Source: Bacteroidales bacterium
GTDB lineage: Bacteria > Bacteroidota > Bacteroidia > Bacteroidales > JAGOPY01
NCBI GenBank assembly: GCA_023229505.1
Contig: JALNZD010000001.1
Span: forward strand, 66,823-130,822
Direction of reading: 5' to 3'
DNA length: 64,000 nt
The notes below the pieces were generated by a model that ran no database searches, had not been told where the DNA came from, and was given only the letters and a program-made list of their open reading frames with translations. Below are positions 1 to 64,000 of the stretch, one piece after another (positions within the stretch are counted from its first letter, which is position 1; every line of letters starts with the position of its first letter). A program made the translations under genes and the position numbers.

Positions 1-428
1 CTGGTTCCTTTATTGAACTGGGCGGAAACAAAGAGCAGGATCTTCCTGGCTTCCAGGTATGCGGTTTGCGGGTCCTTATAAGTATCTTCTATTCTTTTGG
101 AGAATGGGTCAAATTTCACAAAAACAGCGATAAGGATGAGCACACTGGCAGCAACTCCGGCAATCCAATAAATCCAGGGCCGGCGAAGATCAACGAGTGG
201 TGCCAGATTGTTTCCTTTCACGGCGGACATCACCTTGTTATCGAAATCAGCATCCTCGATTTTCTGATCCTGTTCCTGGATTACGAAACTGAAATATCCT
301 TCAAGATTTTTCCACTTCAGAGGTACATCCCCTGAGGCGAAAAAATCACGGAGCTGATTTTCTTCTGAGAGAGAGGTTTCTCCCTCAAAATACTTCTCCA
401 ATAGTTTCTCAATTTCGTGCAAGTTCAT
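1..428 (-). CDS. putative anti-sigma factor / single-pass membrane protein (3-prime end cut by window edge)
   Basis: Absent from the ORF track because it runs off the window. The ATG at 428-426 (minus) overlaps the sigma-factor stop by 20 nt. My translation, MNLHEIEKLLEKYFEGETSLSEENQLRDFF...RRPWIYWIAGVAASVLILIAVFVKF..., stays open to base 1 and has one hydrophobic helix. It lies directly downstream of an ECF sigma gene. The + ORF 66..335 is its antisense shadow. Confidence 0.6.
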   Translation of the reverse strand, partial: MNLHEIEKLLEKYFEGETSLSEENQLRDFFASGDVPLKWKNLEGYFSFVIQEQDQKIEDADFDNKVMSAVKGNNLAPLVDLRRPWIYWIAGVAASVLILIAVFVKFDPFSKRIEDTYKDPQTAYLEARKILLFVSAQFNKGT

Positions 429-924
429 ATCCTTGTATTTTTAAGATCGTATCCCTGACTTTTTTGCGTGCTCTCGACAAATTCACCCTTACCGCATTAA
501 TATTCAACTCCATGACTTCGGCAATCTGTTCATATTCCAGGCCTTCAATATCCCGCATATGCATGATCGCCTTTTGCTGTTCCGGGAGATTTTCAATGAT
601 TTTCCGGACAAACCCTGTAAAATCAGCCCTTTCCAACAATTCTTCAGGGTTATGCTTTACGGTTAAAACCTGCCGGTCAGTCAGTCGTTCTGTCTGGAAA
701 GCTTTTGACCTGATCCTGTCAAGGCAGAGATTTTTCGTTATTGCCATCGCAAAGGCTTCTATACTAGAATAATTTTTCAAATCATCCCGCCTGGTCCAGA
801 GTTTAATCAAGGCATCCTGCACTGAATCTTCCGCTTCTTCAACCCTGCCCAGCAACCGCAGTGACAGACGGAACAGTCTGTGCTTCAGCGGAAGGACCTG
901 TATTTTAAACTCTTCAGGGTTCAT
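409..924 (-). CDS. RNA polymerase ECF-type sigma-70 factor
   Basis: 171 aa. Region 2 (DSVQDALIKLWTRRDDL, FAMAITKNLCLDRIRSK) and region 4 HTH (MRDIEGLEYEQIAEVMELNINAVRVNLSRARKKV) are typical of ECF sigma factors. Confidence 0.9.
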   Translation of the reverse strand: MNPEEFKIQVLPLKHRLFRLSLRLLGRVEEAEDSVQDALIKLWTRRDDLKNYSSIEAFAMAITKNLCLDRIRSKAFQTERLTDRQVLTVKHNPEELLERADFTGFVRKIIENLPEQQKAIMHMRDIEGLEYEQIAEVMELNINAVRVNLSRARKKVRDTILKIQGYELARN

Positions 925-1008
925 TTGGTGTTAAGACGATAGAAGAATAGATTCATTACAACTGATATCGAAAAAACTTACTAAATTTTACCTTATTCTG
1001 ATTGAAAT

Positions 1009-1038
1009 TTTGAAAAGTTCGATTTTTCATTATTTTTG
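1009..1038 (+). promoter_or_regulatory. candidate Bacteroidota sigma-A promoter (-33 TTTG / -7 TAnnTTTG) for the POT transporter
   Basis: TTTG at 1009..1012 and TATTTTTG at 1031..1038, 18 nt apart and about 45 nt upstream of the ATG at 1083. Confidence 0.35.
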
Positions 1039-1082
1039 TGTCATTGACTTCTCCAGTGTTTTTATAACTAAAACCTAAAATT

Positions 1083-2768
1083 ATGTTTAAAAATCATCCA
1101 AAAGGACTTTTCGTAGCCTTTTTCTCCAATATGGGGGAACGTTTTGGCTTCTACACCATGATGGCCATACTGGTATTGTTTCTGCAAGCTAAATACGGTT
1201 TAACTGAAAGCCAGGCCGGAAGTTATTACAGCTGGTTTTATTTCAGCATTTATGCGTTAGCTCTCCTTGGCGGTTTATTGGCCGACTGGACAAAGAAGTA
1301 CAAACTCGTGATCCTGGCCGGTATTATAGTCATGTTTGCAGGGTACCTCATTATGGGAATTCCGGGAAACACCCTCACCGTCACGCTGGTTGGCCTTTTT
1401 ACCATTGCATTCGGAAATGGCCTTTTTAAAGGAAACCTTCAGGCAGTTGTGGGTCAGATGTATGATAACCCGAAGTATTCAAAAGTCCGGGATAATGCAT
1501 TCATGATTTTTTACATGGGTATTAATATCGGTGCATTTTTTGCGCCTTTCGTCGCTACCGGTATCCGTAACTGGTTCCTGAAAACACAAGGATTTCTTCA
1601 TGACGGAAGCCTTCCGGCGATGTGCCATGCTTTTATGCGGGGTGAACTCGTCAACACCGGAGATTTCCAGACTCTTGCCAACAAGGTTTCGTTATCCGGC
1701 CTTCCTGTAACTGACCTGGGGACGTTTGCTCAAAACTACATTGATGCTTTCTCCAGGGGGTATAATTATGCTTTTTCGATTGCGGCAGGGGCAATGGTCA
1801 TCTCAATGCTTGTTTATCTCATTTTCAATAAACACCTGCCATCCAAAGATAAGATCGCAAAAGCCGATGCAAATGCAAAGTCTGTTGTTAAGATGCCCTG
1901 GGCAGAAGAAAAGAAAAGACTCATTGCACTCGGACTGGTCTTCATCGTTGTTATTTTCTTTTGGATGTCTTTCCATCAGAACGGTCTGACCCTTACTTTC
2001 TTCGCCCGGGATTATACGGTAAAAGATGTAGGGCCCTTCACCAATATTTTCTTTAACCTTGAGTCGATACTCGCTTTCATTGGTGCGGTTGCCGGCCTCT
2101 TCCTCGTGATCCTTAATAAAAAAGCCACTACCAAGTTAATCGGTGCTGGTATGCTTTTGGTCGGTGGTGGCCTGACTTATTATTTTATATCGGGTTATAA
2201 CACACTGAACCCTATAGCTCCCGAAGTATTCCAATCTTTTAATCCTTTGTTCATTGTAGCGCTCACCTTTCCTATAATGGGACTTTTCGCCTGGCTGAAC
2301 AGGAAAAATATGGAACCATCAACCCCGAAGAAAATCGGGATCGGGATGATCATCGCAGCTGTCGGATTTTTGCTTATACTAATTGCATCCCTCGGCCTGG
2401 TCTCGCCTCACGAGCTTCAATATGTCGGCGAAGCCGGTAAATTAGAGTACCATTCAGTGCCTGATTCTTCAAGGGTGATGCCATACTGGCTTATTAACGG
2501 CTACCTGATCATGACGATCGCCGAACTTTTTTTAAGCCCGATGGGTTTATCTTTTGTCTCAAAGGTTGCTCCACCCAGGTTCCAGGGCCTCATGCAAGGA
2601 GGATGGCTGCTGGCGACTGCGCTTGGCAACAAGCTTCTTTTTGTCGGAAGCTACTTCTGGGGCAAACTCGACCTGTGGCAGCTCTGGGCCATATTCATTG
2701 TCTGTTGCCTGCTTTCGGCAGCTTTCATCTTTTCCATCATGAAGAGGCTTGAAAACGCTACTAAATAA
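1083..2768 (+). CDS. POT/PTR2 family proton-dependent di-/tripeptide transporter
   Basis: 561 aa, polytopic. The N-terminus HPKGLFVAFFSNMGERFGFYTMMAILVLFL and the FYMGINIGAFFAP motif are characteristic of POT family permeases. Confidence 0.9.
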   Translation: MFKNHPKGLFVAFFSNMGERFGFYTMMAILVLFLQAKYGLTESQAGSYYSWFYFSIYALALLGGLLADWTKKYKLVILAGIIVMFAGYLIMGIPGNTLTVTLVGLFTIAFGNGLFKGNLQAVVGQMYDNPKYSKVRDNAFMIFYMGINIGAFFAPFVATGIRNWFLKTQGFLHDGSLPAMCHAFMRGELVNTGDFQTLANKVSLSGLPVTDLGTFAQNYIDAFSRGYNYAFSIAAGAMVISMLVYLIFNKHLPSKDKIAKADANAKSVVKMPWAEEKKRLIALGLVFIVVIFFWMSFHQNGLTLTFFARDYTVKDVGPFTNIFFNLESILAFIGAVAGLFLVILNKKATTKLIGAGMLLVGGGLTYYFISGYNTLNPIAPEVFQSFNPLFIVALTFPIMGLFAWLNRKNMEPSTPKKIGIGMIIAAVGFLLILIASLGLVSPHELQYVGEAGKLEYHSVPDSSRVMPYWLINGYLIMTIAELFLSPMGLSFVSKVAPPRFQGLMQGGWLLATALGNKLLFVGSYFWGKLDLWQLWAIFIVCCLLSAAFIFSIMKRLENATK

Positions 2769-3713
2769 TTGATGTACCCCTGGGGACATCAACGCCGCTT
2801 TAACTCCTATGCCGAATATTTCAAAAAGCAATTCGGCGGAAGAGTACAAAAATTAGCTATTGACGCCGGGTTTACCTGTCCTAACCGTGATGGGTCCAAG
2901 GGCTTGGGAGGATGCACCTATTGCGATAACGATGCTTTCAATCCCTCCTATTGCCATCCTGAAAAATCAATCCTCACGCAAATTGAAGAAGGAATTGAAT
3001 TCCATGCAAGGAGATACCGACGGGCTTCCCTTTTCCTTGCTTATTTCCAGCCTTATTCCAATACCTATGCCCCGCTGGAAAAACTGAAAGAGATTTACTC
3101 ACAGGCACTGTCTTTCCCGGAGATAATCGGCTTGGTTATCGGTACCCGGCCTGATTGTATTGACGGGGAGAAACTTGAATATTTCCGGAACCTTTCTGAG
3201 TCTCAATATATCATGCTGGAATACGGCATTGAATCGTGCTATAACCGAACCCTGAAAAGGATTAACAGGGGCCATACCTTTGAGGATTCCATCGCTGCAC
3301 TCGGGATGACATCTCAATATGGTATAAAAACCGGTGTTCACCTGATCTTCGGGCTTCCGGGGGAAACAAGGGATGAAATGATGAAAGAAGCTGAGATATT
3401 ATCGGCTTTGAATATCAATAACATTAAATTTCACCAGTTACAAATTATTAAAGGTACCAGGATGGCTGAAGAGTTTAAAATGATGCCTGAAGGTTTTATC
3501 CGGTTTTCCCTGGATGATTACATTGAATTCATTATTGATTTTGTTGAAAAGCTAAATCCGGCTTTCGTAATAGAAAGATTTGCAGGTGAAGTCCCGCCCC
3601 GTTTCCTGGCAGGACCTGGCTGGGGTTTGATCCGCAATGATCAGATCCTGGTTAAGATCGAAAAAAGGATGGAAGAAAGAGGAACTTGGCAAGGTAAGAG
3701 GTTTAAGATTTAA
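2769..3713 (+). CDS. TIGR01212-family radical SAM protein
   Basis: The N-terminus YPWGHQRRFNSYAEYFKKQFGGRVQKLAIDAGFTCPNRDG...GGCTYCDN matches the TIGR01212 (YtqA/YhcC-like) radical SAM pattern. 314 aa. Confidence 0.85.
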   Translation: MMYPWGHQRRFNSYAEYFKKQFGGRVQKLAIDAGFTCPNRDGSKGLGGCTYCDNDAFNPSYCHPEKSILTQIEEGIEFHARRYRRASLFLAYFQPYSNTYAPLEKLKEIYSQALSFPEIIGLVIGTRPDCIDGEKLEYFRNLSESQYIMLEYGIESCYNRTLKRINRGHTFEDSIAALGMTSQYGIKTGVHLIFGLPGETRDEMMKEAEILSALNINNIKFHQLQIIKGTRMAEEFKMMPEGFIRFSLDDYIEFIIDFVEKLNPAFVIERFAGEVPPRFLAGPGWGLIRNDQILVKIEKRMEERGTWQGKRFKI

Positions 3714-3757
3714 GGTTTAAGTTGAGGATTTGAAACTTGAAATTTGAAATTTTTTAC
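3691..3757 (+). repeat. heptanucleotide array straddling the stop codon of the TIGR01212 gene
   Basis: 7-nt phase: aaggtaa gaggttt aagattt aaggttt aagttga ggatttg aaacttg aaatttg aaatttt. Stops at TAA 3711 (frame 0), TAA 3718 (frame +1) and TGA 3731 (frame +2). Ends in a T-run at 3750..3755. Confidence 0.7.
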
Positions 3758-3779
3758 GGGAAATAAAAAATTATAATAT

Positions 3780-3787
3780 TATATTTG
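3780..3787 (+). promoter_or_regulatory. candidate -7 box TAnnTTTG upstream of the large T9SS protein gene
   Basis: TATATTTG lies 41 nt upstream of the ATG at 3829. No clear -33 element. Confidence 0.3.
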
Positions 3788-3828
3788 CTTAAGCATTTTT
3801 TAGTATTAACCTAAATAAATAAAGCTTT

Positions 3829-6800
3829 ATGAGAAAACTATTACTCTTTGTAGCAGCAATGCTAATCTCGTGGGCTGCATTCCCTCAGGCTATCGCGTAC
3901 TTTGACAATTTCGAGTCATATACGGCAGGACAATACCTGGCAGTGCAGTCCGATTATTGGACAACCTGGAGTAACCTCCCGGGCTCTTCTGAAGATGGAT
4001 ATGTCAGCACTGAAGAGGCCCTGAGCGGTGTAAATTCAGTGAAAGTGGCAGGTACTACAGACCTGTTAAAAGTAATTGGCGACAAGGTTTCCGGAAAATG
4101 GAAGGTCGAAGTGAACATGTATGTCCCGACCGGTTTTGGCGGGTATTATAACCTGCAGAAATTCTCCTCTCCGGGAGTGGAATGGGGCGTTCAGGCTTAT
4201 TTCGGCGAGGATGGCAACGGTACGATCGATGCCGGTGCAGAAGGCGCGGGTGTTTTTACATTTTCCCATGATACCTGGATCAATATCGTTAATATTGTCG
4301 ACCTTGACAATGACTGGGCAGAAGTTTGGATCGACGGTGTCCAGATCGTTGCCTGGCCATGGAGCCTCGGTACGTTCGGGGATCCCGGCGCCATACAGCT
4401 TGGTGGTATGAATATGTATGCCGGTGCACCCTCAGGTGACGTTTCAACCTATTATTTTGATGATGTAAAGGTGGAACAACTGATCTCTTCCTTCTATTAT
4501 GATGATTTCGAATCGTATGATGTTAACAGTTTCATTGCAGTTGAAAACCCGACCTGGTGGACAACCTGGTCAAACCTGCCCGGATCAGGCGAGGATGGAC
4601 AGATCGTCGAAACCTATGCCAGCAGCCCGACAAAATCAGTTGTCCTTGATGAAGTTCCCGGTGCATCCGATCTTATCCTCAAGTTGGGAGATAAGACCTC
4701 AGGGGCTTATGAAGTGAATTTCGATTTCTATGTTGAGACAGGAAAATGCGGATATTTTAACATCCAGCATTTCGAATCACCTGGTATTGAATGGGCCTAT
4801 GAAGTTTATTTAAGAACAAACGGTACCGGAAAACTTTATGCCGGCAGCACGACCGCTATCACCTTTACTTATCCCAAAGATACCTGGTTCCAGGTTGTTA
4901 ACCGCATTAATATCGATGGCGATATGGCTTATTTATATGTGGATGGTGTGCTGGTGCATTCCTGGCCATTCCACTATCAGGGAACCAGTACGAGTGGAAC
5001 CAACCAGCTTGGCGGGGTAGACTTTTATGCCGGGGCTGAAAGCGGAAGCGGAGAAACGCCAAGGGCTTATTTTGATAACCTGGAGTTCAAACCCATTCCG
5101 GCCGAATTATATGCTGATGATTTTGAATCCTATAATATTGGAGAATTCATGGCTGTGGTTAATCCAATATGGTGGACTACCTGGTCAAATCTGCCTGGTT
5201 CAGGCGAAGATGGCGAGATTGTGGATGATTATGCCAACAGCCCGACAAAATCAGTTGTCCTTGATGAAGTTCCGGGAGCCTCTGACCTCATCCTCAAACT
5301 GGGCGACCGGATCTCCGGTTCTTACGCATTGAACTGGATGGCATATGTGGAAACCGGATATGCCGGATATTTTAACATACAGCATTTCCAGTCCCCCGGA
5401 ATTGAATGGGCCTATGAAGTTTACTTCGATGAAGATGGCACCGGCAGGTTGTTTGCCGGCAGTACAACTCCATTCACTTTTGATTATCCTAAAGACACCT
5501 GGTTCTCAGTGGAAAACAATATCAACATCGATGAAGACTGGGTAACACTGACCATCGACGGGGTGATCATTTATTCCTGGCCATTCCATTTCCTATCTGA
5601 CGGTACAGCCGGGACTAATCAACTGGGTGGAGTTGACTTTTATGCTGGAGCCGCCACAGGCGAAACTCCCAAGTCATATTTCGATGACATAGAGTTCCTG
5701 CAGATTTCCGGAGAACTGGATCCGGTCATTGCAGTTGATCCTACAAGCATTGCAGCCACTGCACCAGCGGGCGGTGTTGACGAAACAACGCTTAACATCA
5801 CTAATGAAGGGGCGGCAGATCTGGAATACCAGGTCAGTGTGATCTATGAAGTCGCAGTACAACGGACTGATGTCATCAGTCTTGAAGGTCAGTCCAGCCC
5901 GGTCAGGACACTGGGCTACAGCGAGGTCAGTGTCGATCCGGATGCCCGCCCTGCGTCATATAACCCCCCACCGACAGATGATTTCGTACTGCATTATGAT
6001 GGTGATAATTCCAATGCAATTGGATGGGGTTCAGCGCCCATCTCCCCCATTGTTGCAGCCATGTTCCCCACTAACCTTACTTTGCCCCATGCAGGGATGA
6101 AGATCAGTACGGTTGATGTTTACATTAACGATCCGGGTACCAATTTCGTTCTTAAAATTTATGATATGGGTACGAGTTATCAGCCCGGGACCTTGCTGGT
6201 TTCGCAACCATTTGCAGGACAGAGCCTCAGCTGGAATACCATTAACTTAGCCACCCCGGTCAATATCACCGGTGCTGATATCTGGGTAGGTTATCAGTTC
6301 ACGCAACCCGATACTGGAATTTATATTCCAGGCGTCGATGCTGGTCCTAACGATCCTAACGGCGATTTCATTTCCACCGGTGTAGGCTGGTCGCATCTTT
6401 CCAACAATCCTGCTCTGCCATATAACTGGAATATCCGTGCTAACCTGACCGGAACCCCGATTGAGCAATGGCTCTCCGTTGCTCCTGCCTCCGGCCTGAT
6501 CACCCCGGGCAACACGGATCCGCTTACGGTTACCTGTGATGCTTCCGGCCTGGATGTCGGTACCTACACGGCTACTTTGCGTGTTTTAAGCAATGACCCG
6601 GAAAATTCGCAAATTGACGTCCCGGTGACATTCGAAGTAACTGAAGGAGGTACGCCGGTGTCAGTTATCCTTGACTTTGAGGAACAGGCTGACTGGGATA
6701 TGACCTTCAATCTCTGGTCAGTTGTGGATGTTGACGGTTCCAGCACTTTCCCTATCCCGGACGTTACCTTCCCGCACAGCCAGGAGCCTATGGCATTTAT

Positions 6801-7473
6801 TGCTTTCAATCCGGCCACTACCACTCCTCCCATGACCGGTGACCCGGAAATCCAGCCCCATGGCGGTGTAAGATTCGGCGCTTGTATGGATGCTGCAGAT
6901 CCTACCTTTCTGAATGATGACTGGATGATTTCCCCGCAGATTACCCTGGGAATTAATTCTTCTATCACTTTGTGGGTAAAATCCTATACGGGTGAATATG
7001 GCCTGGAGAGATACAATGTGCTCGTTTCCACTACCGATATGGACCCGGCAAGCTTTACTGCAATCTCCGGTTCTACCCCGATGGAAGCACCGACCGTATG
7101 GACCGAAGTTACTTTTGACTTAGCAGCTTATGATGGCCAGACAGTTTATGTCGCCATCCAGTGTGTTTCAGAAGATGCTCTCGCATTCATGATTGATGAC
7201 GTCTCGATCGACTTCCTCGTTGGTATGCCGGAACAGTCGCAGGATGTTGAAATAGCTATCTACCCGAACCCGGTCACAGATCAACTGAATATCACATCAG
7301 GTGTTGAAATGACCCAGGTGGATATCTTCAACCAGCTCGGCCAGAAAGTTTACAGCCAGGTTGTGAAAGATACCAACTTCAATATGAATACTACCGGATT
7401 CAATGCAGGTGTCTATTTTGTCAGGATCACTACTGATGAAGGGATTGCAACGAAAAAGATCATGGTTAAATAA
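3829..7473 (+). CDS. large secreted T9SS cargo protein with three tandem ~200-aa N-terminal domains, a choice-of-anchor-J-like domain and a Por/T9SS C-terminal sorting domain
   Basis: Signal peptide MRKLLLFVAAMLISWAAFPQA. Three repeats each start (Y/F)(D/A)(D/N)FESY...WTTWSNLPGS(G/S)EDG. A later region, NDDWMISPQI...YNVLVSTTD...GQTVYVAIQC, resembles choice-of-anchor J. The C-terminus IYPNPVTDQLNI...GVYFVRITTDEGIATKKIMVK is a T9SS CTD. Confidence 0.85.
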   Translation: MRKLLLFVAAMLISWAAFPQAIAYFDNFESYTAGQYLAVQSDYWTTWSNLPGSSEDGYVSTEEALSGVNSVKVAGTTDLLKVIGDKVSGKWKVEVNMYVPTGFGGYYNLQKFSSPGVEWGVQAYFGEDGNGTIDAGAEGAGVFTFSHDTWINIVNIVDLDNDWAEVWIDGVQIVAWPWSLGTFGDPGAIQLGGMNMYAGAPSGDVSTYYFDDVKVEQLISSFYYDDFESYDVNSFIAVENPTWWTTWSNLPGSGEDGQIVETYASSPTKSVVLDEVPGASDLILKLGDKTSGAYEVNFDFYVETGKCGYFNIQHFESPGIEWAYEVYLRTNGTGKLYAGSTTAITFTYPKDTWFQVVNRINIDGDMAYLYVDGVLVHSWPFHYQGTSTSGTNQLGGVDFYAGAESGSGETPRAYFDNLEFKPIPAELYADDFESYNIGEFMAVVNPIWWTTWSNLPGSGEDGEIVDDYANSPTKSVVLDEVPGASDLILKLGDRISGSYALNWMAYVETGYAGYFNIQHFQSPGIEWAYEVYFDEDGTGRLFAGSTTPFTFDYPKDTWFSVENNINIDEDWVTLTIDGVIIYSWPFHFLSDGTAGTNQLGGVDFYAGAATGETPKSYFDDIEFLQISGELDPVIAVDPTSIAATAPAGGVDETTLNITNEGAADLEYQVSVIYEVAVQRTDVISLEGQSSPVRTLGYSEVSVDPDARPASYNPPPTDDFVLHYDGDNSNAIGWGSAPISPIVAAMFPTNLTLPHAGMKISTVDVYINDPGTNFVLKIYDMGTSYQPGTLLVSQPFAGQSLSWNTINLATPVNITGADIWVGYQFTQPDTGIYIPGVDAGPNDPNGDFISTGVGWSHLSNNPALPYNWNIRANLTGTPIEQWLSVAPASGLITPGNTDPLTVTCDASGLDVGTYTATLRVLSNDPENSQIDVPVTFEVTEGGTPVSVILDFEEQADWDMTFNLWSVVDVDGSSTFPIPDVTFPHSQEPMAFIAFNPATTTPPMTGDPEIQPHGGVRFGACMDAADPTFLNDDWMISPQITLGINSSITLWVKSYTGEYGLERYNVLVSTTDMDPASFTAISGSTPMEAPTVWTEVTFDLAAYDGQTVYVAIQCVSEDALAFMIDDVSIDFLVGMPEQSQDVEIAIYPNPVTDQLNITSGVEMTQVDIFNQLGQKVYSQVVKDTNFNMNTTGFNAGVYFVRITTDEGIATKKIMVK

Positions 7474-7493
7474 TCATTCTTACTGATACTTAA

Positions 7494-7529
7494 AGAGGGT
7501 GCCTCATTTGAGAGCACCCTCTTTTTTTT
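7494..7529 (+). terminator. rho-independent terminator
   Basis: The 9-bp stem AGAGGGTGC (7494..7502) pairs with GCACCCTCT (7514..7522) and is followed by a T-run to 7529, 20 nt after the stop. Confidence 0.8.
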
Positions 7530-7537
7530 CATGTGAT

Positions 7538-7696
7538 TCAGACGGATTTTTTCTTTCTGCCCGATGTTGAAAGCGCCTGGTCGATGATCCACTCTAAATG
7601 GCCGTTAACGCTACGGAACTCATCAGCAGCCCATTTTTCTATAGCTGCATATGTATCCTGGTTCAGCCTGAGCACAAATGTCTTTTTACCAGCCAT
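7538..7696 (-). CDS. Arc/ribbon-helix-helix family small DNA-binding protein (52 aa, below the ORF-track cutoff)
   Basis: My translation is MAGKKTFVLRLNQDTYAAIEKWAADEFRSVNGHLEWIIDQALSTSGRKKKSV. The pattern of beta-strand (FVLRL), helix and helix (N-G-x-hydrophobic-E-W) is typical of Arc-like RHH proteins. It is co-oriented with the SPFH gene and 19 nt downstream of it. Confidence 0.65.
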   Translation of the reverse strand: MAGKKTFVLRLNQDTYAAIEKWAADEFRSVNGHLEWIIDQALSTSGRKKKSV

Positions 7697-7715
7697 AACT
7701 TACTTTTAATTAGAC

Positions 7716-8582
7716 CTATTGATGTAAAGTTCCGGCATTAATTACGGGTGCGGCATCCTTGTCTGAACAAAGCACGACCATCAGGTTACTGACCATGGCA
7801 GCTTTTTTATCCTCATCAAAATCGATAATATTCTTTTTTGAGAGCTGCTCTAATGCCATCTCAACCATACTGACAGCGCCTTCGACAATTTTAAAACGTG
7901 CGGCCACAATGGCTGTTGCCTGCTGTCTGCGCAACATGGCGCCGGCAATTTCGGCGGAGTAAGCCAGGTAACTTATCCTTGCCTCGATGATGTGAATTCC
8001 TGCAATTGACAGACGTTCCCTGAGCTCGTTCTCGAGAACATGATTAACTTCTTCTCCCCCGGAACGCAGGCTGATCTCGGCCTGGGCATCATCGAAGTTA
8101 TCATAAGGATAATGCCCTGCTAATTTTCTTATAGCGGATTCGCTCTGGATTTCAACAAAATGACTATAATCATCGACCTCGAAAGCAGCCTTAAAAGTAT
8201 TTTCGACCTTCCAGACCATTACAATCCCGATCATGATAGGATTTCCAACCTTATCATTCACTTTGATCGGTTCGCTGTCGAGGTTCCTGGCCCTGAGCGA
8301 AATCTTCTTTTTAACAAAGAAAGGATTGGCCCAGAAGAACCCATTCACTTTGATTGTGCCGGTATAATCACCGAACAACACCAGGACCATAGATTCATTG
8401 GGATTGACCACCATGAATCCAGGCATCAGAAAGACAGGAATAGCAATGAACGCGAAAATCCAGTCCTTATCCAGCGAAAAAGCCAGTGCAAATATTGCAC
8501 CGAGAAGAATAAAAATGATGGCCAGGAATAGATAGCCACTTTTTGGTGAAAAATTGTTCTCTTTTTCCATTTTAATATTCAT
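7716..8582 (-). CDS. SPFH/band-7 domain membrane protein
   Basis: N-terminal TM helices followed by an SPFH-like core (LDSEPIKVNDKVGNPIMIGIVMVWKV..., AIRKLAGHYPYD, AEIAGAMLRRQQA). The ORF opens with TTG at 8606; the ATG at 8582 or 8570 is a more likely start. Confidence 0.85.
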   Translation of the reverse strand: MNIKMEKENNFSPKSGYLFLAIIFILLGAIFALAFSLDKDWIFAFIAIPVFLMPGFMVVNPNESMVLVLFGDYTGTIKVNGFFWANPFFVKKKISLRARNLDSEPIKVNDKVGNPIMIGIVMVWKVENTFKAAFEVDDYSHFVEIQSESAIRKLAGHYPYDNFDDAQAEISLRSGGEEVNHVLENELRERLSIAGIHIIEARISYLAYSAEIAGAMLRRQQATAIVAARFKIVEGAVSMVEMALEQLSKKNIIDFDEDKKAAMVSNLMVVLCSDKDAAPVINAGTLHQ

Positions 8583-8717
8583 TTTAATATTATTTTGATA
8601 TTGCAATAATACTACTTTTTTTATTACAAAGTCAAGTTTTTATTAAATTATTTTTTTAATGGCACGCGAATGACGCGAATTGAGCGAATTTTAATGGATT
8701 ATCTTACTTTTGTCGGA

Positions 8718-9422
8718 ATGAAATCACCATCAAAATACAAACATATTTTCATTGATCTTGATAAGACCATTTGGGATTTCGAAAGTAATTCACGCATAAC
8801 GTTCCGGGAAATTTTCGAAAAATACCAACTGAGATCGCATGGAATCAGTCATTTACATAATTTTACAGAAGTTTATACGCGTATCAATGATTTGTTGTGG
8901 GGTTTATACCGGGAGAATAAAATAAAAAAAGAAGTACTAAATATCCGGCGTTTTGAATTAACCCTGCAGGAATTTGGTATCGACGACCTGATCCTGGCAA
9001 CCCGGATTGCTGAAGATTACGTTACCCTTAGCCCATTAAAGACTATTCTTTTTCCGCATTCCCGTGAAGCGTTGAATTATTTGAAAATTGATTACTCACT
9101 TCATATCATCACTAACGGTTTTGAAGAAATCCAGCAGAAAAAGCTGGATGTCTGTGACCTCAGGAAGTATTTTACAACAATTACCACATCTGAAGAAGCC
9201 GGTGTAAAAAAGCCTGAAACAGGTATATTCGAACTGGCTTTGGAAAAAGCAGGAGCAAAAGCCAGCGAGAGCCTGATGATCGGTGATGATTTGCTGGTTG
9301 ACATGGCCGGTGCGCGGTTAATCGGGATGGACACTTTGTATTTCAACCCTCAGCGCCATGTGCATGAACACCGCCTTGACCATGAAGTTCATTCATGGCA
9401 TGAAGTGATGAAAATCCTTTAG
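8718..9422 (+). CDS. HAD-IA family hydrolase (YjjG-like nucleotidase type)
   Basis: Motif I FIDLDKTIWDF, motif II ITNG, motif III/IV KKPETGIF...MIGDDLLVDMAGA. The start is taken at the ATG at 8718, just before motif I. The ORF is open from 8670. Confidence 0.8.
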   Translation: MKSPSKYKHIFIDLDKTIWDFESNSRITFREIFEKYQLRSHGISHLHNFTEVYTRINDLLWGLYRENKIKKEVLNIRRFELTLQEFGIDDLILATRIAEDYVTLSPLKTILFPHSREALNYLKIDYSLHIITNGFEEIQQKKLDVCDLRKYFTTITTSEEAGVKKPETGIFELALEKAGAKASESLMIGDDLLVDMAGARLIGMDTLYFNPQRHVHEHRLDHEVHSWHEVMKIL

Positions 9423-9435
9423 AAATAAGGTAAAT

Positions 9436-10146
9436 TTAATCCCTTGAAACCACGGTTCCCAATTTTTCTCCTTCAAGAAGTTTTTTAAGGTTCCCCGGTT
9501 GATTCATATTGAAAACCACGATCGGGATATTATTCTCTTCACACAGGGTAAAGGCAGTCATATCCATTATTTTCAAATCTTTCTCGTAGGCTTCGCGGAA
9601 AGTCAGCTGATCATATTTTTTGGCAGAGGGGTTCTTTTCGGGGTCTTCGGTATAAACACCATCAACACGGGTACCTTTGAGCACGGCGTCGGCACCGATT
9701 TCAACCGCCCGCAGGGCAGAAGCTGTATCGGTAGTAAAGTAAGGGTTGCCGGTTCCGCCGCTGAAAATAATCACATACCCCTTTTCCATGTAGTCAATGG
9801 CAGCTGGTCCATAGGCCATTTCCGCGATTTTCGGAATATCAAGACCCGACATGAGCTTAACCCTGACATCAAAATGCTCCAAAGCCGTCTGTAGCGCAAG
9901 ACTATTGATTACCGTGGCCAGCATACCCATATAATCCCCAGTCTGCCGGTCAAAGCCTTGCAGACTACCCTTGATGCCCCGGAAAATATTGCCTCCACCG
10001 ATAACGATCGCAAGTTGTATACCTTTGTGGTAAACTTCTGAGATTTCCAGGGCGTATTCTTGCAACCTGCCGGGGTCAATACCATAAGAAGCTTGTCCCA
10101 TCAGGGATTCACCGCTGAGTTTAAGCAGGACTCTGTTATATTTCAT
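9436..10146 (-). CDS. pyrH: UMP kinase
   Basis: MKYNRVLLKLSGESLMG...IVIGGGNIFRG...RATVMGMLATVIN-type motifs. 236 aa. Confidence 0.95.
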   Translation of the reverse strand: MKYNRVLLKLSGESLMGQASYGIDPGRLQEYALEISEVYHKGIQLAIVIGGGNIFRGIKGSLQGFDRQTGDYMGMLATVINSLALQTALEHFDVRVKLMSGLDIPKIAEMAYGPAAIDYMEKGYVIIFSGGTGNPYFTTDTASALRAVEIGADAVLKGTRVDGVYTEDPEKNPSAKKYDQLTFREAYEKDLKIMDMTAFTLCEENNIPIVVFNMNQPGNLKKLLEGEKLGTVVSRD

Positions 10147-10266
10147 GATAATAATTTCCGGTAAAGTTAATCATTCTTATTTTTCTCAGCCATATGCTAT
10201 TGTAATCATTTAATTAACTTTACATTGACATGTTTGTTGATTAACCTGGATCAAATAAAAAATTAT

Positions 10267-11787
10267 ATGAACTTGCCTGATAATCAAATCCTGGTAATTT
10301 TCGGTGCATCGGGAGATTTAACGAAACGTAAACTCATTCCAGCGCTTTATTCTTTGGAAATTCAGAACTTATTACCGGAAAAATTTGCCATCGTGGGCGT
10401 AAGCCGGACCGAAACAAGTGATGATAATTTCCGCGATGCTATGAAGAAAGGGCTGCAGAAGTATTCCGGAGAGAAGGATGAAAGCAAAGCCGCAGGTTTT
10501 TTAAAAAAGATATTTTATCAGCGTGTTGATGCATCAGATGCTTCTTCTTATAAAAATCTGACAGACAAACTTTCAGAACTTCGAAAGACGTTAAATATCA
10601 ATGGTAATACCATCTTCTATCTTTCAACACCTCCAAGTCTGTATGGAGTAATTCCAAAGAATCTTGCCAAAAACAAACTGAATATTCAAAATGACGGATG
10701 GAAAAGGGTAATCATTGAAAAACCTTTCGGATATGATCTGGAAAGCGCCATTGAACTGAATGCTTCATTACAAAAAGATTGGCATGAAGAGCAGCTTTAC
10801 AGAATAGATCATTACCTGGGTAAGGAAACTGTACAAAATGTCCTGGTAACAAGGTTCACCAACGGCATATTCGAACCCCTATGGAACAGAAATTATGTCC
10901 ACCACGTTGAAATAACTTCAGTAGAAAGCATTGGCGTGGAGAAAAGGGGTGGCTATTATGAAGGATCCGGTGCCCTGCGTGATATGATCCAAAATCATTT
11001 ACTTCAGGTTGTCGGATTAATCGCTATGGAACCACCTACATCTATGCAATCCGATGCTATCAGAAACGAAACGGTAAAAGTTTTTCAATCGCTTCGTTCA
11101 TTTAAAAAGTCAGAAATTATTAAATCTGCTATACGGGGACAATATCTCGCTGCTACGATTAAAGGAGAACAAATAAAAGGATATCGTCAAGAAGTTGGGG
11201 TAGATCCGAATTCCAAAACCGAAACTTACGCGGCGATAAAATTTTATATCGATAACTGGCGATGGGGCGGTGTCCCTTTTTATGTAAGAACCGGCAAGCA
11301 GTTACCCACCCGAGTGTCAGAAGCAGTGATCCACTTTAAACCTACGCCGCATTACCTGTTTTCTCAAAAAGGCGCGTTTGATTCATGTAATCAATTAGTA
11401 ATAAGGATCCAGCCTGACGAAGGCATCCTGTTGAAATTCGGAATGAAGACTCCCGGGGCCGGATTTGAAGTTCAAAATGTGAATATGGACTTTCATTATT
11501 CTGATTTGTCCAATCTAAGGATTCCGGAGGCTTATGAAAGATTGCTGCTTGACAGCATGATAGGCGACACGACTTTGTATGCGAGGAGTGATGCAGTCCT
11601 GGCAACCTGGAAATTTTTGGATCCTGTTTTAAAAGCCTGGAAAAATGATAAATGCATTCCAGTTTACGGCTATCCGGCAGGGACATGGGGCCCGGAAAAG
11701 GCAGATGATTTAATCGAGGAACCTGGTATGACATGGAGATATCCTTGCAAAAACTTATCTGACGACGGAATTTATTGTGAGCTTTAA
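10267..11787 (+). CDS. zwf: glucose-6-phosphate dehydrogenase
   Basis: IFGASGDLTKRKLIPALY NADP motif, the active-site signature RIDHYLGKE, and MIQNHLLQV. The start is taken at the ATG at 10267. The ORF is open from 10225. Confidence 0.95.
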   Translation: MNLPDNQILVIFGASGDLTKRKLIPALYSLEIQNLLPEKFAIVGVSRTETSDDNFRDAMKKGLQKYSGEKDESKAAGFLKKIFYQRVDASDASSYKNLTDKLSELRKTLNINGNTIFYLSTPPSLYGVIPKNLAKNKLNIQNDGWKRVIIEKPFGYDLESAIELNASLQKDWHEEQLYRIDHYLGKETVQNVLVTRFTNGIFEPLWNRNYVHHVEITSVESIGVEKRGGYYEGSGALRDMIQNHLLQVVGLIAMEPPTSMQSDAIRNETVKVFQSLRSFKKSEIIKSAIRGQYLAATIKGEQIKGYRQEVGVDPNSKTETYAAIKFYIDNWRWGGVPFYVRTGKQLPTRVSEAVIHFKPTPHYLFSQKGAFDSCNQLVIRIQPDEGILLKFGMKTPGAGFEVQNVNMDFHYSDLSNLRIPEAYERLLLDSMIGDTTLYARSDAVLATWKFLDPVLKAWKNDKCIPVYGYPAGTWGPEKADDLIEEPGMTWRYPCKNLSDDGIYCEL

Positions 11788-12542
11788 TGATGAAAGAAAC
11801 GATTCATATTTTTTCATCCGTCGAAAAACTTGCAGATTTCTTTGCCGGAAGAATTTCAGAAAGTATTTCAGGAACTGCCGGAGACCAGTTTTTTTACATT
11901 GCCCTGTCGGGCGGTTCGACACCCAGGGCGATCTATAAAACAATTGCAGAAAATTATAAAGATGAAATTGATTGGTCTAAAGTAATGATTTTTTGGGGGG
12001 ACGAAAGATGTGTAACCCCTACGAGTGATGAAAGCAATTACAAAATGGCGTACGATAGCTTATTTAAAAATATAAATATTCCTGAATCCAATATTTACAG
12101 GATCGAAGCTGAAAAAGATCCGGCGCTTGAAGCTGAAAGGTATGCTGAAATGGTCGATTTGCTGCTCCCTCATAAAATAAATAATCCTCAATTTGATATG
12201 GTCGTACTTGGACTAGGAGAAGACGGCCATACTGCTTCAATTTTCCCTGATAATATTCATTTATTTAATTCCGAAAAACTCTTTGAAATAAGCCAGCATC
12301 CGGCTACAAAGCAAAAAAGAATTACGGCGACAGGAAGGCTCATAAACAATTCGAAAGAGGTCTGTTTCCTGGTCACCGGTGCAAGTAAAGCAGAAAGAGT
12401 ATCCCAGATCCTGCAAAAGAAAGCAGGCTGGCAGGATTTACCTGCATCGCTGGTCAAGCCGACAGATGGGGAATTAATCTGGATGCTTGATGATCTGGCA
12501 GGACAAATGCTCATTAAAGAAGCTGGCAATTTCCGCGGTTGA
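11787..12542 (+). CDS. pgl: 6-phosphogluconolactonase
   Basis: [15 protein letters not shown] and [14 protein letters not shown] motifs. The start overlaps the zwf stop (TAATG). Confidence 0.9.
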
Positions 12543-15500
12543 GATCGTGTTCGATCATCTTGTATTTGGTGACCAGTATCCTGCCATCCGTGTATTGGAC
12601 CTTGACTTTGTCGTTTCGGCCGATCTTGGGTATATCACGGCGTTGGGGTTCTTTGGGACGGTCAGCCTGGGTATCGCTGTGAGCCTGTGCAAGAAGGTCC
12701 CTCCTTTCTTCACGCATACGGGTGCGGTCGATTCCCCTCGGGGCCCTGGCCTCCCTGACGGAAGAGGCATCCTGGAGCGGCAGTTTTCCCCTGATCAGAA
12801 AAGTGGTAATTTCTTCGTTAATTTTCCCGATCATCTTCTTAAACAGCTCAAACGCCTCAAATTTATATATCAATAAAGGATCTTTCTGCTCATAAGCCGC
12901 ATTCTGGACTGATTGTTTCAATTCGTCCATTTCCCTTAGGTGCTCCTTCCAGGCATCATCGATCATGGCAAGGGTAATCCCTTTCTCGATGGACAGGATG
13001 ATCTCTTTTCCTCCGCTATCATAAGATTTTTTCAGGTTAGCAACGACGTTCATCGTCTTTATGCCATCAGTAATGGGGATAGCAATGTTTTCAAATTGCG
13101 GCTGGTTTTCATAAACATCCCGGATTACCGGATATGCCAGTTCGGCAATTCTTTTTGATTTTCCCCTGTAATGATCATAAGCTGCTTCATAAAGCCTGTC
13201 TGACATTTCTTCCACCCTTATTGAAAAGAATTCATCGGCTGTAAATGGGGATTCCAATGCCAGGTACTTCAGAAGGGCCATTTTGAAACCGTCAAAATCC
13301 TTCTCTTCAAGATATTGGTTGATCTGTTGTTCCCCAACATCATACATCATATTGGAAATGTCGACTGCCAGGCGGTCACCGAATAAAGCATGGCGGCGCT
13401 TTTTATAGATGACTTCGCGCTGTGAGTTCATCACATCGTCATACTGCAGCAATCTTTTACGGATGCCGAAGTTGTTCTCTTCCACTTTTTTCTGGGCCCG
13501 CTCGATCGATTTGGTGATCATGGAATGCTGGATCACTTCACCTTCTTTGATACCCAGCCGGTCCATGATTTTCGCAATCCTGTCAGAGCCGAACATACGC
13601 ATGAGGTCATCCTCCAGTGCGACAAAAAACTGTGTTGAACCCGGGTCGCCCTGGCGGCCTGCACGACCTCTCAACTGCCGGTCAACCCGACGGGATTCGT
13701 GCCGTTCTGTTCCTATAATGGCCAATCCACCAGCATCTTTTACGCCGGGACCGAGCTTAATATCAGTACCACGTCCGGCCATATTGGTAGCAATGGTCAC
13801 CGTGCCGGCTTTGCCTGCTTCGGCCACTATTTCAGCCTCTTTCTGATGTAATTTGGCATTTAATACGTTATGACGAATTTTAACCCTGGTGAGCATCCTG
13901 CTTAATAATTCCGATGTTTCGACAGAGGTTGTTCCGACAAGAGCCGGCCGTCCCTTGGCAACCAGATCTTCTATTTCCTTGATAACTGCATTGAATTTTT
14001 CCCGTTTGGTTTTGTAAACCAAATCTTCCCGGTCATCTCTTATAACCGGCCGGTTGGTAGGAATGACAACCACATCGAGTTTATATATATCCCATAGCTC
14101 ACCGGCTTCGGTCTCAGCCGTACCGGTCATACCGGCCAGCTTTTTGTACATCCTGAAATAATTCTGTAAAGTAATCGTGGCGTAAGTCTGCGTAGCGGCT
14201 TCAACCTTCACGTTTTCCTTGGCTTCAAGGGCCTGGTGAAGACCGTCAGAATAACGCCGGCCCTCCATAATACGGCCGGTTTGCTCATCAACGATCTTGA
14301 TCTTGTTGTCAATAATAACGTATTCTACGTCCTTCTCAAAGAGTGAGTAACCTTTGAGAAGCTGGTTAACCGTATGCACCCTTTCCGACTTGATCGAATA
14401 TTCCTGCATCAGTTCTTCTTTCTTATCCCGCTTCTCCGAATCATTAAGAGAAGACTTTTCAATTTCTGCTAATTCGGAACCAATATCAGGCAGCATATAG
14501 AATTTATGATCGCCGGTATATTCGGTCAGCAGGTCAATACCTTTCTCGGTGATATCAATGGAATTATGTTGCTCATCAATAACAAAGAACAACTCATCAT
14601 CGATAAGATGCATATTTTTCTGTTGCTCCTGGAGATGGAAGTTTTCCGTTTTCTGCATCAATGCTTTCATGCCTGGTTCGCTAAGGAATTTGATCAGGGC
14701 GTTATTTTTAGGCAGGCCGCGGTGAGCTCTGAAAATAAGCTCTCCTCCTTTTTTTTCATCTTCCGGTGAGGCATTTTCGGTGAGTAGCTTTTTGGCTTCA
14801 GCCAAAATTTTTGTTACAAAAGTTCGTTGGGAGGAATACAGCTTTTCAATCTGGGGCTTGTAGTTTTCAAATTCCTGCTTTTCCCCCTGTGGAGTTGGCC
14901 CCGAGATGATTAATGGTGTCCGTGCATCATCAATTAATACGGAGTCCACCTCATCAACAATAGTATAGTTATGACCCCGCTGAACCAACTCATCCGGGTT
15001 TCCGGTCATGTTATCCCTCAGGTAATCAAATCCGAACTCATTGTTGGTGCCGAATGTAATGTCCGCCAGGTAAGCATTCCGTCGGGCAGTGGAGTTAGGC
15101 TGATGTTTATCGATACAATCAACTTTAAGGCCGTGGAATTCGTATAATGTTCCCATCCACTCGGAGTCACGTTTTGCCAGGTAGTCATTGACAGTAACAA
15201 TATGAACCCCTTTCCCGGGTAAGGCATTCAGATAAACAGGCAAAGTAGCAACAAGCGTTTTCCCTTCTCCTGTGCCCATTTCAGAGATCTTCCCCTGGTG
15301 GAGGACGATACCGCCTATAAGCTGAACATCATAATGCACCATATCCCAGGTGATGATGTTTCCACCGGCCAGCCATTGATTTTTATAATACGCTTTATCG
15401 CCGGAAATGTAAATGCTGTCCCTATTAGTGGCCAGTTCACGGTCCATATCGGTTGCAGTAACTTCAACCACCTCATTTTCTTTAAAACGCCGGGCCGTTT

Positions 15501-15846
15501 CTTTCATCACACAAAATGCTTCAGGGAGAATCTCATTTAACACGTCCTGGCTGATCCGGTAACTTTCCTTTTCATGCTTATCTATCTGTTCCCACAATTT
15601 TTCCCTTTCCATGATATCCTCTTCCGATTCGATCTGGAGTTTTATCGCTTCGATCTGGCTGATTTCTACTTCTATTCTTTCTGCAATTTTCTTGCGAAAT
15701 TCAGCTGTTTTAGCTCTTAATTCATCATTGCTTAGCCGGGAAATTGCCTCATAGGAGGCTTTAGTATTAATTAGAATAGGATTGATCTCTTTAATATCGC
15801 GGGTGGACTTATCTCCGAAAATTTTCTGTAGTAGCTTCATATGCAA
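12514..15846 (-). CDS. secA: preprotein translocase ATPase SecA
   Basis: 1110 aa. [14 protein letters not shown] Walker [33 protein letters not shown]. The 3-prime end overlaps pgl convergently by 29 nt. Confidence 0.97.
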
Positions 15847-15982
15847 AGTAATTTGGCGCTAGTTTGCGCAATAATTGTTCCTTTACGCCTGTCTGAAGAT
15901 TATTGACACTTTGGCAGGTAAAAATCCAGGTTTTTTCGGAACAAAATTAATCCAAATAGCCGATTTAAAAACAAAAGGGGCC

Positions 15983-17362
15983 TTAAATTGATCCTAATAA
16001 CTTTTTTATATTTTCGCTTGGGCTTGGCGCCGGGCAGCTTATGATCTGCCCTTTATCATCTATGAGAATGAAATGAGGATAGGTGTTGGCATCATAATTT
16101 TCAAGCAATTCCAGGCTGCCCCCATATTGAAGAACCAGCCATGGCAGGTCCGCCATCTTCAGATATGCGGCAAGCTTGCCGGGATCTTTGTCGACTGAAA
16201 CAGCCAAGAAAACGACCTTGTTTTTAAATTCCTCATAAATATCGGTAATCATCCCAAGTTCAGACTGGCAAGCAGGATTACCTGATTCAAAAAAAACCAG
16301 GTAAATGTATTTCCCATTGAAATCAGTGAGTCGATAATTTTTTTCATCATTGATACCGGATAAATTAAAGTCAGGCGCCGGACTTCCAGGTTGCAACCTT
16401 CTCAGCCGGACCATTATGTTATCAGTTAATTTCCGGGTTTCTGGGGAGCTGGTATTCCTGGAAATTTCATCCATGAGCAATATGATCCTGTTATGCTTGA
16501 AGCCAGAAATGTTATAAAGTTCTTTAAGCCCATCCAATAGAAGCAGTTCCCGTAATTCAACATCTTTCATGACCGGATCGGCTTTCAGCGAATCGAGTAC
16601 ATCAGCAGAAGAAGCATTTCCGTTGACCAGATCATAAGTTTTGTTGTAATTAAAGTATTTCCCCCCAGCGAGGAAGTATTTTTCGAAAAAAAGATGAAAA
16701 AAGTCCATATACTCGATGTTTTCATAAAGTACCGGTTTCCCGGTAAAATATTCCAGCCCGATATTATCCCTGCTTTTCAATCTGAGAAATAGTTGCATCG
16801 AAGCAGTTTTGTAACGGATATAATCCTTGAAATATGGGTTAGTTGCATTTTGAAACCGCAGGTTTATGGCTTTGATAAATGTGTCGAACATACTGCCGGC
16901 ACTGCGGGATCTGACATTATCAGCATAGTTCAGCAGGAAATCATTATATAATTGATTAAAATCCTGAATGTACAAATTCAGATTATCGCTATCATCTTTT
17001 ACTATTTTAATGGGTAAACCGGTCCGGTTGTAATATGAAGTTGAAATGGAAAGGTTTTTCAGCTCTATTTCGATTTCATACGACTGGCCAGGCTGGATAA
17101 ACATTTCGGCCTGTTGAAATTCTATATCAAGCCAGACATATTTTATCGCATTGTTTTCAATGGTGAAATGGAACTTCTCGTCTTCTCCAATCGGGGCACT
17201 GGCCAGGGTTTCTCTCAGGTAAGAGACCTGGTCGCTGTAGGTCATCAATCTGATTGTCAAGCCTTTTCCATTTATTATTTTCCCGCTGACGCTCGATATT
17301 TCAGCCCTCAACGTCAGACCGATAAGCAAGATCAGAATGAAAGTGGCAGTTATCTTTTTCAT
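15983..17362 (-). CDS. thioredoxin-fold (TlpA/redoxin-like) protein with a long N-terminal domain
   Basis: Signal peptide, then a C-terminal redoxin-like region APDFNLSGINDEKNYRLTDFNGKYIYLVFFESGNPACQSE...VVFLAVSVD. Only one Cys is at the active-site position (PACQS), not the CxxC motif. Confidence 0.7.
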   Translation of the reverse strand: MKKITATFILILLIGLTLRAEISSVSGKIINGKGLTIRLMTYSDQVSYLRETLASAPIGEDEKFHFTIENNAIKYVWLDIEFQQAEMFIQPGQSYEIEIELKNLSISTSYYNRTGLPIKIVKDDSDNLNLYIQDFNQLYNDFLLNYADNVRSRSAGSMFDTFIKAINLRFQNATNPYFKDYIRYKTASMQLFLRLKSRDNIGLEYFTGKPVLYENIEYMDFFHLFFEKYFLAGGKYFNYNKTYDLVNGNASSADVLDSLKADPVMKDVELRELLLLDGLKELYNISGFKHNRIILLMDEISRNTSSPETRKLTDNIMVRLRRLQPGSPAPDFNLSGINDEKNYRLTDFNGKYIYLVFFESGNPACQSELGMITDIYEEFKNKVVFLAVSVDKDPGKLAAYLKMADLPWLVLQYGGSLELLENYDANTYPHFILIDDKGQIISCPAPSPSENIKKLLGSI

Positions 17363-17441
17363 ACCATAGGTTTAATACAAAACGGTCAAATGGTTGGTTT
17401 ATTCCCCGGTCAGGCGGAAGTTGTTAAAGTTGGGGCAAGCA

Positions 17442-17900
17442 TCAGAATTTCACTACATCAGGGACAAATTGCGAAGGATCACCGCCGTTTCTCAGGATAT
17501 CCCTGACTATAGATGAATTAAGTGCAGTAAATTCAGGGGTTGTCAGCAGAAAAACCGTTTCAATATCAGGGTTGAGGTTTTTATTGATCTGGCCTATGCT
17601 CCTTTCAAACTCAAAATCAGCGGAAGTCCTTAGTCCCCTAAGCAGGAACCTGGCGTTTACCCTTTTACAGAAGTCGACCGTCAGGCCCTTGTAAGACTGC
17701 ACACTCACTTTAGGTTCATCCGCGAAGACAGCTTTTATCCATTTCATTCTCCGTTCAAGCGGGAAGAAGCTTTTCTTTTCCGCATTTTCTCCAATAGCAA
17801 TAATAATTTGATCAAACAGCGGGATGGCCCGCAGGATGATCGACTCATGACCCTTGGTAATCGGGTCAAAGGAACCCGGGAAAACAGCAATTCGTTCCAT
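17442..17900 (-). CDS. coaD: phosphopantetheine adenylyltransferase
   Basis: MERIAVFPGSFDPITKGHESII is the canonical CoaD N-terminus. The ORF-track start at 18092 is an upstream read-through extension. Confidence 0.9.
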   Translation of the reverse strand: MERIAVFPGSFDPITKGHESIILRAIPLFDQIIIAIGENAEKKSFFPLERRMKWIKAVFADEPKVSVQSYKGLTVDFCKRVNARFLLRGLRTSADFEFERSIGQINKNLNPDIETVFLLTTPEFTALNSSIVRDILRNGGDPSQFVPDVVKF

Positions 17901-18014
17901 CCCAGCAGATTTTAAGCAAAGATAAATTAAATTGACATGAAATGTAATAATGTCAACACTCATGAAGTTATGAACAATTAAAACCAATCTATCTAAACTT
18001 TTTAAATTTGCTTC

Positions 18015-18656
18015 ATGATCTTTAATGAAGAAATTGCCAGAACGACTGCCAGGTCTCTTCTCCAGGTCAAGGCAGTCAAATTGAACCCTCACGATCCTTT
18101 CACATGGACATCAGGGATCAAATCGCCGATTTATTGTGATAATCGCATCACTTTATCATTTCACGCCATCCGGACTTACATCCGGCAGCAGCTTGTCCAT
18201 ATCATCCGGGAAGAATTCGGAGTGGTGGAATACATAGCAGGTGTTGCTACCGGCGGCATTGCCCAGGGAGCTCTTGTAGCCCAGGAATTCGGCATTCCGA
18301 TGGTTTATGTCAGGTCTGAAAAGAAACAGCACGGGCTGGAGAATAAGATTGAAGGCAGGGTGGAGACAGGCAAGTCGGTTGTCGTTGTAGAAGACCTGGT
18401 TTCGACGGGGAGCAGCAGTCTTGCTGCGGTGCATGCCCTTACGGAAGCCGGATTTATAGTCAAAGGGATGGTTGCGATTTTCAGCTATAATCTTGACTCG
18501 GCCAAAAAGAACTTCGATGATGCCAAATGCAGGCTGATCACTTTATCGGATTACAATTCCCTGATAAATGAAGCGCTCGAAAGTAACTACATTACTGATG
18601 ACGACCTTCAGTCGCTCGTGAAATGGCGTGATAATCCTGAAAAATGGGCAAAGTAG
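18015..18656 (+). CDS. pyrE: orotate phosphoribosyltransferase
   Basis: FTWTSGIKSPIYCDNR and the PRPP-binding loop VVVVEDLVSTGSSS. Confidence 0.9.
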   Translation: MIFNEEIARTTARSLLQVKAVKLNPHDPFTWTSGIKSPIYCDNRITLSFHAIRTYIRQQLVHIIREEFGVVEYIAGVATGGIAQGALVAQEFGIPMVYVRSEKKQHGLENKIEGRVETGKSVVVVEDLVSTGSSSLAAVHALTEAGFIVKGMVAIFSYNLDSAKKNFDDAKCRLITLSDYNSLINEALESNYITDDDLQSLVKWRDNPEKWAK

Positions 18657-19051
18657 ATTTCCAGAGCCATAAGGTTCAGATTCAGGTCACGGTTGAAAAA
18701 GCTTATTCATTTCTGTATGATCTGAATAATCTTCAAAAGCTTATGCCGGAGCAGATCATCAACTGGCAGTCGACCGAAGATTCCTGCTCTTTCGATATAA
18801 AAGGAATGGCCCATATTTCACTGGAAAGGGCCGAAACAATCCCGGAGCAGCTTGTCAGGATCATCTCAAAACCCGAAAATCCCATTGATCTTGAAATCAG
18901 GGGAAACCTTGAAAAACAAACAGCTGATCAAACCACTTTATGGATTGAACTTACGGCGGATTTAAGCCCTATGCTGAAATTAATGGCGTCAGGTCCAATG
19001 CAGAACCTGGTTAATATCATGGCGGATAAGCTCAAGGAAGCATCCTTTTGA
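18644..19051 (+). CDS. SRPBCC-fold family protein (function unknown)
   Basis: 135 aa, overlaps the pyrE end by 13 nt. The alternating beta pattern and C-terminal helix are consistent with the SRPBCC/START-like fold. Assigned by resemblance only. Confidence 0.5.
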   Translation: MGKVDFQSHKVQIQVTVEKAYSFLYDLNNLQKLMPEQIINWQSTEDSCSFDIKGMAHISLERAETIPEQLVRIISKPENPIDLEIRGNLEKQTADQTTLWIELTADLSPMLKLMASGPMQNLVNIMADKLKEASF

Positions 19052-19086
19052 ATTCCTAATTTCAAATTTCAAATTTGATTTCTTTG
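19052..19086. repeat. heptanucleotide array (AAATTTG-type) between convergent genes, spanning the birA stop
   Basis: attccta atttcaa atttcaa atttgat. The reverse complement of 19059..19076 matches 3734..3751 at 17 of 18 positions. The birA stop TGA (19064-19062) lies inside the array. Confidence 0.45.
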
Positions 19087-19814
19087 AGATCGCATTCTAT
19101 AATCTTTTCTCCAGGAATTTCGAGGATAAGCTGACCATACCGGTTTACACCGATGATTCTGGCCTGTATAGGGTTTCCTTTATAAATATACCCGGATAAT
19201 TGCTGCATCCGGTATAGGAGTTTAAGATAGTCTTCATCGATTTCCTTTTTTGCGCCTTGCTTTAATTGATTTAAACGGTGTTCAATTTTAGCTAAAGTCC
19301 GGCTCAGCATTTCATCAAGATCAAATGCAGTTTCTGCCACCATCTTTAGTGAAACCGGATTTGAGGCTTCACCGGAAAATGATTCCTGATTAATATTAAT
19401 GCCAATGCCGATCACGGAAAAATCAAACTGAGAGCCTTTAACTCCATTCTGTATCAGGGTGCCGGCAACCTTATGATTGCCGATATAAATATCATTTGGC
19501 CATTTGATCCGGATATCATCACGTTCAGGCAGAACTTCCCTGACGAGATCGGTAAGGCCAAGTGAAATAATTTTATTGAGGTAGAACTGGGCTTCTATGG
19601 CCAGGAATGACGGGTAGAGTAAAAAGCTGAATGTAAGGTTCCGCCCGGGCTCACTTTCCCATTTGCTGCCATCCATGCCTCTTCCTGCTGTCTGGAAATC
19701 AGAAATGACCAGTGTGCCCTCCTTAAGCTTTTCCCTGGTAAGCCAATCCATAAGAAAGCGGTTTGTGGAGTCGACTTCTGTTAATCGTGTGATTTCAGAT
19801 CCAATTATTGCCAT
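19062..19814 (-). CDS. birA: biotin--[acetyl-CoA-carboxylase] ligase (no N-terminal HTH)
   Basis: QTAGRGMDGSKWESEPGRNLTFS and KWPNDIYIGNHKVAGTL motifs. 250 aa. Confidence 0.85.
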   Translation of the reverse strand: MAIIGSEITRLTEVDSTNRFLMDWLTREKLKEGTLVISDFQTAGRGMDGSKWESEPGRNLTFSFLLYPSFLAIEAQFYLNKIISLGLTDLVREVLPERDDIRIKWPNDIYIGNHKVAGTLIQNGVKGSQFDFSVIGIGININQESFSGEASNPVSLKMVAETAFDLDEMLSRTLAKIEHRLNQLKQGAKKEIDEDYLKLLYRMQQLSGYIYKGNPIQARIIGVNRYGQLILEIPGEKIIECDLKEIKFEI

Positions 19815-19932
19815 TTTTAAACAACTTGTACAAAAATACGTTTTAAGGTGTTAAGAAGCAAAGATCAGCCTTAACGTACTAATAAATAAGAGATAGGCAA
19901 AGCTATTCGATGAAAAGCATCGTAAAAAAGTT

Positions 19933-19940
19933 TAATTTTG
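19933..19940 (+). promoter_or_regulatory. candidate -7 box TAnnTTTG upstream of rsfS
   Basis: TAATTTTG lies 20 nt upstream of the ATG at 19961. Confidence 0.3.
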
Positions 19941-19960
19941 CAGGGAAATAAAATATTTGA

Positions 19961-20332
19961 ATGACACCGGACTTATATGAATCAGAAGAATTGACCAAGC
20001 TCATCGTTCAGGGCATGGAAGACACAAAAGCTAAAAACATTGTCATACTTGATTTGCAAGACATCGAACACTCCATCACTAATTATTTTGTAATTTGTCA
20101 TGGCAGCTCGAAACCACAACTGGAAGCCATTGCGGGTTCCATCATCGAAAAGACGGTAAGGAATTTGAAAGCTAAACCCTGGCATAAAGAAGGCTTTGAA
20201 AACGCGGAATGGATTTTGCTGGATTACGTCGACGTCGTTGTTCACATTTTTCGGGAAGATAGAAGGGACTTTTATCAGCTTGAGAAATTATGGGCAGATG
20301 CCGCCATCACGCATCATGACTATAAAGAATAA
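19961..20332 (+). CDS. rsfS: ribosome silencing factor
   Basis: 123 aa. NYFVICHGSSKPQLEAIA...WILLDYVDVVVHIF...R.FYQLEKLW is the RsfS/iojap signature. Confidence 0.9.
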   Translation: MTPDLYESEELTKLIVQGMEDTKAKNIVILDLQDIEHSITNYFVICHGSSKPQLEAIAGSIIEKTVRNLKAKPWHKEGFENAEWILLDYVDVVVHIFREDRRDFYQLEKLWADAAITHHDYKE

Positions 20333-20374
20333 TAATCAGCTTTTTTTTAAGATCTAAAGCACAAATCGGACAGA

Positions 20375-22423
20375 ATGGCAGAGGAGAATTTTAATTCACA
20401 GGATAAAGGGGGGAGTAATTTACCAAAAGGTAAAAATACCAGGGCTAAATTCAGTTTCTACTGGATTTATGCCGGTTTACTTTTAGTTTTTATGCTGACT
20501 TATATTGTCAACTGGGAAGGAGGGGCAGCTAAAAAGACTACCTGGGGCGAAGTGAAGGAGATGCTGGAAAATGGTGATATCAGCCGCATCCTTCTGGTCA
20601 ACAAGGAATCGGCAGAAATTTTCCTTAAGCCGGAAAAGATTGATGATCCCAGGTACAAGGAAATAAAAGAGAAGGTCCCTGCCAAAGGGCCTCATTTCAC
20701 GTACAACATCACTTCTCCTGAAAGTTTTGAGAGGCTGGTGATGGAAGCCCAGAAGGACATTGCTGATCCGGTATATATTGAGAACGATGTAAGGCGCAAC
20801 TGGACCGGAGATATTCTGGGATGGGTTGTTCCTGTTGCCATCCTGGTCATTGTCTGGCTGGTTATCATGAGGATGATGAGCCGCAATGCCGGTGGTGCCG
20901 GAGGTCAGATCTTCAACATCGGTAAATCGAAAGCACAATTATTTGATAAGACCACCAGTGTAAGCATTAATTTTAATGATGTGGCAGGGCTTGAGGAAGC
21001 CAAGGTGGAGGTTAAAGAAGTGGTGGATTTTTTAAAGAACCCTTCAAAATATACGGGATTGGGTGGTAAAATTCCCAAGGGAGTCCTTTTGGTAGGTCCT
21101 CCGGGAACCGGAAAGACCTTGCTGGCAAAAGCCGTTGCGGGTGAGGCCCAGGTTCCGTTCTTTTCCCTTTCAGGCTCCGATTTTGTGGAAATGTTTGTGG
21201 GTGTGGGCGCTTCGAGGGTCAGGGACCTTTTTAAGCAAGCTAAAGAAAAAGCCCCCTGCATTGTATTCATCGATGAAATTGATGCCATCGGGCGTGCCAG
21301 GGGAAAGAACCAGATCACCGGCGCCAATGATGAGCGGGAAAGCACGCTGAACCAACTGCTCACCGAGATGGATGGTTTCAGCACTAACTCCGGGGTCATC
21401 ATCATGGCGGCGACAAACCGGGCCGATATCCTTGACAGGGCATTGCTCCGTGCCGGCCGCTTCGATCGTCAGATCAACGTAGAACTACCCGATCTCGAAG
21501 AACGAAGGGCAATTTTCAAAGTGCACACCAAGAACCTGAAATACGACAAGGAAAATGTCGACATGGAATGGCTGGCCAGGCAGACACCCGGTTTTTCCGG
21601 CGCAGACATTGCTAATGTTGCTAATGAATCGGCCCTGATAGCCGCCAGAAACGACAAGAAAATCATCGAAAAGCAGGATTTTGTGGATGCCATCGACCGG
21701 ATTATCGGTGGACTGGAACGACGAAGCAAGATTATTTCACAGGAGGAAAAGCAGGTGATCGCATTCCACGAATCCGGGCATGCATCGGTCAGCTGGTTGC
21801 TGCCGCACGCGCATCCATTAGTCAAAGTGACCATTGTCCCCCGCGGAAAAGCATTGGGCGCAGCGTGGTACCTGCCTGAAGAGAGGCAGCTCACGACTTT
21901 CGAACAGATGTTTGATGAAATGACCGCTACATTAGGCGGCAGGGCAGCGGAAGAGATCATATTCGGGAAGGTTTCAACCGGAGCCCTGAATGACCTGGAA
22001 AGGGTAACCAAACAGGCTTACAATATGGTCGTATTCTTCGGACTGAACGATAAGATCGGCAATATCAGCTATTATGATTCCACGGGGCAGCAGGAATATG
22101 CATTCCAAAAGCCTTACAGTGAAAAAACAGCGGAAGTTATTGACCATGAAATTGGAAAACTGGTCGACCAGGCCTATCGCAGAGCCGTGGAAATCCTTAG
22201 AATTAACAGGGACAAACTCGAGCATCTGGCCCGAATGCTGCTCGAAAAAGAAGTGATATTCGGCGAAGACCTGGAGCCCATCTTCGGGAAAAAGATGAAG
22301 CAGGCGGGGCATGAGATCGTTTTGATCAATATCAAATCAAACGGGAATAATACCATGTCTGAAAAAGCCGAAGATAAAACTCCAAAGAAAAGGGGCAGGA
22401 AGCCGAAGGCAGACAGAGTATAG
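20375..22423 (+). CDS. ftsH: ATP-dependent zinc metalloprotease FtsH
   Basis: [18 protein letters not shown] Walker [10 protein letters not shown] Walker B, SRH region [19 protein letters not shown], zinc site HESGHA. Confidence 0.97.
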
Positions 22424-22495
22424 TCGTCAGTCGTTAGTCGTTAGTGGTTGGTCATTAGGTAGTCAGAAGGTTGTCAGAAGGTAGTCATTAAGAAT
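22421..22495 (+). repeat. 7-nt then 11-nt tandem array starting at the ftsH stop codon
   Basis: tagtcgt cagtcgt tagtcgt tagtggt tggtcat taggtag, then gtagtcagaag gttgtcagaag gtagtcattaag. The core GGTCATTAGGTAGTCA (22450..22465) is the inverted partner (15/16) of 25771..25786. Confidence 0.65.
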
Positions 22496-22652
22496 TTGGC
22501 CCGTCAGGGACAAATGAAAATAGTCCCGGACAAGCCGCCCGTGGATAATAGATCGACCCTTTAAAACAAGTCCCATACGGCCCACAGGACTTGCAAAATA
22601 TTTGAACCTCCTCTTCCTTGTGTAATCTCTGTGAAGTATGCAGATCATCTAT

Positions 22653-22686
22653 AGAAAACCACTTAAATTTTTTCTAGTGGTTTTCT
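22653..22686. other. 11-bp perfect hairpin in an intergenic region
   Basis: AGAAAACCACT (22653..22663) pairs with AGTGGTTTTCT (22676..22686) across a 12-nt loop. No flanking T-run on either strand. Confidence 0.5.
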
Positions 22687-22865
22687 GCTATGGATTTCAC
22701 TTTAAAATAGATTATCATTGGGGGCATGAAGGATGAACTAACATATTTAAGATATATAAGGTTAGATCCAAAATCGCTGTACCCTCCATAAATGTACATT
22801 TCCTTTGCTGCACAAGACTTCTTAGTTTATAAACCCTTTAATTTAATCTTGTTAGGTTAATTCCC

Positions 22866-22942
22866 CGCCCCTTGGGGCGAAAGTATTCTAACTGACGGGT
22901 TAACCCGTCAGTTAAACAGATACCCCGCTGCTTGCGGCGGGG
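22866..22942. repeat. cluster of three GC-rich hairpins, including a 26-nt perfect palindrome
   Basis: CGCCCC-tt-GGGGCG (22866..22879); the perfect palindrome TAACTGACGGGTTAACCCGTCAGTTA (22889..22914); CCCCGC-N8-GCGGGG (22923..22942). They are separated by 8-10 nt AT-rich linkers and sit just upstream of the lipoprotein gene. Confidence 0.55.
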
Positions 22943-22957
22943 AGTTTCATTGACAAA

Positions 22958-24049
22958 ATGAAAAAAGTGATTTTTATTATAGCAATTATTTTATCTTTTA
23001 TTGTCGTAATTTTAAGCTGTAAAAAACAGCATGATGATTCAAAAGTTAATCCGATCAACCAGGTGAACCAGACCAACCAAAACATAGAACAGCGGATACT
23101 TACATTCAAATCGGAGATTGAAAACAGGCTGAAAAGTGGGAGCAGTTACCCGATAGATACAGCAGTTCGGTACACTGAAGCTTTGATAAATTATACTTAT
23201 GGAGATGTAGCCAATAATCTCCAAGGATTGGATATTGATTCCGTATTTATTGATGTTGATTTAACCGGCGGAAAGGTAACGCCTGCTGAAGCTGCATCTG
23301 TTTATGACGAGATTATTGACAGCCTGACTGTTCAATATCAGAATCTTCCTTCACAAAATCTTCATCTGATTTTCGCGGATGTTTTCAGAAGGGACTCTAT
23401 TTCAGGAAGTGTTACTTTCGGTGTAATCTCGGCATTCGGATATGTCTCGCCAATTAATTATGGTCGTTTTGGAGATGAGGATTGGTGGATGTTTGGGTTG
23501 GGGTGGTGTAATTCTGGGGGATACTGCGATGGCCCATACGAAGGAACACATACTAATAGTGATGCAGCCGAACAAATTGAATATAGAATCAGAGTAAATA
23601 TTGGTGTCCCTGGTCTAAGGCATTACTCTACTGATGTAGTAACGTTAGATATATGGCCTGATGGTCTTGTCCATTATTATGGAGACCCCCCTAATGGTAT
23701 TCCTCCCCAAAATTATTATTGTGATTTTCTTAATTACGAAGATGAAACTACCGAAGACAATTATTATGACTATTTGTGTTTTGTCAATTACTATGCATTA
23801 CCAAATTTTCATGATTGTCTCTGTCCTGATGAAATGAATTTCTACCTGCATGGTGAAGAATCTGTTTGTACCGATCTTATATTCGAATGTGATGATTTGG
23901 GGGATTTAATTGAAGACAAAGTTTTCATGTCCATTAATAATGAGGGAAGCATTTATTACGGATTTCCAAATTACAGTTATGTTCACATTATGACCAATAC
24001 ATATGGTTTATGGGTTGTTGACACAAATCAACCGGGAACTTTTAATTAA
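22958..24049 (+). CDS. hypothetical lipoprotein with a Cys/aromatic-rich C-terminal half
   Basis: Signal peptide with lipobox (IVVILSC at the N-terminus). Visibly AT-rich coding sequence. No family recognised. Confidence 0.7.
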   Translation: MKKVIFIIAIILSFIVVILSCKKQHDDSKVNPINQVNQTNQNIEQRILTFKSEIENRLKSGSSYPIDTAVRYTEALINYTYGDVANNLQGLDIDSVFIDVDLTGGKVTPAEAASVYDEIIDSLTVQYQNLPSQNLHLIFADVFRRDSISGSVTFGVISAFGYVSPINYGRFGDEDWWMFGLGWCNSGGYCDGPYEGTHTNSDAAEQIEYRIRVNIGVPGLRHYSTDVVTLDIWPDGLVHYYGDPPNGIPPQNYYCDFLNYEDETTEDNYYDYLCFVNYYALPNFHDCLCPDEMNFYLHGEESVCTDLIFECDDLGDLIEDKVFMSINNEGSIYYGFPNYSYVHIMTNTYGLWVVDTNQPGTFN

Positions 24050-24059
24050 TTAACTTATT

Positions 24060-24097
24060 GCAGGATGCATTAATATAAATGCATCCTGCTGTTTTAT
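24060..24097 (+). terminator. rho-independent terminator
   Basis: The 12-bp stem GCAGGATGCATT (24060..24071) pairs with AATGCATCCTGC (24078..24089) across a 6-nt loop, followed by TGTTTTATT. Confidence 0.75.
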
Positions 24098-24107
24098 TAA
24101 AATTCTT

Positions 24108-25541
24108 ATGAAGAAAGATTTTATAATTTTTGGATTATTAATGAGTATGTTTTTTACATACGGCCAATCTACCTATGAATTTCTTTATCAAAGTCCTTTA
24201 AATGAAATTTCAAGAAGCCTGAATGAAGATGAACAAGGAAACATCTATTTTTCGGTTGAAAACTTTCAATATGCTTTGATTATCAAACTTGATCATGATG
24301 GATCTTTTCTAGACTCCATCAGTATATATAACCATGAAGGCACTTGTAACCTTGCAGAGTTGATTAAAATTGATGATGATTATTTTGTGGCTTTAGGTAA
24401 TTGGACCATTGATACGGTTTCTGAATTATGGTTTGTGAAATTTAATCACGAATTACAAATTATTGATGATAAGAAATTGATTTCCAACAGCCTTAAAATT
24501 TATAATTTCCATCATATCATCAGAAGTAATGGTAATATTGTTTTTATAGCCCACTACCAACCTGGATCTTCTCCCGCTGAATATAAGGTCTGTATTTATG
24601 AATTGACACCCGAAGGAGATTTGGTCAGATATAAATTTTTTAATCAAGCATATTCATTTAACATTGCTTCGACAATTATTGAGGATTCTTCAAATTTTTG
24701 TTATAAATTATTTTCTCTTTTGCCCGTTTCATATAGAATGTCATGCAATATCAGTTATATTGATACTTCTTTTAATGTAACTGATTCTTTAGTCCTTTCT
24801 GGTGGCATTATTAGGGATCAAAATACGGCTAAATGGATCAATGACTCGATTTATCTTCTGACCGGAAGGTCATTCGATCCCTCCCAAGATGAATTCGATA
24901 TCGGAATTCTGAAAATGACTGCCAATGATTCTTTACTTAACGCAGCATATTTTGGAAAAACTGATACTGTGGATTATACAGGTCTATATAAAAATCTAGA
25001 CTTTATTTCAAAAGGTAACATTTTTTTCTCTGGAGAATCCAATATTAAACAATATTTTCAAACCGAGCCTTCATGGATCATGTTAAATATCCTTGATTCG
25101 AATCTGAACCTTAAAAACCAGCGGTTTTATGGAGGGGATGCATTTTACCTGGTGAATGCCATACTGGCCACACAGGACAGTGGATGTGTGCTGTCGTGTT
25201 CACGCTACGATTACTTAACCCAGAACGAAGAGTTCGATATCTATATTCTCAAGGTTAATCAGGATGGATTGCTGGTTTCAACCACTGAAAATCCAATTAT
25301 AAATAGTAACGCATGTTTTATTTATCCTAATCCGGGGAATGAGACATTAAATATTAATTCACCAATAGATCGGTCACAAATTCAGCTTTTTGACCTGACC
25401 GGAAGATTGGAATGTGAAGCTGAACTTTCGGCAGGCACCAATTCGATACCTGTTTCCAGCTTACCTGCCGGAATTTATCTTTACCGGATATTTGACCATA
25501 AAAGCCAGATAATCCAATCGGGGAAATGGATCAAACTGTAA
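24108..25541 (+). CDS. hypothetical secreted protein with a T9SS C-terminal sorting domain
   Basis: Signal peptide MKKDFIIFGLLMSMFFTYGQ. C-terminus FIYPNPGNETLNI...LPAGIYLYRIFD...GKWIKL is typical of the T9SS CTD. AT-rich. Confidence 0.8.
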   Translation: MKKDFIIFGLLMSMFFTYGQSTYEFLYQSPLNEISRSLNEDEQGNIYFSVENFQYALIIKLDHDGSFLDSISIYNHEGTCNLAELIKIDDDYFVALGNWTIDTVSELWFVKFNHELQIIDDKKLISNSLKIYNFHHIIRSNGNIVFIAHYQPGSSPAEYKVCIYELTPEGDLVRYKFFNQAYSFNIASTIIEDSSNFCYKLFSLLPVSYRMSCNISYIDTSFNVTDSLVLSGGIIRDQNTAKWINDSIYLLTGRSFDPSQDEFDIGILKMTANDSLLNAAYFGKTDTVDYTGLYKNLDFISKGNIFFSGESNIKQYFQTEPSWIMLNILDSNLNLKNQRFYGGDAFYLVNAILATQDSGCVLSCSRYDYLTQNEEFDIYILKVNQDGLLVSTTENPIINSNACFIYPNPGNETLNINSPIDRSQIQLFDLTGRLECEAELSAGTNSIPVSSLPAGIYLYRIFDHKSQIIQSGKWIKL

Positions 25542-25649
25542 GGATTTGTTTCAAATATTCCCACCCTTTAATCCCCTCCCATGCCATCATTTATAATAAA
25601 AGCTCTGGTTGTGCAGGGAGGGGAAACATTATCCTATCCGCATATTTTT

Positions 25650-25725
25650 CCCCGGAATGAATTCCGGGGCTATTTTCAAGGCACTCCTATGGAGTGCAAG
25701 AGGATTGAGCATTCATAGTGCTCAA
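25650..25725. repeat. cluster of three short GC-rich hairpins
   Basis: CCCCGGAAT-ga-ATTCCGGGG (25650..25669); GCACTCC-tat-GGAGTGC (25681..25697); TTGAGCA-N7-TGCTCAA (25705..25725). The layout matches the cluster at 22866..22942. Confidence 0.5.
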
Positions 25726-25756
25726 TTGCAATTGAACAATCGAGCAATTGAACAAT

Positions 25757-25801
25757 GTATGACCACTTTATGACCACCTAATGACCACTTTCTGACCATT
25801 T
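25757..25801 (+). repeat. four 11-nt tandem units (tATGACCACtt)
   Basis: tatgaccactt tatgaccacct aatgaccactt tctgaccattt. It is the reverse complement of the array at 22450..22495. It is preceded by the direct repeat GCAATTGAACAAT x2 (about 25727..25756). Confidence 0.65.
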
Positions 25802-25844
25802 CTTCCTAAAAATCAGTCCTTGAACAGCAGTAGTTCAAATTTTC

Positions 25845-25852
25845 TATCTTTG
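25845..25852 (+). promoter_or_regulatory. candidate -7 box TAnnTTTG upstream of the LUD-domain gene
   Basis: TATCTTTG ends 8 nt before the ATG at 25861, which would imply a very short leader. Confidence 0.25.
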
Positions 25853-25860
25853 TATTGATT

Positions 25861-26505
25861 ATGGAAGAAAGCACTTCAAAAGAAAAGGTATTAAAATACA
25901 TTAGGGAGGCTCTCATTTCAAAGACTGATCAGCCATTTCCAAAGATCGACTATGAAAAGCCGGTATTCAGTGAAATGGAAGAATCTTTTGATATCAATTT
26001 CGCACAGGAATTGACTGCTGCCGGCGGAATGTTCATTTATTGTGAGAGTGAGGCGGAAGTCATCAATGGCCTCAGGTTCCTGATGCACGACCGGAAGTGG
26101 GACAATATTTTCGCACTTGAGCCAAAGATTATCGAGCTCCTGAATAAAGGGCAAATTACCTGCCTGTCTGATCACGATCAAATAACCCAGTCGCATGTGG
26201 GGATGACCGGATGCGAATCCCTCGTAGCAAGGCTGGGCAGCGTCATGGTGTCGACCGGGCAAATGGCCGGCCGGCAAATCTTTATCTATCCGGAAATCCA
26301 TATCGTTTTAGCACAGGCATCGCAACTGGTTGGTGACCTGAAGGATGCCCTGCTCAAATTAAGAAAAAAGTACGAACAACGGATGCCTTCGATGGTCACT
26401 CTTATCACGGGCCCCAGCCGTACGGCCGATATTGAAAAAACATTGGTCATGGGGGCTCACGGACCGAAAGAATTATATGTCTTCCTTCTGGAAGACCGGC
26501 TTTAA
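25861..26505 (+). CDS. LUD domain (LutC/YkgG-like) protein
   Basis: About 214 aa. GMTGCESLVARLGSVMVS...IHIVLAQASQLV...ITGPSRTADIE matches the LUD/DUF162 pattern. The ORF is open from the TTG at 25855. Confidence 0.8.
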   Translation: MEESTSKEKVLKYIREALISKTDQPFPKIDYEKPVFSEMEESFDINFAQELTAAGGMFIYCESEAEVINGLRFLMHDRKWDNIFALEPKIIELLNKGQITCLSDHDQITQSHVGMTGCESLVARLGSVMVSTGQMAGRQIFIYPEIHIVLAQASQLVGDLKDALLKLRKKYEQRMPSMVTLITGPSRTADIEKTLVMGAHGPKELYVFLLEDRL

Positions 26506-26517
26506 ATTAATTACTGC

Positions 26518-27339
26518 GTGCAAAACCTATACACGAGGACCATTACCGGCATTTTTCTTACAGCCCTGATCATCGGCTCTCTTCTGCTGCATCCGTTGGC
26601 TCTTGTTGTTGTGATCTTTGTTCTGATGATGGTCGGTTTGTACGAGTTTTACCGACTGGCCGGTTTTCATGAAATACACCCGCAACGGGTTTTGGGCTTC
26701 GCGGTCGGGGCCATCATGTACATCATCGTGGCTCTTACCGCCCTCGGGATAGTTTCAGCCTGGTACCTGGCCTTTCTTCCTCCTCTGTTCTTTGTTTTTT
26801 TTATTGCGGAATTGTTCCGGACGAAGCCAAATTCATTGTTAAATATAGCTTTCAGCATTTTCCCTGTCGCCTATATTTCCATCCCTTTTGCCATGATGAT
26901 TTTCTTAATGAACCCTGTGGTTATCGGTGACCATCCTTACTGGCATATACTTTTCAGCTTATTAATCATCCAGGGGGGCTATGACACTTTTGCTTATCTG
27001 GTTGGAATAGCGATAGGGAAACATAAACTATTCGAAAAAATTTCACCGAAGAAAACCTGGGAAGGCACTATCGGAGGAACATGCTTCGGCCTGCTTGCGG
27101 CCTTCATATTGTCCCTGTTCTTCAAAGAGCTTACAACCTGGCAATGGCTTGTTGCAGCATTGATTATCAATATTTCCGGCACCTTCGGTGATTTATCGGA
27201 ATCAATGCTGAAACGAAAGTTCAATGTCAAGGATTCCGGAGATTTCTTTCCCGGCCATGGCGGTGTACTCGACCGGTTTGATGCAGCTATATTTGCAGCA
27301 CCGGTATTATTTTGTTATCTTTTATTGCTCAACCTATGA
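26518..27339 (+). CDS. cdsA: phosphatidate cytidylyltransferase
   Basis: Polytopic. C-terminal signature SPKKTWEGTIGG...GDLSESMLKRKFNVKDSG.FFPGHGGVLDRFD. GTG start. Confidence 0.88.
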   Translation: MQNLYTRTITGIFLTALIIGSLLLHPLALVVVIFVLMMVGLYEFYRLAGFHEIHPQRVLGFAVGAIMYIIVALTALGIVSAWYLAFLPPLFFVFFIAELFRTKPNSLLNIAFSIFPVAYISIPFAMMIFLMNPVVIGDHPYWHILFSLLIIQGGYDTFAYLVGIAIGKHKLFEKISPKKTWEGTIGGTCFGLLAAFILSLFFKELTTWQWLVAALIINISGTFGDLSESMLKRKFNVKDSGDFFPGHGGVLDRFDAAIFAAPVLFCYLLLLNL

Positions 27340-28022
27340 GACTTCATCATAAAGGATACATACCCCTTCTTGTCATGCTGGCACTCCTGTTGTGCATGGT
27401 CTGGCTGATAAACCTGGTTTTTCCGGTGCAAAGTACCATACATTACATATTGTACTGTGCGGGCGTTATTTTTTATTTCCTGTGCATCCGGTTTTTCAGG
27501 CGACCATACAGAGAAGTTTTACCTGACCCTGAACAAATCTTAAGTGCTGCCGATGGCCATGTTGTTGTGATAGAAGAGATTCAAGAAACGGAGTATTTTC
27601 ATGACCGGCGAATGCAGGTTTCCATTTTCATGTCGCCCCTTGATGTACATGTAAACTGGTATCCTGTCAGCGGGGAGATCATTCACACAAAATATCACCA
27701 TGGTTCCCACATTCCGGCATACCGGCCAAAAGCCAGCATGAAGAATGAGCGCATGTCGATCGTGATAGAAAATGAACATGGCAAACCGGTCATGATGACA
27801 CAGATTGCCGGTATCATGGCCAGGCGGGTATTCACCACCGCCAGGCCGGGGAGTTATGTTTTCCAGGGAGAAGAAGCAGGTATCATCAAGTTCGGCTCCA
27901 GGGTCGATATCATTCTTCCAAAAGATAGCGAGATCGTGGTTAAGTTAGGCCAGAAAGTTAGTGCATGTAAGACTATCATAGCGAGATTTCCCGATAAAAA
28001 CCTATTTTTGCAAAAATCTTAA
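27336..28022 (+). CDS. psd: phosphatidylserine decarboxylase family protein (short form)
   Basis: N-terminal TM segment. FGSRVD near the C-terminus resembles the G-S self-cleavage site. The ATG at 27336 overlaps the cdsA stop (ATGA). The ORF is open from 27312. Confidence 0.8.
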   Translation: MRLHHKGYIPLLVMLALLLCMVWLINLVFPVQSTIHYILYCAGVIFYFLCIRFFRRPYREVLPDPEQILSAADGHVVVIEEIQETEYFHDRRMQVSIFMSPLDVHVNWYPVSGEIIHTKYHHGSHIPAYRPKASMKNERMSIVIENEHGKPVMMTQIAGIMARRVFTTARPGSYVFQGEEAGIIKFGSRVDIILPKDSEIVVKLGQKVSACKTIIARFPDKNLFLQKS

Positions 28023-28034
28023 AGTGACACTGTT

Positions 28035-28598
28035 ATGACTGAGGAATCCGAATTTCTACTTCAGGAAACAGAAGACCAGATGAACAAATCAGTTCAATTC
28101 CTGGAAAAAGAATTGCACAAGCTTCGCGCGGGAAAGGCCACACCCCAGATGCTTGAAGGGATCAGGATCAACTACTACGACGTGGTAACTCCCATTGAAC
28201 AATTGGCAAACATTACAACACCGGATGCAAGACAGATCATTATTCAGCCATGGGATAAAAGTATCATTCATGATATCGACAAAGCCATCATGACCGCGAA
28301 CCTGGGCCTGAATCCCAAAAATGAAGGGGAAGTGTTACGGATCCAGGTGCCACCGCTGACAGAAGAGCGGCGACGTGATCTCGTCAAGAAAGCTAAATCT
28401 GAAGCGGAAAATGCCAAGATAAGCATCCGCAACATCAGGCGTTCGTCGAATGATATGGCCAAAGACCTTGAAAAAGAAGGGGTAGCTGAAGATGAAGTAA
28501 AGAAGTTGCAGGAAGATATCCAGAAACTCACCGTCAAGTATATCGAAGTAGTCGATAAAATTGTTGTTCAGAAAGAAAAAGACATTATGACGGTTTAG
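28035..28598 (+). CDS. frr: ribosome recycling factor
   Basis: 187 aa. KLRAGKATPQMLEGIRINYYD...LTEERRRDLVKKAK...IRNIRR is canonical for Frr. Confidence 0.95.
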   Translation: MTEESEFLLQETEDQMNKSVQFLEKELHKLRAGKATPQMLEGIRINYYDVVTPIEQLANITTPDARQIIIQPWDKSIIHDIDKAIMTANLGLNPKNEGEVLRIQVPPLTEERRRDLVKKAKSEAENAKISIRNIRRSSNDMAKDLEKEGVAEDEVKKLQEDIQKLTVKYIEVVDKIVVQKEKDIMTV

Positions 28599-28613
28599 AT
28601 ATTGTTTTTGACA

Positions 28614-28697
28614 CTGACAGGTCCGCCAAAGGCGGACGCCGTCAGATAAATTAACTTTTCACCTGTCAACGTGCGAAGCATTTGACAGCGTGAAAAG
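28614..28697. terminator. two long hairpins between convergent frr and the radical SAM gene (probable bidirectional terminator or REP-like pair)
   Basis: CTGACAGGTCCGCC-aaa-GGCGGACGCCGTCAG (28614..28645) and CTTTTCACCTGTCAA...TTGACAGCGTGAAAAG (28655..28697). Confidence 0.55.
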
Positions 28698-28705
28698 ACC
28701 CAAGG

Positions 28706-29713
28706 TTATTTTTCTGTACAATTCCTGCAAATATCGATTTCATTCCTGGCGGAGAACAATTTCTTTCTGAAGTTATCATAGGCTTCACCCCGCCAGATCT
28801 CCTGAAAACTCTGCTTTTTCAGATCCCCTAAACGGTGGGTGGCATCCTTATCAAAGCAGCAGGGAACTACGAGTCCATCCCATGTAATCACACAGCCCCG
28901 CCACATTCTAAGGCAATGATTATACAGGGGATTATCTATAATATACTTGCCGTCACCCTTCTTTTTGTATCTCGAAAAAGATTCATTAACGGGAATAAGC
29001 GGATTTCCCTCCTCGTAGTTATAGACCTGGGCAGATTTAAGCTCAAGTTTGTCTACTCCTATTTCCTTTGCCAGCTCACGCAGTGCAGGAATCTGGTGCT
29101 CATTGGTTCGAAAAACAATGAACTGAAGAATGATATAAGGAGTTGCCGAATGAAGCTCTTTTTTCCACTTCACCAGGTTTCGGGTACATTCCAGAACTTT
29201 ATCAAATGACCCCCCTACCCTGTATTTCTCATAGGTTATCTGGTCCAGGCCATCAAGAGAGATGATGATCCGGTCCAGGCCCGACTCGACGGTTTTTTTT
29301 GCCAGGTGGTCGGTCAGGAAATGTGCATTTGTGGAAGTGGCAGTGTAAATCTTCTTTTTCCGGGCATATTCCGCCATGTGAAAGAAAAGCGGATGAAGAT
29401 AAGGCTCTCCCTGGAAATACAGGATCAGGTAAAACAGGTCCGGGTGAAGCTGGTCGATGACCTCATGGTACATTTCAAGCGAGATCTTCCCGGTATCACG
29501 TGTGAACTTTCTAAGGCCCGACGGACACTCGGGACATCTCAGGTTGCAGGAGGTCGTCGGCTCCACGGAAATGGTAAACGGATTTCCCCAATGCCTCATT
29601 TTACCTGTAAAGCGGCTCAGGTAATAACTGGAAAAAAGTTTGACCAGGTTAATCAATCTCCCAGGTGTTATCCGCATCAGGAGGCTAAGGCTATCTTTAA
29701 GCTGAGCAGGCAA
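28706..29713 (-). CDS. radical SAM/SPASM domain protein
   Basis: CNLRCPECP (Cx3Cx2C) cluster near residue 55. Cys-rich C-terminus CLRMWRGCVITWDGLVVPCCFD...ICRNC is typical of SPASM/twitch auxiliary clusters. Confidence 0.85.
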   Translation of the reverse strand: MPAQLKDSLSLLMRITPGRLINLVKLFSSYYLSRFTGKMRHWGNPFTISVEPTTSCNLRCPECPSGLRKFTRDTGKISLEMYHEVIDQLHPDLFYLILYFQGEPYLHPLFFHMAEYARKKKIYTATSTNAHFLTDHLAKKTVESGLDRIIISLDGLDQITYEKYRVGGSFDKVLECTRNLVKWKKELHSATPYIILQFIVFRTNEHQIPALRELAKEIGVDKLELKSAQVYNYEEGNPLIPVNESFSRYKKKGDGKYIIDNPLYNHCLRMWRGCVITWDGLVVPCCFDKDATHRLGDLKKQSFQEIWRGEAYDNFRKKLFSARNEIDICRNCTEK

Positions 29714-29722
29714 TGGAAATTG

Positions 29723-29968
29723 TTATTTCTTTCGTTTGCGCCTGATCCGGTCGGTCAGCAGCGAAACAGCCATAATTCCCAGCTTGAAAGCAAGTCCGGA
29801 TCCGCCAAACAAATTTTCAAGGATACGGTTTTTAATCGCAGGACCGGTCAGGTTACCAGTTAATTCCCTGAAGCTGGATTTGATCTTCAGCTCTTGTTCC
29901 AGAATCCGTAGCTTCTGGCGTGCCTTTATTAGCTCGATTTCCTGGAAATCCTTCCTATTCTTTTTCAT
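29723..29968 (-). CDS. small hypothetical protein (coiled-coil plus one hydrophobic segment; YqjK-like position)
   Basis: 81 aa. Overlaps the upstream holin-like gene by 14 nt. Ends in a basic tail, RIRRKRKK. Confidence 0.5.
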   Translation of the reverse strand: MKKNRKDFQEIELIKARQKLRILEQELKIKSSFRELTGNLTGPAIKNRILENLFGGSGLAFKLGIMAVSLLTDRIRRKRKK

Positions 29969-30338
29969 TTTCCAAGTCTTTATATTGATCTAATTCCATC
30001 TGGCTTAGGATGAGCCGGGTAAAAGGCCGTACGATGATAGCTCTTCTGAAAACATAGATAAATACGGCCAGGAGGATATAAAAACCGGCAATAATTAGAA
30101 ATCCCAGCCACCATTTTCCGGTCGCTTCGCCAAACCAATAGGCAAAGGCAAAAGAGCCGAAAACCACAACGAAAAACAATATCCAGAAAAGTACCAGCCA
30201 TAAAACCAGGCTGGAAAAAAATCTGATCAGGTAATCGGCAACATTGAGCCTAAAATAACCGACCTTCAGGTCTAAGTAAATTTTAATCTGGTCGAAAAAC
30301 CTCATCAATTGTGCGGATAGGCTATTATCTTCTTCCAT
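29955..30338 (-). CDS. phage-holin-family / DUF1469-like (YqjE-like) membrane protein
   Basis: 127 aa with two long TM helices (LVLWLVLFWILFFVVVFGSFAFAYW, WLGFLIIAGFYILLAVFIYVF). Lies next to a YtxH gene. Confidence 0.6.
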   Translation of the reverse strand: MEEDNSLSAQLMRFFDQIKIYLDLKVGYFRLNVADYLIRFFSSLVLWLVLFWILFFVVVFGSFAFAYWFGEATGKWWLGFLIIAGFYILLAVFIYVFRRAIIVRPFTRLILSQMELDQYKDLENEKE

Positions 30339-30369
30339 AACTGATAGTTATTATGTTATTGGTTAGTGG

Positions 30370-30672
30370 TTACAATTCTGTTTTGGGTTTGCGGGTGTAC
30401 TTCCTTTTTGCTACAGACGGTGGTTTTTGTGTTTTAGTTCCAGGTTTTGCTCTTGGAATTTTTGTCTTTAATTCATGTTCCGGTTCCACTCCCATTTCAT
30501 TCATCAGTTCCCCTAATCCGAGGCCATATTCATCAGCTAGTGCTTGTACTTTTTTCTTAATATTCTGACGGGTAATACTGCCTTTATCGGGAGCTAATAA
30601 TATACCTGCTAAAGCACCGGCGGCAGCGCCGGCCAGGAAGCCAAGGAGAAAATTTGACATTGTCTTTTTCAT
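30370..30672 (-). CDS. YtxH domain protein
   Basis: N-terminus FLLGFLAGAAAGALAGILLAPDKG is the YtxH signature. Confidence 0.8.
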   Translation of the reverse strand: MKKTMSNFLLGFLAGAAAGALAGILLAPDKGSITRQNIKKKVQALADEYGLGLGELMNEMGVEPEHELKTKIPRAKPGTKTQKPPSVAKRKYTRKPKTEL

Positions 30673-30676
30673 GTTT

Positions 30677-31771
30677 TTAAATATTTTCGGTTAATTTATC
30701 GATCAGTTTAAACCCGCTCAGAAATTCTTTCGCCACGATCCTGAGCACGGTATAACCCGGGATAGCCAGGATCATTCCCGGAATACCAGCCAGGCTTCCT
30801 GCCATCAGTATTACAAGGAGTATCTCAATCGGGTGCGCATTTACCCTTTTAGAGAAGATCAGGGGTTGTATGACAAAATTATCGATCAGGTTGGCTATGG
30901 AAAAAACGAGGATTACTGTGATTGCCGTATTCAGCGCATTATCATACAATCCCAGTCCCAGATCGGAGGAAATACCGAGTACTGTTCCGATAGAAGCCCC
31001 GATGATTGGCCCCAGGTAAGGGATCACGTTCATTAACCCTCCGAAAAAACCTATCAATATTGCATTTTCAATCCCAAAGACAGACAGGCCGATCGTAAGC
31101 AGTACCATCATGATAAAGAGCTGTGAAAGCAGACCTATAAAATACCTTGAAAGCATGATCTTGGTCTTATGCAGAATAGTTACAACTTCAGGCTGGAAAC
31201 GGTCAGGGGCAAACAAAAGGATCCCGCTCCTGAGCAGTTGGCGATCACGCAGAAAAAAAAATGAAAGGAAGAGCACGGAAAATATGCCGATAATTAACGT
31301 ACTCGTCGCACCGAGAAGCTTTTCAAAAAGGTTGGAAAAATCAGCAACATTGATCACGGAAGTGATCTGGCGTTCCAGGATACTTTGGAGTGTCTCGTCT
31401 GCTTTAATAATATCATAAGAAAGCAGCAGCCCCTGCATCCGGTCAATCACCCCTGCAAAGTATGTAACTACTTCATCTACATTGATCTTCGAGATCATTT
31501 GGGCCTGGCGCGTAATCATCGGAACAAAGAGGAGAGCCAGGCACACAAGCAACCCTATCAGGGTTACAATTGTGATGAGGGCTGCAATCGATTTAGGCAT
31601 GGATAGTTTGCCGATCCTGATTTTCGAAAGAAATTCCACCAGAGGCTGGCCAATCAAAGATATCACCCCGGCTGTGATGATATAAATCAATATATCGAAG
31701 AAATACCACATCATGAACAGACCGAGGAGCACCCCGATAACAGCAACGATGACACGATATTTCTGACTCAT
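30677..31771 (-). CDS. AI-2E family (PerM-like) transporter
   Basis: 364 aa, polytopic. The GGLMNVIPYLGPIIG motif is typical of the AI-2E/UPF0118 family. Confidence 0.88.
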   Translation of the reverse strand: MSQKYRVIVAVIGVLLGLFMMWYFFDILIYIITAGVISLIGQPLVEFLSKIRIGKLSMPKSIAALITIVTLIGLLVCLALLFVPMITRQAQMISKINVDEVVTYFAGVIDRMQGLLLSYDIIKADETLQSILERQITSVINVADFSNLFEKLLGATSTLIIGIFSVLFLSFFFLRDRQLLRSGILLFAPDRFQPEVVTILHKTKIMLSRYFIGLLSQLFIMMVLLTIGLSVFGIENAILIGFFGGLMNVIPYLGPIIGASIGTVLGISSDLGLGLYDNALNTAITVILVFSIANLIDNFVIQPLIFSKRVNAHPIEILLVILMAGSLAGIPGMILAIPGYTVLRIVAKEFLSGFKLIDKLTENI

Positions 31772-31873
31772 AGAAATATTGTTTTAATATACCCGGATAA
31801 CAAAGTTAAGAAATTTAAAACCAGCTAATTTTTAAAAATGAAGTAAACGGCAAGGATAAGGAATATAAAACCG

Positions 31874-34183
31874 TTACGGAAGAATTTTCCCCCAGGATTT
31901 ATTAGGATGAGGACCCATCACAAAAGTAATTTTTCCGCCTTTTATTAATGAAGAATGATCTATGTAATTTTTTAAATATCTCTCTCCGTTCAACAGGATA
32001 TCCTGGATGAATAAGTTGGTTTCCGACTGATTTCTCACCTCTAATTCCAATTTATTGCCATTCTCCAATGTAATAACGGCAGATTTTACAAGGGGGCTTC
32101 CAATGGCATACCAGTCGGCTCCGGGGCAGACCGGGTAGAATCCCAGGGAACTGAAAATGTACCATGCCGACATCTGGCCGCAGTCATCATTCCCGCACAA
32201 CCCGTCCGGCGCATCAGCATACATGGCTTTCATGATCATCCTCACCCTTTCCTGTGTTTTCCATGGCTGACCGGTCCAGTTATAAAGATAGGGGATATGA
32301 TGACCGGGCTCGTTGCCGTGCACATAACAGCCGATAATCCCATCACGCGTTATATCTTCAGTTTCTTTAAAATTTTCATCTGACAAGTGCATAGTGAATA
32401 ACGAATCGAGGTACCTTGAAAATTTTTCCCTACCTCCCATCAGGCTGATCATCTCAGGAATCTGATGCGGGACATAAAGGCTGTAATTCCAGGCATTTCC
32501 TTCAATAAAACCCTGCCCATGCGTATTCAGAGGGTCAAACGGCACCTTCCATGAACCATCGTTCAGCTTTGGCCTCATGAAGCCCGTTCCTGGATCATAA
32601 ACATTCAAAAAGCTTGCAGATCGTTTGGTAAAAATCAGATCAATTTCAGGATTGCCAATTTTACCGGCCAATTGGGCAATGGTCCAGTCGTCATAGGCAT
32701 ATTCCAATGTTTTTGAAACCGAGGAAGAATTCTTGTCTTCCGGAACATAACCCATGACTTTATAATAGCCCAGACCATCAAAAAGATCATAATTGGCCGT
32801 ATTCACACAGGCTTCCAGCGCATGGCCGGTATCGAAACCATCATTTCCTTTTACAACGGCATCCGCGATGACCGAAACGGCGTGATAGCCAATCATGCAC
32901 CAATTCTCATTGGCATAGTGCGACCAGACTGGAAGCATCGGGTGCACGCTCTGATCATAATGGGCCAGCATGGATTTGATCATATCTGTATTCCTGCCGG
33001 GCTGTATTAGATTGAACAAAGGATGCAAGGCGCGGTAAGTATCCCAGAGCGAAAAAGTGGTGTAATTCGTAAAATCAGTTGCCTGGTTGATATTCTGGTC
33101 AAGGCCGCGGTAAGCGCCATCGACATCCATATAAACCGTCGGGCTGAGAAAAGAATGATAAAGGGCGGTGTAGAAGGTCACTTTATCGCCCGGGGTCATC
33201 GTTTCCACTACCACTTTGTTCAGTTCTTTATTCCATTTTCCCTGGCTTTCCCTGACTACCCGTTCAAAGTCCCAATGGGGAATTTCCGACTGTAGGTTTT
33301 TCAGGGCGCCATCCGTACTGACGGACGATAAGGCAAATTTGATTTTCAGTTTCTCCCCTTCTTTCATATTAAAGTCGAAATAAGCCCGGATCTTCTTGCC
33401 TGCCATTTCCGGGAAGTTCTTCGTTTCATCAAACTTCCGGTAAAATCCCCGGTAAACGGTCTGATCGTATTTTTTATGCCCATATTGATAAAATGGTTTG
33501 CTGAAGACCATCGCGAAATAAATCACCCGTGTCCTGGCCCAACCGTTTGTCTGGCGATAGCCGGTCACAAGCGTATCATTTTCCACCCGGATAAATGTCC
33601 AGACATTCTTATCATTATAATTATAAATCCCATGGATAAGATCAAGGATGACATGGGCGCTGTCGGTTTCCGGGAAGGTATACTGGTGAAAGCCTACCCG
33701 CGTTGTAGCCGTCAGTTCCGCCAGAATGCCGTCGTCATCCAGCTTCACTTTGTAATAGCCAGGTTCTGCAACTTCATTCTGATGTAAGTAAGCAGAGCGA
33801 TAGCCATTTTCAGGATGGACGGCAGTTCCCGGATTCAGCTGCAAAGCCCCGACCGTGGGCATAATCAGGAAATCTCCCAGGTCGGAATGCCCGGTCCCGC
33901 TGAAATGCGTATGGCTGAACCCCACGATCGTCGGGTCATCATATTGATATCCCGAGCAATAAGCATAAACCTCCCCGTTATATTTTCCGTCTTTTTCAAA
34001 GCTAATGGTATCAGTGTCAGGGCTGAGCTGCACCATGCCAAAAGGAACCGTTGCTCCCGGATAGGTATGGCCCATGCGTTGTGTGCCGATTAAAGGGTTT
34101 ATATATTGTATTAAGTTCTGTTGCGCTGAAAGATTGTCGAATATGATGACAAAGATTATTAGCAAGAAGTGAAGGTGTTTCAT
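31874..34183 (-). CDS. GH92 family alpha-mannosidase
   Basis: 769 aa. INPLIGTQRMGHTYPGATVPFGMVQLSPDT at the N-terminus, plus FSHTHFSGTG and GNEPGHHIPYLY motifs. Confidence 0.93.
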   Translation of the reverse strand: MKHLHFLLIIFVIIFDNLSAQQNLIQYINPLIGTQRMGHTYPGATVPFGMVQLSPDTDTISFEKDGKYNGEVYAYCSGYQYDDPTIVGFSHTHFSGTGHSDLGDFLIMPTVGALQLNPGTAVHPENGYRSAYLHQNEVAEPGYYKVKLDDDGILAELTATTRVGFHQYTFPETDSAHVILDLIHGIYNYNDKNVWTFIRVENDTLVTGYRQTNGWARTRVIYFAMVFSKPFYQYGHKKYDQTVYRGFYRKFDETKNFPEMAGKKIRAYFDFNMKEGEKLKIKFALSSVSTDGALKNLQSEIPHWDFERVVRESQGKWNKELNKVVVETMTPGDKVTFYTALYHSFLSPTVYMDVDGAYRGLDQNINQATDFTNYTTFSLWDTYRALHPLFNLIQPGRNTDMIKSMLAHYDQSVHPMLPVWSHYANENWCMIGYHAVSVIADAVVKGNDGFDTGHALEACVNTANYDLFDGLGYYKVMGYVPEDKNSSSVSKTLEYAYDDWTIAQLAGKIGNPEIDLIFTKRSASFLNVYDPGTGFMRPKLNDGSWKVPFDPLNTHGQGFIEGNAWNYSLYVPHQIPEMISLMGGREKFSRYLDSLFTMHLSDENFKETEDITRDGIIGCYVHGNEPGHHIPYLYNWTGQPWKTQERVRMIMKAMYADAPDGLCGNDDCGQMSAWYIFSSLGFYPVCPGADWYAIGSPLVKSAVITLENGNKLELEVRNQSETNLFIQDILLNGERYLKNYIDHSSLIKGGKITFVMGPHPNKSWGKILP

Positions 34184-34190
34184 AGTGAAA

Positions 34191-34320
34191 AGTTGTTAGT
34201 TTAGGTTTTAAGGTTTTAGGTTTAAGGGTTAAGTTTAGGACTTTTTTACTGTCTGTAAATCAAATATTTATATAAATTTCCAGAACTTAAACCTTAACCC
34301 TTAAACCTCAACACTTAAAT
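34191..34320. repeat. pair of inverted heptanucleotide arrays (TAAGGTT-type)
   Basis: Left arm 34191..34239 (agttgtt agtttag gttttaa ggtttta ggtttaa gggttaa gtttagg). Right arm 34286..34320 (cttaaac cttaacc cttaaac ctcaaca cttaaat). A 14-bp perfect complement joins 34220..34233 and 34293..34306. The right arm begins at the aldehyde dehydrogenase stop. Confidence 0.75.
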
Positions 34321-35739
34321 CAATCCTTTGCTCTTCATCACTATCAGCTTCTCCCGCGTCATTTCGTGCATTGAATAAGGGATCCCTCCTATGCCGATTC
34401 CGGATTCGTCGCGCCCGCCAAACGGCATCCAGTCGACACGGAAGGCGGTATGGTCGTTGATCATCACGGCGGAAGCATTGAGTTTTTGTGCCGTTTCCAG
34501 CGCCATATCGATATCGCGGGTAAAGACGGCTGCCTGGAATGCATAGCGCAGATTATTGGCTTTTGAGATGGCATCACCCAGATCTGAATAGGGATAGACG
34601 CAGATCACCGGGCCGAAGACTTCCTCCCTGGATACCTTTATGTGCTCAGGAGGAGCGAATAAGACTGTGGGACTGTAGGAAGCGGGGAAGCGGGGGAGCG
34701 GGGGAGATTGATTTAAAATTAATTGGCCGCCTGTAAGTAATTCTGCTCCGGTTGCTTTGGCTTCTTCAACCCAGTCATGAACTCGATTAACCTCACTTTC
34801 TGCTATCATGGGGCCTATATCCGTCTGCGGATCGAGCGGATCGCCGACTTTAAGGTTAGCGGCGATTTCGGCAAGCTTTTCTGCGAACGGGCGGGCAATT
34901 TCTTCATGTACGAACACCCGCTGCACAGAAACACAGACCTGCCCGGCGTGGTAAAAACCACCTTTGGCAATGCCGGGAGCTATTTCTTCAATTTCCGCTG
35001 ATTTATCTATGATGACCGGGGCTACGCCACCGTGTTCAAGTGCAATTCGTGTGCCTGGGGCAAGGATCGACCGGAGGTGCCATCCTACAGCATGTGATCC
35101 GATGAAAGTCACATAGCCAATCCGTGGATCGGCGGAGAGTTTTTCAGCCAGGTCGCGCCGGCAGACCAATGCGGTGCAGTGTGCCTCCGGCAGTCCGGCC
35201 TCGTAAAGCAGCCTGACCAGGTTGAAGCAGGAAACAGGAGTCGAAGATGCGGGCTTCACAATGACCGGGCAACCGGTTGCGATGGCCGGAATTACCTGGT
35301 GGATGATCAGGTTCAACGGATGGTTGAAGGCGCTGATTGCAAATACCACGCCTATTGGTTCCCGCGTGGTAAAAGCAAGCCTGTTAACCGAAGCAGCCGT
35401 CATTCCCATCGGGATCTCTTCTCCGCGAAGGTTATAGAGTTCAGCTGTTGCGATTTTTACGCCGTTGATGGCTCTCAGGACTTCCACTTTAGAATCGCGG
35501 TAAGGCTTGCCACCTTCTTCGGCGGCAATCCGCGTAAGTTCTTCCACCTGTTTTTCCATCAGGCCGGCAAGCCTTTCAAGGATTTCGATCCGATGGTATT
35601 TATGGAGCCAGCGGGATTGGTCATGGAACAAGTCATAAGCCTTGCTTATGGCGCGTTCAATTTCTCTTTCCCCGGCAAGGGGAAATTCCCGGATAAAATG
35701 ATGGTCGTACGGCGACTTTACTGTCAGGATAGCAGACAT
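34315..35739 (-). CDS. NAD(P)-dependent aldehyde dehydrogenase family protein
   Basis: 474 aa. ALEHGGVAP (catalytic Glu region), GFYHAGQVCVSVQR (catalytic Cys), EEVFGPV. Confidence 0.9.
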   Translation of the reverse strand: MSAILTVKSPYDHHFIREFPLAGEREIERAISKAYDLFHDQSRWLHKYHRIEILERLAGLMEKQVEELTRIAAEEGGKPYRDSKVEVLRAINGVKIATAELYNLRGEEIPMGMTAASVNRLAFTTREPIGVVFAISAFNHPLNLIIHQVIPAIATGCPVIVKPASSTPVSCFNLVRLLYEAGLPEAHCTALVCRRDLAEKLSADPRIGYVTFIGSHAVGWHLRSILAPGTRIALEHGGVAPVIIDKSAEIEEIAPGIAKGGFYHAGQVCVSVQRVFVHEEIARPFAEKLAEIAANLKVGDPLDPQTDIGPMIAESEVNRVHDWVEEAKATGAELLTGGQLILNQSPPLPRFPASYSPTVLFAPPEHIKVSREEVFGPVICVYPYSDLGDAISKANNLRYAFQAAVFTRDIDMALETAQKLNASAVMINDHTAFRVDWMPFGGRDESGIGIGGIPYSMHEMTREKLIVMKSKGLI

Positions 35740-35750
35740 AAGGAGGATTT

Positions 35751-36560
35751 TTATAATTCCTCCACCAGGTCGGAAAAGATTTTCACAAGCCCTTGCTCGG
35801 CCTGGGAGGCGTAATAAAGTATTTTCGAAATATCGACAGGTTCAAGATGATCCGGGTCACATTCATCCGTAACAACGGAAATAGCAGCCACCGGGAGTTT
35901 CATGTGGTTGGCCACTATCACTTCGGGGGTGGTTGACATCCCAACGACATCGGCACCAATGCGGCTAAGCCACCTGTATTCGGCGCGGGTTTCGAGGTTT
36001 GGTCCTGATACAGCCACATAGACGCCCCGATGCAAAGTGATGCCGTTCTTTTCAGCGATCCGGATTATCTTCTGATTGATTTCCTTTGAATAAGCCTGGC
36101 TCATGTCCGGGAAACGGGTTCCCAGTTCATCGAAATTGGGCCCGATCAAAGGATTCGGAAGCAGGTTGATATGATCCTCGATGAGCATCAGTGATCCTTT
36201 TTTGAATGCGGTATTCATGGCACCGCAGGCGTTGGAAACCAGCAAACTGCGTATTCCAAGGACTTTCATAACCCGGATCGGCAGGGTGATTTCCTGGGTG
36301 GTATAACCTTCATAAGTATGGAAACGGCCCTTCATGACCAGGACCTTCTTACCGCGAAGCATGCCATATATCAGGATTCCATGGTGAAATTCGACGGTTG
36401 AAATTGGAAAGTGGGGAATCTTCTCATAATCGATCTCAATTTCAGGCTCGATCTGGTCGGCCAGTTTTCCCAGGCCGGTTCCAAGAATAATGCCAATTTC
36501 AGGTTCCGTGATCCCTTTCGATCGTAAAAATGCTGCGGATTCCAGTATTCTGTTCATCAT
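35751..36560 (-). CDS. punA: purine nucleoside phosphorylase (trimeric PunA type)
   Basis: IILGTGLGKLAD...IPHFP.STVEFHHG...GRFHTYEGY...NACGA...GPNLETRAEYR...GADVVGMST motifs. Confidence 0.88.
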   Translation of the reverse strand: MMNRILESAAFLRSKGITEPEIGIILGTGLGKLADQIEPEIEIDYEKIPHFPISTVEFHHGILIYGMLRGKKVLVMKGRFHTYEGYTTQEITLPIRVMKVLGIRSLLVSNACGAMNTAFKKGSLMLIEDHINLLPNPLIGPNFDELGTRFPDMSQAYSKEINQKIIRIAEKNGITLHRGVYVAVSGPNLETRAEYRWLSRIGADVVGMSTTPEVIVANHMKLPVAAISVVTDECDPDHLEPVDISKILYYASQAEQGLVKIFSDLVEEL

Positions 36561-36641
36561 AAGTGTTGAAATGAAGCGTCAAAGGTAAGAAAATTCTAAA
36601 TTCCAATTTTTTCAATATCTTTAGCCCTTCAATTTATCCAT

Positions 36642-37260
36642 ATGAGGAACATCCCTCAACTTCTCGTTATTGCTGCCATCCTTGGGCTTCTGACATAGGG
36701 TATAATTTCACCTATGAAATGTCGTGGATTATGGCGGTACACTGAGTTATGGCGGCCCGAAGCGCTGGATGTCCGGGTACACTCAATATTACAACGGTAT
36801 GCATAACCGCATCACCAATGCTTACCAGATCCAGGTCGGCACCCCTGAAGCGGGAAAATACGTGCTTACCACCTTCGGGGGCAGCGCTAACCATGCGATG
36901 ACTATATTAGGCTATAACGATTCTATCCGCTGGGATTACAACAATGTAAGCCTTAACAAGCCTGAAGTTATTCTCGGCTATCCCATTTATGATTACCATG
37001 GAGGCGATAACTATATGCAGGGTGGAACAACCGAAGCCGATAAAACCATCGAATTCGGCCTGGATCTTTCGAAATTACTCAGCGATATCAACCTGAACCA
37101 GGATGTCAAAGTTTTTCTGCAGGTTGTCCAAGACTTTTACCTTCTCATCCACTGGAGTTATCGTTCAGGACTCCGTGGTTTCAGGCGGGGATGATGTAAT
37201 CGCTTTCGGGGAAACGGCCTGGATGAATATCTCGATCTTAAATCTCCGGCAGGAAGTTGA
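36642..37260 (+). pseudogene. decayed secreted papain-like cysteine peptidase gene
   Basis: The ATG at 36642 gives an MRNIPQLLVIAAILGLLT signal-like start, then TAG at 36693. ORF 36724..37194 carries only the C-terminal half of a peptidase-like domain (GGSANHAMTILGYNDS, a His-region look-alike) with no catalytic Cys region. The frame then shifts near 37110 into ...STGVIVQDSVVSGGDDVIAFGETAWMNISILN. Confidence 0.45.
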
Positions 37261-37282
37261 AAAGCAGGAGGTCATTTTCCTG

Positions 37283-37681
37283 ATGATCATAGAGCGATTC
37301 CCTCACAAGTTTGACTGGACCTTTATCGACCAGTTATATGCGCTATACACACATTCATGGCTGAAAGATCCTGTCTATGAAAATATTAATAAGACCATGC
37401 AGGTCGGCCCCTGGTACGGAGATATCATCAATAGGGCAGCACTGAGACATATTTCTCTGGAAGAAGCCCTTATTGAAGAGGGAAAATTCCTTTTTTACCG
37501 GAATGATACGGTGAATTATCTGATCAATTATGGCCAGGATCATTTCAGCCGGATTATTTCAGACAATCCCGTCTGGATGGAACACGTCAGGGGAAAAGCG
37601 ATACAAAAGGGAATTCCGCTGAAAGAGATGATAAGGTTGGATGCGGAGTATATGTGGGAGCAGAAACTTAAGAAGTTTTGA
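37283..37681 (+). CDS. hypothetical protein (or the 3-prime fragment of a larger decayed gene)
   Basis: This is the distal part of ORF 37103..37681, from the internal ATG (MIIERFPHKFDW...). No recognised family. Coding status is uncertain. Confidence 0.3.
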   Translation: MIIERFPHKFDWTFIDQLYALYTHSWLKDPVYENINKTMQVGPWYGDIINRAALRHISLEEALIEEGKFLFYRNDTVNYLINYGQDHFSRIISDNPVWMEHVRGKAIQKGIPLKEMIRLDAEYMWEQKLKKF

Positions 37682-37719
37682 GTGTTAAGTGTTGAGTGTT
37701 AAGTTGGGGACTTTTTTAT
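37679..37719 (+). repeat. heptanucleotide stop-codon array plus a T-run tail
   Basis: TGAGTGT TAAGTGT TGAGTGT TAAGTTG starts at the stop codon, giving stops in frames 0, +1, +2 and 0 at 37679, 37686, 37693 and 37700. It is followed by GGGGACTTTTTTAT. Confidence 0.75.
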
Positions 37720-37734
37720 TTGGAAAAATGGTGT

Positions 37735-37742
37735 AATTTTGC
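37735..37742 (+). promoter_or_regulatory. candidate -7 box TAnnTTTG upstream of efp
   Basis: TAATTTTG lies 38 nt upstream of the ATG at 37780. Confidence 0.3.
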
Positions 37743-37779
37743 AAAAATTTTCGGAAAATCTTTCTAAAACCTCAGTAAT

Positions 37780-38346
37780 ATGCCAACAACCGCGGATTTC
37801 AGGAATGGATTGTGCATCGAATTTAACAATGACCTCTGGGCGATCGTTGAGTTTCAGCATGTCAAACCCGGCAAAGGCGGTGCTTTCGTCCGGACCAAGA
37901 TAAAGAACCTTCGTGATGGCCGGGTGCTTGAAAATACCTTCATAGCCGGTGTCAAGATCAATATTGTCAGGATCGAAAGAAGGCCTCATCAATATCTTTA
38001 TAACGATGGGGATTCCTATCACTTCATGAATTCCGATACCTTCGAACAGGTCTATATCGAGAAAAAAATGATCGATGCTGCGGACCTGCTCAAGGAAGGA
38101 CAGACAGTCGACCTGATCTTCCATTCCGAAACGGAAACCGTGTTGCAGTGCGAAATGCCGGCTACGGTCACGCTTGAAGTGACTTACACCGAGCCCGGGG
38201 AAAAAGGCAACACCGCCACCAACACGCTGAAAGAGGCAACAGTTGAAACCGGCGCTATCGTCCGGGTACCGCTGTTTATCAATGCCGGTGAGAAAATCAA
38301 GGTAGATACCCGTACTTACCGGTATGCTGAAAGAGCTAAAGATTAA
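37780..38346 (+). CDS. efp: elongation factor P
   Basis: 188 aa. [38 protein letters not shown] is canonical for EF-P. Confidence 0.95.
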
Positions 38347-38349
38347 TAT

Positions 38350-39285
38350 ATGAACCTCCCACGCAGTTATTCTCTCGAGGAAATCGCCGGTTTGCTGAAT
38401 GCCAGGTTCGATGGTGATCCTTCTTTTTTAATTACCGGGATTAATGAGATCCACATGGTTAATCCAGGCGACCTGACTTTCGTGGACCACCCGAAATATT
38501 ACGATAAAGCCCTGAATTCAAAGGCCACCACGATATTGATAAACAAGGAAGTGCTACGGCCTGAAGGAAAAGCTCTCATTATTTCCGATGATCCTTTTCG
38601 CGACTATGTTTATCTGGCTAAGCATTTCCGGCCTTTCGAAGCTTGCAGTGCATCGGTCAGCCTTACCGCTGAAATCGGCCAGGGAACCATGATCCAGCCT
38701 GGTGCATTCATTGGTAACCATGTGAAAATCGGTAAAAACTGCCTGATCCACTCCAATGTCAGTATTTACGACCATACCGTGATCGGTGATGAGGTCATCA
38801 TCCATGCCAATTCGGTCATTGGTGCCGATGCATATTACTTCCAGAAGAAATCCGCAGGTTACCGCAAACTTGAATCATGCGGGCGGGTCGTGATCAAAGA
38901 CCGCGTCGAGATAGGGGCGCTGTGTTCCATTGATAAAGGAGTTTCGGGAGATACTGTTATTGATGAAGGCACCAAGTTCGATAATCATGTTCAGGTCGGA
39001 CATGACACCTATATCGGCAAAAATTGTCTCATCGGCGCCCATTGCGCCATAGCAGGTGTTACCAGGATCGAAGATGAGGTTATCCTTTGGGGCCGCGTTT
39101 CAGTAAATAAAGATATCGTGGTCGGTAAAGGAGCCGTGCTATTGGCTACTTCAGCCATTGACAAATCCATTGAAGGGGGAATAACATATTTCGGATCACC
39201 TGCAGAAGAAGCAAGGAAAAAATGGCGGGAAATGGCCTACCTGAAGAGACTCCCCGAATTATTCAAAAAGCTGGATAGTAAATAA
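38350..39285 (+). CDS. lpxD: UDP-3-O-acylglucosamine N-acyltransferase
   Basis: 311 aa. An N-terminal LpxD-type domain followed by left-handed beta-helix hexapeptide repeats (IGKNCLIHSNVSIYDHTVIGDEVIIHANSVIG...). Confidence 0.82.
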   Translation: MNLPRSYSLEEIAGLLNARFDGDPSFLITGINEIHMVNPGDLTFVDHPKYYDKALNSKATTILINKEVLRPEGKALIISDDPFRDYVYLAKHFRPFEACSASVSLTAEIGQGTMIQPGAFIGNHVKIGKNCLIHSNVSIYDHTVIGDEVIIHANSVIGADAYYFQKKSAGYRKLESCGRVVIKDRVEIGALCSIDKGVSGDTVIDEGTKFDNHVQVGHDTYIGKNCLIGAHCAIAGVTRIEDEVILWGRVSVNKDIVVGKGAVLLATSAIDKSIEGGITYFGSPAEEARKKWREMAYLKRLPELFKKLDSK

Positions 39286-39300
39286 ACAAGAAAGGATCTT

Positions 39301-40755
39301 TTACGGTTCAGGTGTTTCAATAACCTGGGTATCCCTTTCTTTTTTTCCGGAATGATACAGATCCATTGCTACCAATATTGCCGTAAATCCCCAAAATGGC
39401 ACAGACGCCTTGTCTGTGTCAAGGAAGTTATTCATTAATCCGTGCACATAATAAGTAATCAGTCCTAGCATGATCATCAAGCTCAACAGTTTGACTTCCT
39501 TATTTTGAGACCTCCGGTAAACACGAATGCCGGTAATAATGACAGTAACAACGATCCCGAAAAAACTCAGCATTCCGAGTACGCCGGATTCAGACATTGG
39601 CCCGATGTATTCACTATGGGCATTGCCCATGTCCCCGTAATTAGTGCTGATAATTGTTTTTTCCTTGGAACGCTGGTACGGAGCGTAAACAAACTGGTAA
39701 GTGCCCGGCCCCCAACCAAAAATTGGCCTTTCTTTGAACAATCTTATAGCTGAGGCCCATCGATTGATCCTTTCCAGGTTAGAAGCATCAGATGAAATAT
39801 TGGAAATCGACTGGACATGCTCCATGAAATCAGTGGAAGAGTCTTGTTTGTTCTTTTCGAGCTTATCAATGAACTGGTACTGGAACATAAAGAAGAGGCC
39901 GATACCGACCACCAGGGAAAGCAAAAGCCAGTAAAACCGGATGCGGAAGCGGACCAGAAAGTAAACCATCAGGGCAGCAGCTACACTAATCCAGGCTGCT
40001 CTGCTGTATGAGAAGATAATGCCGGTAACCAGGATAGCCAGGATGATAAAAGCCATCACACGGTAAGATCTCTTAAATTGCCGGGACAGGGATAATCCTG
40101 TAAAGACGGGAAGGAACAAGGCAATAATAGCACCATACGCCGTATGGTCATTATAAAAAGGCTTCATGACCATATTGCTGTGCGGCTTATCGAATCCATA
40201 AGTTGAATGGTTATAAAGCGTATAGAAAATTACTATTACCAGCGGAATAATGTATAACCACTGGAATCTTCTGACATTTTTCAGATCCATGAACAACAAT
40301 ATTCCGGCAAAATAGAATGGTATGACAAACCATAAACGGGCAATCATGAATTTTATGGAAACAGTGGGAATCTCACTGGTGAAACAGGTAATAAAAATCC
40401 AGACGAGATTGATGACGATGGCAATGGTAACGGGGTGCTTCATGATCTTGTGATCATAGAACCTCTCATGCAAAAGTTTCAGTATAAAAAGCAATAAAAC
40501 CCCGAACATAAGGGGTTCTGAAGGCAAAGAAATCCCGATCCCAAATTCGGCATCTTTAAGATTAACGGCAAAAGGGGTTAGAAAAGTGATCAGAAGAAGC
40601 ACATTATCTAACGAAAAAATATACAGGATGAGCAATAACAAGACGAAAGGGATAGCCAGCCCCCATAATTTATCATGGAGAAAAAGGTAGGCATTAGCGG
40701 CTATAAATACCGCGCTGGCACCATAAACCCATAATAGTTTCGCCCGTTCGGTCAA
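39301..40755 (-). CDS. O-antigen ligase / Wzy_C family membrane protein
   Basis: 484 aa with about 10-12 TM segments. A periplasmic loop carries SYSRAAW and HSEYIG, as in O-antigen polymerase/ligase proteins. Confidence 0.75.
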   Translation of the reverse strand: MTERAKLLWVYGASAVFIAANAYLFLHDKLWGLAIPFVLLLLILYIFSLDNVLLLITFLTPFAVNLKDAEFGIGISLPSEPLMFGVLLLFILKLLHERFYDHKIMKHPVTIAIVINLVWIFITCFTSEIPTVSIKFMIARLWFVIPFYFAGILLFMDLKNVRRFQWLYIIPLVIVIFYTLYNHSTYGFDKPHSNMVMKPFYNDHTAYGAIIALFLPVFTGLSLSRQFKRSYRVMAFIILAILVTGIIFSYSRAAWISVAAALMVYFLVRFRIRFYWLLLSLVVGIGLFFMFQYQFIDKLEKNKQDSSTDFMEHVQSISNISSDASNLERINRWASAIRLFKERPIFGWGPGTYQFVYAPYQRSKEKTIISTNYGDMGNAHSEYIGPMSESGVLGMLSFFGIVVTVIITGIRVYRRSQNKEVKLLSLMIMLGLITYYVHGLMNNFLDTDKASVPFWGFTAILVAMDLYHSGKKERDTQVIETPEP

Positions 40756-41735
40756 TGATTCAATTGGTTTTGATTTTTTCTGATTCTTGACACCCTCAGG
40801 TTTTCAACCATCAGAATAACAACAATGGAGAAGAAAAAGGTCAGGATGAACGTCATGGTCACAATCAGCCAGCGGACCGGAAACGATTTTTTATCGGCCG
40901 GAAATGGGCGTGTAATGACATTACAATAGGTCAGCTTAGCCTTGTAAAACCGGAGAGCATCTTCATACTGCACATTAAATGCTGTATAGGCACGCGCCTC
41001 ATTTTTAATCGATTCCGTCAGCAGGATCAGGTCGCCCCCCACCCTTTCCATATTATCTTTCAGACGTTTAACCTCGGAAGAGTTGATGTTGGCTGCAGCG
41101 CCACTGGTCACCGTACGCAAATAGCCCCTCATGATCTCTTCTGAGCTTTGATCATAACCCAATAAGCCTGATTCAACGCTTAGAGTATATAAAGCTTGTT
41201 TCAGCGAATCAATATCTCTTTCCTTCTTAGATAGTAATTGCTTGAACATGTCCATCACTTCCAAATACTTGGCATTGTGCATATTTCTGACTTTCTGATT
41301 GTAAAAGTCGATAATCGCTTCAACAATATTGCAGGCCATAACAGGATCCTTGTCAAGAGCTTCTATACTTACCGCATCATAAGGAGTTTTTTCAACTTTA
41401 ATATTCTGGCTGTATTCGTAATAAATAGCTGTTTTAAAGTATTTATAATCTTTTGAAATCTTGTAATGTTCAGGCAGGTTAAACTTTGTAATCACACTGT
41501 CAATAATATCCTGTGACTGCAGGATCTGGTACATCTGTTCCGTTTCACTTTCTTCAGAATACGGTGATACATTAGCCGGATAGATCACGGCCATGGATTT
41601 GAATTTTGGTGTGATGAATAAGGAGCTGGAGAAGATAACCGCCAGCACAACTGCAACCGAAAGGATCACCAGCAGGTGGATTCTCCATTTGAGCAGAAGG
41701 TTGATCAGGTTCGTATTATTAAAGTATTTTTCCAT
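40752..41735 (-). CDS. Wzz-like polysaccharide chain-length determinant family protein
   Basis: An N-terminal TM segment followed by FITPKFKSMAVIYP, a long coiled periplasmic region and a C-terminal TM. Paralog of the next gene. Confidence 0.6.
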   Translation of the reverse strand: MEKYFNNTNLINLLLKWRIHLLVILSVAVVLAVIFSSSLFITPKFKSMAVIYPANVSPYSEESETEQMYQILQSQDIIDSVITKFNLPEHYKISKDYKYFKTAIYYEYSQNIKVEKTPYDAVSIEALDKDPVMACNIVEAIIDFYNQKVRNMHNAKYLEVMDMFKQLLSKKERDIDSLKQALYTLSVESGLLGYDQSSEEIMRGYLRTVTSGAAANINSSEVKRLKDNMERVGGDLILLTESIKNEARAYTAFNVQYEDALRFYKAKLTYCNVITRPFPADKKSFPVRWLIVTMTFILTFFFSIVVILMVENLRVSRIRKNQNQLNH

Positions 41736-41785
41736 TTTGAGCTCAGATATTTTAAATTTCTGAAATCTGACATTCAGCTTAGGTA

Positions 41786-42835
41786 TTATTGGGAACTGAA
41801 GTTTTTTTTTAACTGTAACTTCGTATAATTCTCAACGATGATAATGGTTAAAACCGCCGCAAAGAAGACGATAAAGGCAGTGACAACCAATATGATCCAC
41901 CGGATCGGGTATGATTTGATCTCTGCTTTGTAAGCGCTGTTTATGATAAATTTCTGAGGCAGAAACTGCTCTGCGTCAACTTTGGCTTCCTGGTACTTGG
42001 TCTTTAGCAAAGTCAACTGCTCTGTCTTAAACTCCAGTTCATTCTTCAGAGATAGGAAAACCCCTCCGTATTTTCCGATGGTATCAAGTTTCTGTTGAAG
42101 GACTCTGACTGCATGTTGATTGTTTTGAGAAAGTGCAATAGCAAACTGCTGGTTAAGAACTTCTGATTGTCTTTCGTAATCATTAACTCCTTTACTTCCG
42201 AGGTATCTTAATGATTCGACGATGCTACTGACTTCATTTTCAAGGCTGCGATACTGCTCATCGACAATCTGGAAAGCTTTGACCGCCCTCTCTTTCTGCA
42301 TAATATTCCTGGTAGAATCAAGCAAGGCTGCAATATCATTAGCCATGTCCGCTGCCATTTGCGGATCGGTATCAAAAACGGTGATCTTCACAGCCATGTA
42401 TTCCGTCCGGCGAAACTTGACATTATTTTCATATTCCCTGTGTAACCGGGTATATTTATATTTTGAATCCGGGGAGATATTATAATGCCCCATGAGATCA
42501 TATTTCTCAACAATCCTGTCCCTGATCAGGTTAGAATTCAGCATCTGCAGCATCTGTTCAGCTTGCTCATCTTCACCGATACCCAGAATATCTTCTTTTA
42601 TTCCGCTGTTCTGGCTGATCAAAACTTTGGAAATCGAATTGGTCGCAACCGGGAACATGATCACGGAAGATTTGTATTTGGGCTTAATAAAGAAGGGCGA
42701 TGAAAAAATAATTGAGGCAACGATAGCAATGGCGGTAATAATAGCCAGTGGAAGTCTCCACTTATATAATAAATGCAACAGGTTGATGGAATTAAGTTCC
42801 TTTTTGAAGGGTTCCTGGTTCAACTGATCAGTCAT
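41786..42835 (-). CDS. Wzz-like polysaccharide chain-length determinant family protein
   Basis: Same architecture (FFIKPKYKSSVIMFP after TM1, and a C-terminal TM). Confidence 0.6.
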   Translation of the reverse strand: MTDQLNQEPFKKELNSINLLHLLYKWRLPLAIITAIAIVASIIFSSPFFIKPKYKSSVIMFPVATNSISKVLISQNSGIKEDILGIGEDEQAEQMLQMLNSNLIRDRIVEKYDLMGHYNISPDSKYKYTRLHREYENNVKFRRTEYMAVKITVFDTDPQMAADMANDIAALLDSTRNIMQKERAVKAFQIVDEQYRSLENEVSSIVESLRYLGSKGVNDYERQSEVLNQQFAIALSQNNQHAVRVLQQKLDTIGKYGGVFLSLKNELEFKTEQLTLLKTKYQEAKVDAEQFLPQKFIINSAYKAEIKSYPIRWIILVVTAFIVFFAAVLTIIIVENYTKLQLKKNFSSQ

Positions 42836-43192
42836 GTTTTCCTTTTTACGAAAAAGAGATCAAATTTAGAAATAAATATTTAAAGTTTAGCTTTTTCTAT
42901 AAACTATAATATTAAAATAAGGTTCCGATGCTGCAAGCAGATCCCTCGCTTACAAAACTTTGAAAAGTACCGATATTTCCGACTTTTATCATTGTTTGAA
43001 TAAAAAAGGTGCGCCTGACCTGCGCCAGCAAGTATTTCACCTAAATTAGTCCGCTTTTGGCTGAAGATTTACAATGTAAACCATATTTCAGTAAAAATAG
43101 AATAAAATTAGATTTAAAAATGAGGAGGAAATTATTCAAGAATTACTGCAAAATAATTGGATAAGAACATGTTGGGTAATTCTAAGAGGTAT

Positions 43193-43993
43193 TTACTTGA
43201 TCACTTTTATGATCCAAATGTCCTGCTGAGGCTTGTTGTTTCTTATATCGCCTTCAATATGCTCGAGTAATTGGTGTCCTTTTATAAGCTCTGTTACAAA
43301 GTCAGGGGGATGAATAGCAGTATACGTCCTATGGCCAATTTTTGTATTACCTCTTGTAATTAATTCTCCCCGATTAAATTGATCTAGTTCAGATATTGTC
43401 AGTTTTATCCTGAATGCATTACCCTGCATCGTAAGGAATAAAATGCCATTTTTTTTAGTTATTCGCACTAATTCAGAAAACCACTTGTAATGCAATCCCT
43501 CAGGAAGATGTGTAAAAATCGAAATGCCATAAATAATGTCAAATGAATTGTCCACATAAGGCAATGGTGGCTCAGTATCGTTCAGGTTAAAATTGACTCC
43601 CTTTATCGCTTTTTTATTCCAGGCAATTGATTTTGCATTATAATCAGTCCCATAGACGGAACATGATTTATCAAGTAAATCCGGAAGATGTCGGACGATT
43701 CTTGCGGGTCCACATCCCCAATCTAAAATATTTATATTGATTAATTGATAGTGTCTTTTGAAATGATCCAGTAACCAAGCGGCTGTATTCCTGCTTGCAA
43801 AATAATAGCTGTCATAATTGAGGTCAAATGCTTCATAAATGAGATAAGCAGGGGGAATTGGAATGCCAGGATTTTTTGATATGAACCTTCTTCTTTCTTT
43901 TAATTTCTTTAAATGGAAAATGAAAAATCTTATTTTGTCAGTAAAGAGTAATATTCCTAATTGCCTTAAAAGATTTGAAATCTTCGTCCTCAT
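43193..43993 (-). CDS. class I SAM-dependent methyltransferase
   Basis: Motif I ILDWGCGPARIVRHL, post-I YGTDYN, and FDIIYGISIFTHL. AT-rich, with long intergenic spacers on both sides. Confidence 0.8.
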   Translation of the reverse strand: MRTKISNLLRQLGILLFTDKIRFFIFHLKKLKERRRFISKNPGIPIPPAYLIYEAFDLNYDSYYFASRNTAAWLLDHFKRHYQLININILDWGCGPARIVRHLPDLLDKSCSVYGTDYNAKSIAWNKKAIKGVNFNLNDTEPPLPYVDNSFDIIYGISIFTHLPEGLHYKWFSELVRITKKNGILFLTMQGNAFRIKLTISELDQFNRGELITRGNTKIGHRTYTAIHPPDFVTELIKGHQLLEHIEGDIRNNKPQQDIWIIKVIK

Positions 43994-44170
43994 TTTTAAT
44001 AATTTAATAATCTCAGGCTTAATATAAAAAATTGTTGTCCGGTATTGGCTTTATTTCGATTAGTAGATTTGCCTGATCAGACTATTCTACATATGTAAAA
44101 GTACTTTTTTTTCCGGTCGCACGATGATATCTGGCGCTCCGCCCATTTCTCTTTAAATTAACTCCATGCC

Positions 44171-44208
44171 GTCATCCCGAGGCTCCGCCAAAGGCGGAGA
44201 CGAGGGAC
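44171..44208. repeat. GC-rich REP-like hairpin
   Basis: GTCATCCCGAGGCTCCGCC-aaa-GGCGGAGACGAGGGAC. It contains the 15-mer TCCGCCAAAGGCGGA (44184..44198), identical to 28622..28636. Confidence 0.5.
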
Positions 44209-44233
44209 CCAATAGCCAATTCATTCCTAACCA

Positions 44234-45721
44234 TCAAACCGACGATTTTTCTTTAAGCAAACGAATGATTTCCACGATATTGATCAATCTTAATGTAAAA
44301 GCAGAAATAAGACTGGCAGTTAACATGATCGAAAAGCTGAGTAACCAGTGGAAGGATAATTCTTTCGAAATGAAGTTAAAGCCTATCACTAAAACGATAA
44401 AGAACAGAAGAGTGAAAATAAAACGATAATCTATCTTAAAACGGAAAAAGTACTGTGCCATGATAAGATAGGAGCCCGCCGTGAACAGCTGTGTAACAAG
44501 ACTTGCATAAGCCGCACCGGAAGCCTGCATCCTGGGTATTAAGAGGATATTAATACCGAAATTCACAATAATTCCTCCCAGGGCTATCATGTTCAGCTGC
44601 TTCAGATTGCCATTTGCCGTGAGCAACGTACTAAAAACATACATAGTAGTACTTCCCAGGAAACCGAACATCAGGATACCATAGACCCGGGCAGATTGGC
44701 TGAGTTTGTCTGCAAACTCAGCCGCTGATTCCAGTTCTCCTCTCGGATATAGCCATTCCATGATCTCGGTCCTGTAGAAATAAGAACCGGTAACGACGAT
44801 AATAGCTGAAGTGATCAGCAGAGAATAAGGCAACCTGATCATTTTATTCAATTCCTGCTTCATCTTGATCATCTTCGAGTAAATAGGCAAAAGCAACACG
44901 GCAAAAAGCCACGCAAACTGGTTAAACGCGTCAAGTAAACGAAAAGCATGAGCATATATACCAACTTGCCGCTTGCCTTCTGCTCCTTCAAGTAGCCGTT
45001 CGATAAAAACCGAATCGACCCGGTTATAAACCGACATAAGCAGCGCCAGGATAGCAAAAGGCAGGCTCTTTTTCAGGATCACCAGGAAAAATGGCCAGTT
45101 CCAGCTTAGTCTTTTAAACTTTGCCTTCCGCACAACGATAGCCATGGCTACTGCCATGGTAATCAGGTATGCCGCTGTTTGGGCATAAACGAACCATTCG
45201 ATTTTAAACACCCCACCTGTAAGGTTCCCCCAAAGTAAAGCAGCACATATTAATATCATCAGTACCCGGTCAAATACGGAGAGAAAACTGTCGGTGCGGA
45301 ACATTAGCATACCTGATACATTCGACCTCAGGTAAAGGATAAAAGAGAGGAGGAACTGGTTAAACCCCACCCAAGCTAGCATGGTTAGCTGTTCCCCTTT
45401 ATACCCGATGATCAGGGCAACAATGAAGGTCACGGCAACATAAATAAATGTAAGTAAGAATTTCAGGATTACCAGGCTTGAGAAATGCTTGTTCAGCAAG
45501 TGGACATGCTGGGCAATATTCCGGTTGTTGAAATTTGTAATTCCGGCATCCAGCAATATATTGAACAGAAAAGCAAAATTAAAAATGGTAAAATAAAAAC
45601 CGTAATCCACAAGCCCAACCGTATTCTGCACCGTGCGATCGATCCCGAAAATCCAGAATGGCTTTACCAGAAAGTTCAGGAACAGCAATAGGGCAAGATT
45701 GGTCAGGAATTTTTTCTGCAT
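44234..45721 (-). CDS. oligosaccharide flippase (Wzx/MOP superfamily)
   Basis: 495 aa with about 12-14 TM segments, an N-terminus typical of polysaccharide biosynthesis flippases, and a polysaccharide-locus context. Confidence 0.78.
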   Translation of the reverse strand: MQKKFLTNLALLLFLNFLVKPFWIFGIDRTVQNTVGLVDYGFYFTIFNFAFLFNILLDAGITNFNNRNIAQHVHLLNKHFSSLVILKFLLTFIYVAVTFIVALIIGYKGEQLTMLAWVGFNQFLLSFILYLRSNVSGMLMFRTDSFLSVFDRVLMILICAALLWGNLTGGVFKIEWFVYAQTAAYLITMAVAMAIVVRKAKFKRLSWNWPFFLVILKKSLPFAILALLMSVYNRVDSVFIERLLEGAEGKRQVGIYAHAFRLLDAFNQFAWLFAVLLLPIYSKMIKMKQELNKMIRLPYSLLITSAIIVVTGSYFYRTEIMEWLYPRGELESAAEFADKLSQSARVYGILMFGFLGSTTMYVFSTLLTANGNLKQLNMIALGGIIVNFGINILLIPRMQASGAAYASLVTQLFTAGSYLIMAQYFFRFKIDYRFIFTLLFFIVLVIGFNFISKELSFHWLLSFSIMLTASLISAFTLRLINIVEIIRLLKEKSSV

Positions 45722-45798
45722 TGATGGGTTGTTAGGAAAATGTGATAATAACAGGCGGTTTAATATTCTCTCTTGAGCCAGTCATTTTCAAAAAAAAT

Positions 45799-45806
45799 TA
45801 AATTTG
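45799..45806 (+). promoter_or_regulatory. candidate -7 box TAnnTTTG in the divergent flippase/glycosyltransferase spacer
   Basis: TAAATTTG lies 87 nt upstream of the proposed TTG start at 45893. Confidence 0.25.
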
Positions 45807-45892
45807 TACAAAGTTATGAGATTTAAAAAACGGTGCACGGGTTAAATCCGGTATGTAACCGGAAGTTTAATTTCTTTTTAATATATATAAAA

Positions 45893-47029
45893 TTGAGAAT
45901 TGCCGTTAACACCAGGTTGCTCCTGAAAAACAAGCTCGAAGGAATAGGATGGTTTTCTTACGAAACTTTAAGAAGGATAACGAAACAGCACCAGGAACAT
46001 CAGTTTTATTTCATGTTCGACCGGCAATTCGATGAGTCATTCATTTTTTCAGGGAATATCACACCCGTGGTTATCCCGCCGCAAGCCCGGCATCCGTTGC
46101 TGTATTACCTTTGGTTTGAAAAATCTATTCCTAGGATATTAAAAAAGATCCAGCCCGATCTCTTTTTCTCTCCCGATGGATATTTATCGCTTTCCAGCCC
46201 GGTTAAATCGATGAATGTTATTCATGACCTGAATTTTGAACATTATCCCGAGGACCTTCCATATCCCGAAAGGACATTCTATCGTCATTATTTTCCGCAA
46301 TATGCCCGGAAAGCCTGCCGTATCGCGACGGTTTCGGAATTTTCAAAACGGGACATCATCAACCAGTATCATGTTTCCCCTGAAAAGATCGATGTAGTTT
46401 ACAATGGCGCTAATGACCGTTACTCTCCCCTTTCTGAGTCTGAAAAGTTCCTGGTCAGGGCAAAATATTCCGAGGGTATCCCCTATTTTGTATTTGTAGG
46501 TGCCCTGCATCCCCGCAAAAACCTGGCAAATTTATTCCGCGCTTTCGATCTCTTCAGGCAGGAAACCGGTATCAACATGAAACTGCTCACCATCGGGCAG
46601 AAAAAATGGTGGACCAAAAGTATCAAAGAAGCTTATGATAAGATGCAGTTTAATAAGGATGTGGGTTTTTGCGGCCGGCTCGAACCACTCGAGTTGAACA
46701 GGGTAATTGCCTCCGCTACAGCACTTACTTACGTTTCTTATTTTGAGGGGTTCGGTATCCCGATCCTCGAAGCATTTTACTGCGAAACACCGGTAATTAC
46801 ATCCAATGTAACCTCCATGCCTGAAGTTGCCGGAGATGCTGCCATTCTCATCGATCCTTTCTCTGTAAAATCGATCTGTGAAGGGATGATGAAAATTGTG
46901 TCAGATCCCTCAATTAGCATTTCTCTCAATGAAAAAGCACGTGAACGCAGGCAGGTTTTCAACTGGCAAAGAACCGCCGGCCTGCTCTGGGACTCCATGG
47001 AAAAGGCATTAGATTCAAAAAAACCGTAA
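45893..47029 (+). CDS. GT4 family glycosyltransferase
   Basis: The GT-B C-terminal signature YFEGFGIPILEAFYCETPVITSNVTSMPEV (E-x7-E region). The in-frame TTG at 45893 gives the typical N-terminus (M)RIAVNTRLL. The ORF is open from 45833. Confidence 0.8.
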   Translation: MRIAVNTRLLLKNKLEGIGWFSYETLRRITKQHQEHQFYFMFDRQFDESFIFSGNITPVVIPPQARHPLLYYLWFEKSIPRILKKIQPDLFFSPDGYLSLSSPVKSMNVIHDLNFEHYPEDLPYPERTFYRHYFPQYARKACRIATVSEFSKRDIINQYHVSPEKIDVVYNGANDRYSPLSESEKFLVRAKYSEGIPYFVFVGALHPRKNLANLFRAFDLFRQETGINMKLLTIGQKKWWTKSIKEAYDKMQFNKDVGFCGRLEPLELNRVIASATALTYVSYFEGFGIPILEAFYCETPVITSNVTSMPEVAGDAAILIDPFSVKSICEGMMKIVSDPSISISLNEKARERRQVFNWQRTAGLLWDSMEKALDSKKP

Positions 47030-47041
47030 AAAAAGAAATGA

Positions 47042-48334
47042 ATGAATGTTTTGATCATTGGTTCCGGGGGAAGAGAACATGCTTTAGCCTGGAAATTGCG
47101 ACAAAGCCCTCTATTGACGGAGTTATTTATTGCACCCGGCAATGCAGGAACAGCAGAATTGGGAAAAAATGTAAACCTTTCTGTTTCTGATTTCGCAGGA
47201 ATCAGGGAGATGGCCCTGGAGAATAAGATTGAAATGGTCGTAGTCGGCCCGGAAGTGCCGCTGGTGGAAGGCATCCATGATTTCTTTCTCGCTGATCCAT
47301 TGCTGAAAGAGATTCCCGTTATCGGGCCCAGGCAACAGGCGGCCATGCTCGAAGGCAGTAAGGACTTTGCCAAGGCTTTCATGGAAAGACATAACATACC
47401 CACCGCAAGGTACAGGACGTTTACCAAAGATCAGCTCAAAGAAGCCATTCACTTCCTTGAGAAAATGAATCCTCCTTTTGTTATCAAAGCGGATGGCCTT
47501 GCCGCGGGTAAAGGCGTTGTTATATGCAAGACTCTGAAAGAGGCACAGGAGGAGATCAGGGCGATGTTGCTCCATGAAAAATTCGGCGAGGCCAGTGAGA
47601 AAGTGATCATTGAAGAATTCCTGGCCGGTATAGAAATGTCCGCATTTGTGCTGACCGACGGCTTGCACTACCTGATCCTGCCGTCAGCAAAAGATTACAA
47701 GAGGATCGGAGAGGGCGATCTCGGCCCGAACACGGGCGGCATGGGATCTGTTTCCCCCGTCCCTTTTGCAGGTGATGCTTTTATGAAGAAGGTCGAAGAA
47801 AGGGTCATCACGCCTACTATCGAAGGCTTGATCCGGGATGGCATAGAATACAGGGGATTTATCTTTTTTGGGCTGATCAATGTTGAAGGTGATCCGTATG
47901 TCATCGAATACAATGCCAGGATGGGCGACCCTGAAGCAGAATCCATCATTCCCCGGATTAAAAATGATTTGCTTGAATTGTTCATAGCAATTGGTAACCA
48001 AAGCCTTGACCTGTATAAAATTGAAGTTGATCCAAGGTATGCAGCAACGGTGATGTTGGTTTCATCGGGCTATCCGGGAAGTTATGAGAAAAATAAAACT
48101 ATATCCGGTCTTGACCTGGTTGAAGACAGCATCATTTTTCACGCGGGAACCATCATCGGTCCTGAAGAAAATCAGGTGCTTACCCATGGCGGGCGTGTTC
48201 TGGCCCTGACTTCTTTCGGGGACACAATAATAGAAGCTTTCAGGAAGTCATATCTGAATGCGGACAAAATTAAATATGAGAATAAAGCTTTCCGGCGGGA
48301 CCTCGGGCAGGATCTGTTGAAGTACCTAAAGTGA
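47042..48334 (+). CDS. purD: phosphoribosylamine--glycine ligase
   Basis: MNVLIIGSGGREHALAWKL, VIKADGLAAGKGV and EYNARMGDPE motifs. Confidence 0.95.
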   Translation: MNVLIIGSGGREHALAWKLRQSPLLTELFIAPGNAGTAELGKNVNLSVSDFAGIREMALENKIEMVVVGPEVPLVEGIHDFFLADPLLKEIPVIGPRQQAAMLEGSKDFAKAFMERHNIPTARYRTFTKDQLKEAIHFLEKMNPPFVIKADGLAAGKGVVICKTLKEAQEEIRAMLLHEKFGEASEKVIIEEFLAGIEMSAFVLTDGLHYLILPSAKDYKRIGEGDLGPNTGGMGSVSPVPFAGDAFMKKVEERVITPTIEGLIRDGIEYRGFIFFGLINVEGDPYVIEYNARMGDPEAESIIPRIKNDLLELFIAIGNQSLDLYKIEVDPRYAATVMLVSSGYPGSYEKNKTISGLDLVEDSIIFHAGTIIGPEENQVLTHGGRVLALTSFGDTIIEAFRKSYLNADKIKYENKAFRRDLGQDLLKYLK

Positions 48335-48500
48335 TTCAGGGTGCAATTCGACCTTCATGTTCCATTTTGCATTTTTCATGTTGTATTTTTCATTTGTTGA
48401 GTATTTCATAAATCGTTGGGGTCATTGAAGTGTAATCAGAAGACCTATTTCTTAATTTCAAATTCAATCATTTTTTGTAATTTTATTAAAAATTAGGAAG

Positions 48501-48821
48501 ATGATTGACAATGTTAAAATAATATCTGACTTGAAAAGCCACTTGCTTAAAAACTATGGTAAATCTGTAAATGATGTCGTTTTGTTTGGTTCTCAGGCAC
48601 GTGGCGATTCCAATGAATATTCTGATTTTGATGTTTTAATTGTTTTAGAAAATGATTATTCGGGAAGGGATGAAAATCAAATTCTGGATTTGTGTTATGA
48701 TATTGATTTAAAATATGACATCCTCTTAGATGTTCATCTAATTTCAATTAAAGAATTGACTTCTATTCGTGGGAGACAACCTGTCTTTGTTAATGCTATT
48801 AAATCCGGGATACACGCATGA
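48501..48821 (+). CDS. MNT-type nucleotidyltransferase (antitoxin of a HEPN/MNT type VII TA pair)
   Basis: GSQARGDSNEYSDFDVLIV is the Pol-beta nucleotidyltransferase GS-x-DxD motif. Overlaps the next gene by 4 nt. Confidence 0.85.
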   Translation: MIDNVKIISDLKSHLLKNYGKSVNDVVLFGSQARGDSNEYSDFDVLIVLENDYSGRDENQILDLCYDIDLKYDILLDVHLISIKELTSIRGRQPVFVNAIKSGIHA

Positions 48822-49219
48822 CAATTGAAAGCAACGATAGAGAAAACTTAATTAAATATCGGCTGGAGCAAGCAGAAGAAACAATATCAGATGTTCAACT
48901 TCTTATCGAGAACAACAGATTACGATCAGCAGTTAACCGGATTTATTATGGAATGTTCTATTCTCTTTTAGCGTTGGGATTAGCGAACCAATATGAGGCC
49001 TCGAAACATGCCCAACTTATTGGTTGGTTCAATAAAAACTTCATAAACGAGGGTTTAATTAATTCAAAATATGGCAAAATAATCAATAAAGCATTTAACA
49101 GAAGGACTAAAGGAGATTATGATACCTATGTTGAATTTGAAAAGAACATTGTACTTGAGATGTTTAAAGAAATGCAAGATTTTATATCGGAAATCAAATC
49201 ATACCTTAAAATTCATTAA
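48818..49219 (+). CDS. HEPN domain protein (toxin partner)
   Basis: 133 aa, helical. AVNRIYYGMFYSLLAL and NRRTKGDYD (R-x4-6-H-like region) are typical of HEPN partners of MNT. Confidence 0.82.
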   Translation: MTIESNDRENLIKYRLEQAEETISDVQLLIENNRLRSAVNRIYYGMFYSLLALGLANQYEASKHAQLIGWFNKNFINEGLINSKYGKIINKAFNRRTKGDYDTYVEFEKNIVLEMFKEMQDFISEIKSYLKIH

Positions 49220-49449
49220 ACAGCCGACCTGCAACGCCTTTTATCAACTGCCCTTTTTACCGGCTCCGCTTATCAGGTTACAGTTCTGAAGATGGGATTA
49301 CGTCAGCTCGCATTTGAAGTAATTTCAAGTTTGAAATTGTGGCGGAAATTTCCTTATCTTTCGGATTCATAATATGAGTGATAATTATTAATACCTTTAA
49401 GGTTCATTATAAGAACTGCTTTTCTAAGGCTAAGCCAGGAAATGAATGA

Positions 49450-49818
49450 TTTCAATCTTTATATCAACCAAAAAATAGCAACTCATTCAATCCGCTACAT
49501 TTTATTGCCTATCCCCACCCCTATTGGTGTGTTAATAGGACTTACTGGGATAGCGGGTATGAGGGAGTTGAACTACCTGGCAAGCTGCAAAACTGTTATC
49601 TGCTTTCTTATGCTGCGTTTATCACGGAATTGGGTAAAAAGAAAATAAAGCTATCCCTTTCAGAAGAAGCCGAATGGGAAGGTTACTTCTTACAGGAAAG
49701 TAAAAAAGCGCTTGAACTGAAAGCTAAAATTGAAACCACCGATAAAGAGATAGACCGGATGGTGTATGCTTTGTATGGGCTGACGGAGGAGGAGATTAAG
49801 ATAGTTGAGGGATCATAA
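49450..49818 (+). pseudogene. 3-prime remnant of a restriction-modification (type IIG/Eco57I-like methyltransferase-endonuclease) gene
   Basis: The open frame from 49450 has no plausible start. Its tail, ...FITELGKKKIKLSLSEEAEWEGYF...TDKEIDRMVYALYGLTEEEIKIVEGS, is the characteristic C-terminal tail of such enzymes. No catalytic domains are present upstream. Confidence 0.5.
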
Positions 49819-49975
49819 GAGCAGATCCCTCCGCCACCCACGGCGGGGTCGGGTTTTCGCCCTTTGTCACCACATAATGGGGTATTTTGGGATTATAGAA
49901 GAATAATTAAAAACAAAAAGACAAAACAGACGGATATCATATAATTTTGCATCTTGGTTATTAAAGATTTTGAAA

Positions 49976-50149
49976 ATGAAAGTAATACTTGATATACAAG
50001 AAAGCAAGGCGACATTTTTCATGGAATTGGTCAATGGATTGAAATATGTGCGAATTATAAAACAAATAAAAGATAAGCGTAAAAGCCGTGCAATTCAGGA
50101 TATCGTTGACGCTTTCAATGATGTGAAGCTTCATGAGGAAGGGAAATAA
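49976..50149 (+). CDS. small antitoxin-like protein (57 aa, below the ORF-track cutoff), possibly truncated by a nonsense codon
   Basis: MKVILDIQESKATFFMELVNGLKYVRIIKQIKDKRKSRAIQDIVDAFNDVKLHEEGK-stop. The frame continues after the TAA as ALKSANQLLDEI-stop. This is the shape of the small proteins found upstream of RelE/ParE toxins in Bacteroidota. Confidence 0.45.
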   Translation: MKVILDIQESKATFFMELVNGLKYVRIIKQIKDKRKSRAIQDIVDAFNDVKLHEEGK

Positions 50150-50177
50150 GCACTAAAATCTGCAAATCAGCTTTTGG

Positions 50178-50282
50178 ATGAAATTTAATGTTGTCGCTAC
50201 AGAAAACTTCGAAAGGAAAGTTTGCAAAGTTTTTCTGAAAGCTACCCTCCAGCGGATTTATAACAGCGTCTCCGTGGTTTAG
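50178..50282 (+). pseudogene. N-terminal remnant of a RelE/ParE-type toxin gene
   Basis: MKFNVVATENFERK... is a typical toxin start, but the ORF ends after 34 codons. Confidence 0.35.
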
Positions 50283-50398
50283 ATAATAATTATAACTTAT
50301 GAGAAACCCTCATCTATTTGCAAACTGCATCTTTAATTATTAAATTTACCCGGTCAAAAACACAGGCCGGCATTTGCTCTTGACCGTTGTACCCAATA

Positions 50399-50902
50399 AT
50401 GAAAGATATGAAGTCCAGGTTTACATTCTTATTTGCTTTAATATGTTTATTGTTCGCTGATTCTTGCAGTAAATCTCCGGTTTGCTGGGGAGATGATGCA
50501 AATAAGAGCATCATTGAAAAGTATTATAACACGCATGATTTTCCCATGTGTGTTGAAGGATATATACAGGAAAACGAATATTTGATTGTCAGGAACATGA
50601 ATGAGCTTTTAAATATTACCGATTCGAATTGTTATAATTTGCCTGAAGCCGGGTATGCTTTAAATCCACCTGAAATTGATTTTAATAATTTTAGTTTACT
50701 CGGATTTTGGGTAACCGGACAATGCGAAACAAAATTTATAAGAGATGTTATTAAAGATGAAGAACTTAGGAAATATATATATAAAATAATTGTAAAGGAC
50801 TGTGGTTCCTGTGAAAAAGAGAGATATGATGCGAATTTAATTTTAGTGCCTAAACTACCTGATGATTTTATGGTTGAATTCAAAAAAGAAGATGGAGATT
50901 GA
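50399..50902 (+). CDS. hypothetical lipoprotein
   Basis: MKDMKSRFTFLFALICLLFADSC lipobox. AT-rich. No recognised family. The ORF is open from the TTG at 50387. Confidence 0.6.
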   Translation: MKDMKSRFTFLFALICLLFADSCSKSPVCWGDDANKSIIEKYYNTHDFPMCVEGYIQENEYLIVRNMNELLNITDSNCYNLPEAGYALNPPEIDFNNFSLLGFWVTGQCETKFIRDVIKDEELRKYIYKIIVKDCGSCEKERYDANLILVPKLPDDFMVEFKKEDGD

Positions 50903-50988
50903 TTTGCCGGGCACAATAGTTTAAAGGAAAGCTGGGATAGCGGGTTTAGGGAGTTACTTGACACTATTAAAAACAAACATAATTAATT

Positions 50989-52092
50989 ATGGCAACAACT
51001 ATAAAAACGTGCAGTAAATGCATTCTGAATGAGAAGATAGATGGCGTTATAATCGGTGACGATGGTATTTGTAATTACTGTAAAGAATATGTACCGTTTA
51101 GTCCTTATAAAGAAAGTGAATTACTGAAGATATTTAAAAAAGCACGAAAAAAGAAAAGGATATATGATGCGCTTGTTCCCATCAGTGGAGGTAAAGACAG
51201 CACTTATGTTTTATATTTAGCTGTCAATAAGTACAAACTAAATGTATTGACCTACACTTTTGACAATGGGTTTATGAATGATCTGGCTAAAGAGAATATT
51301 GAAAGAGCTGTTAAAAAGTGTGGAGTTGATCATGTTTGGGTAAAACATGACTTGAAATTAATCCATGAACTATACCGCACTGCTCTCGTGCATTCGGGTG
51401 AGATATGCGGTATTTGCGGGACCGGAATAGAAAGGAGTATGTTGAAAATTTCTGAAGTGTGGAAAGTGCCGGTGATTTTATTAGGTCATTCACCGACGGA
51501 AGCCAATTCTTTTACATCTGAAAATATTTATGATCAGTCGAGATTAAAAGCAATCATTCAGAAGAACCGGAATATAAATAATGAAATGATCAACCGCTTC
51601 CTTATCTATCCAAAACTGAATTTTATTACAAGTTATTTATATACAAAATCAGGACGTTTTGGAAAGAAGGTCAATATACTATTCTATTTAAACAACCCTT
51701 CTGATAAGGAAATCGGAAATATAATAAAGAAAGAAATGGACTGGAAAGAATCAGATCAGTCAGAATACACCAGGCATTTTGATTGTTTGGCAGAGCCTTT
51801 CTCCAACTACATAAGGGATAAACGTTTTGGTTATTCAAGACGGTTGCCCCAGCTCAGTAATATGATCCGGAACAAAGAAATAACAAGAGAAGAAGCCTTG
51901 AAAATTTATATCGATGACAATAAGAATCCTTTACCGAACAATTATGAATTTGTGATGTCATCTTTAAATTTGAAAGAAAATGATATTGAGGAAATTGAAA
52001 AAATTCCCGTGAATGTATTTAATGATAAGAAATCACCGGCTAACATAATATTTGCTAAAACAAGAAACTTGATCAAGAAAAATGTTCATTAA
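50989..52092 (+). CDS. PP-loop ATP-pyrophosphatase, N-acetyl-sugar amidotransferase-like (TIGR03573/WbuX type)
   Basis: N-terminal Cys pairs CSKC...CNYC, the PP-loop VPISGGKDSTYVLY, and the C-terminal KRFGYSRRLPQLSNMIRNKEITREEAL motif typical of this LPS-associated family. Confidence 0.7.
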   Translation: MATTIKTCSKCILNEKIDGVIIGDDGICNYCKEYVPFSPYKESELLKIFKKARKKKRIYDALVPISGGKDSTYVLYLAVNKYKLNVLTYTFDNGFMNDLAKENIERAVKKCGVDHVWVKHDLKLIHELYRTALVHSGEICGICGTGIERSMLKISEVWKVPVILLGHSPTEANSFTSENIYDQSRLKAIIQKNRNINNEMINRFLIYPKLNFITSYLYTKSGRFGKKVNILFYLNNPSDKEIGNIIKKEMDWKESDQSEYTRHFDCLAEPFSNYIRDKRFGYSRRLPQLSNMIRNKEITREEALKIYIDDNKNPLPNNYEFVMSSLNLKENDIEEIEKIPVNVFNDKKSPANIIFAKTRNLIKKNVH

Positions 52093-52151
52093 AATAGATG
52101 TTGTGATTTTTTATCATTTACTTAACTAAGATTCAATAATTTAAGACCATT

Positions 52152-53144
52152 ATGCTGATCAAATTTTTCCGGTCGAGTTTCCTTATACAGTATTTTTTAC
52201 TTATCCTTGTCACCGCCGGGATCTGGATACCCGGTTTCTTTGCAAACCAGGGGTTGCCGGTCGAACCCAGCCTTATCACCCCTTTATACAACCTTGCCCA
52301 TCATCTCCTGAAACTTTTTGAGGCCGCCAGTCCTGCTTTAGCCATGGTGATCATTCTTCTTTCGGCCCTGACACTCAATAATATCCTCATCTTTCATGAT
52401 CTTACGCCCAAAAACGACCTGCTGCCTGCTTTTCTTTTCATCGTCCTTATGGGTAGCAACCCCCTTACTTTATGCACCTATCCGGTAGTTCTTTCTTTAC
52501 CATTTTTCACCTGGTTTCTTCATACTATCTTCAGAATCAATGATGAACCCGAGAATAATATGGCAGTGTTTAATGCCAGCATCCTGATTTCAGTCATTTC
52601 GATGATCTATCCGGCAGCCATTATCATCTATGCCTGTATATGGCTGATCTTACTCGTTTTCGGCACTTTTACCGGAAGAAACCTCATCATTTCGTTCATC
52701 GCCCTGTTGCTCCCATATATATACCTGTTCCTGTATTTCTTCTGGACCGACCAGCTCGGTGAAGCATTGAATGCATACCGGGTTTATTTCTTTGAAATTT
52801 TTCACTTCCGGATCAATTTCGAAATATGGCAGCTATGTATTTGGGGTATTTTTATCGTATTCATGCTATTACCGGCTTTTTTGCGGATCACCGGCACCCT
52901 GAGCACGTTCAGCATTAATTTCCGGAAAAAAATGTCCGCTACCGGATGGCTCCTGGCATTCACCTTCCCTATCATTATTTTCCATGGGCAGGTAGATTAT
53001 AATTCCCTCATATTTTTACCGGCCACTATCATGATTGCCCATTATTACCATCTCTTTAAAAAATCTGTCTGGAATGAAATCGCCTTGCTGATATTCCTGC
53101 TGCTGATCCTTACACACAACTATTTACAGCTGTTTAATGCTTAA
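52152..53144 (+). CDS. hypothetical polytopic membrane protein
   Basis: 330 aa with about 9 TM segments and no recognised catalytic motif. Overlaps the rnhB start by 8 nt. Confidence 0.7.
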   Translation: MLIKFFRSSFLIQYFLLILVTAGIWIPGFFANQGLPVEPSLITPLYNLAHHLLKLFEAASPALAMVIILLSALTLNNILIFHDLTPKNDLLPAFLFIVLMGSNPLTLCTYPVVLSLPFFTWFLHTIFRINDEPENNMAVFNASILISVISMIYPAAIIIYACIWLILLVFGTFTGRNLIISFIALLLPYIYLFLYFFWTDQLGEALNAYRVYFFEIFHFRINFEIWQLCIWGIFIVFMLLPAFLRITGTLSTFSINFRKKMSATGWLLAFTFPIIIFHGQVDYNSLIFLPATIMIAHYYHLFKKSVWNEIALLIFLLLILTHNYLQLFNA

Positions 53145-53733
53145 GTCCTCCTTAACTGATAACCTGATCGAAGCTGGTTGCGATGAAGCCGGCCGGGGAT
53201 GCCTGGCTGGTCCTGTATTTGCTGCTGCAGTGATCTTACCGCCAGGATATACAAATCCGGCTATTAATGATTCTAAAAAGATGTCGGCAAGGCAAAGGGA
53301 AAATATGAGACAAATTATCGAAAAGGACGCCGTGGCCTGGGCAGTTGAATCAGTGGATCACCAAACCATTGACCAGATAAATATCCTGAATGCCTCCATC
53401 CTGGCCATGCATCAGGCAATAAAAAAATTAACAATACAACCACAACTGATCCTTGCTGATGGTAACCGGTTTCATCCCTATCCCGGCATACCGCACCGCT
53501 GCATCATAAAAGGAGATGCCACTTACCTGAGCATTGCCGCTGCATCCATCCTGGCTAAAACATACCGGGATGATTTTATGTTGAATTTGGACCGGGTATT
53601 CCCCCAATATGGCTGGAAAACCAACAAAGGCTATCCAACGGAAGCACATCGGAAGGCAATTGATCAATGGGGAATAACCAGCTTTCACAGGAAAAGTTTC
53701 CATTGTAAACTGACTCTGGATTTTTACCCCTGA
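53137..53733 (+). CDS. rnhB: ribonuclease HII
   Basis: AGCDEAGRGCLAGPV (catalytic DE), DSKK, and ASILAK motifs. Confidence 0.93.
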   Translation: MLKSSLTDNLIEAGCDEAGRGCLAGPVFAAAVILPPGYTNPAINDSKKMSARQRENMRQIIEKDAVAWAVESVDHQTIDQINILNASILAMHQAIKKLTIQPQLILADGNRFHPYPGIPHRCIIKGDATYLSIAAASILAKTYRDDFMLNLDRVFPQYGWKTNKGYPTEAHRKAIDQWGITSFHRKSFHCKLTLDFYP

Positions 53734-53781
53734 TTTTTGTATATTTGTACCCCCAGTTAACAACTCTTTAAAATTTAATCC

Positions 53782-54000
53782 ATGACTCACTCCGAATTTG
53801 AAATTATTATAAAAGAAGGAGTTAACAGTTGTGCCAATGACCAGGGATGGGTCAACTTAGCTGAGCTAGGTACCTATCTCAGGCAAAGAGGTCTGCAGTA
53901 CGGCAAACTCTCACGCTTTCTTCAGGACTATCAGAATATCATTGAAATCCGGGTTGACGACTCTATAACTCCTCCTGCCGTTTACGCAAGATTGCGCTGA
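53782..54000 (+). CDS. stand-alone OST-HTH/LOTUS domain protein
   Basis: 72 aa. GWVNLAELGTYLRQ...YGKLSRFLQDY...IEIR resembles the OST-HTH domain normally fused to NYN nucleases. Confidence 0.55.
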   Translation: MTHSEFEIIIKEGVNSCANDQGWVNLAELGTYLRQRGLQYGKLSRFLQDYQNIIEIRVDDSITPPAVYARLR

Positions 54001-54074
54001 CCTGCTGGTAAGCTGTTTGCTGATCAGGGCTTCCCATCACCGCCTTAGAGGTGAACAACATGCCTGCAAATGAA

Positions 54075-55406
54075 TCAGACCCTGGATGTCTTCCATTTAC
54101 CGCTTTTAAGGTAAAAATATGACATTCCACCCAGAAGAAAGGCATAAAAGTACTCTGTCATCCAGACGATATAAACTTCCTGCCGTAAAATTTCAGCTAA
54201 TATAAAGGCTGCGGCCAGATAAAAGAAAATGACAACCAGTTCGATAAGGAAGGAAACCTGGGTTTTACCTGTACCGGAAACCGCATTGAAAAAAACATAA
54301 CCCACCGCCAGGAATAATGCAGCCACATTTACAACATAAAGTGCAGGTAACGAAACGCTTATCAGTTCCGGGTCGTTGGTATAAATTTTCAGTGCCAGAC
54401 CAGGAAAGATCAATCCCAGGATTACAATGAACAATACTCCTATGGCACAGAGCCTGGCGACTTTCATAACCAGCGGCATGACTTCTTCCTGCCTGTCCTT
54501 GCCGATCAGATTACTGACCAGGGTGTTGGTGGCGGAACCAAATCCAAACATCGGGATCATCATGATCACGTAGAAGCTGCGGATAATATTTGATACGGCA
54601 AGGGCACGTTCGCCAAGTTTTTCGATAAAAAGAAAAAAAACGAGCCAGGCAGACATGGAAAAGAAGTTCTGCAGCATGACCGGAAATGCCACTTTTATGA
54701 TCCTCTTATATAATACTTCATCGAACCTTGCACGATGAAATAAATTGAATTTTTTTCCATCCTGATTCATCATCGTGAAAACCGTAAAAAATACTGTTGC
54801 TGAAAATTCAGCAATCACAGAAGCCAGCGCAGCACCGCCGATCCCCATTTCAGGTAAACCGAGGTTCCCGAAAATGAGGCCATAATCAAGTACCATATTA
54901 ACTAGTGCCATGAGCAAGGTAGTCCAGATAATGACCTTTGTCCGGGTAATCCCGATATAGAGCCCGCGGAAAAGCATATTAACGCTGGCAAAGAAAATAC
55001 CATAAGAACGGTACCTGATATATTCCTGGGTATATGCATTGACATCTTCCGACTGTATAATATGTTTCAGGATGTCACCCGAAAAAAACTGCATCAGGCT
55101 AAAGAGGGAAAGGGCTAGTGGAAGCTGGAAATAGAACCCATGCTGAAAAGTCCGTCCGATCTCGGCATAGGCCTGCTCACCTTTCCTTCTGGCAATAATG
55201 ATCTGTGTCCCGGTCCCGAAACCCCACGCCAGCATCACCGCTATAAAATAAAAAATCCCGCCGATAGCACCTGCGCCAAGTTCAACCTGCCCGACCCTGC
55301 CCAAAAAAGCAGTGTCAGTGATGTTCAGTAAGTTCTGTGCTACGCTGCCAATAATAATCGGATAAGCAATGAACCAGATCTCACGGTATGTGATTGAGGT
55401 TTTCAC
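54075..55406 (-). CDS. MATE family efflux transporter
   Basis: 443 aa, 12 TM. N-terminus EIWFIAYPIIIGSVAQNLLNITDTAFLGRVG is typical of MATE. GTG start. Confidence 0.9.
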   Translation of the reverse strand: MKTSITYREIWFIAYPIIIGSVAQNLLNITDTAFLGRVGQVELGAGAIGGIFYFIAVMLAWGFGTGTQIIIARRKGEQAYAEIGRTFQHGFYFQLPLALSLFSLMQFFSGDILKHIIQSEDVNAYTQEYIRYRSYGIFFASVNMLFRGLYIGITRTKVIIWTTLLMALVNMVLDYGLIFGNLGLPEMGIGGAALASVIAEFSATVFFTVFTMMNQDGKKFNLFHRARFDEVLYKRIIKVAFPVMLQNFFSMSAWLVFFLFIEKLGERALAVSNIIRSFYVIMMIPMFGFGSATNTLVSNLIGKDRQEEVMPLVMKVARLCAIGVLFIVILGLIFPGLALKIYTNDPELISVSLPALYVVNVAALFLAVGYVFFNAVSGTGKTQVSFLIELVVIFFYLAAAFILAEILRQEVYIVWMTEYFYAFLLGGMSYFYLKSGKWKTSRV

Positions 55407-55577
55407 CAGACTTTAAAGACTAATGGAAATTTTGGTAAATTTACATTTTTTGACGAAAAGCGCAGGGCGTAGGGCATTGGGTAATTAGAATTTTAATTTT
55501 TATTGAATGATCGCTCATCCTGACATCTTTTTTAACTTTACACGATATTATCTGATCCAACAGATAATCAAGAAAGC

Positions 55578-56423
55578 ATGATTCAGGAAGAGTCGTTCAA
55601 GTGCGTCATCAGAAATTACTTTTCAAGGTATCTTGAGCACTTCAGGATAAACCTGGAAAAGGCGATGGAGGAATACGATCCGGAAGCTATCCACGAATAC
55701 AGGGTATCAGTTAAAAGGATTCGCGCTATTATCCGCGCATTGGACCGGGTTTATGATAATCCGCTGTTTTCCGGAAAAATGATCCAGCCTTTGCGGCTGA
55801 TGTTCAAAGCCGGCGGAACGATCCGCGATGACCAGGTGCAGATCGGGCTGGTCGAAAATATAGAGAAAGAATTCGGCCATGCTTTCCCTCTTATCAAAGA
55901 TTATTATTTTAAAAGAATAGAGAATCAAAGGGATTCCTTCTTTTTAAAATCGATTGATTTCGAATATAAATCCATTGATTCCATTTCCCGGCAGATCGAA
56001 AACATTCTTGATCCGCTGGATGATAATTCACTGGAAACAAATCTCTACAACTGGCTCCATGAATCTATGGAGAAACTGAAAAGAAAAAGGTATGACCTTG
56101 AAAAACCTGATAAATTGCACCGTTTCCGCACCCGTTTCAAGGAAAACGGGTATGTCGCGGAGATGATCTTTCAATCCAGATACAGTAACAAGATCTCAAA
56201 GACGGCATATAACCGTATGAAAAATTTTGGCCAGGAGCTCGGTAACTGGCATGATCATTACCAGCTCTGGTCTAAAACAGCGCTCATCTTCCAGGAATCC
56301 CGGAACTTTGACCTGCTGGAAGAGGCATTTGAATTGAGGAAATTTATTACACCCATCCACGATAAGCTATTCCAGGAAATACTTCACCTGATTAAAAGGG
56401 ACGACAGTATTTTTTCTGTTTGA
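55578..56423 (+). CDS. CHAD domain protein
   Basis: EAIHEYRVSVKRIRAIIRAL and the later HRFRTRFKE / LGNWHD helices match CHAD. Confidence 0.78.
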   Translation: MIQEESFKCVIRNYFSRYLEHFRINLEKAMEEYDPEAIHEYRVSVKRIRAIIRALDRVYDNPLFSGKMIQPLRLMFKAGGTIRDDQVQIGLVENIEKEFGHAFPLIKDYYFKRIENQRDSFFLKSIDFEYKSIDSISRQIENILDPLDDNSLETNLYNWLHESMEKLKRKRYDLEKPDKLHRFRTRFKENGYVAEMIFQSRYSNKISKTAYNRMKNFGQELGNWHDHYQLWSKTALIFQESRNFDLLEEAFELRKFITPIHDKLFQEILHLIKRDDSIFSV

Positions 56424-56466
56424 TAAAACAGGGAAAAAGGATACTTATATTGCAGCCAGTCTAAAC

Positions 56467-56500
56467 CAATCCAAAAAGTTTACTTTGGATTGTTGTTTTT
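56467..56500. terminator. hairpin terminator between convergent CHAD and HMA genes
   Basis: The 9-bp stem CAATCCAAA (56467..56475) pairs with TTTGGATTG (56484..56492) across an 8-nt loop, followed by TTGTTTTT. Confidence 0.65.
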
Positions 56501-56556
56501 ATTCACACATTCTATGATTTAAGGTTTGCCAATCCCCCTAATGAAAAAGATGTCTC

Positions 56557-56931
56557 CTAATGATTGTGCATTTCATGGTCTTTTTCCGGCTCTTTTGCAG
56601 CAGGACGATCGTAATGGCAGCAGCCGGGTAATTCATCATAAACCTTATCATCAGCCCGGTACATATCAGTATCATGTCCTACTTTTGCAATGGTGATATT
56701 TATTTTATCCACATCAGTTTTAGTGGAATCATAAGACACATCGATCATTTTTGTCTCTTTGTTCCAATCAGCAGCGGCTACACCTTTGACCGACTTTGCA
56801 GCGGTTTCGATACGTTTTTCGCACATGCCGCAATTTCCGTACACTTTAAACTCTTCCGTTTTGCTTTGAGCGAAAAGTGTCATTGTTCCTAACAGGAACA
56901 GACATCCAAAACTTACCATTTTTACTTTCAT
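56557..56931 (-). CDS. periplasmic heavy-metal-associated (HMA) domain protein
   Basis: Signal peptide MKVKMVSFGCLFLLGTMTLFAQS, the GNCGMCEKRIE metal site, a CC pair and a His-rich tail (DHEMHNH). The ORF is open to 56958, directly abutting the cusB stop. Confidence 0.8.
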   Translation of the reverse strand: MKVKMVSFGCLFLLGTMTLFAQSKTEEFKVYGNCGMCEKRIETAAKSVKGVAAADWNKETKMIDVSYDSTKTDVDKINITIAKVGHDTDMYRADDKVYDELPGCCHYDRPAAKEPEKDHEMHNH

Positions 56932-56958
56932 GTTTCTATTATTTAAGTGATTAAACAT

Positions 56959-58551
56959 TTAATTACGATATAAGCAACATTCAGGCAGATTGTTGTAAAC
57001 TTCATCACTGGCCTTAAACTTTTCTGTATCATGCCCGGCTTGAGCTATGGCCATATGGATGGTGTTAAGATCAGCCAAGGCGTTATCGTATTCCACATGG
57101 ATTTTTTTAGTTTTAACGTCCCAATCAGCAGATGAGACTCCCTGAACAGATTTGGCGGCTTTCTCAATACGTTCCTTGCACATATCGCAGTTGCCTGAAA
57201 CGCCAAACATGGCATGCTGAAAGGTCTGAGTTGAGGTATTCCCTGCAGAAACATTATTTAGGTTTTTATTTAACTCTGGAGCAGCAGGCATATTCATTCC
57301 CGGCATGGTGGATGTTTGTCCGCCCTGACGGTTCATCATGCTGGGCTTACCTTCCAACTGTGCGGCGGCATCAACGCTGAATACGCCCTGCGTGACAATT
57401 TCCTCCCCTTCATTCAATCCATTCATCACTACATAGCTGCTTCCCAACATGGGACCGACTTCTATCTCGCGCATTTTAAACACCGGCTCATCAGTTTCCG
57501 TTTGTTTCACATATACAACAGAGCGTTTGCCCGTCCATAATACCGCAGTGCCGGGAATGATTAAATTGTCATTGTATTGATTGAGGTTTGCCTCAACAAG
57601 GCCGGTTGCAAACATTTCGGGCTTTAATTTTCCGGCCTGGTTGTTGATTTCTACCCGGACTTTTGCGACGCGGGTAACGGGATCGAGCACCGGATCAATA
57701 AAGGAAATATTGTCTGAAAAATTGACTCCAGGCATAGCCTGAACAGTGAAAGTAAGATGATCACCTTTTGCCAGAAAAGGAAGGTCGCTTTCATAGGCAT
57801 CGAACATCACCCATACATGCGAAAGATCTGCCACATCAAATAGTACCGTGCCGGGGGAAATATAATCGCCATTATTGACCCTTCTTGCAGTAACAATACC
57901 GGTTGTATTGGCATATACTTCAAAATCAGATTTGGCAATGCCTGAGCTCTCAATGCCGGCAATCTGATTATCGGTCAGTTTCCACTGGCGAAGTTTATCT
58001 TTTGCTGCCTCATAAAGGATAGGTTGCGATGATTTTGTTTTGGCTGTTTCAAGCAGTTCCTGCTGGGCTGTTATCAAATCGGGTGAATATATTACGGCCA
58101 GCTTTTGTCCTTTTCCGACTGTTTCACCTGTATAGTTTACAAACAATTTTTCAATACGGCCTGGCAGATAAGACACCTGGCTTTGTAACATTCGTTCATC
58201 CGCCTGTACTTTGCCATATAGACGTACTTCTTTTACAGGTTTTTGTCTAGATACTGTTGATGTCAGGACGTTAGCCAACTGAGCAGCTTCCTTGCTCAGG
58301 TGAATGGCATCAGGGTCTGTGGAGGTATTGCTTTGATTGAGTGGAATTAAATCCATGCCACAGATAGGGCATTTGCCCGGTTCGTGCATTCGTATCTGCG
58401 GGTGCATGGCGCAAGTCCAAATCGTGCTTTTAACAGTTTCAACCGTGAGGTCTTGCTTTTCTTCTTTTTGATCCGGGGAATGGAAAAATAACCAACCGAG
58501 AAAAATACCTATTATCAAGGTGATGATATAAAATATTTTTTTTCTTTTCAT
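56959..58551 (-). CDS. cusB: RND efflux periplasmic adaptor (CusB-like) with N-terminal Cys/His metal-binding and C-terminal HMA-like domains
   Basis: MKRKKIFY... TM anchor, CAMHPQIRMHEPGKCPICGMDL, an MFP barrel-sandwich core, and a C-terminal GNCDMCKERIEKAAKSV...CC. The ORF-track extension 58552..58650 is a translation of repeat DNA. Confidence 0.87.
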   Translation of the reverse strand: MKRKKIFYIITLIIGIFLGWLFFHSPDQKEEKQDLTVETVKSTIWTCAMHPQIRMHEPGKCPICGMDLIPLNQSNTSTDPDAIHLSKEAAQLANVLTSTVSRQKPVKEVRLYGKVQADERMLQSQVSYLPGRIEKLFVNYTGETVGKGQKLAVIYSPDLITAQQELLETAKTKSSQPILYEAAKDKLRQWKLTDNQIAGIESSGIAKSDFEVYANTTGIVTARRVNNGDYISPGTVLFDVADLSHVWVMFDAYESDLPFLAKGDHLTFTVQAMPGVNFSDNISFIDPVLDPVTRVAKVRVEINNQAGKLKPEMFATGLVEANLNQYNDNLIIPGTAVLWTGKRSVVYVKQTETDEPVFKMREIEVGPMLGSSYVVMNGLNEGEEIVTQGVFSVDAAAQLEGKPSMMNRQGGQTSTMPGMNMPAAPELNKNLNNVSAGNTSTQTFQHAMFGVSGNCDMCKERIEKAAKSVQGVSSADWDVKTKKIHVEYDNALADLNTIHMAIAQAGHDTEKFKASDEVYNNLPECCLYRN

Positions 58552-58570
58552 AAATTTTATTTTAAAAGAT

Positions 58571-58723
58571 ATAAATAGAAATATAATGGAAATACAATGG
58601 AAATACAATGGAAATATAATGGAAATAAAGCATAAATACAATAGAATCATATTTCCAAGTTTTCAACGTATTTCCATGTATTTCAACATATTTCCATGTA
58701 TTTCAATGTATTTCAAAATTTCC
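58571..58723. repeat. inverted pair of decamer/undecamer arrays filling the cusC-cusB spacer
   Basis: 58571..58640 reads (AATGGAAATAC)n with an 11-nt phase. 58651..58723 reads (TTTCnAnnTA)n with an exact 10-nt phase and the opposite orientation. The last five cusC codons (NFEIH) lie in the array. Confidence 0.8.
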
Positions 58724-60166
58724 TAATCTTTTGAGCCATGCAATGGAAGTGTTGAAATCGGCAATAGCTTCTATTTGCTTGTATTCGTAATCGAGGGTTT
58801 GCTGGCGAATGCGTAAAATATCAGTGAGATCTGAACCGGACGATGCATAACTTTTAAGCATAATATCGAGCGATCTCAAAGCTAGCTGATATTGTTCAGC
58901 ATAGAGTTTTGTACGGCGCTGAGCATCCTGGTATAATTGCATGGCCTGATAATACTCCGTTTGCAATGAATTAGCCGTTGCTTTGTAATATTGTTTATTA
59001 GTCGATTTCAAAAAGTCGGCTTCGGTTTGCATAGCTTTATATTTTTTGCGGTAAATGGGTAAAGTAGCCGTTACCATCGGCATAATCATATCTTTTCCAT
59101 TCATTGAGGAAGTGGACATATCACTTTTACTGATAATCGAATAATTTAAACCTAAACCGAACATAGGATAGCCCATGCGTGTAACCATTTTTTTACGGGC
59201 TTCGAGCGATTGCTGCTCATATTGAATCATCCCCAGCATCGGATTGTTACTTAAAATACTATCCGATACAGCAATCATCGACGGTAAAAAGTTTTCGGCA
59301 ATTAAAGTATCAGGCAGCGAAACCGGCGAATCAGGTGGCCTGTTCAGATAGCTGTTAAATTCGGCAACAGTGGTATTCCATTGGTTTTTTAACAGTTCTA
59401 TATTGTTCAGAAGGTCACCGATTTCAATTTGGATCCTATACACATCAGAAAGCCCTGAACTACCGGAAGATGAACCCATTGAGTTGTCCTGCATTGTTGA
59501 TGCTGCCTGATTTGAAACAGACCCGGCAGTATTGCCCGAAATTCCTCCCATACTTTGCATACCGGAGGATCCGGAAGTAGCACTTTGAGTGGAAGCCGGG
59601 GACATTCTCCTGTTAGGTGTTGCGGTGCCATTCCCTGTCGGAGCGGCTTTGAACCTGACGATGGCCAATCTTTCAATCGTGCGAAGAATCTCGATATTTT
59701 TCTCCGAAATGCGGATATTCTGTTTAACTTTATGCAAATCGTACCATTTGCGTTGTACATCATAAAAGACCTGCAATTTGGCATCGCGAAATGATCCGTA
59801 TTTTGCTTTTGCCATCAGGCTCATTTCATCCTTAGCCGATTTTATCACACCGAACCATGGGAACATTTGCATCAGCCTTATATCAGCCACCTGGTTACCA
59901 CCAATAAGTTCCATGGGGCTGAGGAAGACTCCGAGACTAAAGTCAGGATCGGGTAAGCTGCCAACCTGCGGTACCTTTTGCAAAGCTGCCTCATATTCAA
60001 AATATCGCTGAAGTACTGTTGGGTTGTTTTGAGCAGCAATTTCAAGATAGTTCAGCAATGAGTCGGTTTGGGAATATGCTGATATACATAGAAATAAATA
60101 GAAATACATGGAAATACATGCAATGATATAATTCGTGGAGAATTTGAATTTATTGTTGTTTTTCAT
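58703..60166 (-). CDS. cusC: TolC-family outer membrane efflux protein (CusC-like)
   Basis: 487 aa. TolC-type repeats (LLNYLEIAAQNNPTVL..., IADFNTSIAWLKRL). Contains a Ser/Gly/Met-rich low-complexity insert. Confidence 0.87.
   Translation of the reverse strand: MKNNNKFKFSTNYIIACISMYFYLFLCISAYSQTDSLLNYLEIAAQNNPTVLQRYFEYEAALQKVPQVGSLPDPDFSLGVFLSPMELIGGNQVADIRLMQMFPWFGVIKSAKDEMSLMAKAKYGSFRDAKLQVFYDVQRKWYDLHKVKQNIRISEKNIEILRTIERLAIVRFKAAPTGNGTATPNRRMSPASTQSATSGSSGMQSMGGISGNTAGSVSNQAASTMQDNSMGSSSGSSGLSDVYRIQIEIGDLLNNIELLKNQWNTTVAEFNSYLNRPPDSPVSLPDTLIAENFLPSMIAVSDSILSNNPMLGMIQYEQQSLEARKKMVTRMGYPMFGLGLNYSIISKSDMSTSSMNGKDMIMPMVTATLPIYRKKYKAMQTEADFLKSTNKQYYKATANSLQTEYYQAMQLYQDAQRRTKLYAEQYQLALRSLDIMLKSYASSGSDLTDILRIRQQTLDYEYKQIEAIADFNTSIAWLKRLGNFEIH
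60087..60120. repeat. decamer array (GAAATAnATn x3) inside the cusC signal-peptide coding region
   Basis: cata gaaataaata gaaatacatg gaaatacatg. 60091..60107 is the perfect reverse complement of 60581..60597 and of 60611..60627. Confidence 0.75.
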
Positions 60167-60560
60167 CTTTGGTCAGTTTGATGAAATTGTTTAATCTGAT
60201 TTGAAGATCTTTAGAAACAGTTTTATAATCATCAAAAATTTCTTGGGAGATTTTACCTCGTTCAAATAATAGCTCAAGCCAATGATCGGTGGCTTCAGAC
60301 TGGGATGCCCTCGCATTATAATAAAACCGAACCTTATGCAAATAATGAAATCGGCTATAACCTTCTGCGATGTTCGCTCCAATAGAATCGGTTGAACGGA
60401 TAAACTGATCACCAATGACTTTTTTTTCTTCAAAACTCATTTTTGAATAAATGTTCCAAGCAATAACTGAAAGTTTCCTGGCTAATTGATATACCTTCAA
60501 ATCCTTAACTTGTATGTAGTTTCTACTTCCATTTATTTCATTAATTTCATTTATTTCCAT
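60150..60560 (-). CDS. four-helix-bundle protein (23S rRNA intervening-sequence protein family, TIGR02436-like)
   Basis: 136 aa. DLKVYQLARKL..., STDSIGANIAEGYSRF and YYNARASQSEATDHWLELL match the family. The N-terminus MEINEINEIN is encoded by repeat DNA. The stop overlaps the cusC start by 17 nt. Confidence 0.85.
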   Translation of the reverse strand: MEINEINEINGSRNYIQVKDLKVYQLARKLSVIAWNIYSKMSFEEKKVIGDQFIRSTDSIGANIAEGYSRFHYLHKVRFYYNARASQSEATDHWLELLFERGKISQEIFDDYKTVSKDLQIRLNNFIKLTKDEKQQ

Positions 60561-60632
60561 GTATTTCTATGTATTTCAACGTATTTCTATTTATTTCTAA
60601 GTATTTCTATGTATTTCTATTTATTTCAATTT
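60529..60632. repeat. decamer array (GTATTTCTAT-type, about 10 units)
   Basis: Exact 10-nt phase from 60551 to 60630: ttatttccat gtatttctat gtatttcaac gtatttctat ttatttctaa gtatttctat gtatttctat ttatttcaat. It covers the whole cusA-4HB spacer, the 4HB start and the cusA stop. Confidence 0.82.
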
Positions 60633-63600
60633 CCTTTCCCTCCACATCGCCTGAAACAAAGGAACCACGAAGACTGTCATTACCTGGATAACCATACCAC
60701 CAAACATGGGTATTGCCATTGGGACCATAATATCAGCTCCTTTGCCGTTAGATGATAAGACAGGTAATAAAGCAATGACAGCAACGGCTGTGGTCATCAT
60801 AGCTGGCCTTACACGTTTCAGCCCGGCAGACACTACGGCTTCACGCACTTCATGAACAGTTGCAGGATGCCGCGCTTCAAATACCTGGTGAATATAAGTC
60901 CCCATGATTACGCCATCATTAGTGGCTATACCGAATAAAGCAATAAAACCAACCCAGACTGCCACGCTCAGATTTATCGTGTGCATCTGGAACATATCCC
61001 GCAGGTTTATGCCAGCAACGGAAAAATTAAGAAACCAACCCTGACCATATAACCAGAGCATGATAAATCCACCGGCAAATGCGACGAATACGCCGGAAAA
61101 ATGAATAAATGAGGCCGTAACAGTGCGGAATTGGAAGTACAACAATAACAATATCAATAATAAGCTTATGGGTATGACAATAGCCAGTCTTTTTGTAGCC
61201 CTCAGCTGATGTTCATAATTGCCAGCGAATTTATAAGACACTCCGGCAGGAAGGGTAAGAGATCCTGTATTCAGCTTCTGTTGGATTATTTTAGCTGCTT
61301 CTTCCACTACATCAACTTCTGCTTTTCCTTCTATCTTATCGAATATAACATATCCGACAAGGAAGGTGTTTTCACTCCGGATCATTTGAGCTCCGCGGGT
61401 GTAATCAATATCGGCGATTTCGCCCAAAGGAACCTGGACGCCATTCATTGCCGGGATCAGGATGCGTTTCAGGTCATCAGGATTATCGCGCAACTCACGG
61501 GCATAACGGACCCTGATTGGGAACCTTTCGCGGCCTTCGACCGATGTGGAAAGGCTCATGCCTCCGACAGCCACCTGCAGCACTTCCTGGACATCGCTGA
61601 TACTCATCCCATAACGGGCCATCGCTTCGCGATTGAGGTTGATTTCGAGGTAAGGCGCCCCTACGGCCCGGTCGTAGAACACGGATGATGCTTTGACTGA
61701 CGGCACATCTTTCAGCGCTTGCTCAAACTGCATACCAGCCAGCTCGATGGAGTTGAGATCGGGCCCGTAAACTTTTAAACCCATCGGGGCGCGCATACCG
61801 GTTGAAAGCATCACCAGCCGGGTCTCAATCGGTTGCAGCTTTGGAGCGGAAGTCAGACCAGGGATGTCAGTTACCTTGACTATTTCGTTCCAGATATCCA
61901 GAGGCTTTTTAATCTGCGGACGCCACTGGCGGAAATACTCTCCATTTTCATCTTTTATCAGAAAACTATCTATATTTTTCGAAATATATTGAAATACATT
62001 GAAATACGTTGAAATATTAGAATCCCGTATTTCAGATTTTATCCACTGACCTTTGACTAAAACTAAAAATGTTCCACTTTCTTTATTATACTTTATTTCC
62101 TCAATATTATCGACTGTAACTTTATTTCCATCTATTTCTATTGTATTTCCATCTATTTCTATTGTATTTCCATCTATTTCTATTGTATTTCCATCTATTT
62201 CTATTGTATTTCCATCTATTTCAACCGCATTTCTATTTATTTCTATTGTATTTCTGAATTCCGACAAGTTCAAAATAAAATTCACATTCTTATCTGCCTT
62301 AAACCTTTGTCTATGCCCATTTTCGTTAAGGATGTACTCAGGCCGGTAATTGATAGTATTCTCAAACATTTGCACCGGGGCCGGATCAAGGGCAGAATTA
62401 ACGCGGCCCCATTTACCCACGGCAATTTCGACTTCGGGAATAGCAGAAAGCCGTTTGTCGAGCGTTTCAATGTATTCAAGGTTCTTCTCAATGCTTGAAT
62501 GTGGCATACTGGTGGGCATGAGCAAGAAAGAACCTTCGTTTAATGAAGGCATAAACTCCTTGCCAATTCCCGGAAACGTCTTTACAGGAGCCTGCCAGAT
62601 TGCTGTTTGCCTGAAATTTTTCCAACCCACACTTTCTATACCTGATGCAACAAAACCGAATATTTTATCAAAACCCTGCCAGGCTAACAGACCAAAAAAT
62701 AAAGTGACTGCCGGTATGATCAGGAACTTACTTTTATGTGCCAACGCCCAACGAATAATATCTTCATAATAATGCACCATGGACATCAGGGCAGCAAGAA
62801 TCACAGCAATGATACCACTCACAAAAATGAAATTGATGAAAGTACTGTTATGAGCGCCTAGGGGAAGCCACTCAACTGAGAGATACCAGGCTGCTGCAAG
62901 CACGGTAATGGCAATGTTGATATAGTTAGGAAATTCTTTCCGGTATTCAGGCCAGCGGTAATCGAGCAAATTATTTATACCTACAGCAATTAAAGCCAAT
63001 GCCGGCCAGGTATGCCAGAAAATTATAAACGCTATCCCTGCTATGATAAGGCTTCCGTTCCACACCATTCGGATTTTCTTTTTATCAAAGCGGATATTGA
63101 AGAATATATGCACCAGTGTTGGCAAAACCACGATTCCGAGGATAAATGCAGCGATCAGGGCGAAGGTTTTCGTAAAAGCCAGGGGGTGAAATAATTTACC
63201 TTCGGCGGCCTGCATGGCAAAAACGGGCAGAAAGCTGACAATGGTAGTTGCAATGGAAGTAACCACCGCTGCACGCACTTCGGTAGTGGCCAGGTATATA
63301 ACCTGGAGCAATTTCTTCCCACGGATGCCTAAATTTTCGGGCATTTCCAAATGCCGGAGAATGTTCTCCACATCCACAATCCCAATGTCGACCATTACGC
63401 CAATGGCAATTGCAATACCCGATAAGGCAACGATATTGGCTTCGATGCCGAATAGTCGCATGAGGATGAAAGTCATTAATACGCCAATGGGCAGAAGGCC
63501 CGCTACAATGAGGGATGCTCTCAGGTTCATCACCAGGATAATAATCACAATAATACTGATAAGGATTTCATGCGATAGGGCATATTCAAGCGTTCCGATG

Positions 63601-64000
63601 GTTTCTTTAATCAGCCCGGTACGGTCGTAGAATGGAACAATCGTCACTTTGGAAACTGAACCATCGGGCAGGGTTTTTTGCGGCAAACCGGCTTCTATCT
63701 CTTTTATTTTATCTTTTACATTATTGATGACTTCCATGGGATTTGACCCAAAGCGGGCAACTACTACCGCGCCTACTGCTTCGGAACCCGACTTATCGAG
63801 TCCACCGCGGCGGGTAGCCGGTCCAAATGCAACGCGGGCAACATCTTTAATGCGCACCGGTACATTGTTTCTTACAGCTACGACAGAGATTTCAAGGTCT
63901 TCCAAATTCTTTACATAGCCTAAACCGCGGATAATGTATTCCACATTGTTAATTTCTATAGTTTCCGCACCGATGTCGAGGTTGCTTTTGCGCACGGCAT
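60621..64000 (-). CDS. cusA: CusA/CzcA-family heavy-metal RND efflux pump (5-prime end beyond the window)
   Basis: RND permease motifs throughout (GIAIAIGVMVDIGIV, MLSTGMRAPMGLKVYG, GIATNDGVIM). The frame is open through base 64000. The apparent start at 63995 is an internal GTG (..AVRKSNLDIGAETIE.. lies about 200 residues into CusA homologs). Confidence 0.93.
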   Translation of the reverse strand, partial: AVRKSNLDIGAETIEINNVEYIIRGLGYVKNLEDLEISVVAVRNNVPVRIKDVARVAFGPATRRGGLDKSGSEAVGAVVVARFGSNPMEVINNVKDKIKEIEAGLPQKTLPDGSVSKVTIVPFYDRTGLIKETIGTLEYALSHEILISIIVIIILVMNLRASLIVAGLLPIGVLMTFILMRLFGIEANIVALSGIAIAIGVMVDIGIVDVENILRHLEMPENLGIRGKKLLQVIYLATTEVRAAVVTSIATTIVSFLPVFAMQAAEGKLFHPLAFTKTFALIAAFILGIVVLPTLVHIFFNIRFDKKKIRMVWNGSLIIAGIAFIIFWHTWPALALIAVGINNLLDYRWPEYRKEFPNYINIAITVLAAAWYLSVEWLPLGAHNSTFINFIFVSGIIAVILAALMSMVHYYEDIIRWALAHKSKFLIIPAVTLFFGLLAWQGFDKIFGFVASGIESVGWKNFRQTAIWQAPVKTFPGIGKEFMPSLNEGSFLLMPTSMPHSSIEKNLEYIETLDKRLSAIPEVEIAVGKWGRVNSALDPAPVQMFENTINYRPEYILNENGHRQRFKADKNVNFILNLSEFRNTIEINRNAVEIDGNTIEIDGNTIEIDGNTIEIDGNTIEIDGNKVTVDNIEEIKYNKESGTFLVLVKGQWIKSEIRDSNISTYFNVFQYISKNIDSFLIKDENGEYFRQWRPQIKKPLDIWNEIVKVTDIPGLTSAPKLQPIETRLVMLSTGMRAPMGLKVYGPDLNSIELAGMQFEQALKDVPSVKASSVFYDRAVGAPYLEINLNREAMARYGMSISDVQEVLQVAVGGMSLSTSVEGRERFPIRVRYARELRDNPDDLKRILIPAMNGVQVPLGEIADIDYTRGAQMIRSENTFLVGYVIFDKIEGKAEVDVVEEAAKIIQQKLNTGSLTLPAGVSYKFAGNYEHQLRATKRLAIVIPISLLLILLLLYFQFRTVTASFIHFSGVFVAFAGGFIMLWLYGQGWFLNFSVAGINLRDMFQMHTINLSVAVWVGFIALFGIATNDGVIMGTYIHQVFEARHPATVHEVREAVVSAGLKRVRPAMMTTAVAVIALLPVLSSNGKGADIMVPMAIPMFGGMVIQVMTVFVVPLFQAMWRERKLK
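61981..62256. repeat. in-frame inverted decamer arrays inside cusA, including four perfect 21-nt tandem copies
   Basis: 61981..62020 reads gaaatatatt gaaatacatt gaaatacgtt gaaatattag. The array in 62091..62256 has the opposite orientation. ATCTATTTCTATTGTATTTCC is repeated perfectly four times (62130..62213), encoding GNTIEID x4 on the minus strand. Confidence 0.88.

Follow-up and report, generated by a model that had tools for sequence, protein, structure and literature searches.

Heptanucleotide arrays at gene 3' ends of a Bacteroidales genome and their turnover among relatives

The open reading frame at 37103..37681 of the DNA analyzed here, a 64-kb stretch of a Bacteroidales genome referred to as the window, ends in ...aag aag ttt and continues from its stop codon at 37679 into a tandem array of heptamers. 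The initial annotation described such arrays at the ends of several genes, with the gene's own stop codon as the first unit, and offered three readings of them: a fail-safe against read-through or frameshifted ribosomes, a G/U-rich 3' UTR signal, or the footprint of a repeat element that targets TAA/TGA. The locus raises the question of how heptamers come to stand at stop codons, and whether the stops within them are a function of the arrays or a trace of their origin.

Period-7 arrays in the window and their surroundings

A sliding scan (28 nt, self-match of at least 75%) detected period-7 arrays at seven loci of the window, corresponding to eight scan segments, against 0.0 in dinucleotide-preserving shuffles, while the control periods 5, 6, 8 and 9 gave 0-3 segments each. 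Tandem Repeats Finder placed period-7 repeats at 3702-3752, 19058-19076, 22421-22458, 34199-34237, 34286-34319, 37673-37704 and 48363-48395. The search pattern TRAGKKTTRAGKKTTRAG, which stands for runs of T[AG]AG[GT][GT]T (TRAGKKT), had nine matches with at most one mismatch at three loci, where 0.02 were expected. The period-7 arrays are confined to the ~10% non-coding share of the window, where they lie in spacers or overlap final codons only, and nearly all of them abut a gene 3' end; the enrichment at gene 3' ends that had been proposed is strong. The only intragenic array, located in CusA, has a 21-nt period. By manual reading of the scans, as opposed to a program tally, 10 of the 54 complete gene 3' ends carry an array with units of 7, 10 or 11 nt no more than about 20 nt away from the stop codon.

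All arrays quoted in the initial annotation, at 37679, 34317 (minus strand), 3711 and 22421, were recovered, and at 37679, 34317 and 22421 the first unit indeed has the stop codon as its first three bases. At the focal locus (37672..37706, plus strand), the units TGAGTGT (containing the stop codon), TAAGTGT, TGAGTGT and TAAGTTG are preceded by a unit 0, GAAGTTT (37672-37678), which is formed by the last codons (K K F) and matches the focal unit at 6/7 positions. The array at 34286..34319 on the minus strand starts with the stop codon of an aldehyde dehydrogenase gene (TAAGTGT TGAGGTT TAAGGGT TAAGGTT TAAGTTC, from 34317 downward); its inverted partner at 34199..34237 (plus strand) is located 15 nt upstream of the GH92 start, and the two arms form a long hairpin. 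At 22421..22487 (plus strand), (TAGTCGT)5 runs from the ftsH stop codon, with units that read TAGTCGT CAGTCGT TAGTCGT TAGTGGT TGGTCAT, and is followed by (AGGTAGTCAGA)3, an 11-nt repeat. Successive units close frames 0, +1 and +2 at these three loci, as had been noted. The fourth array does not start at the stop codon: the repeat across the TIGR01212 stop (3711-3713) occupies 3702..3757 (plus strand; TTTAAGA TTTAAGG TTTAAGT TGAGGA TTTGAAA CTTGAAA TTTGAAA, then TTTTTTAC), changes its word to TTTGAAA from 3725 and begins at least one unit before 3711. TAAGATT at 3704 lies out of frame one unit before the stop codon and the Tandem Repeats Finder array starts at 3702; since the periodic stretch begins before the stop, it takes in the last codons (R F K I).

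Between two convergent genes, a (TGAAATT)n array at 19052..19086 contains the birA stop codon in its last unit and uses the word found at 3734-3751; the reported match to 3734..3751 at 17 of 18 positions is correct in number, and the strand is minus. A stop-free array of the (CATTTTG) type (48354..48397, plus strand) lies 20 nt past the purD stop codon. Words of 10 and 11 nt form arrays of the same architecture, so the phenomenon is not limited to heptamers. On the minus strand, (GAAATACATG)n runs from the stop codon of an OEP gene within 58567..58723, together with an inverted (CCATTGTATTT)n that ends ~15 nt before an ATG taken as the likely start of the next gene, and inverted decamer arrays enclose a PF05635 gene at 60078..60638 (60078-60130 and 60527-60638), the second of which begins at the CusA stop codon. 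The 10-/11-nt words (GAAATACATG) stand at three gene ends of a cus-type efflux operon (56.9-64 kb). Word families recur within a single genome, with TRAGKKT present at three loci and GAAATACATG at five sites in a 4-kb stretch, a pattern suggestive of copying from locus to locus or of some common preference.

As a motif common to array tails, GGACTTTTTT was rejected (18 matches with at most one mismatch against 10.5 expected), and it is no general companion of the arrays. A telomere-like or G-quadruplex reading of TTTAGG-type words was discarded because G-runs are lacking. Rfam returned no family at gathering score for the whole window, with only weak, chance-level matches in 22400-23000, and a tRNA scan found no tRNA.

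The genes of the window include T9SS sorting domains, GH92, EF-P, LpxD, FtsH and BirA, and close homologues carry Bacteroidales MAG labels. The sequence also occurs in landfill, groundwater and lake metagenomes and in the MAG GCA_041645205.1. The 3' boundary of the focal array (37707..37742, plus strand) consists of the T-run GGGACTTTTTTATTTGG and, after it, TAATTTTG, a -7-like box (TAnnTTTG) and putative efp promoter; this sequence is conserved in three relatives (L123, L122 and L206). From the Bacteroidetes -7 consensus TAnnTTTG, we take the box to be the promoter of efp. RNA contigs of efp, which were assembled from metatranscriptomes at low depth and do not resolve transcript 3' ends, begin at 37766-37797, downstream of both the box and the focal array. 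The T-run, the -7-like box and the efp RNA starts together place the focal array between the stop codon of the preceding gene, termed gene X below, and the efp promoter. Arrays of other loci are transcribed and crossed by RNA contigs.

Array turnover at orthologous junctions

Two orthologous junctions, from gene X to efp and from the TIGR01212 gene to a T9SS gene, carry heptamer arrays in most relatives and lack them in some; relatives thus have arrays at corresponding gene ends, and gain and loss are evident. The words differ and include TRAGKKT, TGAACTT, YAAGAAC, GCCTCAA and CAGTCAG. For gene X to efp, the junction was collected from nine relatives. In L123 (84% nt identity in efp), ...aag aag ttt is followed by four units that begin with the stop codon (TAAGGTT TAAGGTT TAAGTGT TGAGTTA) and by GGGACTTTTTTATTCG; the focal array of the window likewise has four units, and six of the seven differences between the two fall at degenerate R and K positions. 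L205 shares the K K F end of the window and continues with (TGAACTT/TGGACTT)x12 from the exact TGA, L204 has a single unit, TGAGTTT, with unrelated DNA after it, and the array-less L124 ends in AAG TGA T, which equals one unit-like heptamer. The arrays of L125, (YAAGAAC)x9, and L207, (TGGAACY)n, begin 30 and 60 nt past the stop codon, respectively, and L206 carries (GCCTCAA)3 within the coding tail and an inverted (GGCTTGT)n. In L122, the closest relative by efp (91% nt identity), the stop codon is lost and the open reading frame runs on across a YARGTTT/AAACCTG pair for 13 codons. This junction therefore carries arrays repeatedly, with turnover in their words, length, stop content and exact position.

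The spacer between efp and lpxD measures 3 nt in the window (TAA tat ATG), and from stop codon to ATG it is filled by differing arrays in five relatives: TCAGTGT TGAGGTT TGAGTTT TAAGGTT TAAGTGC, 85 nt and the inverted units AACTAAA ACCTTAA CCCTTAA CACTTAA in L124, (AAAATTA)5(AAAACTC)5 in L123, (AGTTTCA)4(AAACCTG)5 in L122, (AAATTCC)5 in L206 and other words in L125. An RNA contig of another relative reads TAGTGT TAAGGTT TAAGGGT right at the efp stop codon.

The junction between the TIGR01212 and T9SS genes is the most telling of those compared. L212 (88% aa identity) is array-less and reads ...ttt gaa att TGA AATTTTTTTAC..., or TTTGAAA TTTGAAA TTTTTTT; its final codons and stop codon already make up a two-unit quasi-repeat, here called a seed state, after which come a T-run and a TATATTTG box identical to those of the window. 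The fully syntenic L208 and L209 (95% aa identity) match the window except for an additional unit, TTTGGAA, which makes a clean indel of 7 nt. The 5' arm of L210 (GTTTCAG GTTTCAC) lies in the coding tail and is followed by (GAAACTT)n and T7, and the L211 reading frame passes through (CAGTCAG)n and yields the tail ...SAVSSQQLNN. The 120 TIGR01212 orthologues end in ...TWQG[KR] and a variable tail of 2-25 residues, some of them recognisably array-encoded (e.g. SGFKF and SAVGSQ). The sequences at this junction show a seed, growth by whole units and tolerance of stop-free arrays.

The arrays probably originate from a seed across the stop codon that grows by slippage, and remain confined to unconstrained DNA before the next promoter or start codon, with the closure of reading frames as a by-product. 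A chance quasi-repeat across the last codons and the stop, such as ttt gaa att TGA aat (TTTGAAA TTTGAAA), would provide the seed, and replication slippage would lengthen or shorten the array one unit at a time, with units mostly of 7 nt and some of 10 or 11 nt. Selection would hold the coding sequence on one side and the T-run with the -7 box, or the next start codon, on the other; this constraint on both sides would restrict the array to the space right after the stop codon, and it would therefore look stop-anchored. Where the seed includes the stop codon, every copy would contain one, and as 7 = 1 mod 3 all frames would close. Selection may otherwise act as a filter, with stop-free arrays letting reading frames extend into variable tails and the start-side arm being usually A/C-rich. 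Where an inverted partner is present, the two arms would form a long hairpin that could acquire a secondary use.

Whole-unit changes in copy number between relatives, the signature of slippage, are observed in the additional TTTGGAA unit of L208 and L209, and unit numbers reach from two in L212 to 12 in L205. Seed states occur in L212 (two units), L204 (the single TGAGTTT) and L124 (ending in AAGTGAT), and one and the same junction holds different words (TRAGKKT in the window and L123, TGAACTT in L205, others in L125, L206, L207 and L122). Variable protein tails, the variation of the efp-lpxD spacer and the 18 of 35 gene-end arrays without an in-phase stop, described below, also agree with slippage. 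In a close strain, the array has 2 changes per 28 nt against 1 per ~450 nt of adjacent coding DNA, and its substitution rate looks near neutral. Against slippage stands that the window and L123 both keep four units and differ mostly at R and K positions, that word families recur at several loci and that no copy-number differences were seen among near-identical strains. Recurrence at the same two junctions could reflect selection and not just a lack of constraint. Moreover, slippage alone makes no inverted copies, so template switching or selection must be added, and the account leaves the 7-nt unit size without explanation.

Fail-safe termination, by which arrays would be selected for stops in all three frames that catch read-through or frameshifted ribosomes, accords with the three TRAGKKT arrays and the ftsH array, where stops cycle through all frames within 21 nt. 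In-phase stops were counted in 35 period-7 arrays from the window and 86 related loci, each within 25 nt of the end of an open reading frame of at least 100 codons. Stops are present on the sense strand only in seven arrays, on the antisense strand only in one, on both in nine and on neither in 18. Where only one strand has stops, it is the sense strand in 7/8 cases (p 0.07), yet half of all gene-end arrays are devoid of in-phase stops. A set of 128 TRAGKKT arrays from across phyla has mixed orientation relative to neighbours, and calls of reading frames through its stop-free antisense arrays are unreliable; 96 of the 128 contain no end of a long open reading frame, and such frames end in unit 1, 2 and 3 in 18, 5 and 9 cases. 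The surplus of ends in unit 1 and the bias towards the sense strand are expected if the seed heptamer includes the stop codon, from which the bias follows automatically, and selection for back-up stops is not required; three-frame closure likewise follows from a stop codon in the seed and need not be a selected function. The identical junctions of relatives have stop-free arrays (AAATTCC, GAAGTGC, CAGTCAG, GCCTCAA) or, as in L124 and L212, no array at all. Furthermore, array-encoded tails of up to ~25 residues are tolerated in orthologues, and L122, after loss of the stop, reads 13 codons through its array pair. A fail-safe is thus hardly credible. The suggested G/U-rich 3' UTR signal found no support, as neither the words nor the strand composition are conserved between relatives.

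A mobile repeat element (MITE-like or REP-like) inserting at TAA/TGA, with the arrays as its footprint or body, has several observations in its favour. The aldehyde dehydrogenase gene and its arrays form a strain-level indel, a paired element lies in frame within CusA, and array sequences are multi-copy in the community (depth of 246 vs ~35). In a distant lineage, the junction from an OmpA-like gene to efp has a paired block of ~100-150 nt in L191, L192, L193 and L196; the block is absent exactly at the stop codon in L195, L197, L198 and L200, where the promoter block follows directly. However, the alignment of these states revealed neither target duplication nor conserved termini, and the loci share no conserved termini, target-site duplication or internal sequence with one another; words change from junction to junction and from relative to relative. 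The terminal inverted repeats, target duplication and conserved body of a MITE were not found, the apparent inverted repeats being arrays of variable unit number; contigs that match the arrays diverge from them right outside, and no transposase was detected among the annotated window genes, a subset of which was scanned. Together with differences of single 7-nt units and the two-unit quasi-repeat in an array-less relative, these results speak against an element that targets TAA/TGA and make any mobile element very unlikely. The REP and BIME sequences of enterobacteria also lie just past stop codons and between cistrons, form stem-loops and vary in their presence from one relative to another. 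RAYT transposases spread the REPs, which make up a conserved family of palindromic sequences, whereas each hairpin arm described here repeats a word specific to its locus in tandem, and the subset of window ORFs that was scanned contained no RAYT gene. Integron attC sites were considered, since the units fit GTTRRRY by eye and the aldehyde dehydrogenase region is a strain-level indel; an attC site is a single imperfect inverted repeat with R''/L''...L'/R' boxes and the consensus GTTRRRY, placed after a cassette ORF with an integrase nearby. This candidate was rejected, as the units stand in tandem and come after core genes such as ftsH and purD.

The arrays might also be binding sites for a single-strand nucleic-acid-binding protein with a footprint of ~7 nt, such as a cold-shock protein, S1 or an RRM protein, a role proposed for TAACTGA repeats (MacGregor, 2015; PMC4679880). 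The recurrence of word families within the genome would fit, as would the confinement of differences between the window and L123 to R and K positions (6/7). Given that words are not conserved at orthologous sites and that orientation relative to transcription varies between relatives, the chance of this is very slim.

Inverted pairs and hairpins

In many spacers, an array at the stop codon is accompanied by its reverse complement near the next start codon. The window pair 34286-34319/34199-34237 has 49-nt arms that are 78% complementary and fold with -34.4 kcal/mol (z -3.1). Paired arrays are also found at 58567-58723 of the window and in L124, L122, L191, L192, L196, L201 and L202, and the folds of paired arrays reach z values of -3.4 to -7.6 relative to shuffles. 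The stop-side arm is G/T-rich and the start-side arm A/C-rich in most of the inspected pairs; L206 shows the opposite polarity, and L201 and L202 are ambiguous. Selection against upstream start codons and in favour of an A-rich leader may have filtered the arms for this polarity. At 3692-3757, two halves of the sequence pair through A-U and G-U only, with T6 after them (z -2.0). For the focal array, neither a partner nor a significant fold was detected (z 0.2); its flanks in L123 form a 15-bp pairing (z -2.8) that carries a single double change, G-C to A-U, compared to the window. A scan with a simple terminator consensus gave nothing at the arrays.

Since the inverted pairs fold very stably, some of them with a T-run, a number of the paired-array hairpins may serve as terminators or intercistronic stem-loops. 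A stronger version holds that the arrays are selected RNA or DNA structural elements, namely the stems of terminators or intercistronic hairpins, with slippage as their mode of variation only. They would act as insulation between the upstream gene and the promoter after it, stabilise the mRNA of that gene or couple translation; in the last case, the ribosome at the stop codon would melt the 5' arm and free the 3' arm beside the next start codon. This version gains from inverted pairs that span from the stop codon to 0-35 nt from the next start (34199-34319 and 58567-58723 in the window, and in relatives) and from their z values; the hairpins followed by T6-7 at 3692-3757 and at the L210 junction, the double change in the L123 flanks and the retention of arrays at the same junctions across relatives point the same way. 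Solo arrays (37679, 22421, 48354 and L205), in contrast, have neither partner nor significant fold (z 0.2 to 0.4), the terminator scan was negative, arms are unequal (4-5 units vs 8 in L191) and RNA contigs cross arrays elsewhere. Array-less relatives do well (L124 and L212), as does the window with its 3-nt efp-lpxD spacer. We consider selection for structure possible, if doubtful. Intrinsic terminators consist of a G+C-rich stem-loop with a U tract right behind it, where transcripts end, and the likeness of the arrays to them is partial: at 3692-3757, the L210 junction and L206, a gene-end hairpin precedes a T-run, whereas the stems are long, rich in A-U and G-U pairs and periodically mismatched, and solo arrays are stemless.

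The furthest-reaching possibility, which appears unlikely, is that junctions in this lineage and in scattered others are furnished with evolvable heptamer hairpins, one arm at the stop codon and the inverted arm at the next start or promoter. These would be terminators, insulators or couplers tunable in 7-nt steps, solo arrays would be half-built or decayed, and dedicated copying (template switching between arms or loci) would spread words, even in frame into CusA.

Relation to known repeats and significance

Other lineages have such arrays as well. A scan of 822 kb from more distant Bacteroidota found 34 period-7 arrays, ~4 per 100 kb compared to 12.5 per 100 kb in the window; periods 8, 9, 10 and 11 gave 8, 1, 1 and 1 arrays in the same DNA, and periods 5 and 6 gave 22 and 25. 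The TRAGKKT pattern had at least 120 hits in contigs representing one genome per species from many phyla, against a chance expectation of ~1 (estimated for uniform composition), which is proof of wide occurrence only and not of the word being special. Among the hits are filamentous Cyanobacteria (Leptolyngbya, Oscillatoria), Saprospiraceae, Chitinophagaceae, Prevotella, Chloroflexia, Desulfobacterales and Verrucomicrobia.

While the initial annotation knew of no description of stop-anchored heptamers in Bacteroidota, intergenic heptamer repeats have been reported from marine Beggiatoaceae, Cyanobacteria and five Bacteroidetes (MacGregor, 2015; PMC4679880). According to that study, forward repeats close all frames and hence stand at ORF ends, 13 sets overlap the upstream stop codon and close relatives lack them. 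Heptanucleotides are the commonest long simple repeats and have been attributed to slippage, as cited there (Mrazek, 2007). A Nostoc preprint, which gives no mechanism, reports that heptamer repeats close to promoters have effects on regulation. The TAACTGA repeats (PMC4679880) resemble the window arrays in being tandem spacer heptamers of 2 to tens of copies, in having forward-strand stops in three frames, with some sets overlapping the upstream stop codon, and in that the corresponding spacer of close relatives is devoid of them or occupied by different heptamers. The TAACTGA word itself is absent from the window, where a single match with two mismatches is intragenic (0.45 expected). BOGUAY sets lie mostly just upstream of start codons, whereas the window arrays abut stop codons, and the inverted pairs and word turnover at orthologous junctions seen here are not described in PMC4679880.

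The window arrays look like an already described kind of repeat, the long simple sequence repeat or the STRR. The arrays show the features of long simple sequence repeats: tandem units of 5-11 nt above chance, a mainly non-coding location for units whose length is not a multiple of 3, and whole-unit change between relatives. Long simple repeats and cyanobacterial STRRs are dominated by 7-nt units, non-coding, attributed to slippage and phylogenetically scattered, as are the window arrays. STRRs of heterocystous cyanobacteria have consensus heptamers. These are few and genome-wide, whereas many locus-specific words occur here, in short, degenerate arrays (4-6 units, 74-80% match) of an uncultured Bacteroidales host; with T9SS sorting domains marking that host as one of the Bacteroidota, the arrays are not cyanobacterial STRRs proper.

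The comparative picture is one of tandem repeats that would be born from the last codons and the stop codon and grow in 7-nt steps, hemmed in by coding sequence and promoter box, which would explain their apparent aim at stop codons. It also alerts annotators that an array can be the source of a variable C-terminal tail in these genomes. Should a role of the paired arrays as terminators or intercistronic hairpins be confirmed, they would show such structures arising and being tuned by slippage. Bacteroidota differ from model bacteria in their translation start sites and RNA regulators, which would lend such a result special interest.

Differences from close relatives around the aldehyde dehydrogenase and ORF 37103..37681

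The content of window positions 34127-35754 is absent from a close relative, represented by a 52-kb contig in run X3 and by contigs of other runs. The missing segment comprises the aldehyde dehydrogenase gene, both heptamer arrays that flank it and the first codons of the GH92 gene, and 62 other bases are found in its place. The aldehyde dehydrogenase segment is a strain-level indel. In window 36759-37206, three segments are missing from a close relative: one of 88 nt, one of 109 nt and one of 79 nt that has 27 nt in its place, so that this relative is 249 nt shorter here overall. Homologues of ORF 37103..37681, the gene upstream of efp, are longer (250-322 aa), and their alignment is limited to 37238-37663. 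The ORF may be rearranged in the window, or its true start may lie further upstream.

Spacer repeats and a multi-copy hairpin element

Directly upstream of gene 22958..24049, an element of approximately 110 nt (window 22842-22951) contains three G+C-rich hairpins and is multi-copy in metagenomes, where it reaches a depth of 150-440 versus about 20. No Rfam family matched this element at threshold; the best scores, 24.7 bits for PyrR and 19.9 bits for anti-hemB, are both far under the gathering score. Two arrays, one with an 8-nt unit (CAATTGAA) and one with an 11-nt unit (TATGACCACTT), occupy window 25729-25804 within the 313-nt spacer that precedes gene 25855..26505; neither adjoins a stop codon. 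A 12/23-nt repeat (CATTTTAATATT) is located between the Band_7 and HAD-hydrolase genes (window 8568-8629) and is present at the same place (15809-15843) in the syntenic relative L208. Beyond the part common to the window, L208 harbors more arrays at 2964-2990 and 6889-6969; here, the stop of a DUF4159 gene is the start of (GTCGGCG)4, and a spacer between two co-oriented genes is filled by (TTAAAAA)4 and an 8-nt array. In the relative L125, efp lies between mutually inverted arrays (302-371 and 1067-1090): on its upstream side are (AAGAACC)n and CGGGAAC, and GTTCCGGGTTCTTGGTTTC comes directly past the stop.

Paired arrays at the PF05635 and CusA-like genes

PF05635 is a four-helix-bundle family that bears the name '23S rRNA intervening sequence protein'. 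The PF05635 gene and its flanks (window 60078-60638) are situated between CusA and an outer-membrane efflux gene, and inverted decamer arrays, ATACATAGAA and TTCTATTTAT, occur on either side of the gene. Within the CusA-like ORF 60621..63995, an in-frame 21-nt repeat, (GAAATAGATGGAAATACAATA)6, is found on the minus strand (window 61967-62254) and encodes (EIDGNTI)n. At a distance of about 100 nt it has an inverted partner, whose translation reads ..STYFNVFQYIS.... The neighbouring intergenic decamer arrays use the same words. Together, the repeat and its partner have the appearance of a paired-array element that was inserted into a coding gene in frame.

Follow-up and report, generated by a model that had tools for sequence, protein, structure and literature searches.

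The cus copper-efflux operon of a Bacteroidales bacterium carries, between cusA and cusC, a small gene for a four-helix-bundle (4HB) protein, and this gene lies between two short tandem arrays that are complementary to one another. Is the gene a component of its host operon? Or, is it the cargo of an element like the intervening sequences (IVSs) of 23S rRNA, lodged in an mRNA? To our knowledge, few unexplained small genes of Bacteroidota and Cyanobacteriota are as common as those annotated as 'four helix bundle protein', and we know of neither an origin nor a function for rRNA IVSs and STRR-type repeats, which have lacked one for about 35 years. ORF-bearing 23S rRNA IVSs are known in Leptospira and Coxiella, at helix 9, 25 or 45. 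In the rRNA IVS, RNase III cuts within a 28-bp terminal stem and an S23p ORF occupies the loop; the ORF-bearing IVSs have a sporadic distribution and are regarded as selfish (PMC4990558). Here we investigate the cus locus within the window, meaning the whole stretch of 64,000 nucleotides that was analysed, and compare it with its relatives. The features of the locus are collected in Table 1.

Table 1. Genes and tandem arrays of the cus locus (window positions; arms are named by their place in the transcript)
Feature	Position	Strand	Remarks
cusA-type RND pump	60621..63995	-	cut by window end; full length 1352 aa on L002
cusA-internal pair, forward arm	62123..62254	-	in frame; period 21 nt = 7 aa (NTIEIDG x5)
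cusA-internal pair, reverse arm	61981..62016	-	in frame; encodes ISTYFNVFQYIS
5' arm of the 4HB gene	60527..60632	-	TRF period 10, about 10.8 units GAAAUAnAUn
4HB gene (PF05635 / TIGR02436)	60150..60560	-	136 aa; stop overlaps cusC start
3' arm of the 4HB gene	60084..60119	-	TRF period 10, about 3.6 units nAUnUAUUUC
cusC-type outer-membrane factor	58703..60166	-	PF02321; 487 aa from first ATG
cusC-cusB hairpin, forward arm	58650..58716	-	overlaps cusC stop
cusC-cusB hairpin, reverse arm	58567..58646	-	upstream of likely cusB start
cusB-type membrane-fusion protein	56959..58650	-	likely start MKRKK, about 58552
HMA-domain gene	56557-56958		after cusB

In profile searches the window protein matched PF05635 (E 9.3e-23, 80.9 bits, cut-off 33.8) and TIGR02436 (E 2.5e-20, 72.7 bits, cut-off 24), and as both cut-offs are exceeded it belongs to the 4HB family. 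Its relative in the structural database is PDB 2rld, which has five chains (E 1e-7, a relation of sequence similarity only). Codons 1-10 of the gene are encoded by the array and give the N-terminus MEINEINEING. The cusA stop is at 60621-60623, and the first ATG of cusC, at 60166, lies within the 4HB ORF with an overlap of 17 nt, through which the start of cusC is predicted to be translationally coupled to the 4HB stop. No known RNA family was matched in an Rfam search of 55000-64000, and the site of the cassette is between the cusA and cusC coding sequences and not in a 23S rRNA helix. No further 4HB gene was found in the 64-kb window or in about 1 Mb of related loci.

The arms around the 4HB gene run into all of its neighbours. 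The 5' arm extends from the last cusA codons and stop into the 4HB start, and the final cusA codons, TTG AAA TAA, are themselves one repeat unit, so that the array overlaps both adjacent genes. The 3' arm consists of cusC codons, which specify ISMYFYLFLCIS, the core of the signal peptide. The 17-mer GAAATAAATAGAAATAC (60091-60107) has its exact complement at 60581-60597 and again at 60611-60627, and the best arm pair, 60081-60119 with 60569-60607, is complementary over 39 nt at 90%. Allowing at most one mismatch, GAAATANATNGAAATA is matched 25 times in the window, where shuffles predict 0.14; all 25 fall within 58568-62243, that is, in the cus operon alone, where they group as three forward/reverse pairs on the transcript strand. 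In the minimum-energy fold the arms pair across the 4HB gene (-126 kcal/mol, z -3.65), and the locus thus has the stem with complementary termini enclosing an ORF by which an IVS is recognized. The contigs of two independent assemblies of the locus, L002 and L003, begin or terminate within the arrays, and the array copy numbers in Table 1 may be imprecise because of these breaks. The description given in an earlier note on this DNA, of a 4HB gene with two quoted family motifs, placed after the cusA stop, overlapping cusC by 17 nt and set between oppositely oriented decamer arrays with a perfect 17-nt inverted repeat that has two partner sites, was confirmed throughout, by the profile matches, the coordinates, TRF and the counts.

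Arrays of this kind are not confined to the 4HB gene. Two further pairs without 4HB cargo, overlooked in that first reading, lie in the same operon, the first inside cusA, the second between cusC and cusB, and both may be cargo-less relatives of the arms that flank the 4HB gene. In the cusA-internal pair the reverse arm is 106 nt downstream of the forward arm. This pair was found in six operons, and 30 others have a uniform 53-aa segment in its place. It was considered as a simple hairpin insertion, which was rejected: its loop retains native cusA sequence (KYNxEKExF), and the arrays flank host sequence. The hairpin between cusC and cusB has a fold z-score of -5.3.

Do other members of the family come in the same packaging? 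The earlier note had suggested looking for inverted arrays of short oligomers around other 4HB genes, and in other genomes the outcome was positive. With the criterion set at a flank inverted-repeat score of 12 or more, complementary tandem arrays bracket 12 of 17 plasmid PF05635 genes and 2 of 58 control ORFs from the same loci (Mann-Whitney p 5e-4 for the flank scores, in samples that are drawn by similarity and are not phylogenetically independent). Five loci of Bacteroides type are bracketed, in two contexts, an ara operon and an aromatic amino-acid operon. These cassettes are relatives of PDB 2rld, all have (AATTGAC)x4 / (GTCAATT)x4 arms, and none of 115 sliding control positions in their loci scores as well as the cassette, which has a fold z-score of -7.9. 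Among 4HB copies in IMG/VR, six of nine are bracketed by complementary arrays. An Azospirillum 23S rRNA IVS has its ORF enclosed by 36-nt arms of 7/14-nt tandem units (fold z-score -11). Repeat-armed 4HB cassettes with unrelated members of the family are present in Bacteroidota, in Cyanobacteriota, in a GC-rich lineage and in the Azospirillum rRNA IVS, a packaging that spans three phyla and is found in operons, in plasmids and in a genuine rRNA IVS; the contexts include ara, aro, CRISPR-cas, par, T4SS and 23S rRNA. Ten different repeat units occur across the cassettes, each 4HB subfamily having its own, and 4HB genes that are 79% identical have identical arms in different operons. Variants are mirrored between the arms, as GCAGAGGA/TCCTCTGC in L261 and AATGGAC/GTCCATT in L285, and L262 has one 7-mer unit in both. 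Three family members (L265, L274 and L277) have arrays in the same orientation, which are unable to pair, and flanking arrays are absent from two plasmid copies and three IMG/VR copies.

Cargo-less forms are also found outside the cus operon. An orthologous intergenic site in cyanobacteria holds the cassette in pNPUN02 and cargo-less tandem-repeat hairpins in pCC7120alpha and pC052_A, the whole spacer being replaced. Cargo-less GAAATA hairpins are dispersed in metagenomes: of 80 loci, 75 lie elsewhere than in cus operons, and 71 of the 75 are intergenic. When IMG/VR was scanned for GAAATA arrays, the hits were all perfect tandem repeats unrelated to these, from giant-virus bins rich in AT; none had an inverted partner or came with cus or 4HB genes, and the scan was discarded because the pattern is too unspecific.

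The history of the cus copy can be followed in its relatives. The order cusA-4HB-cusC-cusB is kept in 7/7 close homologues that were looked up. In a survey of the junction in 80 species-representative cus loci, the 4HB gene is intact in eight and a pseudogene in one; about 1 in 8 related, otherwise near-identical operons carry it. Relatives that keep the gene without the repeats had been named beforehand as evidence against a cassette, and at this junction the arrays are retained with the gene: GAAATA arrays are present in all eight loci with an intact copy. Junction arrays without an intact gene were seen only in L019 and L074, which hold remnants, in L066, which holds a possible remnant, and in L020, where the contig ends. 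L068 has a decayed 4HB remnant with degenerate arrays, and most relatives with the gene or a remnant also have a complementary array at the beginning of cusC. Carriers of the gene are dispersed over the cusC tree, and identity among 4HB copies does not follow that among cusC copies; this is the sporadic distribution among close relatives that marks an IVS. The dN/dS of the 4HB gene against its orthologues is 0.04-0.12, which is purifying selection. Despite this selection the protein is dispensable, being patchy in its occurrence, with pseudogenes and remnants.

Losses of the gene are imprecise deletions that leave a 4HB tail (L019, L068 and L074), and at the cus junctions that lack it, cusA and cusC overlap directly, or there is another hairpin or an imprecise deletion. 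Neither a precise empty site nor a target-site duplication was found at the cus junctions or at the cyanobacterial orthologous site. Where the gene is present in a cus locus it is always at this junction. On the sequences compared, the cassette of the cus operon is a long-standing resident at a fixed site and not a recent insertion. In 4HB-less operons CACATAG hairpins occupy the cusA-cusC junction. A derivation of 'clean' cusA tails from 4HB tails was also considered, and the similarity is too weak to claim it.

What, then, is the element? We favour, as the probable though by no means certain reading, that the cus locus holds a copy of a widespread IVS-type selfish 4HB cassette whose arms pair in RNA. 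The cassette would consist of a PF05635 gene between a purine-rich array of short units and its complementary array, and this would be the architecture of an ORF-bearing 23S rRNA IVS lodged in a protein-coding operon. It may be selfish and at least formerly mobile. On the read-through transcript of the operon the arms, which can match in several registers, would pair to form a long stem. This stem would seal off the 4HB message and, like those of rRNA IVSs, could plausibly serve as a substrate for RNase III. The proposal of an IVS-type cassette outside rRNA had been made in the earlier note, and the same packaging around relatives and the arms of the Azospirillum IVS lend it support. The idea that the 4HB message is cleanly excised did not fare as well. 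The cus element seems to be locked in: the signal peptide of cusC is now encoded by its 3' arm, and the cusC start is carried by its final codons. Clean excision by RNase III is doubtful because the 3' arm lies in signal-peptide codons, and a cut in the stem would sever the cusC message, the start codon of which is in the loop. In a cassette locked into cusC in this way, pairing would modulate the translation or stability of 4HB and cusC, with no clean excision. The label 'non-autonomous' would be guesswork for a cassette whose gene shows purifying selection and whose arms also occur without cargo.

The likeness to rRNA IVSs lies in the same protein family in the loop and in complementary termini that stand directly beside the ORF and form a long closing stem. 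The Azospirillum IVS shares arms of tandem units with the cus cassette, although the tandem-repeat make-up of IVS arms is unmentioned in PMC4990558. Unlike an rRNA IVS, the cus cassette belongs to an mRNA operon and has arms that reach into the coding sequence of three genes, and cusC would be damaged if the cassette were excised. In the literature searched, coverage of which is incomplete so that an earlier description is possible, no link was found between PF05635 genes and tandem-repeat arms.

The element may instead act at the level of DNA or of a bound protein. The arrays would then be iterated binding sites, in DNA or RNA, for a pentameric 4HB protein or another factor, or else recombination termini, and their complementarity would be a by-product of arm copying. 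This is possible but rather unlikely. It accounts for arms that are tandem arrays and not arbitrary complementary sequence, for a GAAATA core that is conserved in the arrays of relatives while the spacers drift, for the same-orientation arrays around three family members and for the separate repeat unit of each 4HB subfamily; the five chains of 2rld and the homopentamer reported for a Xanthomonas relative (PMC4990558) agree with it. Mismatches between arms were 37 of G.U type and 25 of A.C type, counts that are blurred by register slippage. The excess of G.U is not significant, as binding sites would allow, and the asymmetry was given up as a discriminator between RNA and DNA because it is not decisive. 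However, in 23 of 24 cassettes the purine-rich arm is the upstream one on the sense strand, a strand-specificity that is easier to explain in RNA, and RNase III does cut the stems of true rRNA IVSs (PMC4990558). Pairing in RNA remains the reading that we prefer.

How far might the relationship extend? Cyanobacterial STRR heptamers are short tandem units, often in convergent hairpin-forming pairs, and lie in intergenic regions including hupS-hupL (PMC2670836); an STRR inside an RNase P RNA gene is the subject of a title cited in PMC4046671, and paired GGGAATC arrays are described in Xanthomonas (PMC4692102). The form of an STRR, tandem units with a complementary array, is seen at the cus locus, a likeness of form only as that family is defined in cyanobacteria. 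The reports of STRRs and GGGAATC arrays, as cited here, are of cargo-less repeats with no link to PF05635, whereas the cus arrays enclose a gene, and the cus unit is a 10-11-mer in Bacteroidota whereas that of STRRs is typically 7 nt. More boldly, PF05635 proteins might be the trans-acting partners of tandem-repeat hairpins in general, a ring of five subunits reading its own arm units and propagating or maintaining arm pairs with or without cargo. Rather loosely, this would parallel TRAP, which reads spaced triplets. rRNA IVSs, cyanobacterial STRRs, Xanthomonas GGGAATC pairs and Bacteroidales GAAATA hairpins, including those in frame, would then be one unrecognised class of mobile elements with gene-bearing and gene-less members. 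We consider this extension doubtful and offer it as speculation.

The 4HB protein may, on the other hand, be a conserved accessory or regulator of Cus, and the hairpins ordinary intercistronic elements for stability or coupling. The fixed position and orientation, the overlap with cusC, the strong purifying selection and the conservation across many MAGs speak for such a host function, and for the STRR hairpins of hupS-hupL a role in transcript stability or translational coupling has been proposed (PMC2670836). Against this, the gene is in only about 1 in 8 near-identical operons and leaves pseudogenes and deletion remnants, the same packaging recurs in ara, aro, CRISPR-cas, par, T4SS and 23S rRNA contexts, and the window protein has neither a cysteine nor a metal-binding motif. 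A host component is improbable on these grounds.

Coincidence, in which a 4HB gene merely lies between two of the intergenic tandem-repeat hairpins that these genomes are rich in, was already disfavoured and is very improbable: GAAATA hairpins are indeed dispersed and other units form inverted arrays too (in the window at 34199-34319, in several loci upstream of cusA, and as CACATAG at the junction), but the plasmid genes exceed their controls, no sliding control in the Bacteroides loci scores as well, GAAATA arrays at the junction accompany the 4HB gene or what remains of it, and identical arms travel with the gene into different operons. Avd, the accessory protein of diversity-generating retroelements, has a homologous four-helix-bundle fold. 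A remnant of such a retroelement, or an invertible DNA switch, would suit a short segment flanked by inverted repeats, but is scarcely credible: cus loci carrying the gene have it in one orientation throughout with no opposite orientation among them, no reverse transcriptase is adjacent because the immediate neighbours are cusA and cusC, template/variable repeats are likewise lacking next to the gene, and the NCBIfam Avd model did not match the window protein (two of its relatives gave weak matches).

The IVS-type cassette that we favour also invites comparison with MITE-like elements. Correia/CREE of Neisseria, ERIC and REP/BIME are MITE-like dispersed, hairpin-forming intergenic repeats that are co-transcribed with operons, and Rickettsia palindromic elements (RPEs) are in-frame insertions within genes. 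The cus locus shares with these the inverted arms and the dispersed cargo-less intergenic hairpins, and its cusA-internal copy is in frame as is reported for RPEs. It differs in that tandem arrays of several registers take the place of unique terminal inverted repeats, the cusA copy still has native cusA sequence in its loop, no target-site duplication is recognised, and the cargo-bearing form encodes no known transposase.

If 4HB genes are regularly packaged in this way in mRNA operons, plasmids and rRNA, then three puzzles, those of the 4HB genes, the IVSs and the STRRs, are tied together and can be approached by experiment in carriers that can be cultured, such as Bacteroides and Nostoc. 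The cus locus shows how such an element can come to be locked in, with an arm that encodes a signal peptide and in-frame repeats inside an RND pump. To annotators, these arrays point to a recurrent cause of assembly breaks and of mis-called start codons.

Arrays of the decamer GAAATAnATn (forward) and its complement (reverse) bracket a four-helix-bundle (4HB) gene of the family first found in 23S rRNA intervening sequences (IVS), within a cus operon. Besides PF05635, the encoded protein matches the TIGR02436 profile and has a structural-database relative, PDB 2rld (E 1e-7, five chains). The 4HB stop and the cusC start codon overlap. The earlier note had read this junction as an IVS-type cassette between cusA and cusC, and its sequence observations hold: the 17-mer inverted repeats are exact, and the tandem arrays, arm complementarity and probe enrichment agree. 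The arrays do bracket the 4HB gene, but two more pairs, inside cusA and between cusC and cusB, had been overlooked. A two-unit decamer probe gave 25 matches in the window against 0.14 expected, all 25 within 58568-62243; on the transcript strand they fall into three pairs, each of a forward and a reverse array.

Genes and decamer arrays of the cus locus (assemblies leave the copy numbers of repeats uncertain)
Feature	Position	Strand	Profile or remark
cusA	from beyond 63995 to 60621	-	PF00873
4HB gene, 136 aa	60560..60150	-	PF05635
cusC	60166..58703	-	PF02321
cusB	58650 or about 58552 to 56959	-	HlyD_D23, HMBD, HMA
HMA-domain gene	last in cus gene order, 56.5-64 kb	-	
Pair (i), forward arm	62254-62123	-	in frame inside cusA; period 21 nt, encodes NTIEIDG x5
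Pair (i), reverse arm	62016-61981	-	in frame inside cusA; encodes ISTYFNVFQYIS
Pair (ii)		-	brackets 4HB gene
Pair (iii)		-	between cusC and cusB; loop almost absent
Period-10 array, 3.6 copies	60084-60119		TRF
Period-10 array, 10.8 copies	60527-60632		TRF

The top arm pair around the 4HB gene is 39 nt with 90% complementarity, and in the predicted RNA fold of pair (ii) the arms anneal with the gene between them (-126 kcal/mol, z -3.65). Pairs (iii) and (i) fold with z -5.3 and z -2.0, and an Rfam search of the region around the arrays returned 0 matches. The arrays are also coding. The 5' arm of pair (ii) opens with the final cusA codons, TTG AAA TAA, and further along it codes for MEINEINEING, the N-terminus of the 4HB protein. 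The reverse array at 60084-60119 (-) codes for the cusC signal peptide's hydrophobic core, ISMYFYLFLCIS, and persists there in relatives without the 4HB gene. The cusA-internal arms enclose a loop of 106 nt, and this pair is found in six operons, with a segment of 108-136 aa; in the window it has 136 aa, whereas 30 related operons all have 53 aa. Since the loop keeps the native KYNxEKExF, these arrays flank host sequence. Decamer arrays cause short-read assemblies to break up and gene callers to move start sites (cusC is called as 468 aa versus 487 aa); independent assemblies of the window's locus (L002 end, L003 start) break inside them.

No second 4HB gene was found in the window and about 1 Mb of related loci, so other genomes were sampled, by sequence similarity; the samples are not independent. 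The inverted tandem arrays that the earlier note proposed to seek around other 4HB genes are present on plasmids, in Bacteroides-type loci and in IMG/VR. Of 17 plasmid PF05635 genes, 12 have complementary tandem arrays close on either side, and the purine-rich arm adjoins the start; 3/17 have same-orientation arrays and 2/17 none. Only two of 58 control ORFs from the same loci reach an equal score (Mann-Whitney p 5e-4). Arms on plasmids are built of GCAGGGGA, found at eight loci that differ in gene context, or of ACAGGTG, AGTCAGG, GGGAAAA or TAGGGTG. On two cyanobacterial plasmids the gene lies in a type I-D CRISPR-cas operon, with cas6 on one side and cas4 on the other; inverted ACAGGTG arrays flank it in the first (L271, 1995-2363), long same-orientation (CTAAAAG)x16 and (CCAAAAG)x10 in the second (L277, 2001-2360). 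IMG/VR adds the units AGTTAGG and TTCGGCN, with inverted arrays in 6/9 evaluable 4HB copies.

Relatives of PDB 2rld lie on contigs that have Bacteroides, Phocaeicola and Bacteroidaceae as their nearest named relatives, at one site between an araD-like aldolase and araA and at another (79% identity) between an aminotransferase and a DAHP synthase. Every copy has (AATTGAC)x4 on one side and (GTCAATT)x4 on the other, a score equalled at 0/115 control positions, and one locus has a compensatory AATGGAC/GTCCATT change; the cassette fold z-score is -7.9. In total, ten distinct arm units were seen. An eighteenth match of the plasmid search lies inside a 23S rRNA gene of Azospirillum lipoferum, at a position that fits helix 45. 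Arms of 36 nt (86% complementarity, 7/14-nt tandem units) enclose an ORF that begins within an arm, and the fold z-score is -11.

Close homologues of the window's 4HB protein number in the hundreds (the best 120 all at least 75% identical), with the order cusA-4HB-cusC-cusB in every context retrieved. GAAATA-type arrays occur at the same junctions in variable arrangement: forward-4HB-reverse, forward-reverse-4HB-reverse, or forward-reverse-4HB-forward-reverse. Among 80 Bacteroidales loci from species-representative genomes, retrieved with the cusA C-terminus (82-93% identity over that stretch), the cusA-cusC junction holds an intact 4HB gene in eight and a pseudogene in one (L051). All eight intact loci have GAAATA arrays; otherwise, junction arrays occur only in the remnants L019, L074 and L066 and in L020, at a contig end. 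In L019 (1060-1300) a deletion joins cusA in frame to the final 4HB codons (…RERGLNNFIKMTKDENQKK*), retaining the cusC start and reverse array. L068 has an internal 4HB deletion, and L074, perhaps also L066, keeps the 4HB tail alone; the protein tails are of two types. The remaining junctions show direct cusA/cusC overlap or another hairpin (CACATAG x3 / CTATGTG x3). The latter, near-identical and right after the cusA stop in L022, L026, L027, L030 and L035, occurs in operons that are not mutually closest on the cusC tree, which suggests another dispersed hairpin family. The cusA similarity extends across MAGs of several Bacteroidales families and even another phylum (L055, a Candidatus Marinimicrobia MAG), which indicates horizontal operon spread, or mis-binning.

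The 4HB gene occurs at scattered points of the cusC tree, with 4HB identity not tracking cusC identity. The predicted protein is under purifying selection, with a dN/dS of 0.04-0.12 (L012 versus L013: dN 0.013, dS 0.318).

Arrays also occur as cargo-less hairpins, with no 4HB gene inside. A metagenome scan for the compact GAAATA hairpin gave at least 80 loci. Among the matches listed, cus operons are only 5/80, the other 75 lack a 4HB gene (71/75 intergenic), and subfamilies share loops or outer flanks. Inverted arrays of other units lie upstream of cusA in several loci, as in L013 (334-915; 24-mer TGATGTGATGATTAGTTGATTAGC x14.8, then CATCACCA x23.5), and at window 34199-34319, where intergenic (GTTTAAG)x5.7 and, 48 nt on, (CTTAAAC)x4.9 lie cargo-less between two (-) genes. 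Together these place the GAAATA arms in a dispersed tandem-repeat hairpin family. At one orthologous plasmid site, pNPUN02 has a 4HB cassette, pCC7120alpha a cargo-less heptamer hairpin and pC052_A a cargo-less AGTCAGAATTCAGG hairpin, whose unit also flanks the 4HB gene of pNPUN01. Further intergenic 7-12-nt arrays of differing units lie at 22421-22487, 25729-25798, 37673-37704, 48354-48397, 3702-3752 and 8568-8690; the genome seems generally rich in short tandem arrays.

The architecture, its recurrence, arm covariation, the differing contexts of near-identical cassettes and the cargo-less copies are established, and the comparisons show the predicted protein to be constrained yet dispensable. 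We infer a selfish IVS-type cassette whose arms would anneal in the host transcript. The stems of rRNA IVSs are cut by RNase III (PMC4990558). Such a cut at the window locus would sever cusC, which favours modulation of translation or stability by arm pairing, with lock-in: the tail and 3' arm would remain after 4HB deletion because cusC needs both. Are the arms purely an RNA stem? Same-orientation arrays are unable to pair, and the excess of G.U over A.C among arm mismatches (37 vs 25) is not significant; yet the purine-rich arm is upstream in 23/24 cassettes, a strand rule that favours RNA.

Three known systems come nearest: rRNA IVSs that bear an ORF, the STRR hairpins of cyanobacteria (PMC2670836; cited in PMC4046671) and the paired GGGAATC arrays of Xanthomonas (PMC4692102). 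A literature search of incomplete coverage found no link of PF05635 genes to tandem-repeat arms. Elsewhere in the window, at 48501-49219 (+), nucleotidyltransferase (PF01909) and HEPN (PF05168) genes overlap stop to start, the usual form of a putative MNT/HEPN toxin-antitoxin module.

Follow-up and report, generated by a model that had tools for sequence, protein, structure and literature searches.

What keeps a tandem-repeat palindrome in frame inside a metal-efflux pump: the peptide that it encodes, or the nucleic acid itself? The question is raised by a cusA-type gene from a Bacteroidales bacterium, which we analyzed in a 64,000-nucleotide stretch of contig JALNZD010000001.1 (the window). 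The gene product matches the RND family PF00873 (ACR_tran; E 6e-129, Pfam), and a phmmer search against the PDB returned E. coli CusA (3ne5/3k07, E ~2e-184) as its closest solved relative, followed by weaker matches to ZneA (7e-112) and multidrug pumps (1e-30 to 1e-44). The periplasmic Cu(I)/Ag(I) site of CusA consists of M573, M623 and M672 plus E625 (PMC8092243), and the window pump has the same residue at each of the four positions. With its RND fold, this metal site, and a membrane-fusion protein and an outer-membrane factor encoded in the same operon, the pump is of the CusA type; its full length of 1352 aa was read from contig L002, which is 100% identical over 3886 nt. The gene and the segment in question are laid out as follows.

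60621..64000 (-): cusA-type HME-RND pump gene, 5′ end beyond the window edge (PF00873, PDB matches)
61938..62336 (-): segment without counterpart in E. coli CusA, 133 codons, residues 782-914, PC1 subdomain
62271..62336 (-): N-terminal 22 codons, YILNENGHRQRFKADKNVNFIL, common to the short form; opening beta-hairpin of the excursion typical of the lineage
62102..62256 (-): left arm, GAAATAnnnn units as 21-nt in-frame super-units (TRF, spacing, codon test)
62123..62222 (-): perfect period-21 tract, 4.76 units, 100 nt
62017..62101 (-): core between the arms, NIEEIKYNKESGTFLVLVKGQWIKSEIRDS, conserved in long forms
61977..62022 (-): right arm, nnnnTATTTC units spaced 10 nt apart (TRF; inverted-repeat pairs I5, I9, I13-I18)
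61938..61961 (-): C-terminal 8 codons, LIKDENGE, common to the short form (hhalign, short-form residues 43-50 to long-form 105-112)

The segment enters PC1 between native Q633 and E634 (E. coli CusA numbering), 8 residues past M623 and E625, two conserved ligands of Cu(I). In the phmmer alignment, query residues 704-781 correspond to 3ne5_A 563-640 and residues 917 onward to 641 onward, which bears out the E. coli flanks that a preliminary description of the locus had given. That description's translation was likewise confirmed: the minus strand reads ...NTINYRPE|YILNENG..., continues through the left arm as NTIEINRNAVEID(GNTIEID)4GNKVTVD and through the right arm as ISTYFNVFQYIS, and rejoins the pump at ...KDENGE|YFRQWRPQI. 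The 21-mer ATCTATTTCTATTGTATTTCC, reported there as four copies without a mismatch, starts exactly at 62130, 62151, 62172 and 62193, within a TRF call of 6.3 copies at period 21 (62123-62254). The opposed arm, also reported, was recovered as 3.6 copies of GAAATACATT at 61981-62016; its three in-frame units span 30 nt and are the reverse complement of the left arm. At 27% GC, the 399-nt segment is free of stop codons in the cusA frame, each of the other five frames has 2-20, and none of 10,000 shuffled versions was stop-free.

The same decamer recurs elsewhere in the operon as opposed arrays, as the preliminary description had stated, at 58567-58646/58650-58716 (Site A) and 60084-60119/60527-60632 (Site B).

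60527..60632 (-): Site B left arm, ~11 GAAATAnnnn units, overlapping both the final cusA codons and the opening codons of the PF05635 gene
60150..60560 (-): PF05635 gene (23S rRNA intervening sequence / four-helix-bundle protein; Pfam E 9e-23)
60084..60119 (-): Site B right arm, 3.6 nnnnTATTTC units, within the OEP gene at its 5′ end, coding for part of the hydrophobic N-terminus
58703-60166: OEP gene, outer-membrane factor (PF02321, Pfam)
58650..58716 (-): Site A left arm, 6.8 units reading GAAATAnnnn with transcription, where the OEP gene ends (3′)
58567..58646 (-): Site A right arm, TATTTC-type with an 11-nt period, abutting the left arm upstream of cusB
56959-58650: CusB-like membrane-fusion protein gene (HlyD_D23, HMBD, HMA; Pfam)

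Arm order is identical at all three sites, GAAATA-type first and TATTTC-type second. Between the OEP gene and cusB, the arms of Site A fold into a hairpin (z -4.2), and the Site B arms, which bracket the PF05635 gene after cusA, pair in the RNA fold (z -3.4). Searching the window for (TATTTC N4)x3 with up to two mismatches gave 16 matches, all between 58.6 and 62.0 kb and against 0.01 expected; the array motif was not found elsewhere in the 64 kb. No Rfam family and no rRNA was matched anywhere in the window, and a promoter and terminator scan found no enrichment.

Codon-level analysis indicates which of the two, peptide or DNA, dictates the other. Inside cusA, all 51 of 51 consecutive GAAATA spacings were 10+11 or 11+10, that is, 21 nt; downstream of the gene, 10+10 was the commonest pair (39/99). 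The dipeptide EI is written GAAATA in 55 of 77 instances (71%) in long inserts versus 55 of 292 (19%) elsewhere in cusA. Read in frame, the motif yields E-I from GAA-ATA, G-N-T from GGA-AAT-AC and Y-F from TAT-TTC: the peptide is dictated by the DNA motif. Coding DNA keeps only those packings that preserve the frame, namely steps of 21 nt (10+11, left arm) and 30 nt (3 x 10, right arm) and, at the N-terminus of the PF05635 protein, 9 nt, the length to which the Site B unit shrinks there (MEINEINEIN). Across 21 species, the two in-gene arms form a stronger duplex than shuffled arms (-21.7 versus -13.1 kcal/mol, p 2e-6). The in-gene RNA as a whole folded no better than its shuffles (z -1.06), and arms from the same locus paired no better with each other than with arms from other species (p 0.1); there is thus no sign of selection for pairing inside cusA.

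Near-identical genomes reveal how the arrays change. Over the first 7 kb, locus L085 differs from the window by no substitution and by a single event, a 63-nt (3 x 21) deletion in the array; L086 carries 2 substitutions, the same deletion of three units (62160-62222), and a further 9-nt unit difference in the array-encoded N-terminus of the PF05635 gene. Among homologues, P0073 and P0092 are free of substitutions and differ by one heptad, ISTVSPR, in the right arm, and P0007 and P0011 differ by one heptad, GNTIEIN, plus 14 substitutions. These differences were taken from short-read metagenome assemblies, not reads; the 1352-aa form of the pump occurs on two contigs and a 1331-aa form on two others. 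Because unit number changes between near-identical genomes, loop length varies by strain while the pump ORF stays intact, and the recent expansion and in-frame slippage proposed in the preliminary description find support in the L085/L086 deletion. Separately, identity between L085 and L084 steps from ~0.90 upstream to ~0.84 downstream, only a hint of cassette exchange.

The insertion itself is neither private to this genome nor recent in it. A 50-residue excursion at the same site, the short form, is common to Bacteroidota CusA, and hhalign matched its residues 1-22 to long-form residues 1-22 with 98.9% probability. The long form carries a cassette of left arm, beta-hairpin core (consensus I-x-E-[IV]-x-[YF]-[DN]-K-...-F-x-V-L) and right arm, which is present in 61 of 121 aligned pumps (the window pump and its 120 closest relatives) and in ~32 species-level genome loci, spanning dozens of Bacteroidia species. 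The count of 133 extra codons therefore holds relative to E. coli, and against Bacteroidota CusA with the 50-residue segment it falls to ~83. Some 30 of the 133 codons are non-repeat and lineage-typical, and the rest are long-form cassette. Arms range from 2 to 20 units, and inserts from 98 to 147 aa in close homologues and up to ~190 aa in L083 and L005; the open frame is kept in every long-form genome locus translated (~32). Distant long forms keep an insert of ~100 aa and have lost the nucleotide arrays, which shows that arrays can decay. Long and short forms are interleaved on the pump tree, with at least 19 switches. The short form is not a simple deletion of the long form, as 19 of its residues have no counterpart there, and L084 rules out the generalization that short-form loci never have arrays.

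Beyond the operon, arrays were absent from ~1.1 Mb of flanks around 77 related genome loci. They are not specific to cus, as a metagenome pattern scan recovered the same GAAATA/TATTTC hairpins at unrelated intergenic sites (pgl/zwf, T2SS E/F, ogt, a permease and others), with no PF05635 gene beside these identical arrays. A search of 1.84 billion protein representatives with the insert found no second host protein for the cassette; of the matches examined, one was a CusA fragment and the others were repeat proteins with generic, beta-roll-like heptads. Neither the arrays nor array-bracketed PF05635 genes are described anywhere in the full-text literature searched.

We consider the cassette to be, more likely than not, a REP/RPE-like tandem-array palindrome that is held at the nucleic-acid level, is tolerated in a surface loop of CusA, and evolves by slippage. 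The element is a palindrome whose arms consist of tandem ~10-nt units, GAAATAnnnn followed by the complementary nnnnTATTTC, and it occupies three places in the cus operon: the OEP-cusB hairpin, the surroundings of the PF05635 gene, and, in frame, the beta-hairpin excursion of PC1. Unit number would change through replication slippage, with the peptide mostly a passenger, presumably tolerated because it lies in a surface loop and because the heptad (xIxIDGN) follows a strand-turn pattern. Gene conversion or shared constraint may keep the arrays at the three sites alike, and any action of the intergenic copies would be that of a hairpin in RNA or DNA. Covariation of the unit between sites, seen in the Cytophagales locus L068 with another decamer at all three, also speaks for this reading. 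Confinement to the operon in the 77 loci is odd for a purely selfish dispersed repeat. No transposase was seen among the operon genes scanned, no target-site duplication at the long/short boundary, and no terminal inverted repeats.

Several known systems offer partial precedents. Rickettsia palindromic elements (RPEs; Ogata et al. 2000) are, as reviewed in PMC10969869, ~100-150 bp long, fixed in length and present in many unrelated genes per genome. The cusA palindrome resembles them in being also intergenic, in lying in frame within a housekeeping or transport gene whose ORF remains intact and functional, and in encoding a fold-compatible peptide. Unlike RPEs, its arms are tandem 10-nt arrays of variable copy number, all coding hosts seen belong to one operon (cusA, in its loop and at its 3′ end, the PF05635 gene at its N-terminus, and OEP in its signal region), and the cassette is dimorphic across lineages. 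REP/BIME, BOX, ERIC, Correia-type repeats and MITEs are short, dispersed intergenic hairpin repeats, BOX with a tandem module, and occasionally have in-frame intragenic copies (PMC10969869). Short hairpin-forming intergenic repeats inside the operon fit this description, whereas the cus arrays show no RayT-like or IS transposase, terminal inverted repeats or target-site duplications, each arm is nothing but a tandem array whose period, 10-11 nt, is that of the helical repeat, and in the related loci they are restricted to the operon. PARCELs and the palindromes of Nematomorpha likewise have coding dyad symmetry with both arms translated, and PARCELs also vary in repeat number, with a patchy distribution that suggests exchange. 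PARCEL units, however, are 25-residue domains in ORFs of unknown function and the Nematomorpha palindromes are long, perfect and mitochondrial, whereas cusA has a 7-residue unit in one defined loop of a well-known pump, with units that are also non-coding.

A further parallel is with those intervening sequences of 23S rRNA (Leptospira and Coxiella type) that carry a PF05635 ORF and are excised by RNase III. As in these, stem-forming inverted repeats bracket the PF05635 gene at Site B and in two other loci (L068 and L069); in contrast to them, Site B is part of a protein-coding operon, where it separates cusA from the OEP gene, and its arms are tandem arrays. Contingency loci share tandem repeats whose copy number differs among near-identical strains, most simply through slippage, but all changes here are multiples of 3 nt (63, 21 and 9), there is no on/off frameshifting, and the product is periplasmic rather than surface-exposed. 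A phase-variable locus is ruled out, since changes of 9, 21 and 63 nt leave all translated long-form ORFs intact. So is a diversity-generating retroelement (DGR), which would have a reverse transcriptase and a template/variable repeat pair differing at adenines, as the neighbors are pump genes only and the changes are whole-unit indels, not A-to-N substitutions. The insert is not an intein either, a class defined by splicing-junction residues and Hint-domain motifs: Pfam, run on the insert alone, matched nothing but DUF5666, below threshold and through the heptad repeats, and the junctions are E|Y and E|Y.

The alternative that survives best, although we hold it to be rather unlikely, makes the arrays cis-acting sites of an operon-level system, in which stems of the polycistronic RNA, or structured DNA, would be processed or bound so as to tune the relative expression of cusA, the OEP gene and cusB. 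The agent may be the co-encoded PF05635 protein, which is related to the DGR protein Avd and to ORFs found within intervening sequences of 23S rRNA, and the in-gene copy would be kept as part of the system. Consistent with this, the PF05635 gene was present in 9/22 long-form versus 0/32 short-form loci (p 9e-5) and arrays downstream of cusA in 11/22 versus 2/32 (p 6e-4), though both associations are uncorrected for shared ancestry. PF05635 orthologues are 75-90% identical, conserved about as well as the pump. In the Cytophagales locus L068 a different decamer (GGATAT../..ATATCC) occupies the in-gene, PF05635-flanking and third sites in the same left-then-right order, and in L069 a distant PF05635-like gene sits within a third kind of inverted array. 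The intergenic stems (z -3.4 to -4.2) and the operon confinement point the same way. Against it, L014, L019, L021 and L084 keep arrays without a nearby PF05635 gene, the identical arrays at unrelated intergenic sites carry none, and the fold inside cusA is insignificant.

An unlikely but more far-reaching version is that arrays and PF05635 gene form an undescribed operon-resident system, in which a putative four-helix-bundle factor, akin to Avd and the IVS proteins, recognizes a lineage-specific decamer of its own (GAAATA-type here, GGATAT-type in Cytophagales) in paired inverted arrays of one transcript, pump coding sequence included, and keeps the arrays homogeneous. Exchange of the long cassette from one lineage to another may also be driven by this factor, and the at least 19 long/short switches without linkage to the flanks would then be explained.

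It is also possible, but we think quite improbable, that the cassette is a selected protein feature, a beta-roll-like stalk and hairpin on PC1 with the DNA palindrome as by-product, whose contingency-like length variation would adjust how open the cleft is or how CusB, CusF or other periplasmic partners dock. The intact ORFs, the proximity to M623 and E625, and the persistence of both alleles together across the tree are in keeping with such a role. The core evolves ~7 times faster than its flanks (pN/pS 0.59 versus 0.08-0.09), which speaks against this reading, and constraint on the peptide appears relaxed there; yet core motif and layout are conserved across many species and pN/pS is below 1, so some constraint on the peptide remains. 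Similar to the heptads are the generic xIxIDGx repeats of unrelated proteins, which match PF21300 (antifreeze beta roll). AlphaFold2 (AF2) models were poor overall (mean pLDDT 57 for a 451-aa periplasmic slice and 46 for the 1125-aa window protein), built on an alignment of 80-90% identical homologues that was too shallow, and the insert's secondary structure was the one feature on which the runs agreed. Within them, the core formed three beta-strands at pLDDT 63-84 and each heptad a 4-residue strand in both runs, but the heptads reached a confidence of only 40-52. Moreover, GAAATA is fixed at the codon level, the identical motif occurs in non-coding arrays, and no protein-level need explains why the right arm should be the reverse complement of the left. 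The ancestral state is the short form, which evidently suffices in most Bacteroidota.

An assembly artefact or decaying pseudogene is very hard to credit: tandem repeats are error-prone in short-read metagenome assemblies, and many PF05635-bearing contigs are short, as breaks at arrays would produce, but each length form recurs on two contigs, the perfect tract is just 100 nt, homologous cassettes with intact frames occur in dozens of independent assemblies and species, and the metal-binding residues and operon are intact.

In-frame selfish or structural DNA repeats in essential proteins are known mainly from Rickettsia. Read as a tolerated palindrome, cusA would add a second and mechanistically different case, in which a tandem-decamer palindrome slips in codon-compatible steps within a structurally well-understood transporter, 8 residues from its metal-binding site, and nature supplies alleles of 0, 2 and 5 or more repeats for comparison. 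Annotators should be aware that the length variation of Bacteroidia CusA/SilA and the contig breaks nearby are repeat-driven. The locus also ties a widespread family without assigned function, the "four helix bundle / 23S rRNA IVS protein", to a recurrent layout in which inverted tandem arrays, their unit covarying from site to site, bracket the gene, and this architecture offers a testable lead to what PF05635 proteins do. If the arrays and the PF05635 gene did constitute a system of their own, it would provide the first function for these proteins outside DGRs and would connect the intervening sequences of rRNA with a broader class of elements bracketed by stems.

On the minus strand, 60621 to the edge of the window codes for the 1125 C-terminal residues of an RND pump (Pfam match ACR_tran), whose full 1352 residues are supplied by a metagenome contig, L002, with 100% identity over 3886 nt. 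The best solved relatives are the E. coli CusA structures (E about 2e-184); in the alignment to 3ne5_A, query residues 704-781 correspond to chain residues 563-640 and query residue 917 onward to chain residue 641 onward. The known M573, M623 and M672 appear in the chain as M580, M630 and M679, an offset of 7 from native numbering, and the alignment break combined with this offset therefore places the extra segment between native Q633 and E634. The Cu(I) site of CusA is formed by M573, M623, E625 and M672 (PMC8092243), and all four residues are conserved in the aligned window pump. Next in the operon after cusA come a PF05635 gene, an OEP gene, the gene of a CusB-like protein carrying HMBD and HMA domains, and one for a small HMA protein. 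E. coli CusA also lacks a second segment of the window pump (residues 578-703; 62571-62948, minus strand), which lies between chain residues 560 and 563; its ~125, mostly hydrophobic residues occur in all close homologues and probably form extra transmembrane helices between TM6 and TM7.

The preliminary description had reported a repeat-derived in-frame segment in cusA with four exact copies of a 21-nt unit, an opposed arm and a decamer shared with the operon's intergenic arrays, and each of these features was recovered. In the direction of transcription, GAAATAnnnn units (left arm) precede nnnnTATTTC units (right arm) at all three sites:

62123-62222, in cusA: perfect period-21 tract with the four exact copies (6.3 copies by TRF on the left arm)
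61981-62016, in cusA: opposite arm, GAAATACATT x3.6
60527-60632 and 60084-60119, site B: opposed arrays around the PF05635 gene
60150-60560, minus strand: PF05635 (23S rRNA IVS protein / four-helix-bundle) gene, between cusA and the OEP gene, inside the inverted arrays of site B
58567-58646 and 58650-58716, site A: opposed arrays between the OEP and cusB genes

A window scan for the three-unit pattern returned 16 matches where 0.01 would be expected, every one of them within this operon. At site A the arms abut each other (hairpin z -4.2), at site B the 411-nt PF05635 gene separates them (z -3.4), and the in-cusA arms, ~100 nt apart, showed no significant folding relative to shuffles (z -1.06). 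The 27% GC segment is free of stops in the cusA frame only, and 0 of 10,000 shuffles were stop-free. We consider it probable that the cassette is a REP/RPE-like palindrome built of tandem decamers, which a surface excursion of PC1 tolerates in frame and which is kept similar to its intergenic copies. In the OEP gene (58703-60166, minus strand), the TATTTC arm of site B encodes a hydrophobic, signal-peptide-like N-terminal region (...IIACISMYFYLFLCISAYS...), and the repeat therefore supplies coding sequence to a second gene.

The main rival, to which we assign a clearly lower probability, gives the arrays a function as cis-elements of the operon, perhaps together with the PF05635 protein. Across genome loci with enough downstream sequence, and with raw p values that ignore kinship, arrays follow cusA at 11/22 loci with the long, cassette-bearing form of the pump versus 2/32 with the short form (p 6e-4), and the PF05635 gene is present at 9/22 versus 0/32 (p 9e-5); none of 77 loci carried arrays outside the operon. 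L084, the orthologous locus of a relative (85-90% nucleotide identity), is an exception, being short-form but retaining arrays both at the 5′ end of the OEP gene and between OEP and cusB:

L084 8700-8890 and 10240-10385: cusA ends ...WRERAVTRKNQLNNFIKLTKDENDQKI*, its 3′ end fused in frame to the last ~20 PF05635 codons; right arm and OEP-cusB arrays retained

The fusion resembles the outcome of a deletion that took out the left arm and most of the PF05635 gene, and the right arm and OEP-cusB hairpin arrays are still present. A Cytophagales locus, L068, uses another decamer (GGATAT.. / ..ATATCC) within cusA, on both sides of its PF05635 gene and at a third site, in the same left-then-right order:

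L068 array sites: 4142-4276, 5782-5892, 6335-6382 and 7784-7915 (assembly uncertain at 5663-5760, an N run with duplicated flanks)

A further locus, L069, has a distant PF05635-like gene flanked by inverted arrays of yet another, third type. Pattern scanning of metagenome contigs also located GAAATA/TATTTC hairpin arrays in unrelated intergenic positions that lack a nearby PF05635 gene; their neighbours include pgl-zwf, T2SS E/F, a permease with an acyl-CoA ligase, ogt, NmrA and a radical-SAM gene.

We rate a selected, variable protein loop below the cis-element explanation in likelihood. Two AF2 runs, of low overall confidence, both gave a 4-residue strand per heptad (pLDDT 40-52), three core strands (63-84) and a helix in the right-arm peptide; the heptad is compatible with a strand-turn repeat. 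A search of the insert against 1.84 billion representatives yielded a CusA fragment, plus unrelated proteins whose xIxIDGx heptads are generic; several of those examined match the antifreeze beta-roll family. No second host protein for the cassette emerged.

The suggestion that slippage changes copy number in frame was supported by near-identical sequences. L085, a 197-kb ENA contig with the window's gene order and 0 substitutions in the first 7 kb, lacks 63 nt of the window array, exactly three 21-nt units, and L086 shares this deletion and carries a single additional 9-nt unit, GAAATAAAT, within the array for the PF05635 N-terminus. The 1352-aa and 1331-aa pumps are identical apart from the array difference. 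Homologous pumps P0073 and P0092 show 0 substitutions, a single right-arm ISTVSPR unit being their difference, and P0007 and P0011 differ by one GNTIEIN unit and 14 substitutions. The PF05635 N-terminus, MEINEINEIN, is itself array-encoded by a 9-nt unit, with (EIN)2, (EIN)3 and (EIN)4 variants among near-identical contigs; most orthologues begin MENKP..., without the EIN extension. Extreme or derived arrays in other species are all in frame:

L028 10335-10524 and L029 3324-3403: 54-nt super-unit, GKGETIDEQLKYGGNTVV x3-6
L083 10507-10807: right-arm unit of 42 nt, ISTASQSISTVFPS x about 8; largest right-arm count, 20
L005 10328-10501: largest left-arm count, 17

The main caveat is that copy-number differences were read from assemblies, not reads; an artefact is very unlikely.

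Among the 120 closest homologues (all 1269-1372 aa), two classes occur at the insert position. The short form has exactly 50 residues (...FKVDRDGSYILKNGSKYNLEKEGFRVIPADSLIPDKNGE), and the long form, 98-147 residues among close homologues, runs hairpin 1, (GNxxEIN)n, core (I-x-E-V-[KR]-[YF]-x-K-E-...-F-x-V-L-V-x-G-K-W), (IS-x-YFN-x-FQ)n and FLI-x-D-x-NGE. The short form is ancestral, since distant Bacteroidota carry it (Bacteroides, Tannerellaceae, Proteiniphilum, Prevotellaceae, Chitinophagaceae). By hhalign, the short form shares the first ~22 and the last 8 of the 133 codons that E. coli CusA lacks, the remainder being cassette. Scanning one genome per species identified ~32 long-form loci in Bacteroidia MAGs, including Lentimicrobiaceae, Prolixibacteraceae and Paludibacter, plus one Cytophagales MAG, all with intact ORFs. 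The idea of a recent insertion was not borne out: the cassette is old, widespread and dimorphic.

The two forms are interleaved on a neighbour-joining tree from which the insert was left out, with 21 changes by Fitch parsimony (19-24 over bootstraps) versus about 41 with random labels. In 93/121 cases a sequence and its nearest neighbour are of the same form, and cassette divergence follows host divergence for both forms (Spearman 0.56 and 0.43). Residues associated with form occur only within the cassette and at the very end of CusA, which overlaps the site B array; no linkage of form to flanking CusA residues was found. Identity between L085 and L084 is about 0.90 upstream of the cassette versus about 0.84 downstream. 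Cassette exchange by recombination would be the simplest reading of this dimorphism. Derivation of the short form from the long by one deletion was ruled out, 19 short-form residues lacking any counterpart. Because the short-form middle has a weak colinear profile match to the long-form core (E 0.03), the arms may enclose a host hairpin in the way that they enclose the PF05635 gene.

Other short-period arrays occur in the window. Opposed tandem arrays of a 7-nt unit, GTTTAAG / CTTAAAC (34199-34237 and 34286-34319), lie between two minus-strand genes, are 87% complementary over 30 nt (RNA fold z -3.7) and have the same architecture as the GAAATA arrays with a different unit. More tandem arrays (7-11 nt) are found at gene ends:

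3702-3752, 22421-22487, 25729-25798, 37673-37704 and 48354-48397

Several of these precede a GGACTTTTTTAC-like T-run, and 7-8-nt arrays sit at cusA 5′ or 3′ junctions in many related loci (e.g. L009 7784-7891, L021 7795-7878, L056 11710-11782). Mini-arrays between genes thus seem to be a recurrent trait in this group of genomes.

Full-text literature searches turned up no published description of this repeat cassette; its closest precedents are RPEs, BOX/REP elements, PARCELs and PF05635-bearing rRNA intervening sequences. EI is encoded as GAAATA at 55/77 positions in long inserts versus 55/292 elsewhere in cusA. Consecutive GAAATA spacings inside cusA are 10+11 or 11+10 in 51/51 cases, and 10+10 (39) and 11+11 (11) are common downstream. 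The right arm in cusA is packed as 3 x 10 nt, the PF05635 N-terminus as a 9-nt unit. Complementarity between the two in-cusA arms holds across 21 species (p 2e-6 versus shuffled arms), and in the same comparison an arm paired no better with its own partner than with arms of other species. The core between them has a pN/pS of 0.59 versus 0.08-0.09 in the flanks; it evolves much faster than the flanks yet not neutrally. Together, these patterns point to a repeat that is under nucleotide-level constraint and is filtered by reading frame. On the reading we favour, a REP/RPE-like palindrome would be tolerated in frame within the PC1 surface excursion, its in-gene arrays being kept similar to the intergenic copies.
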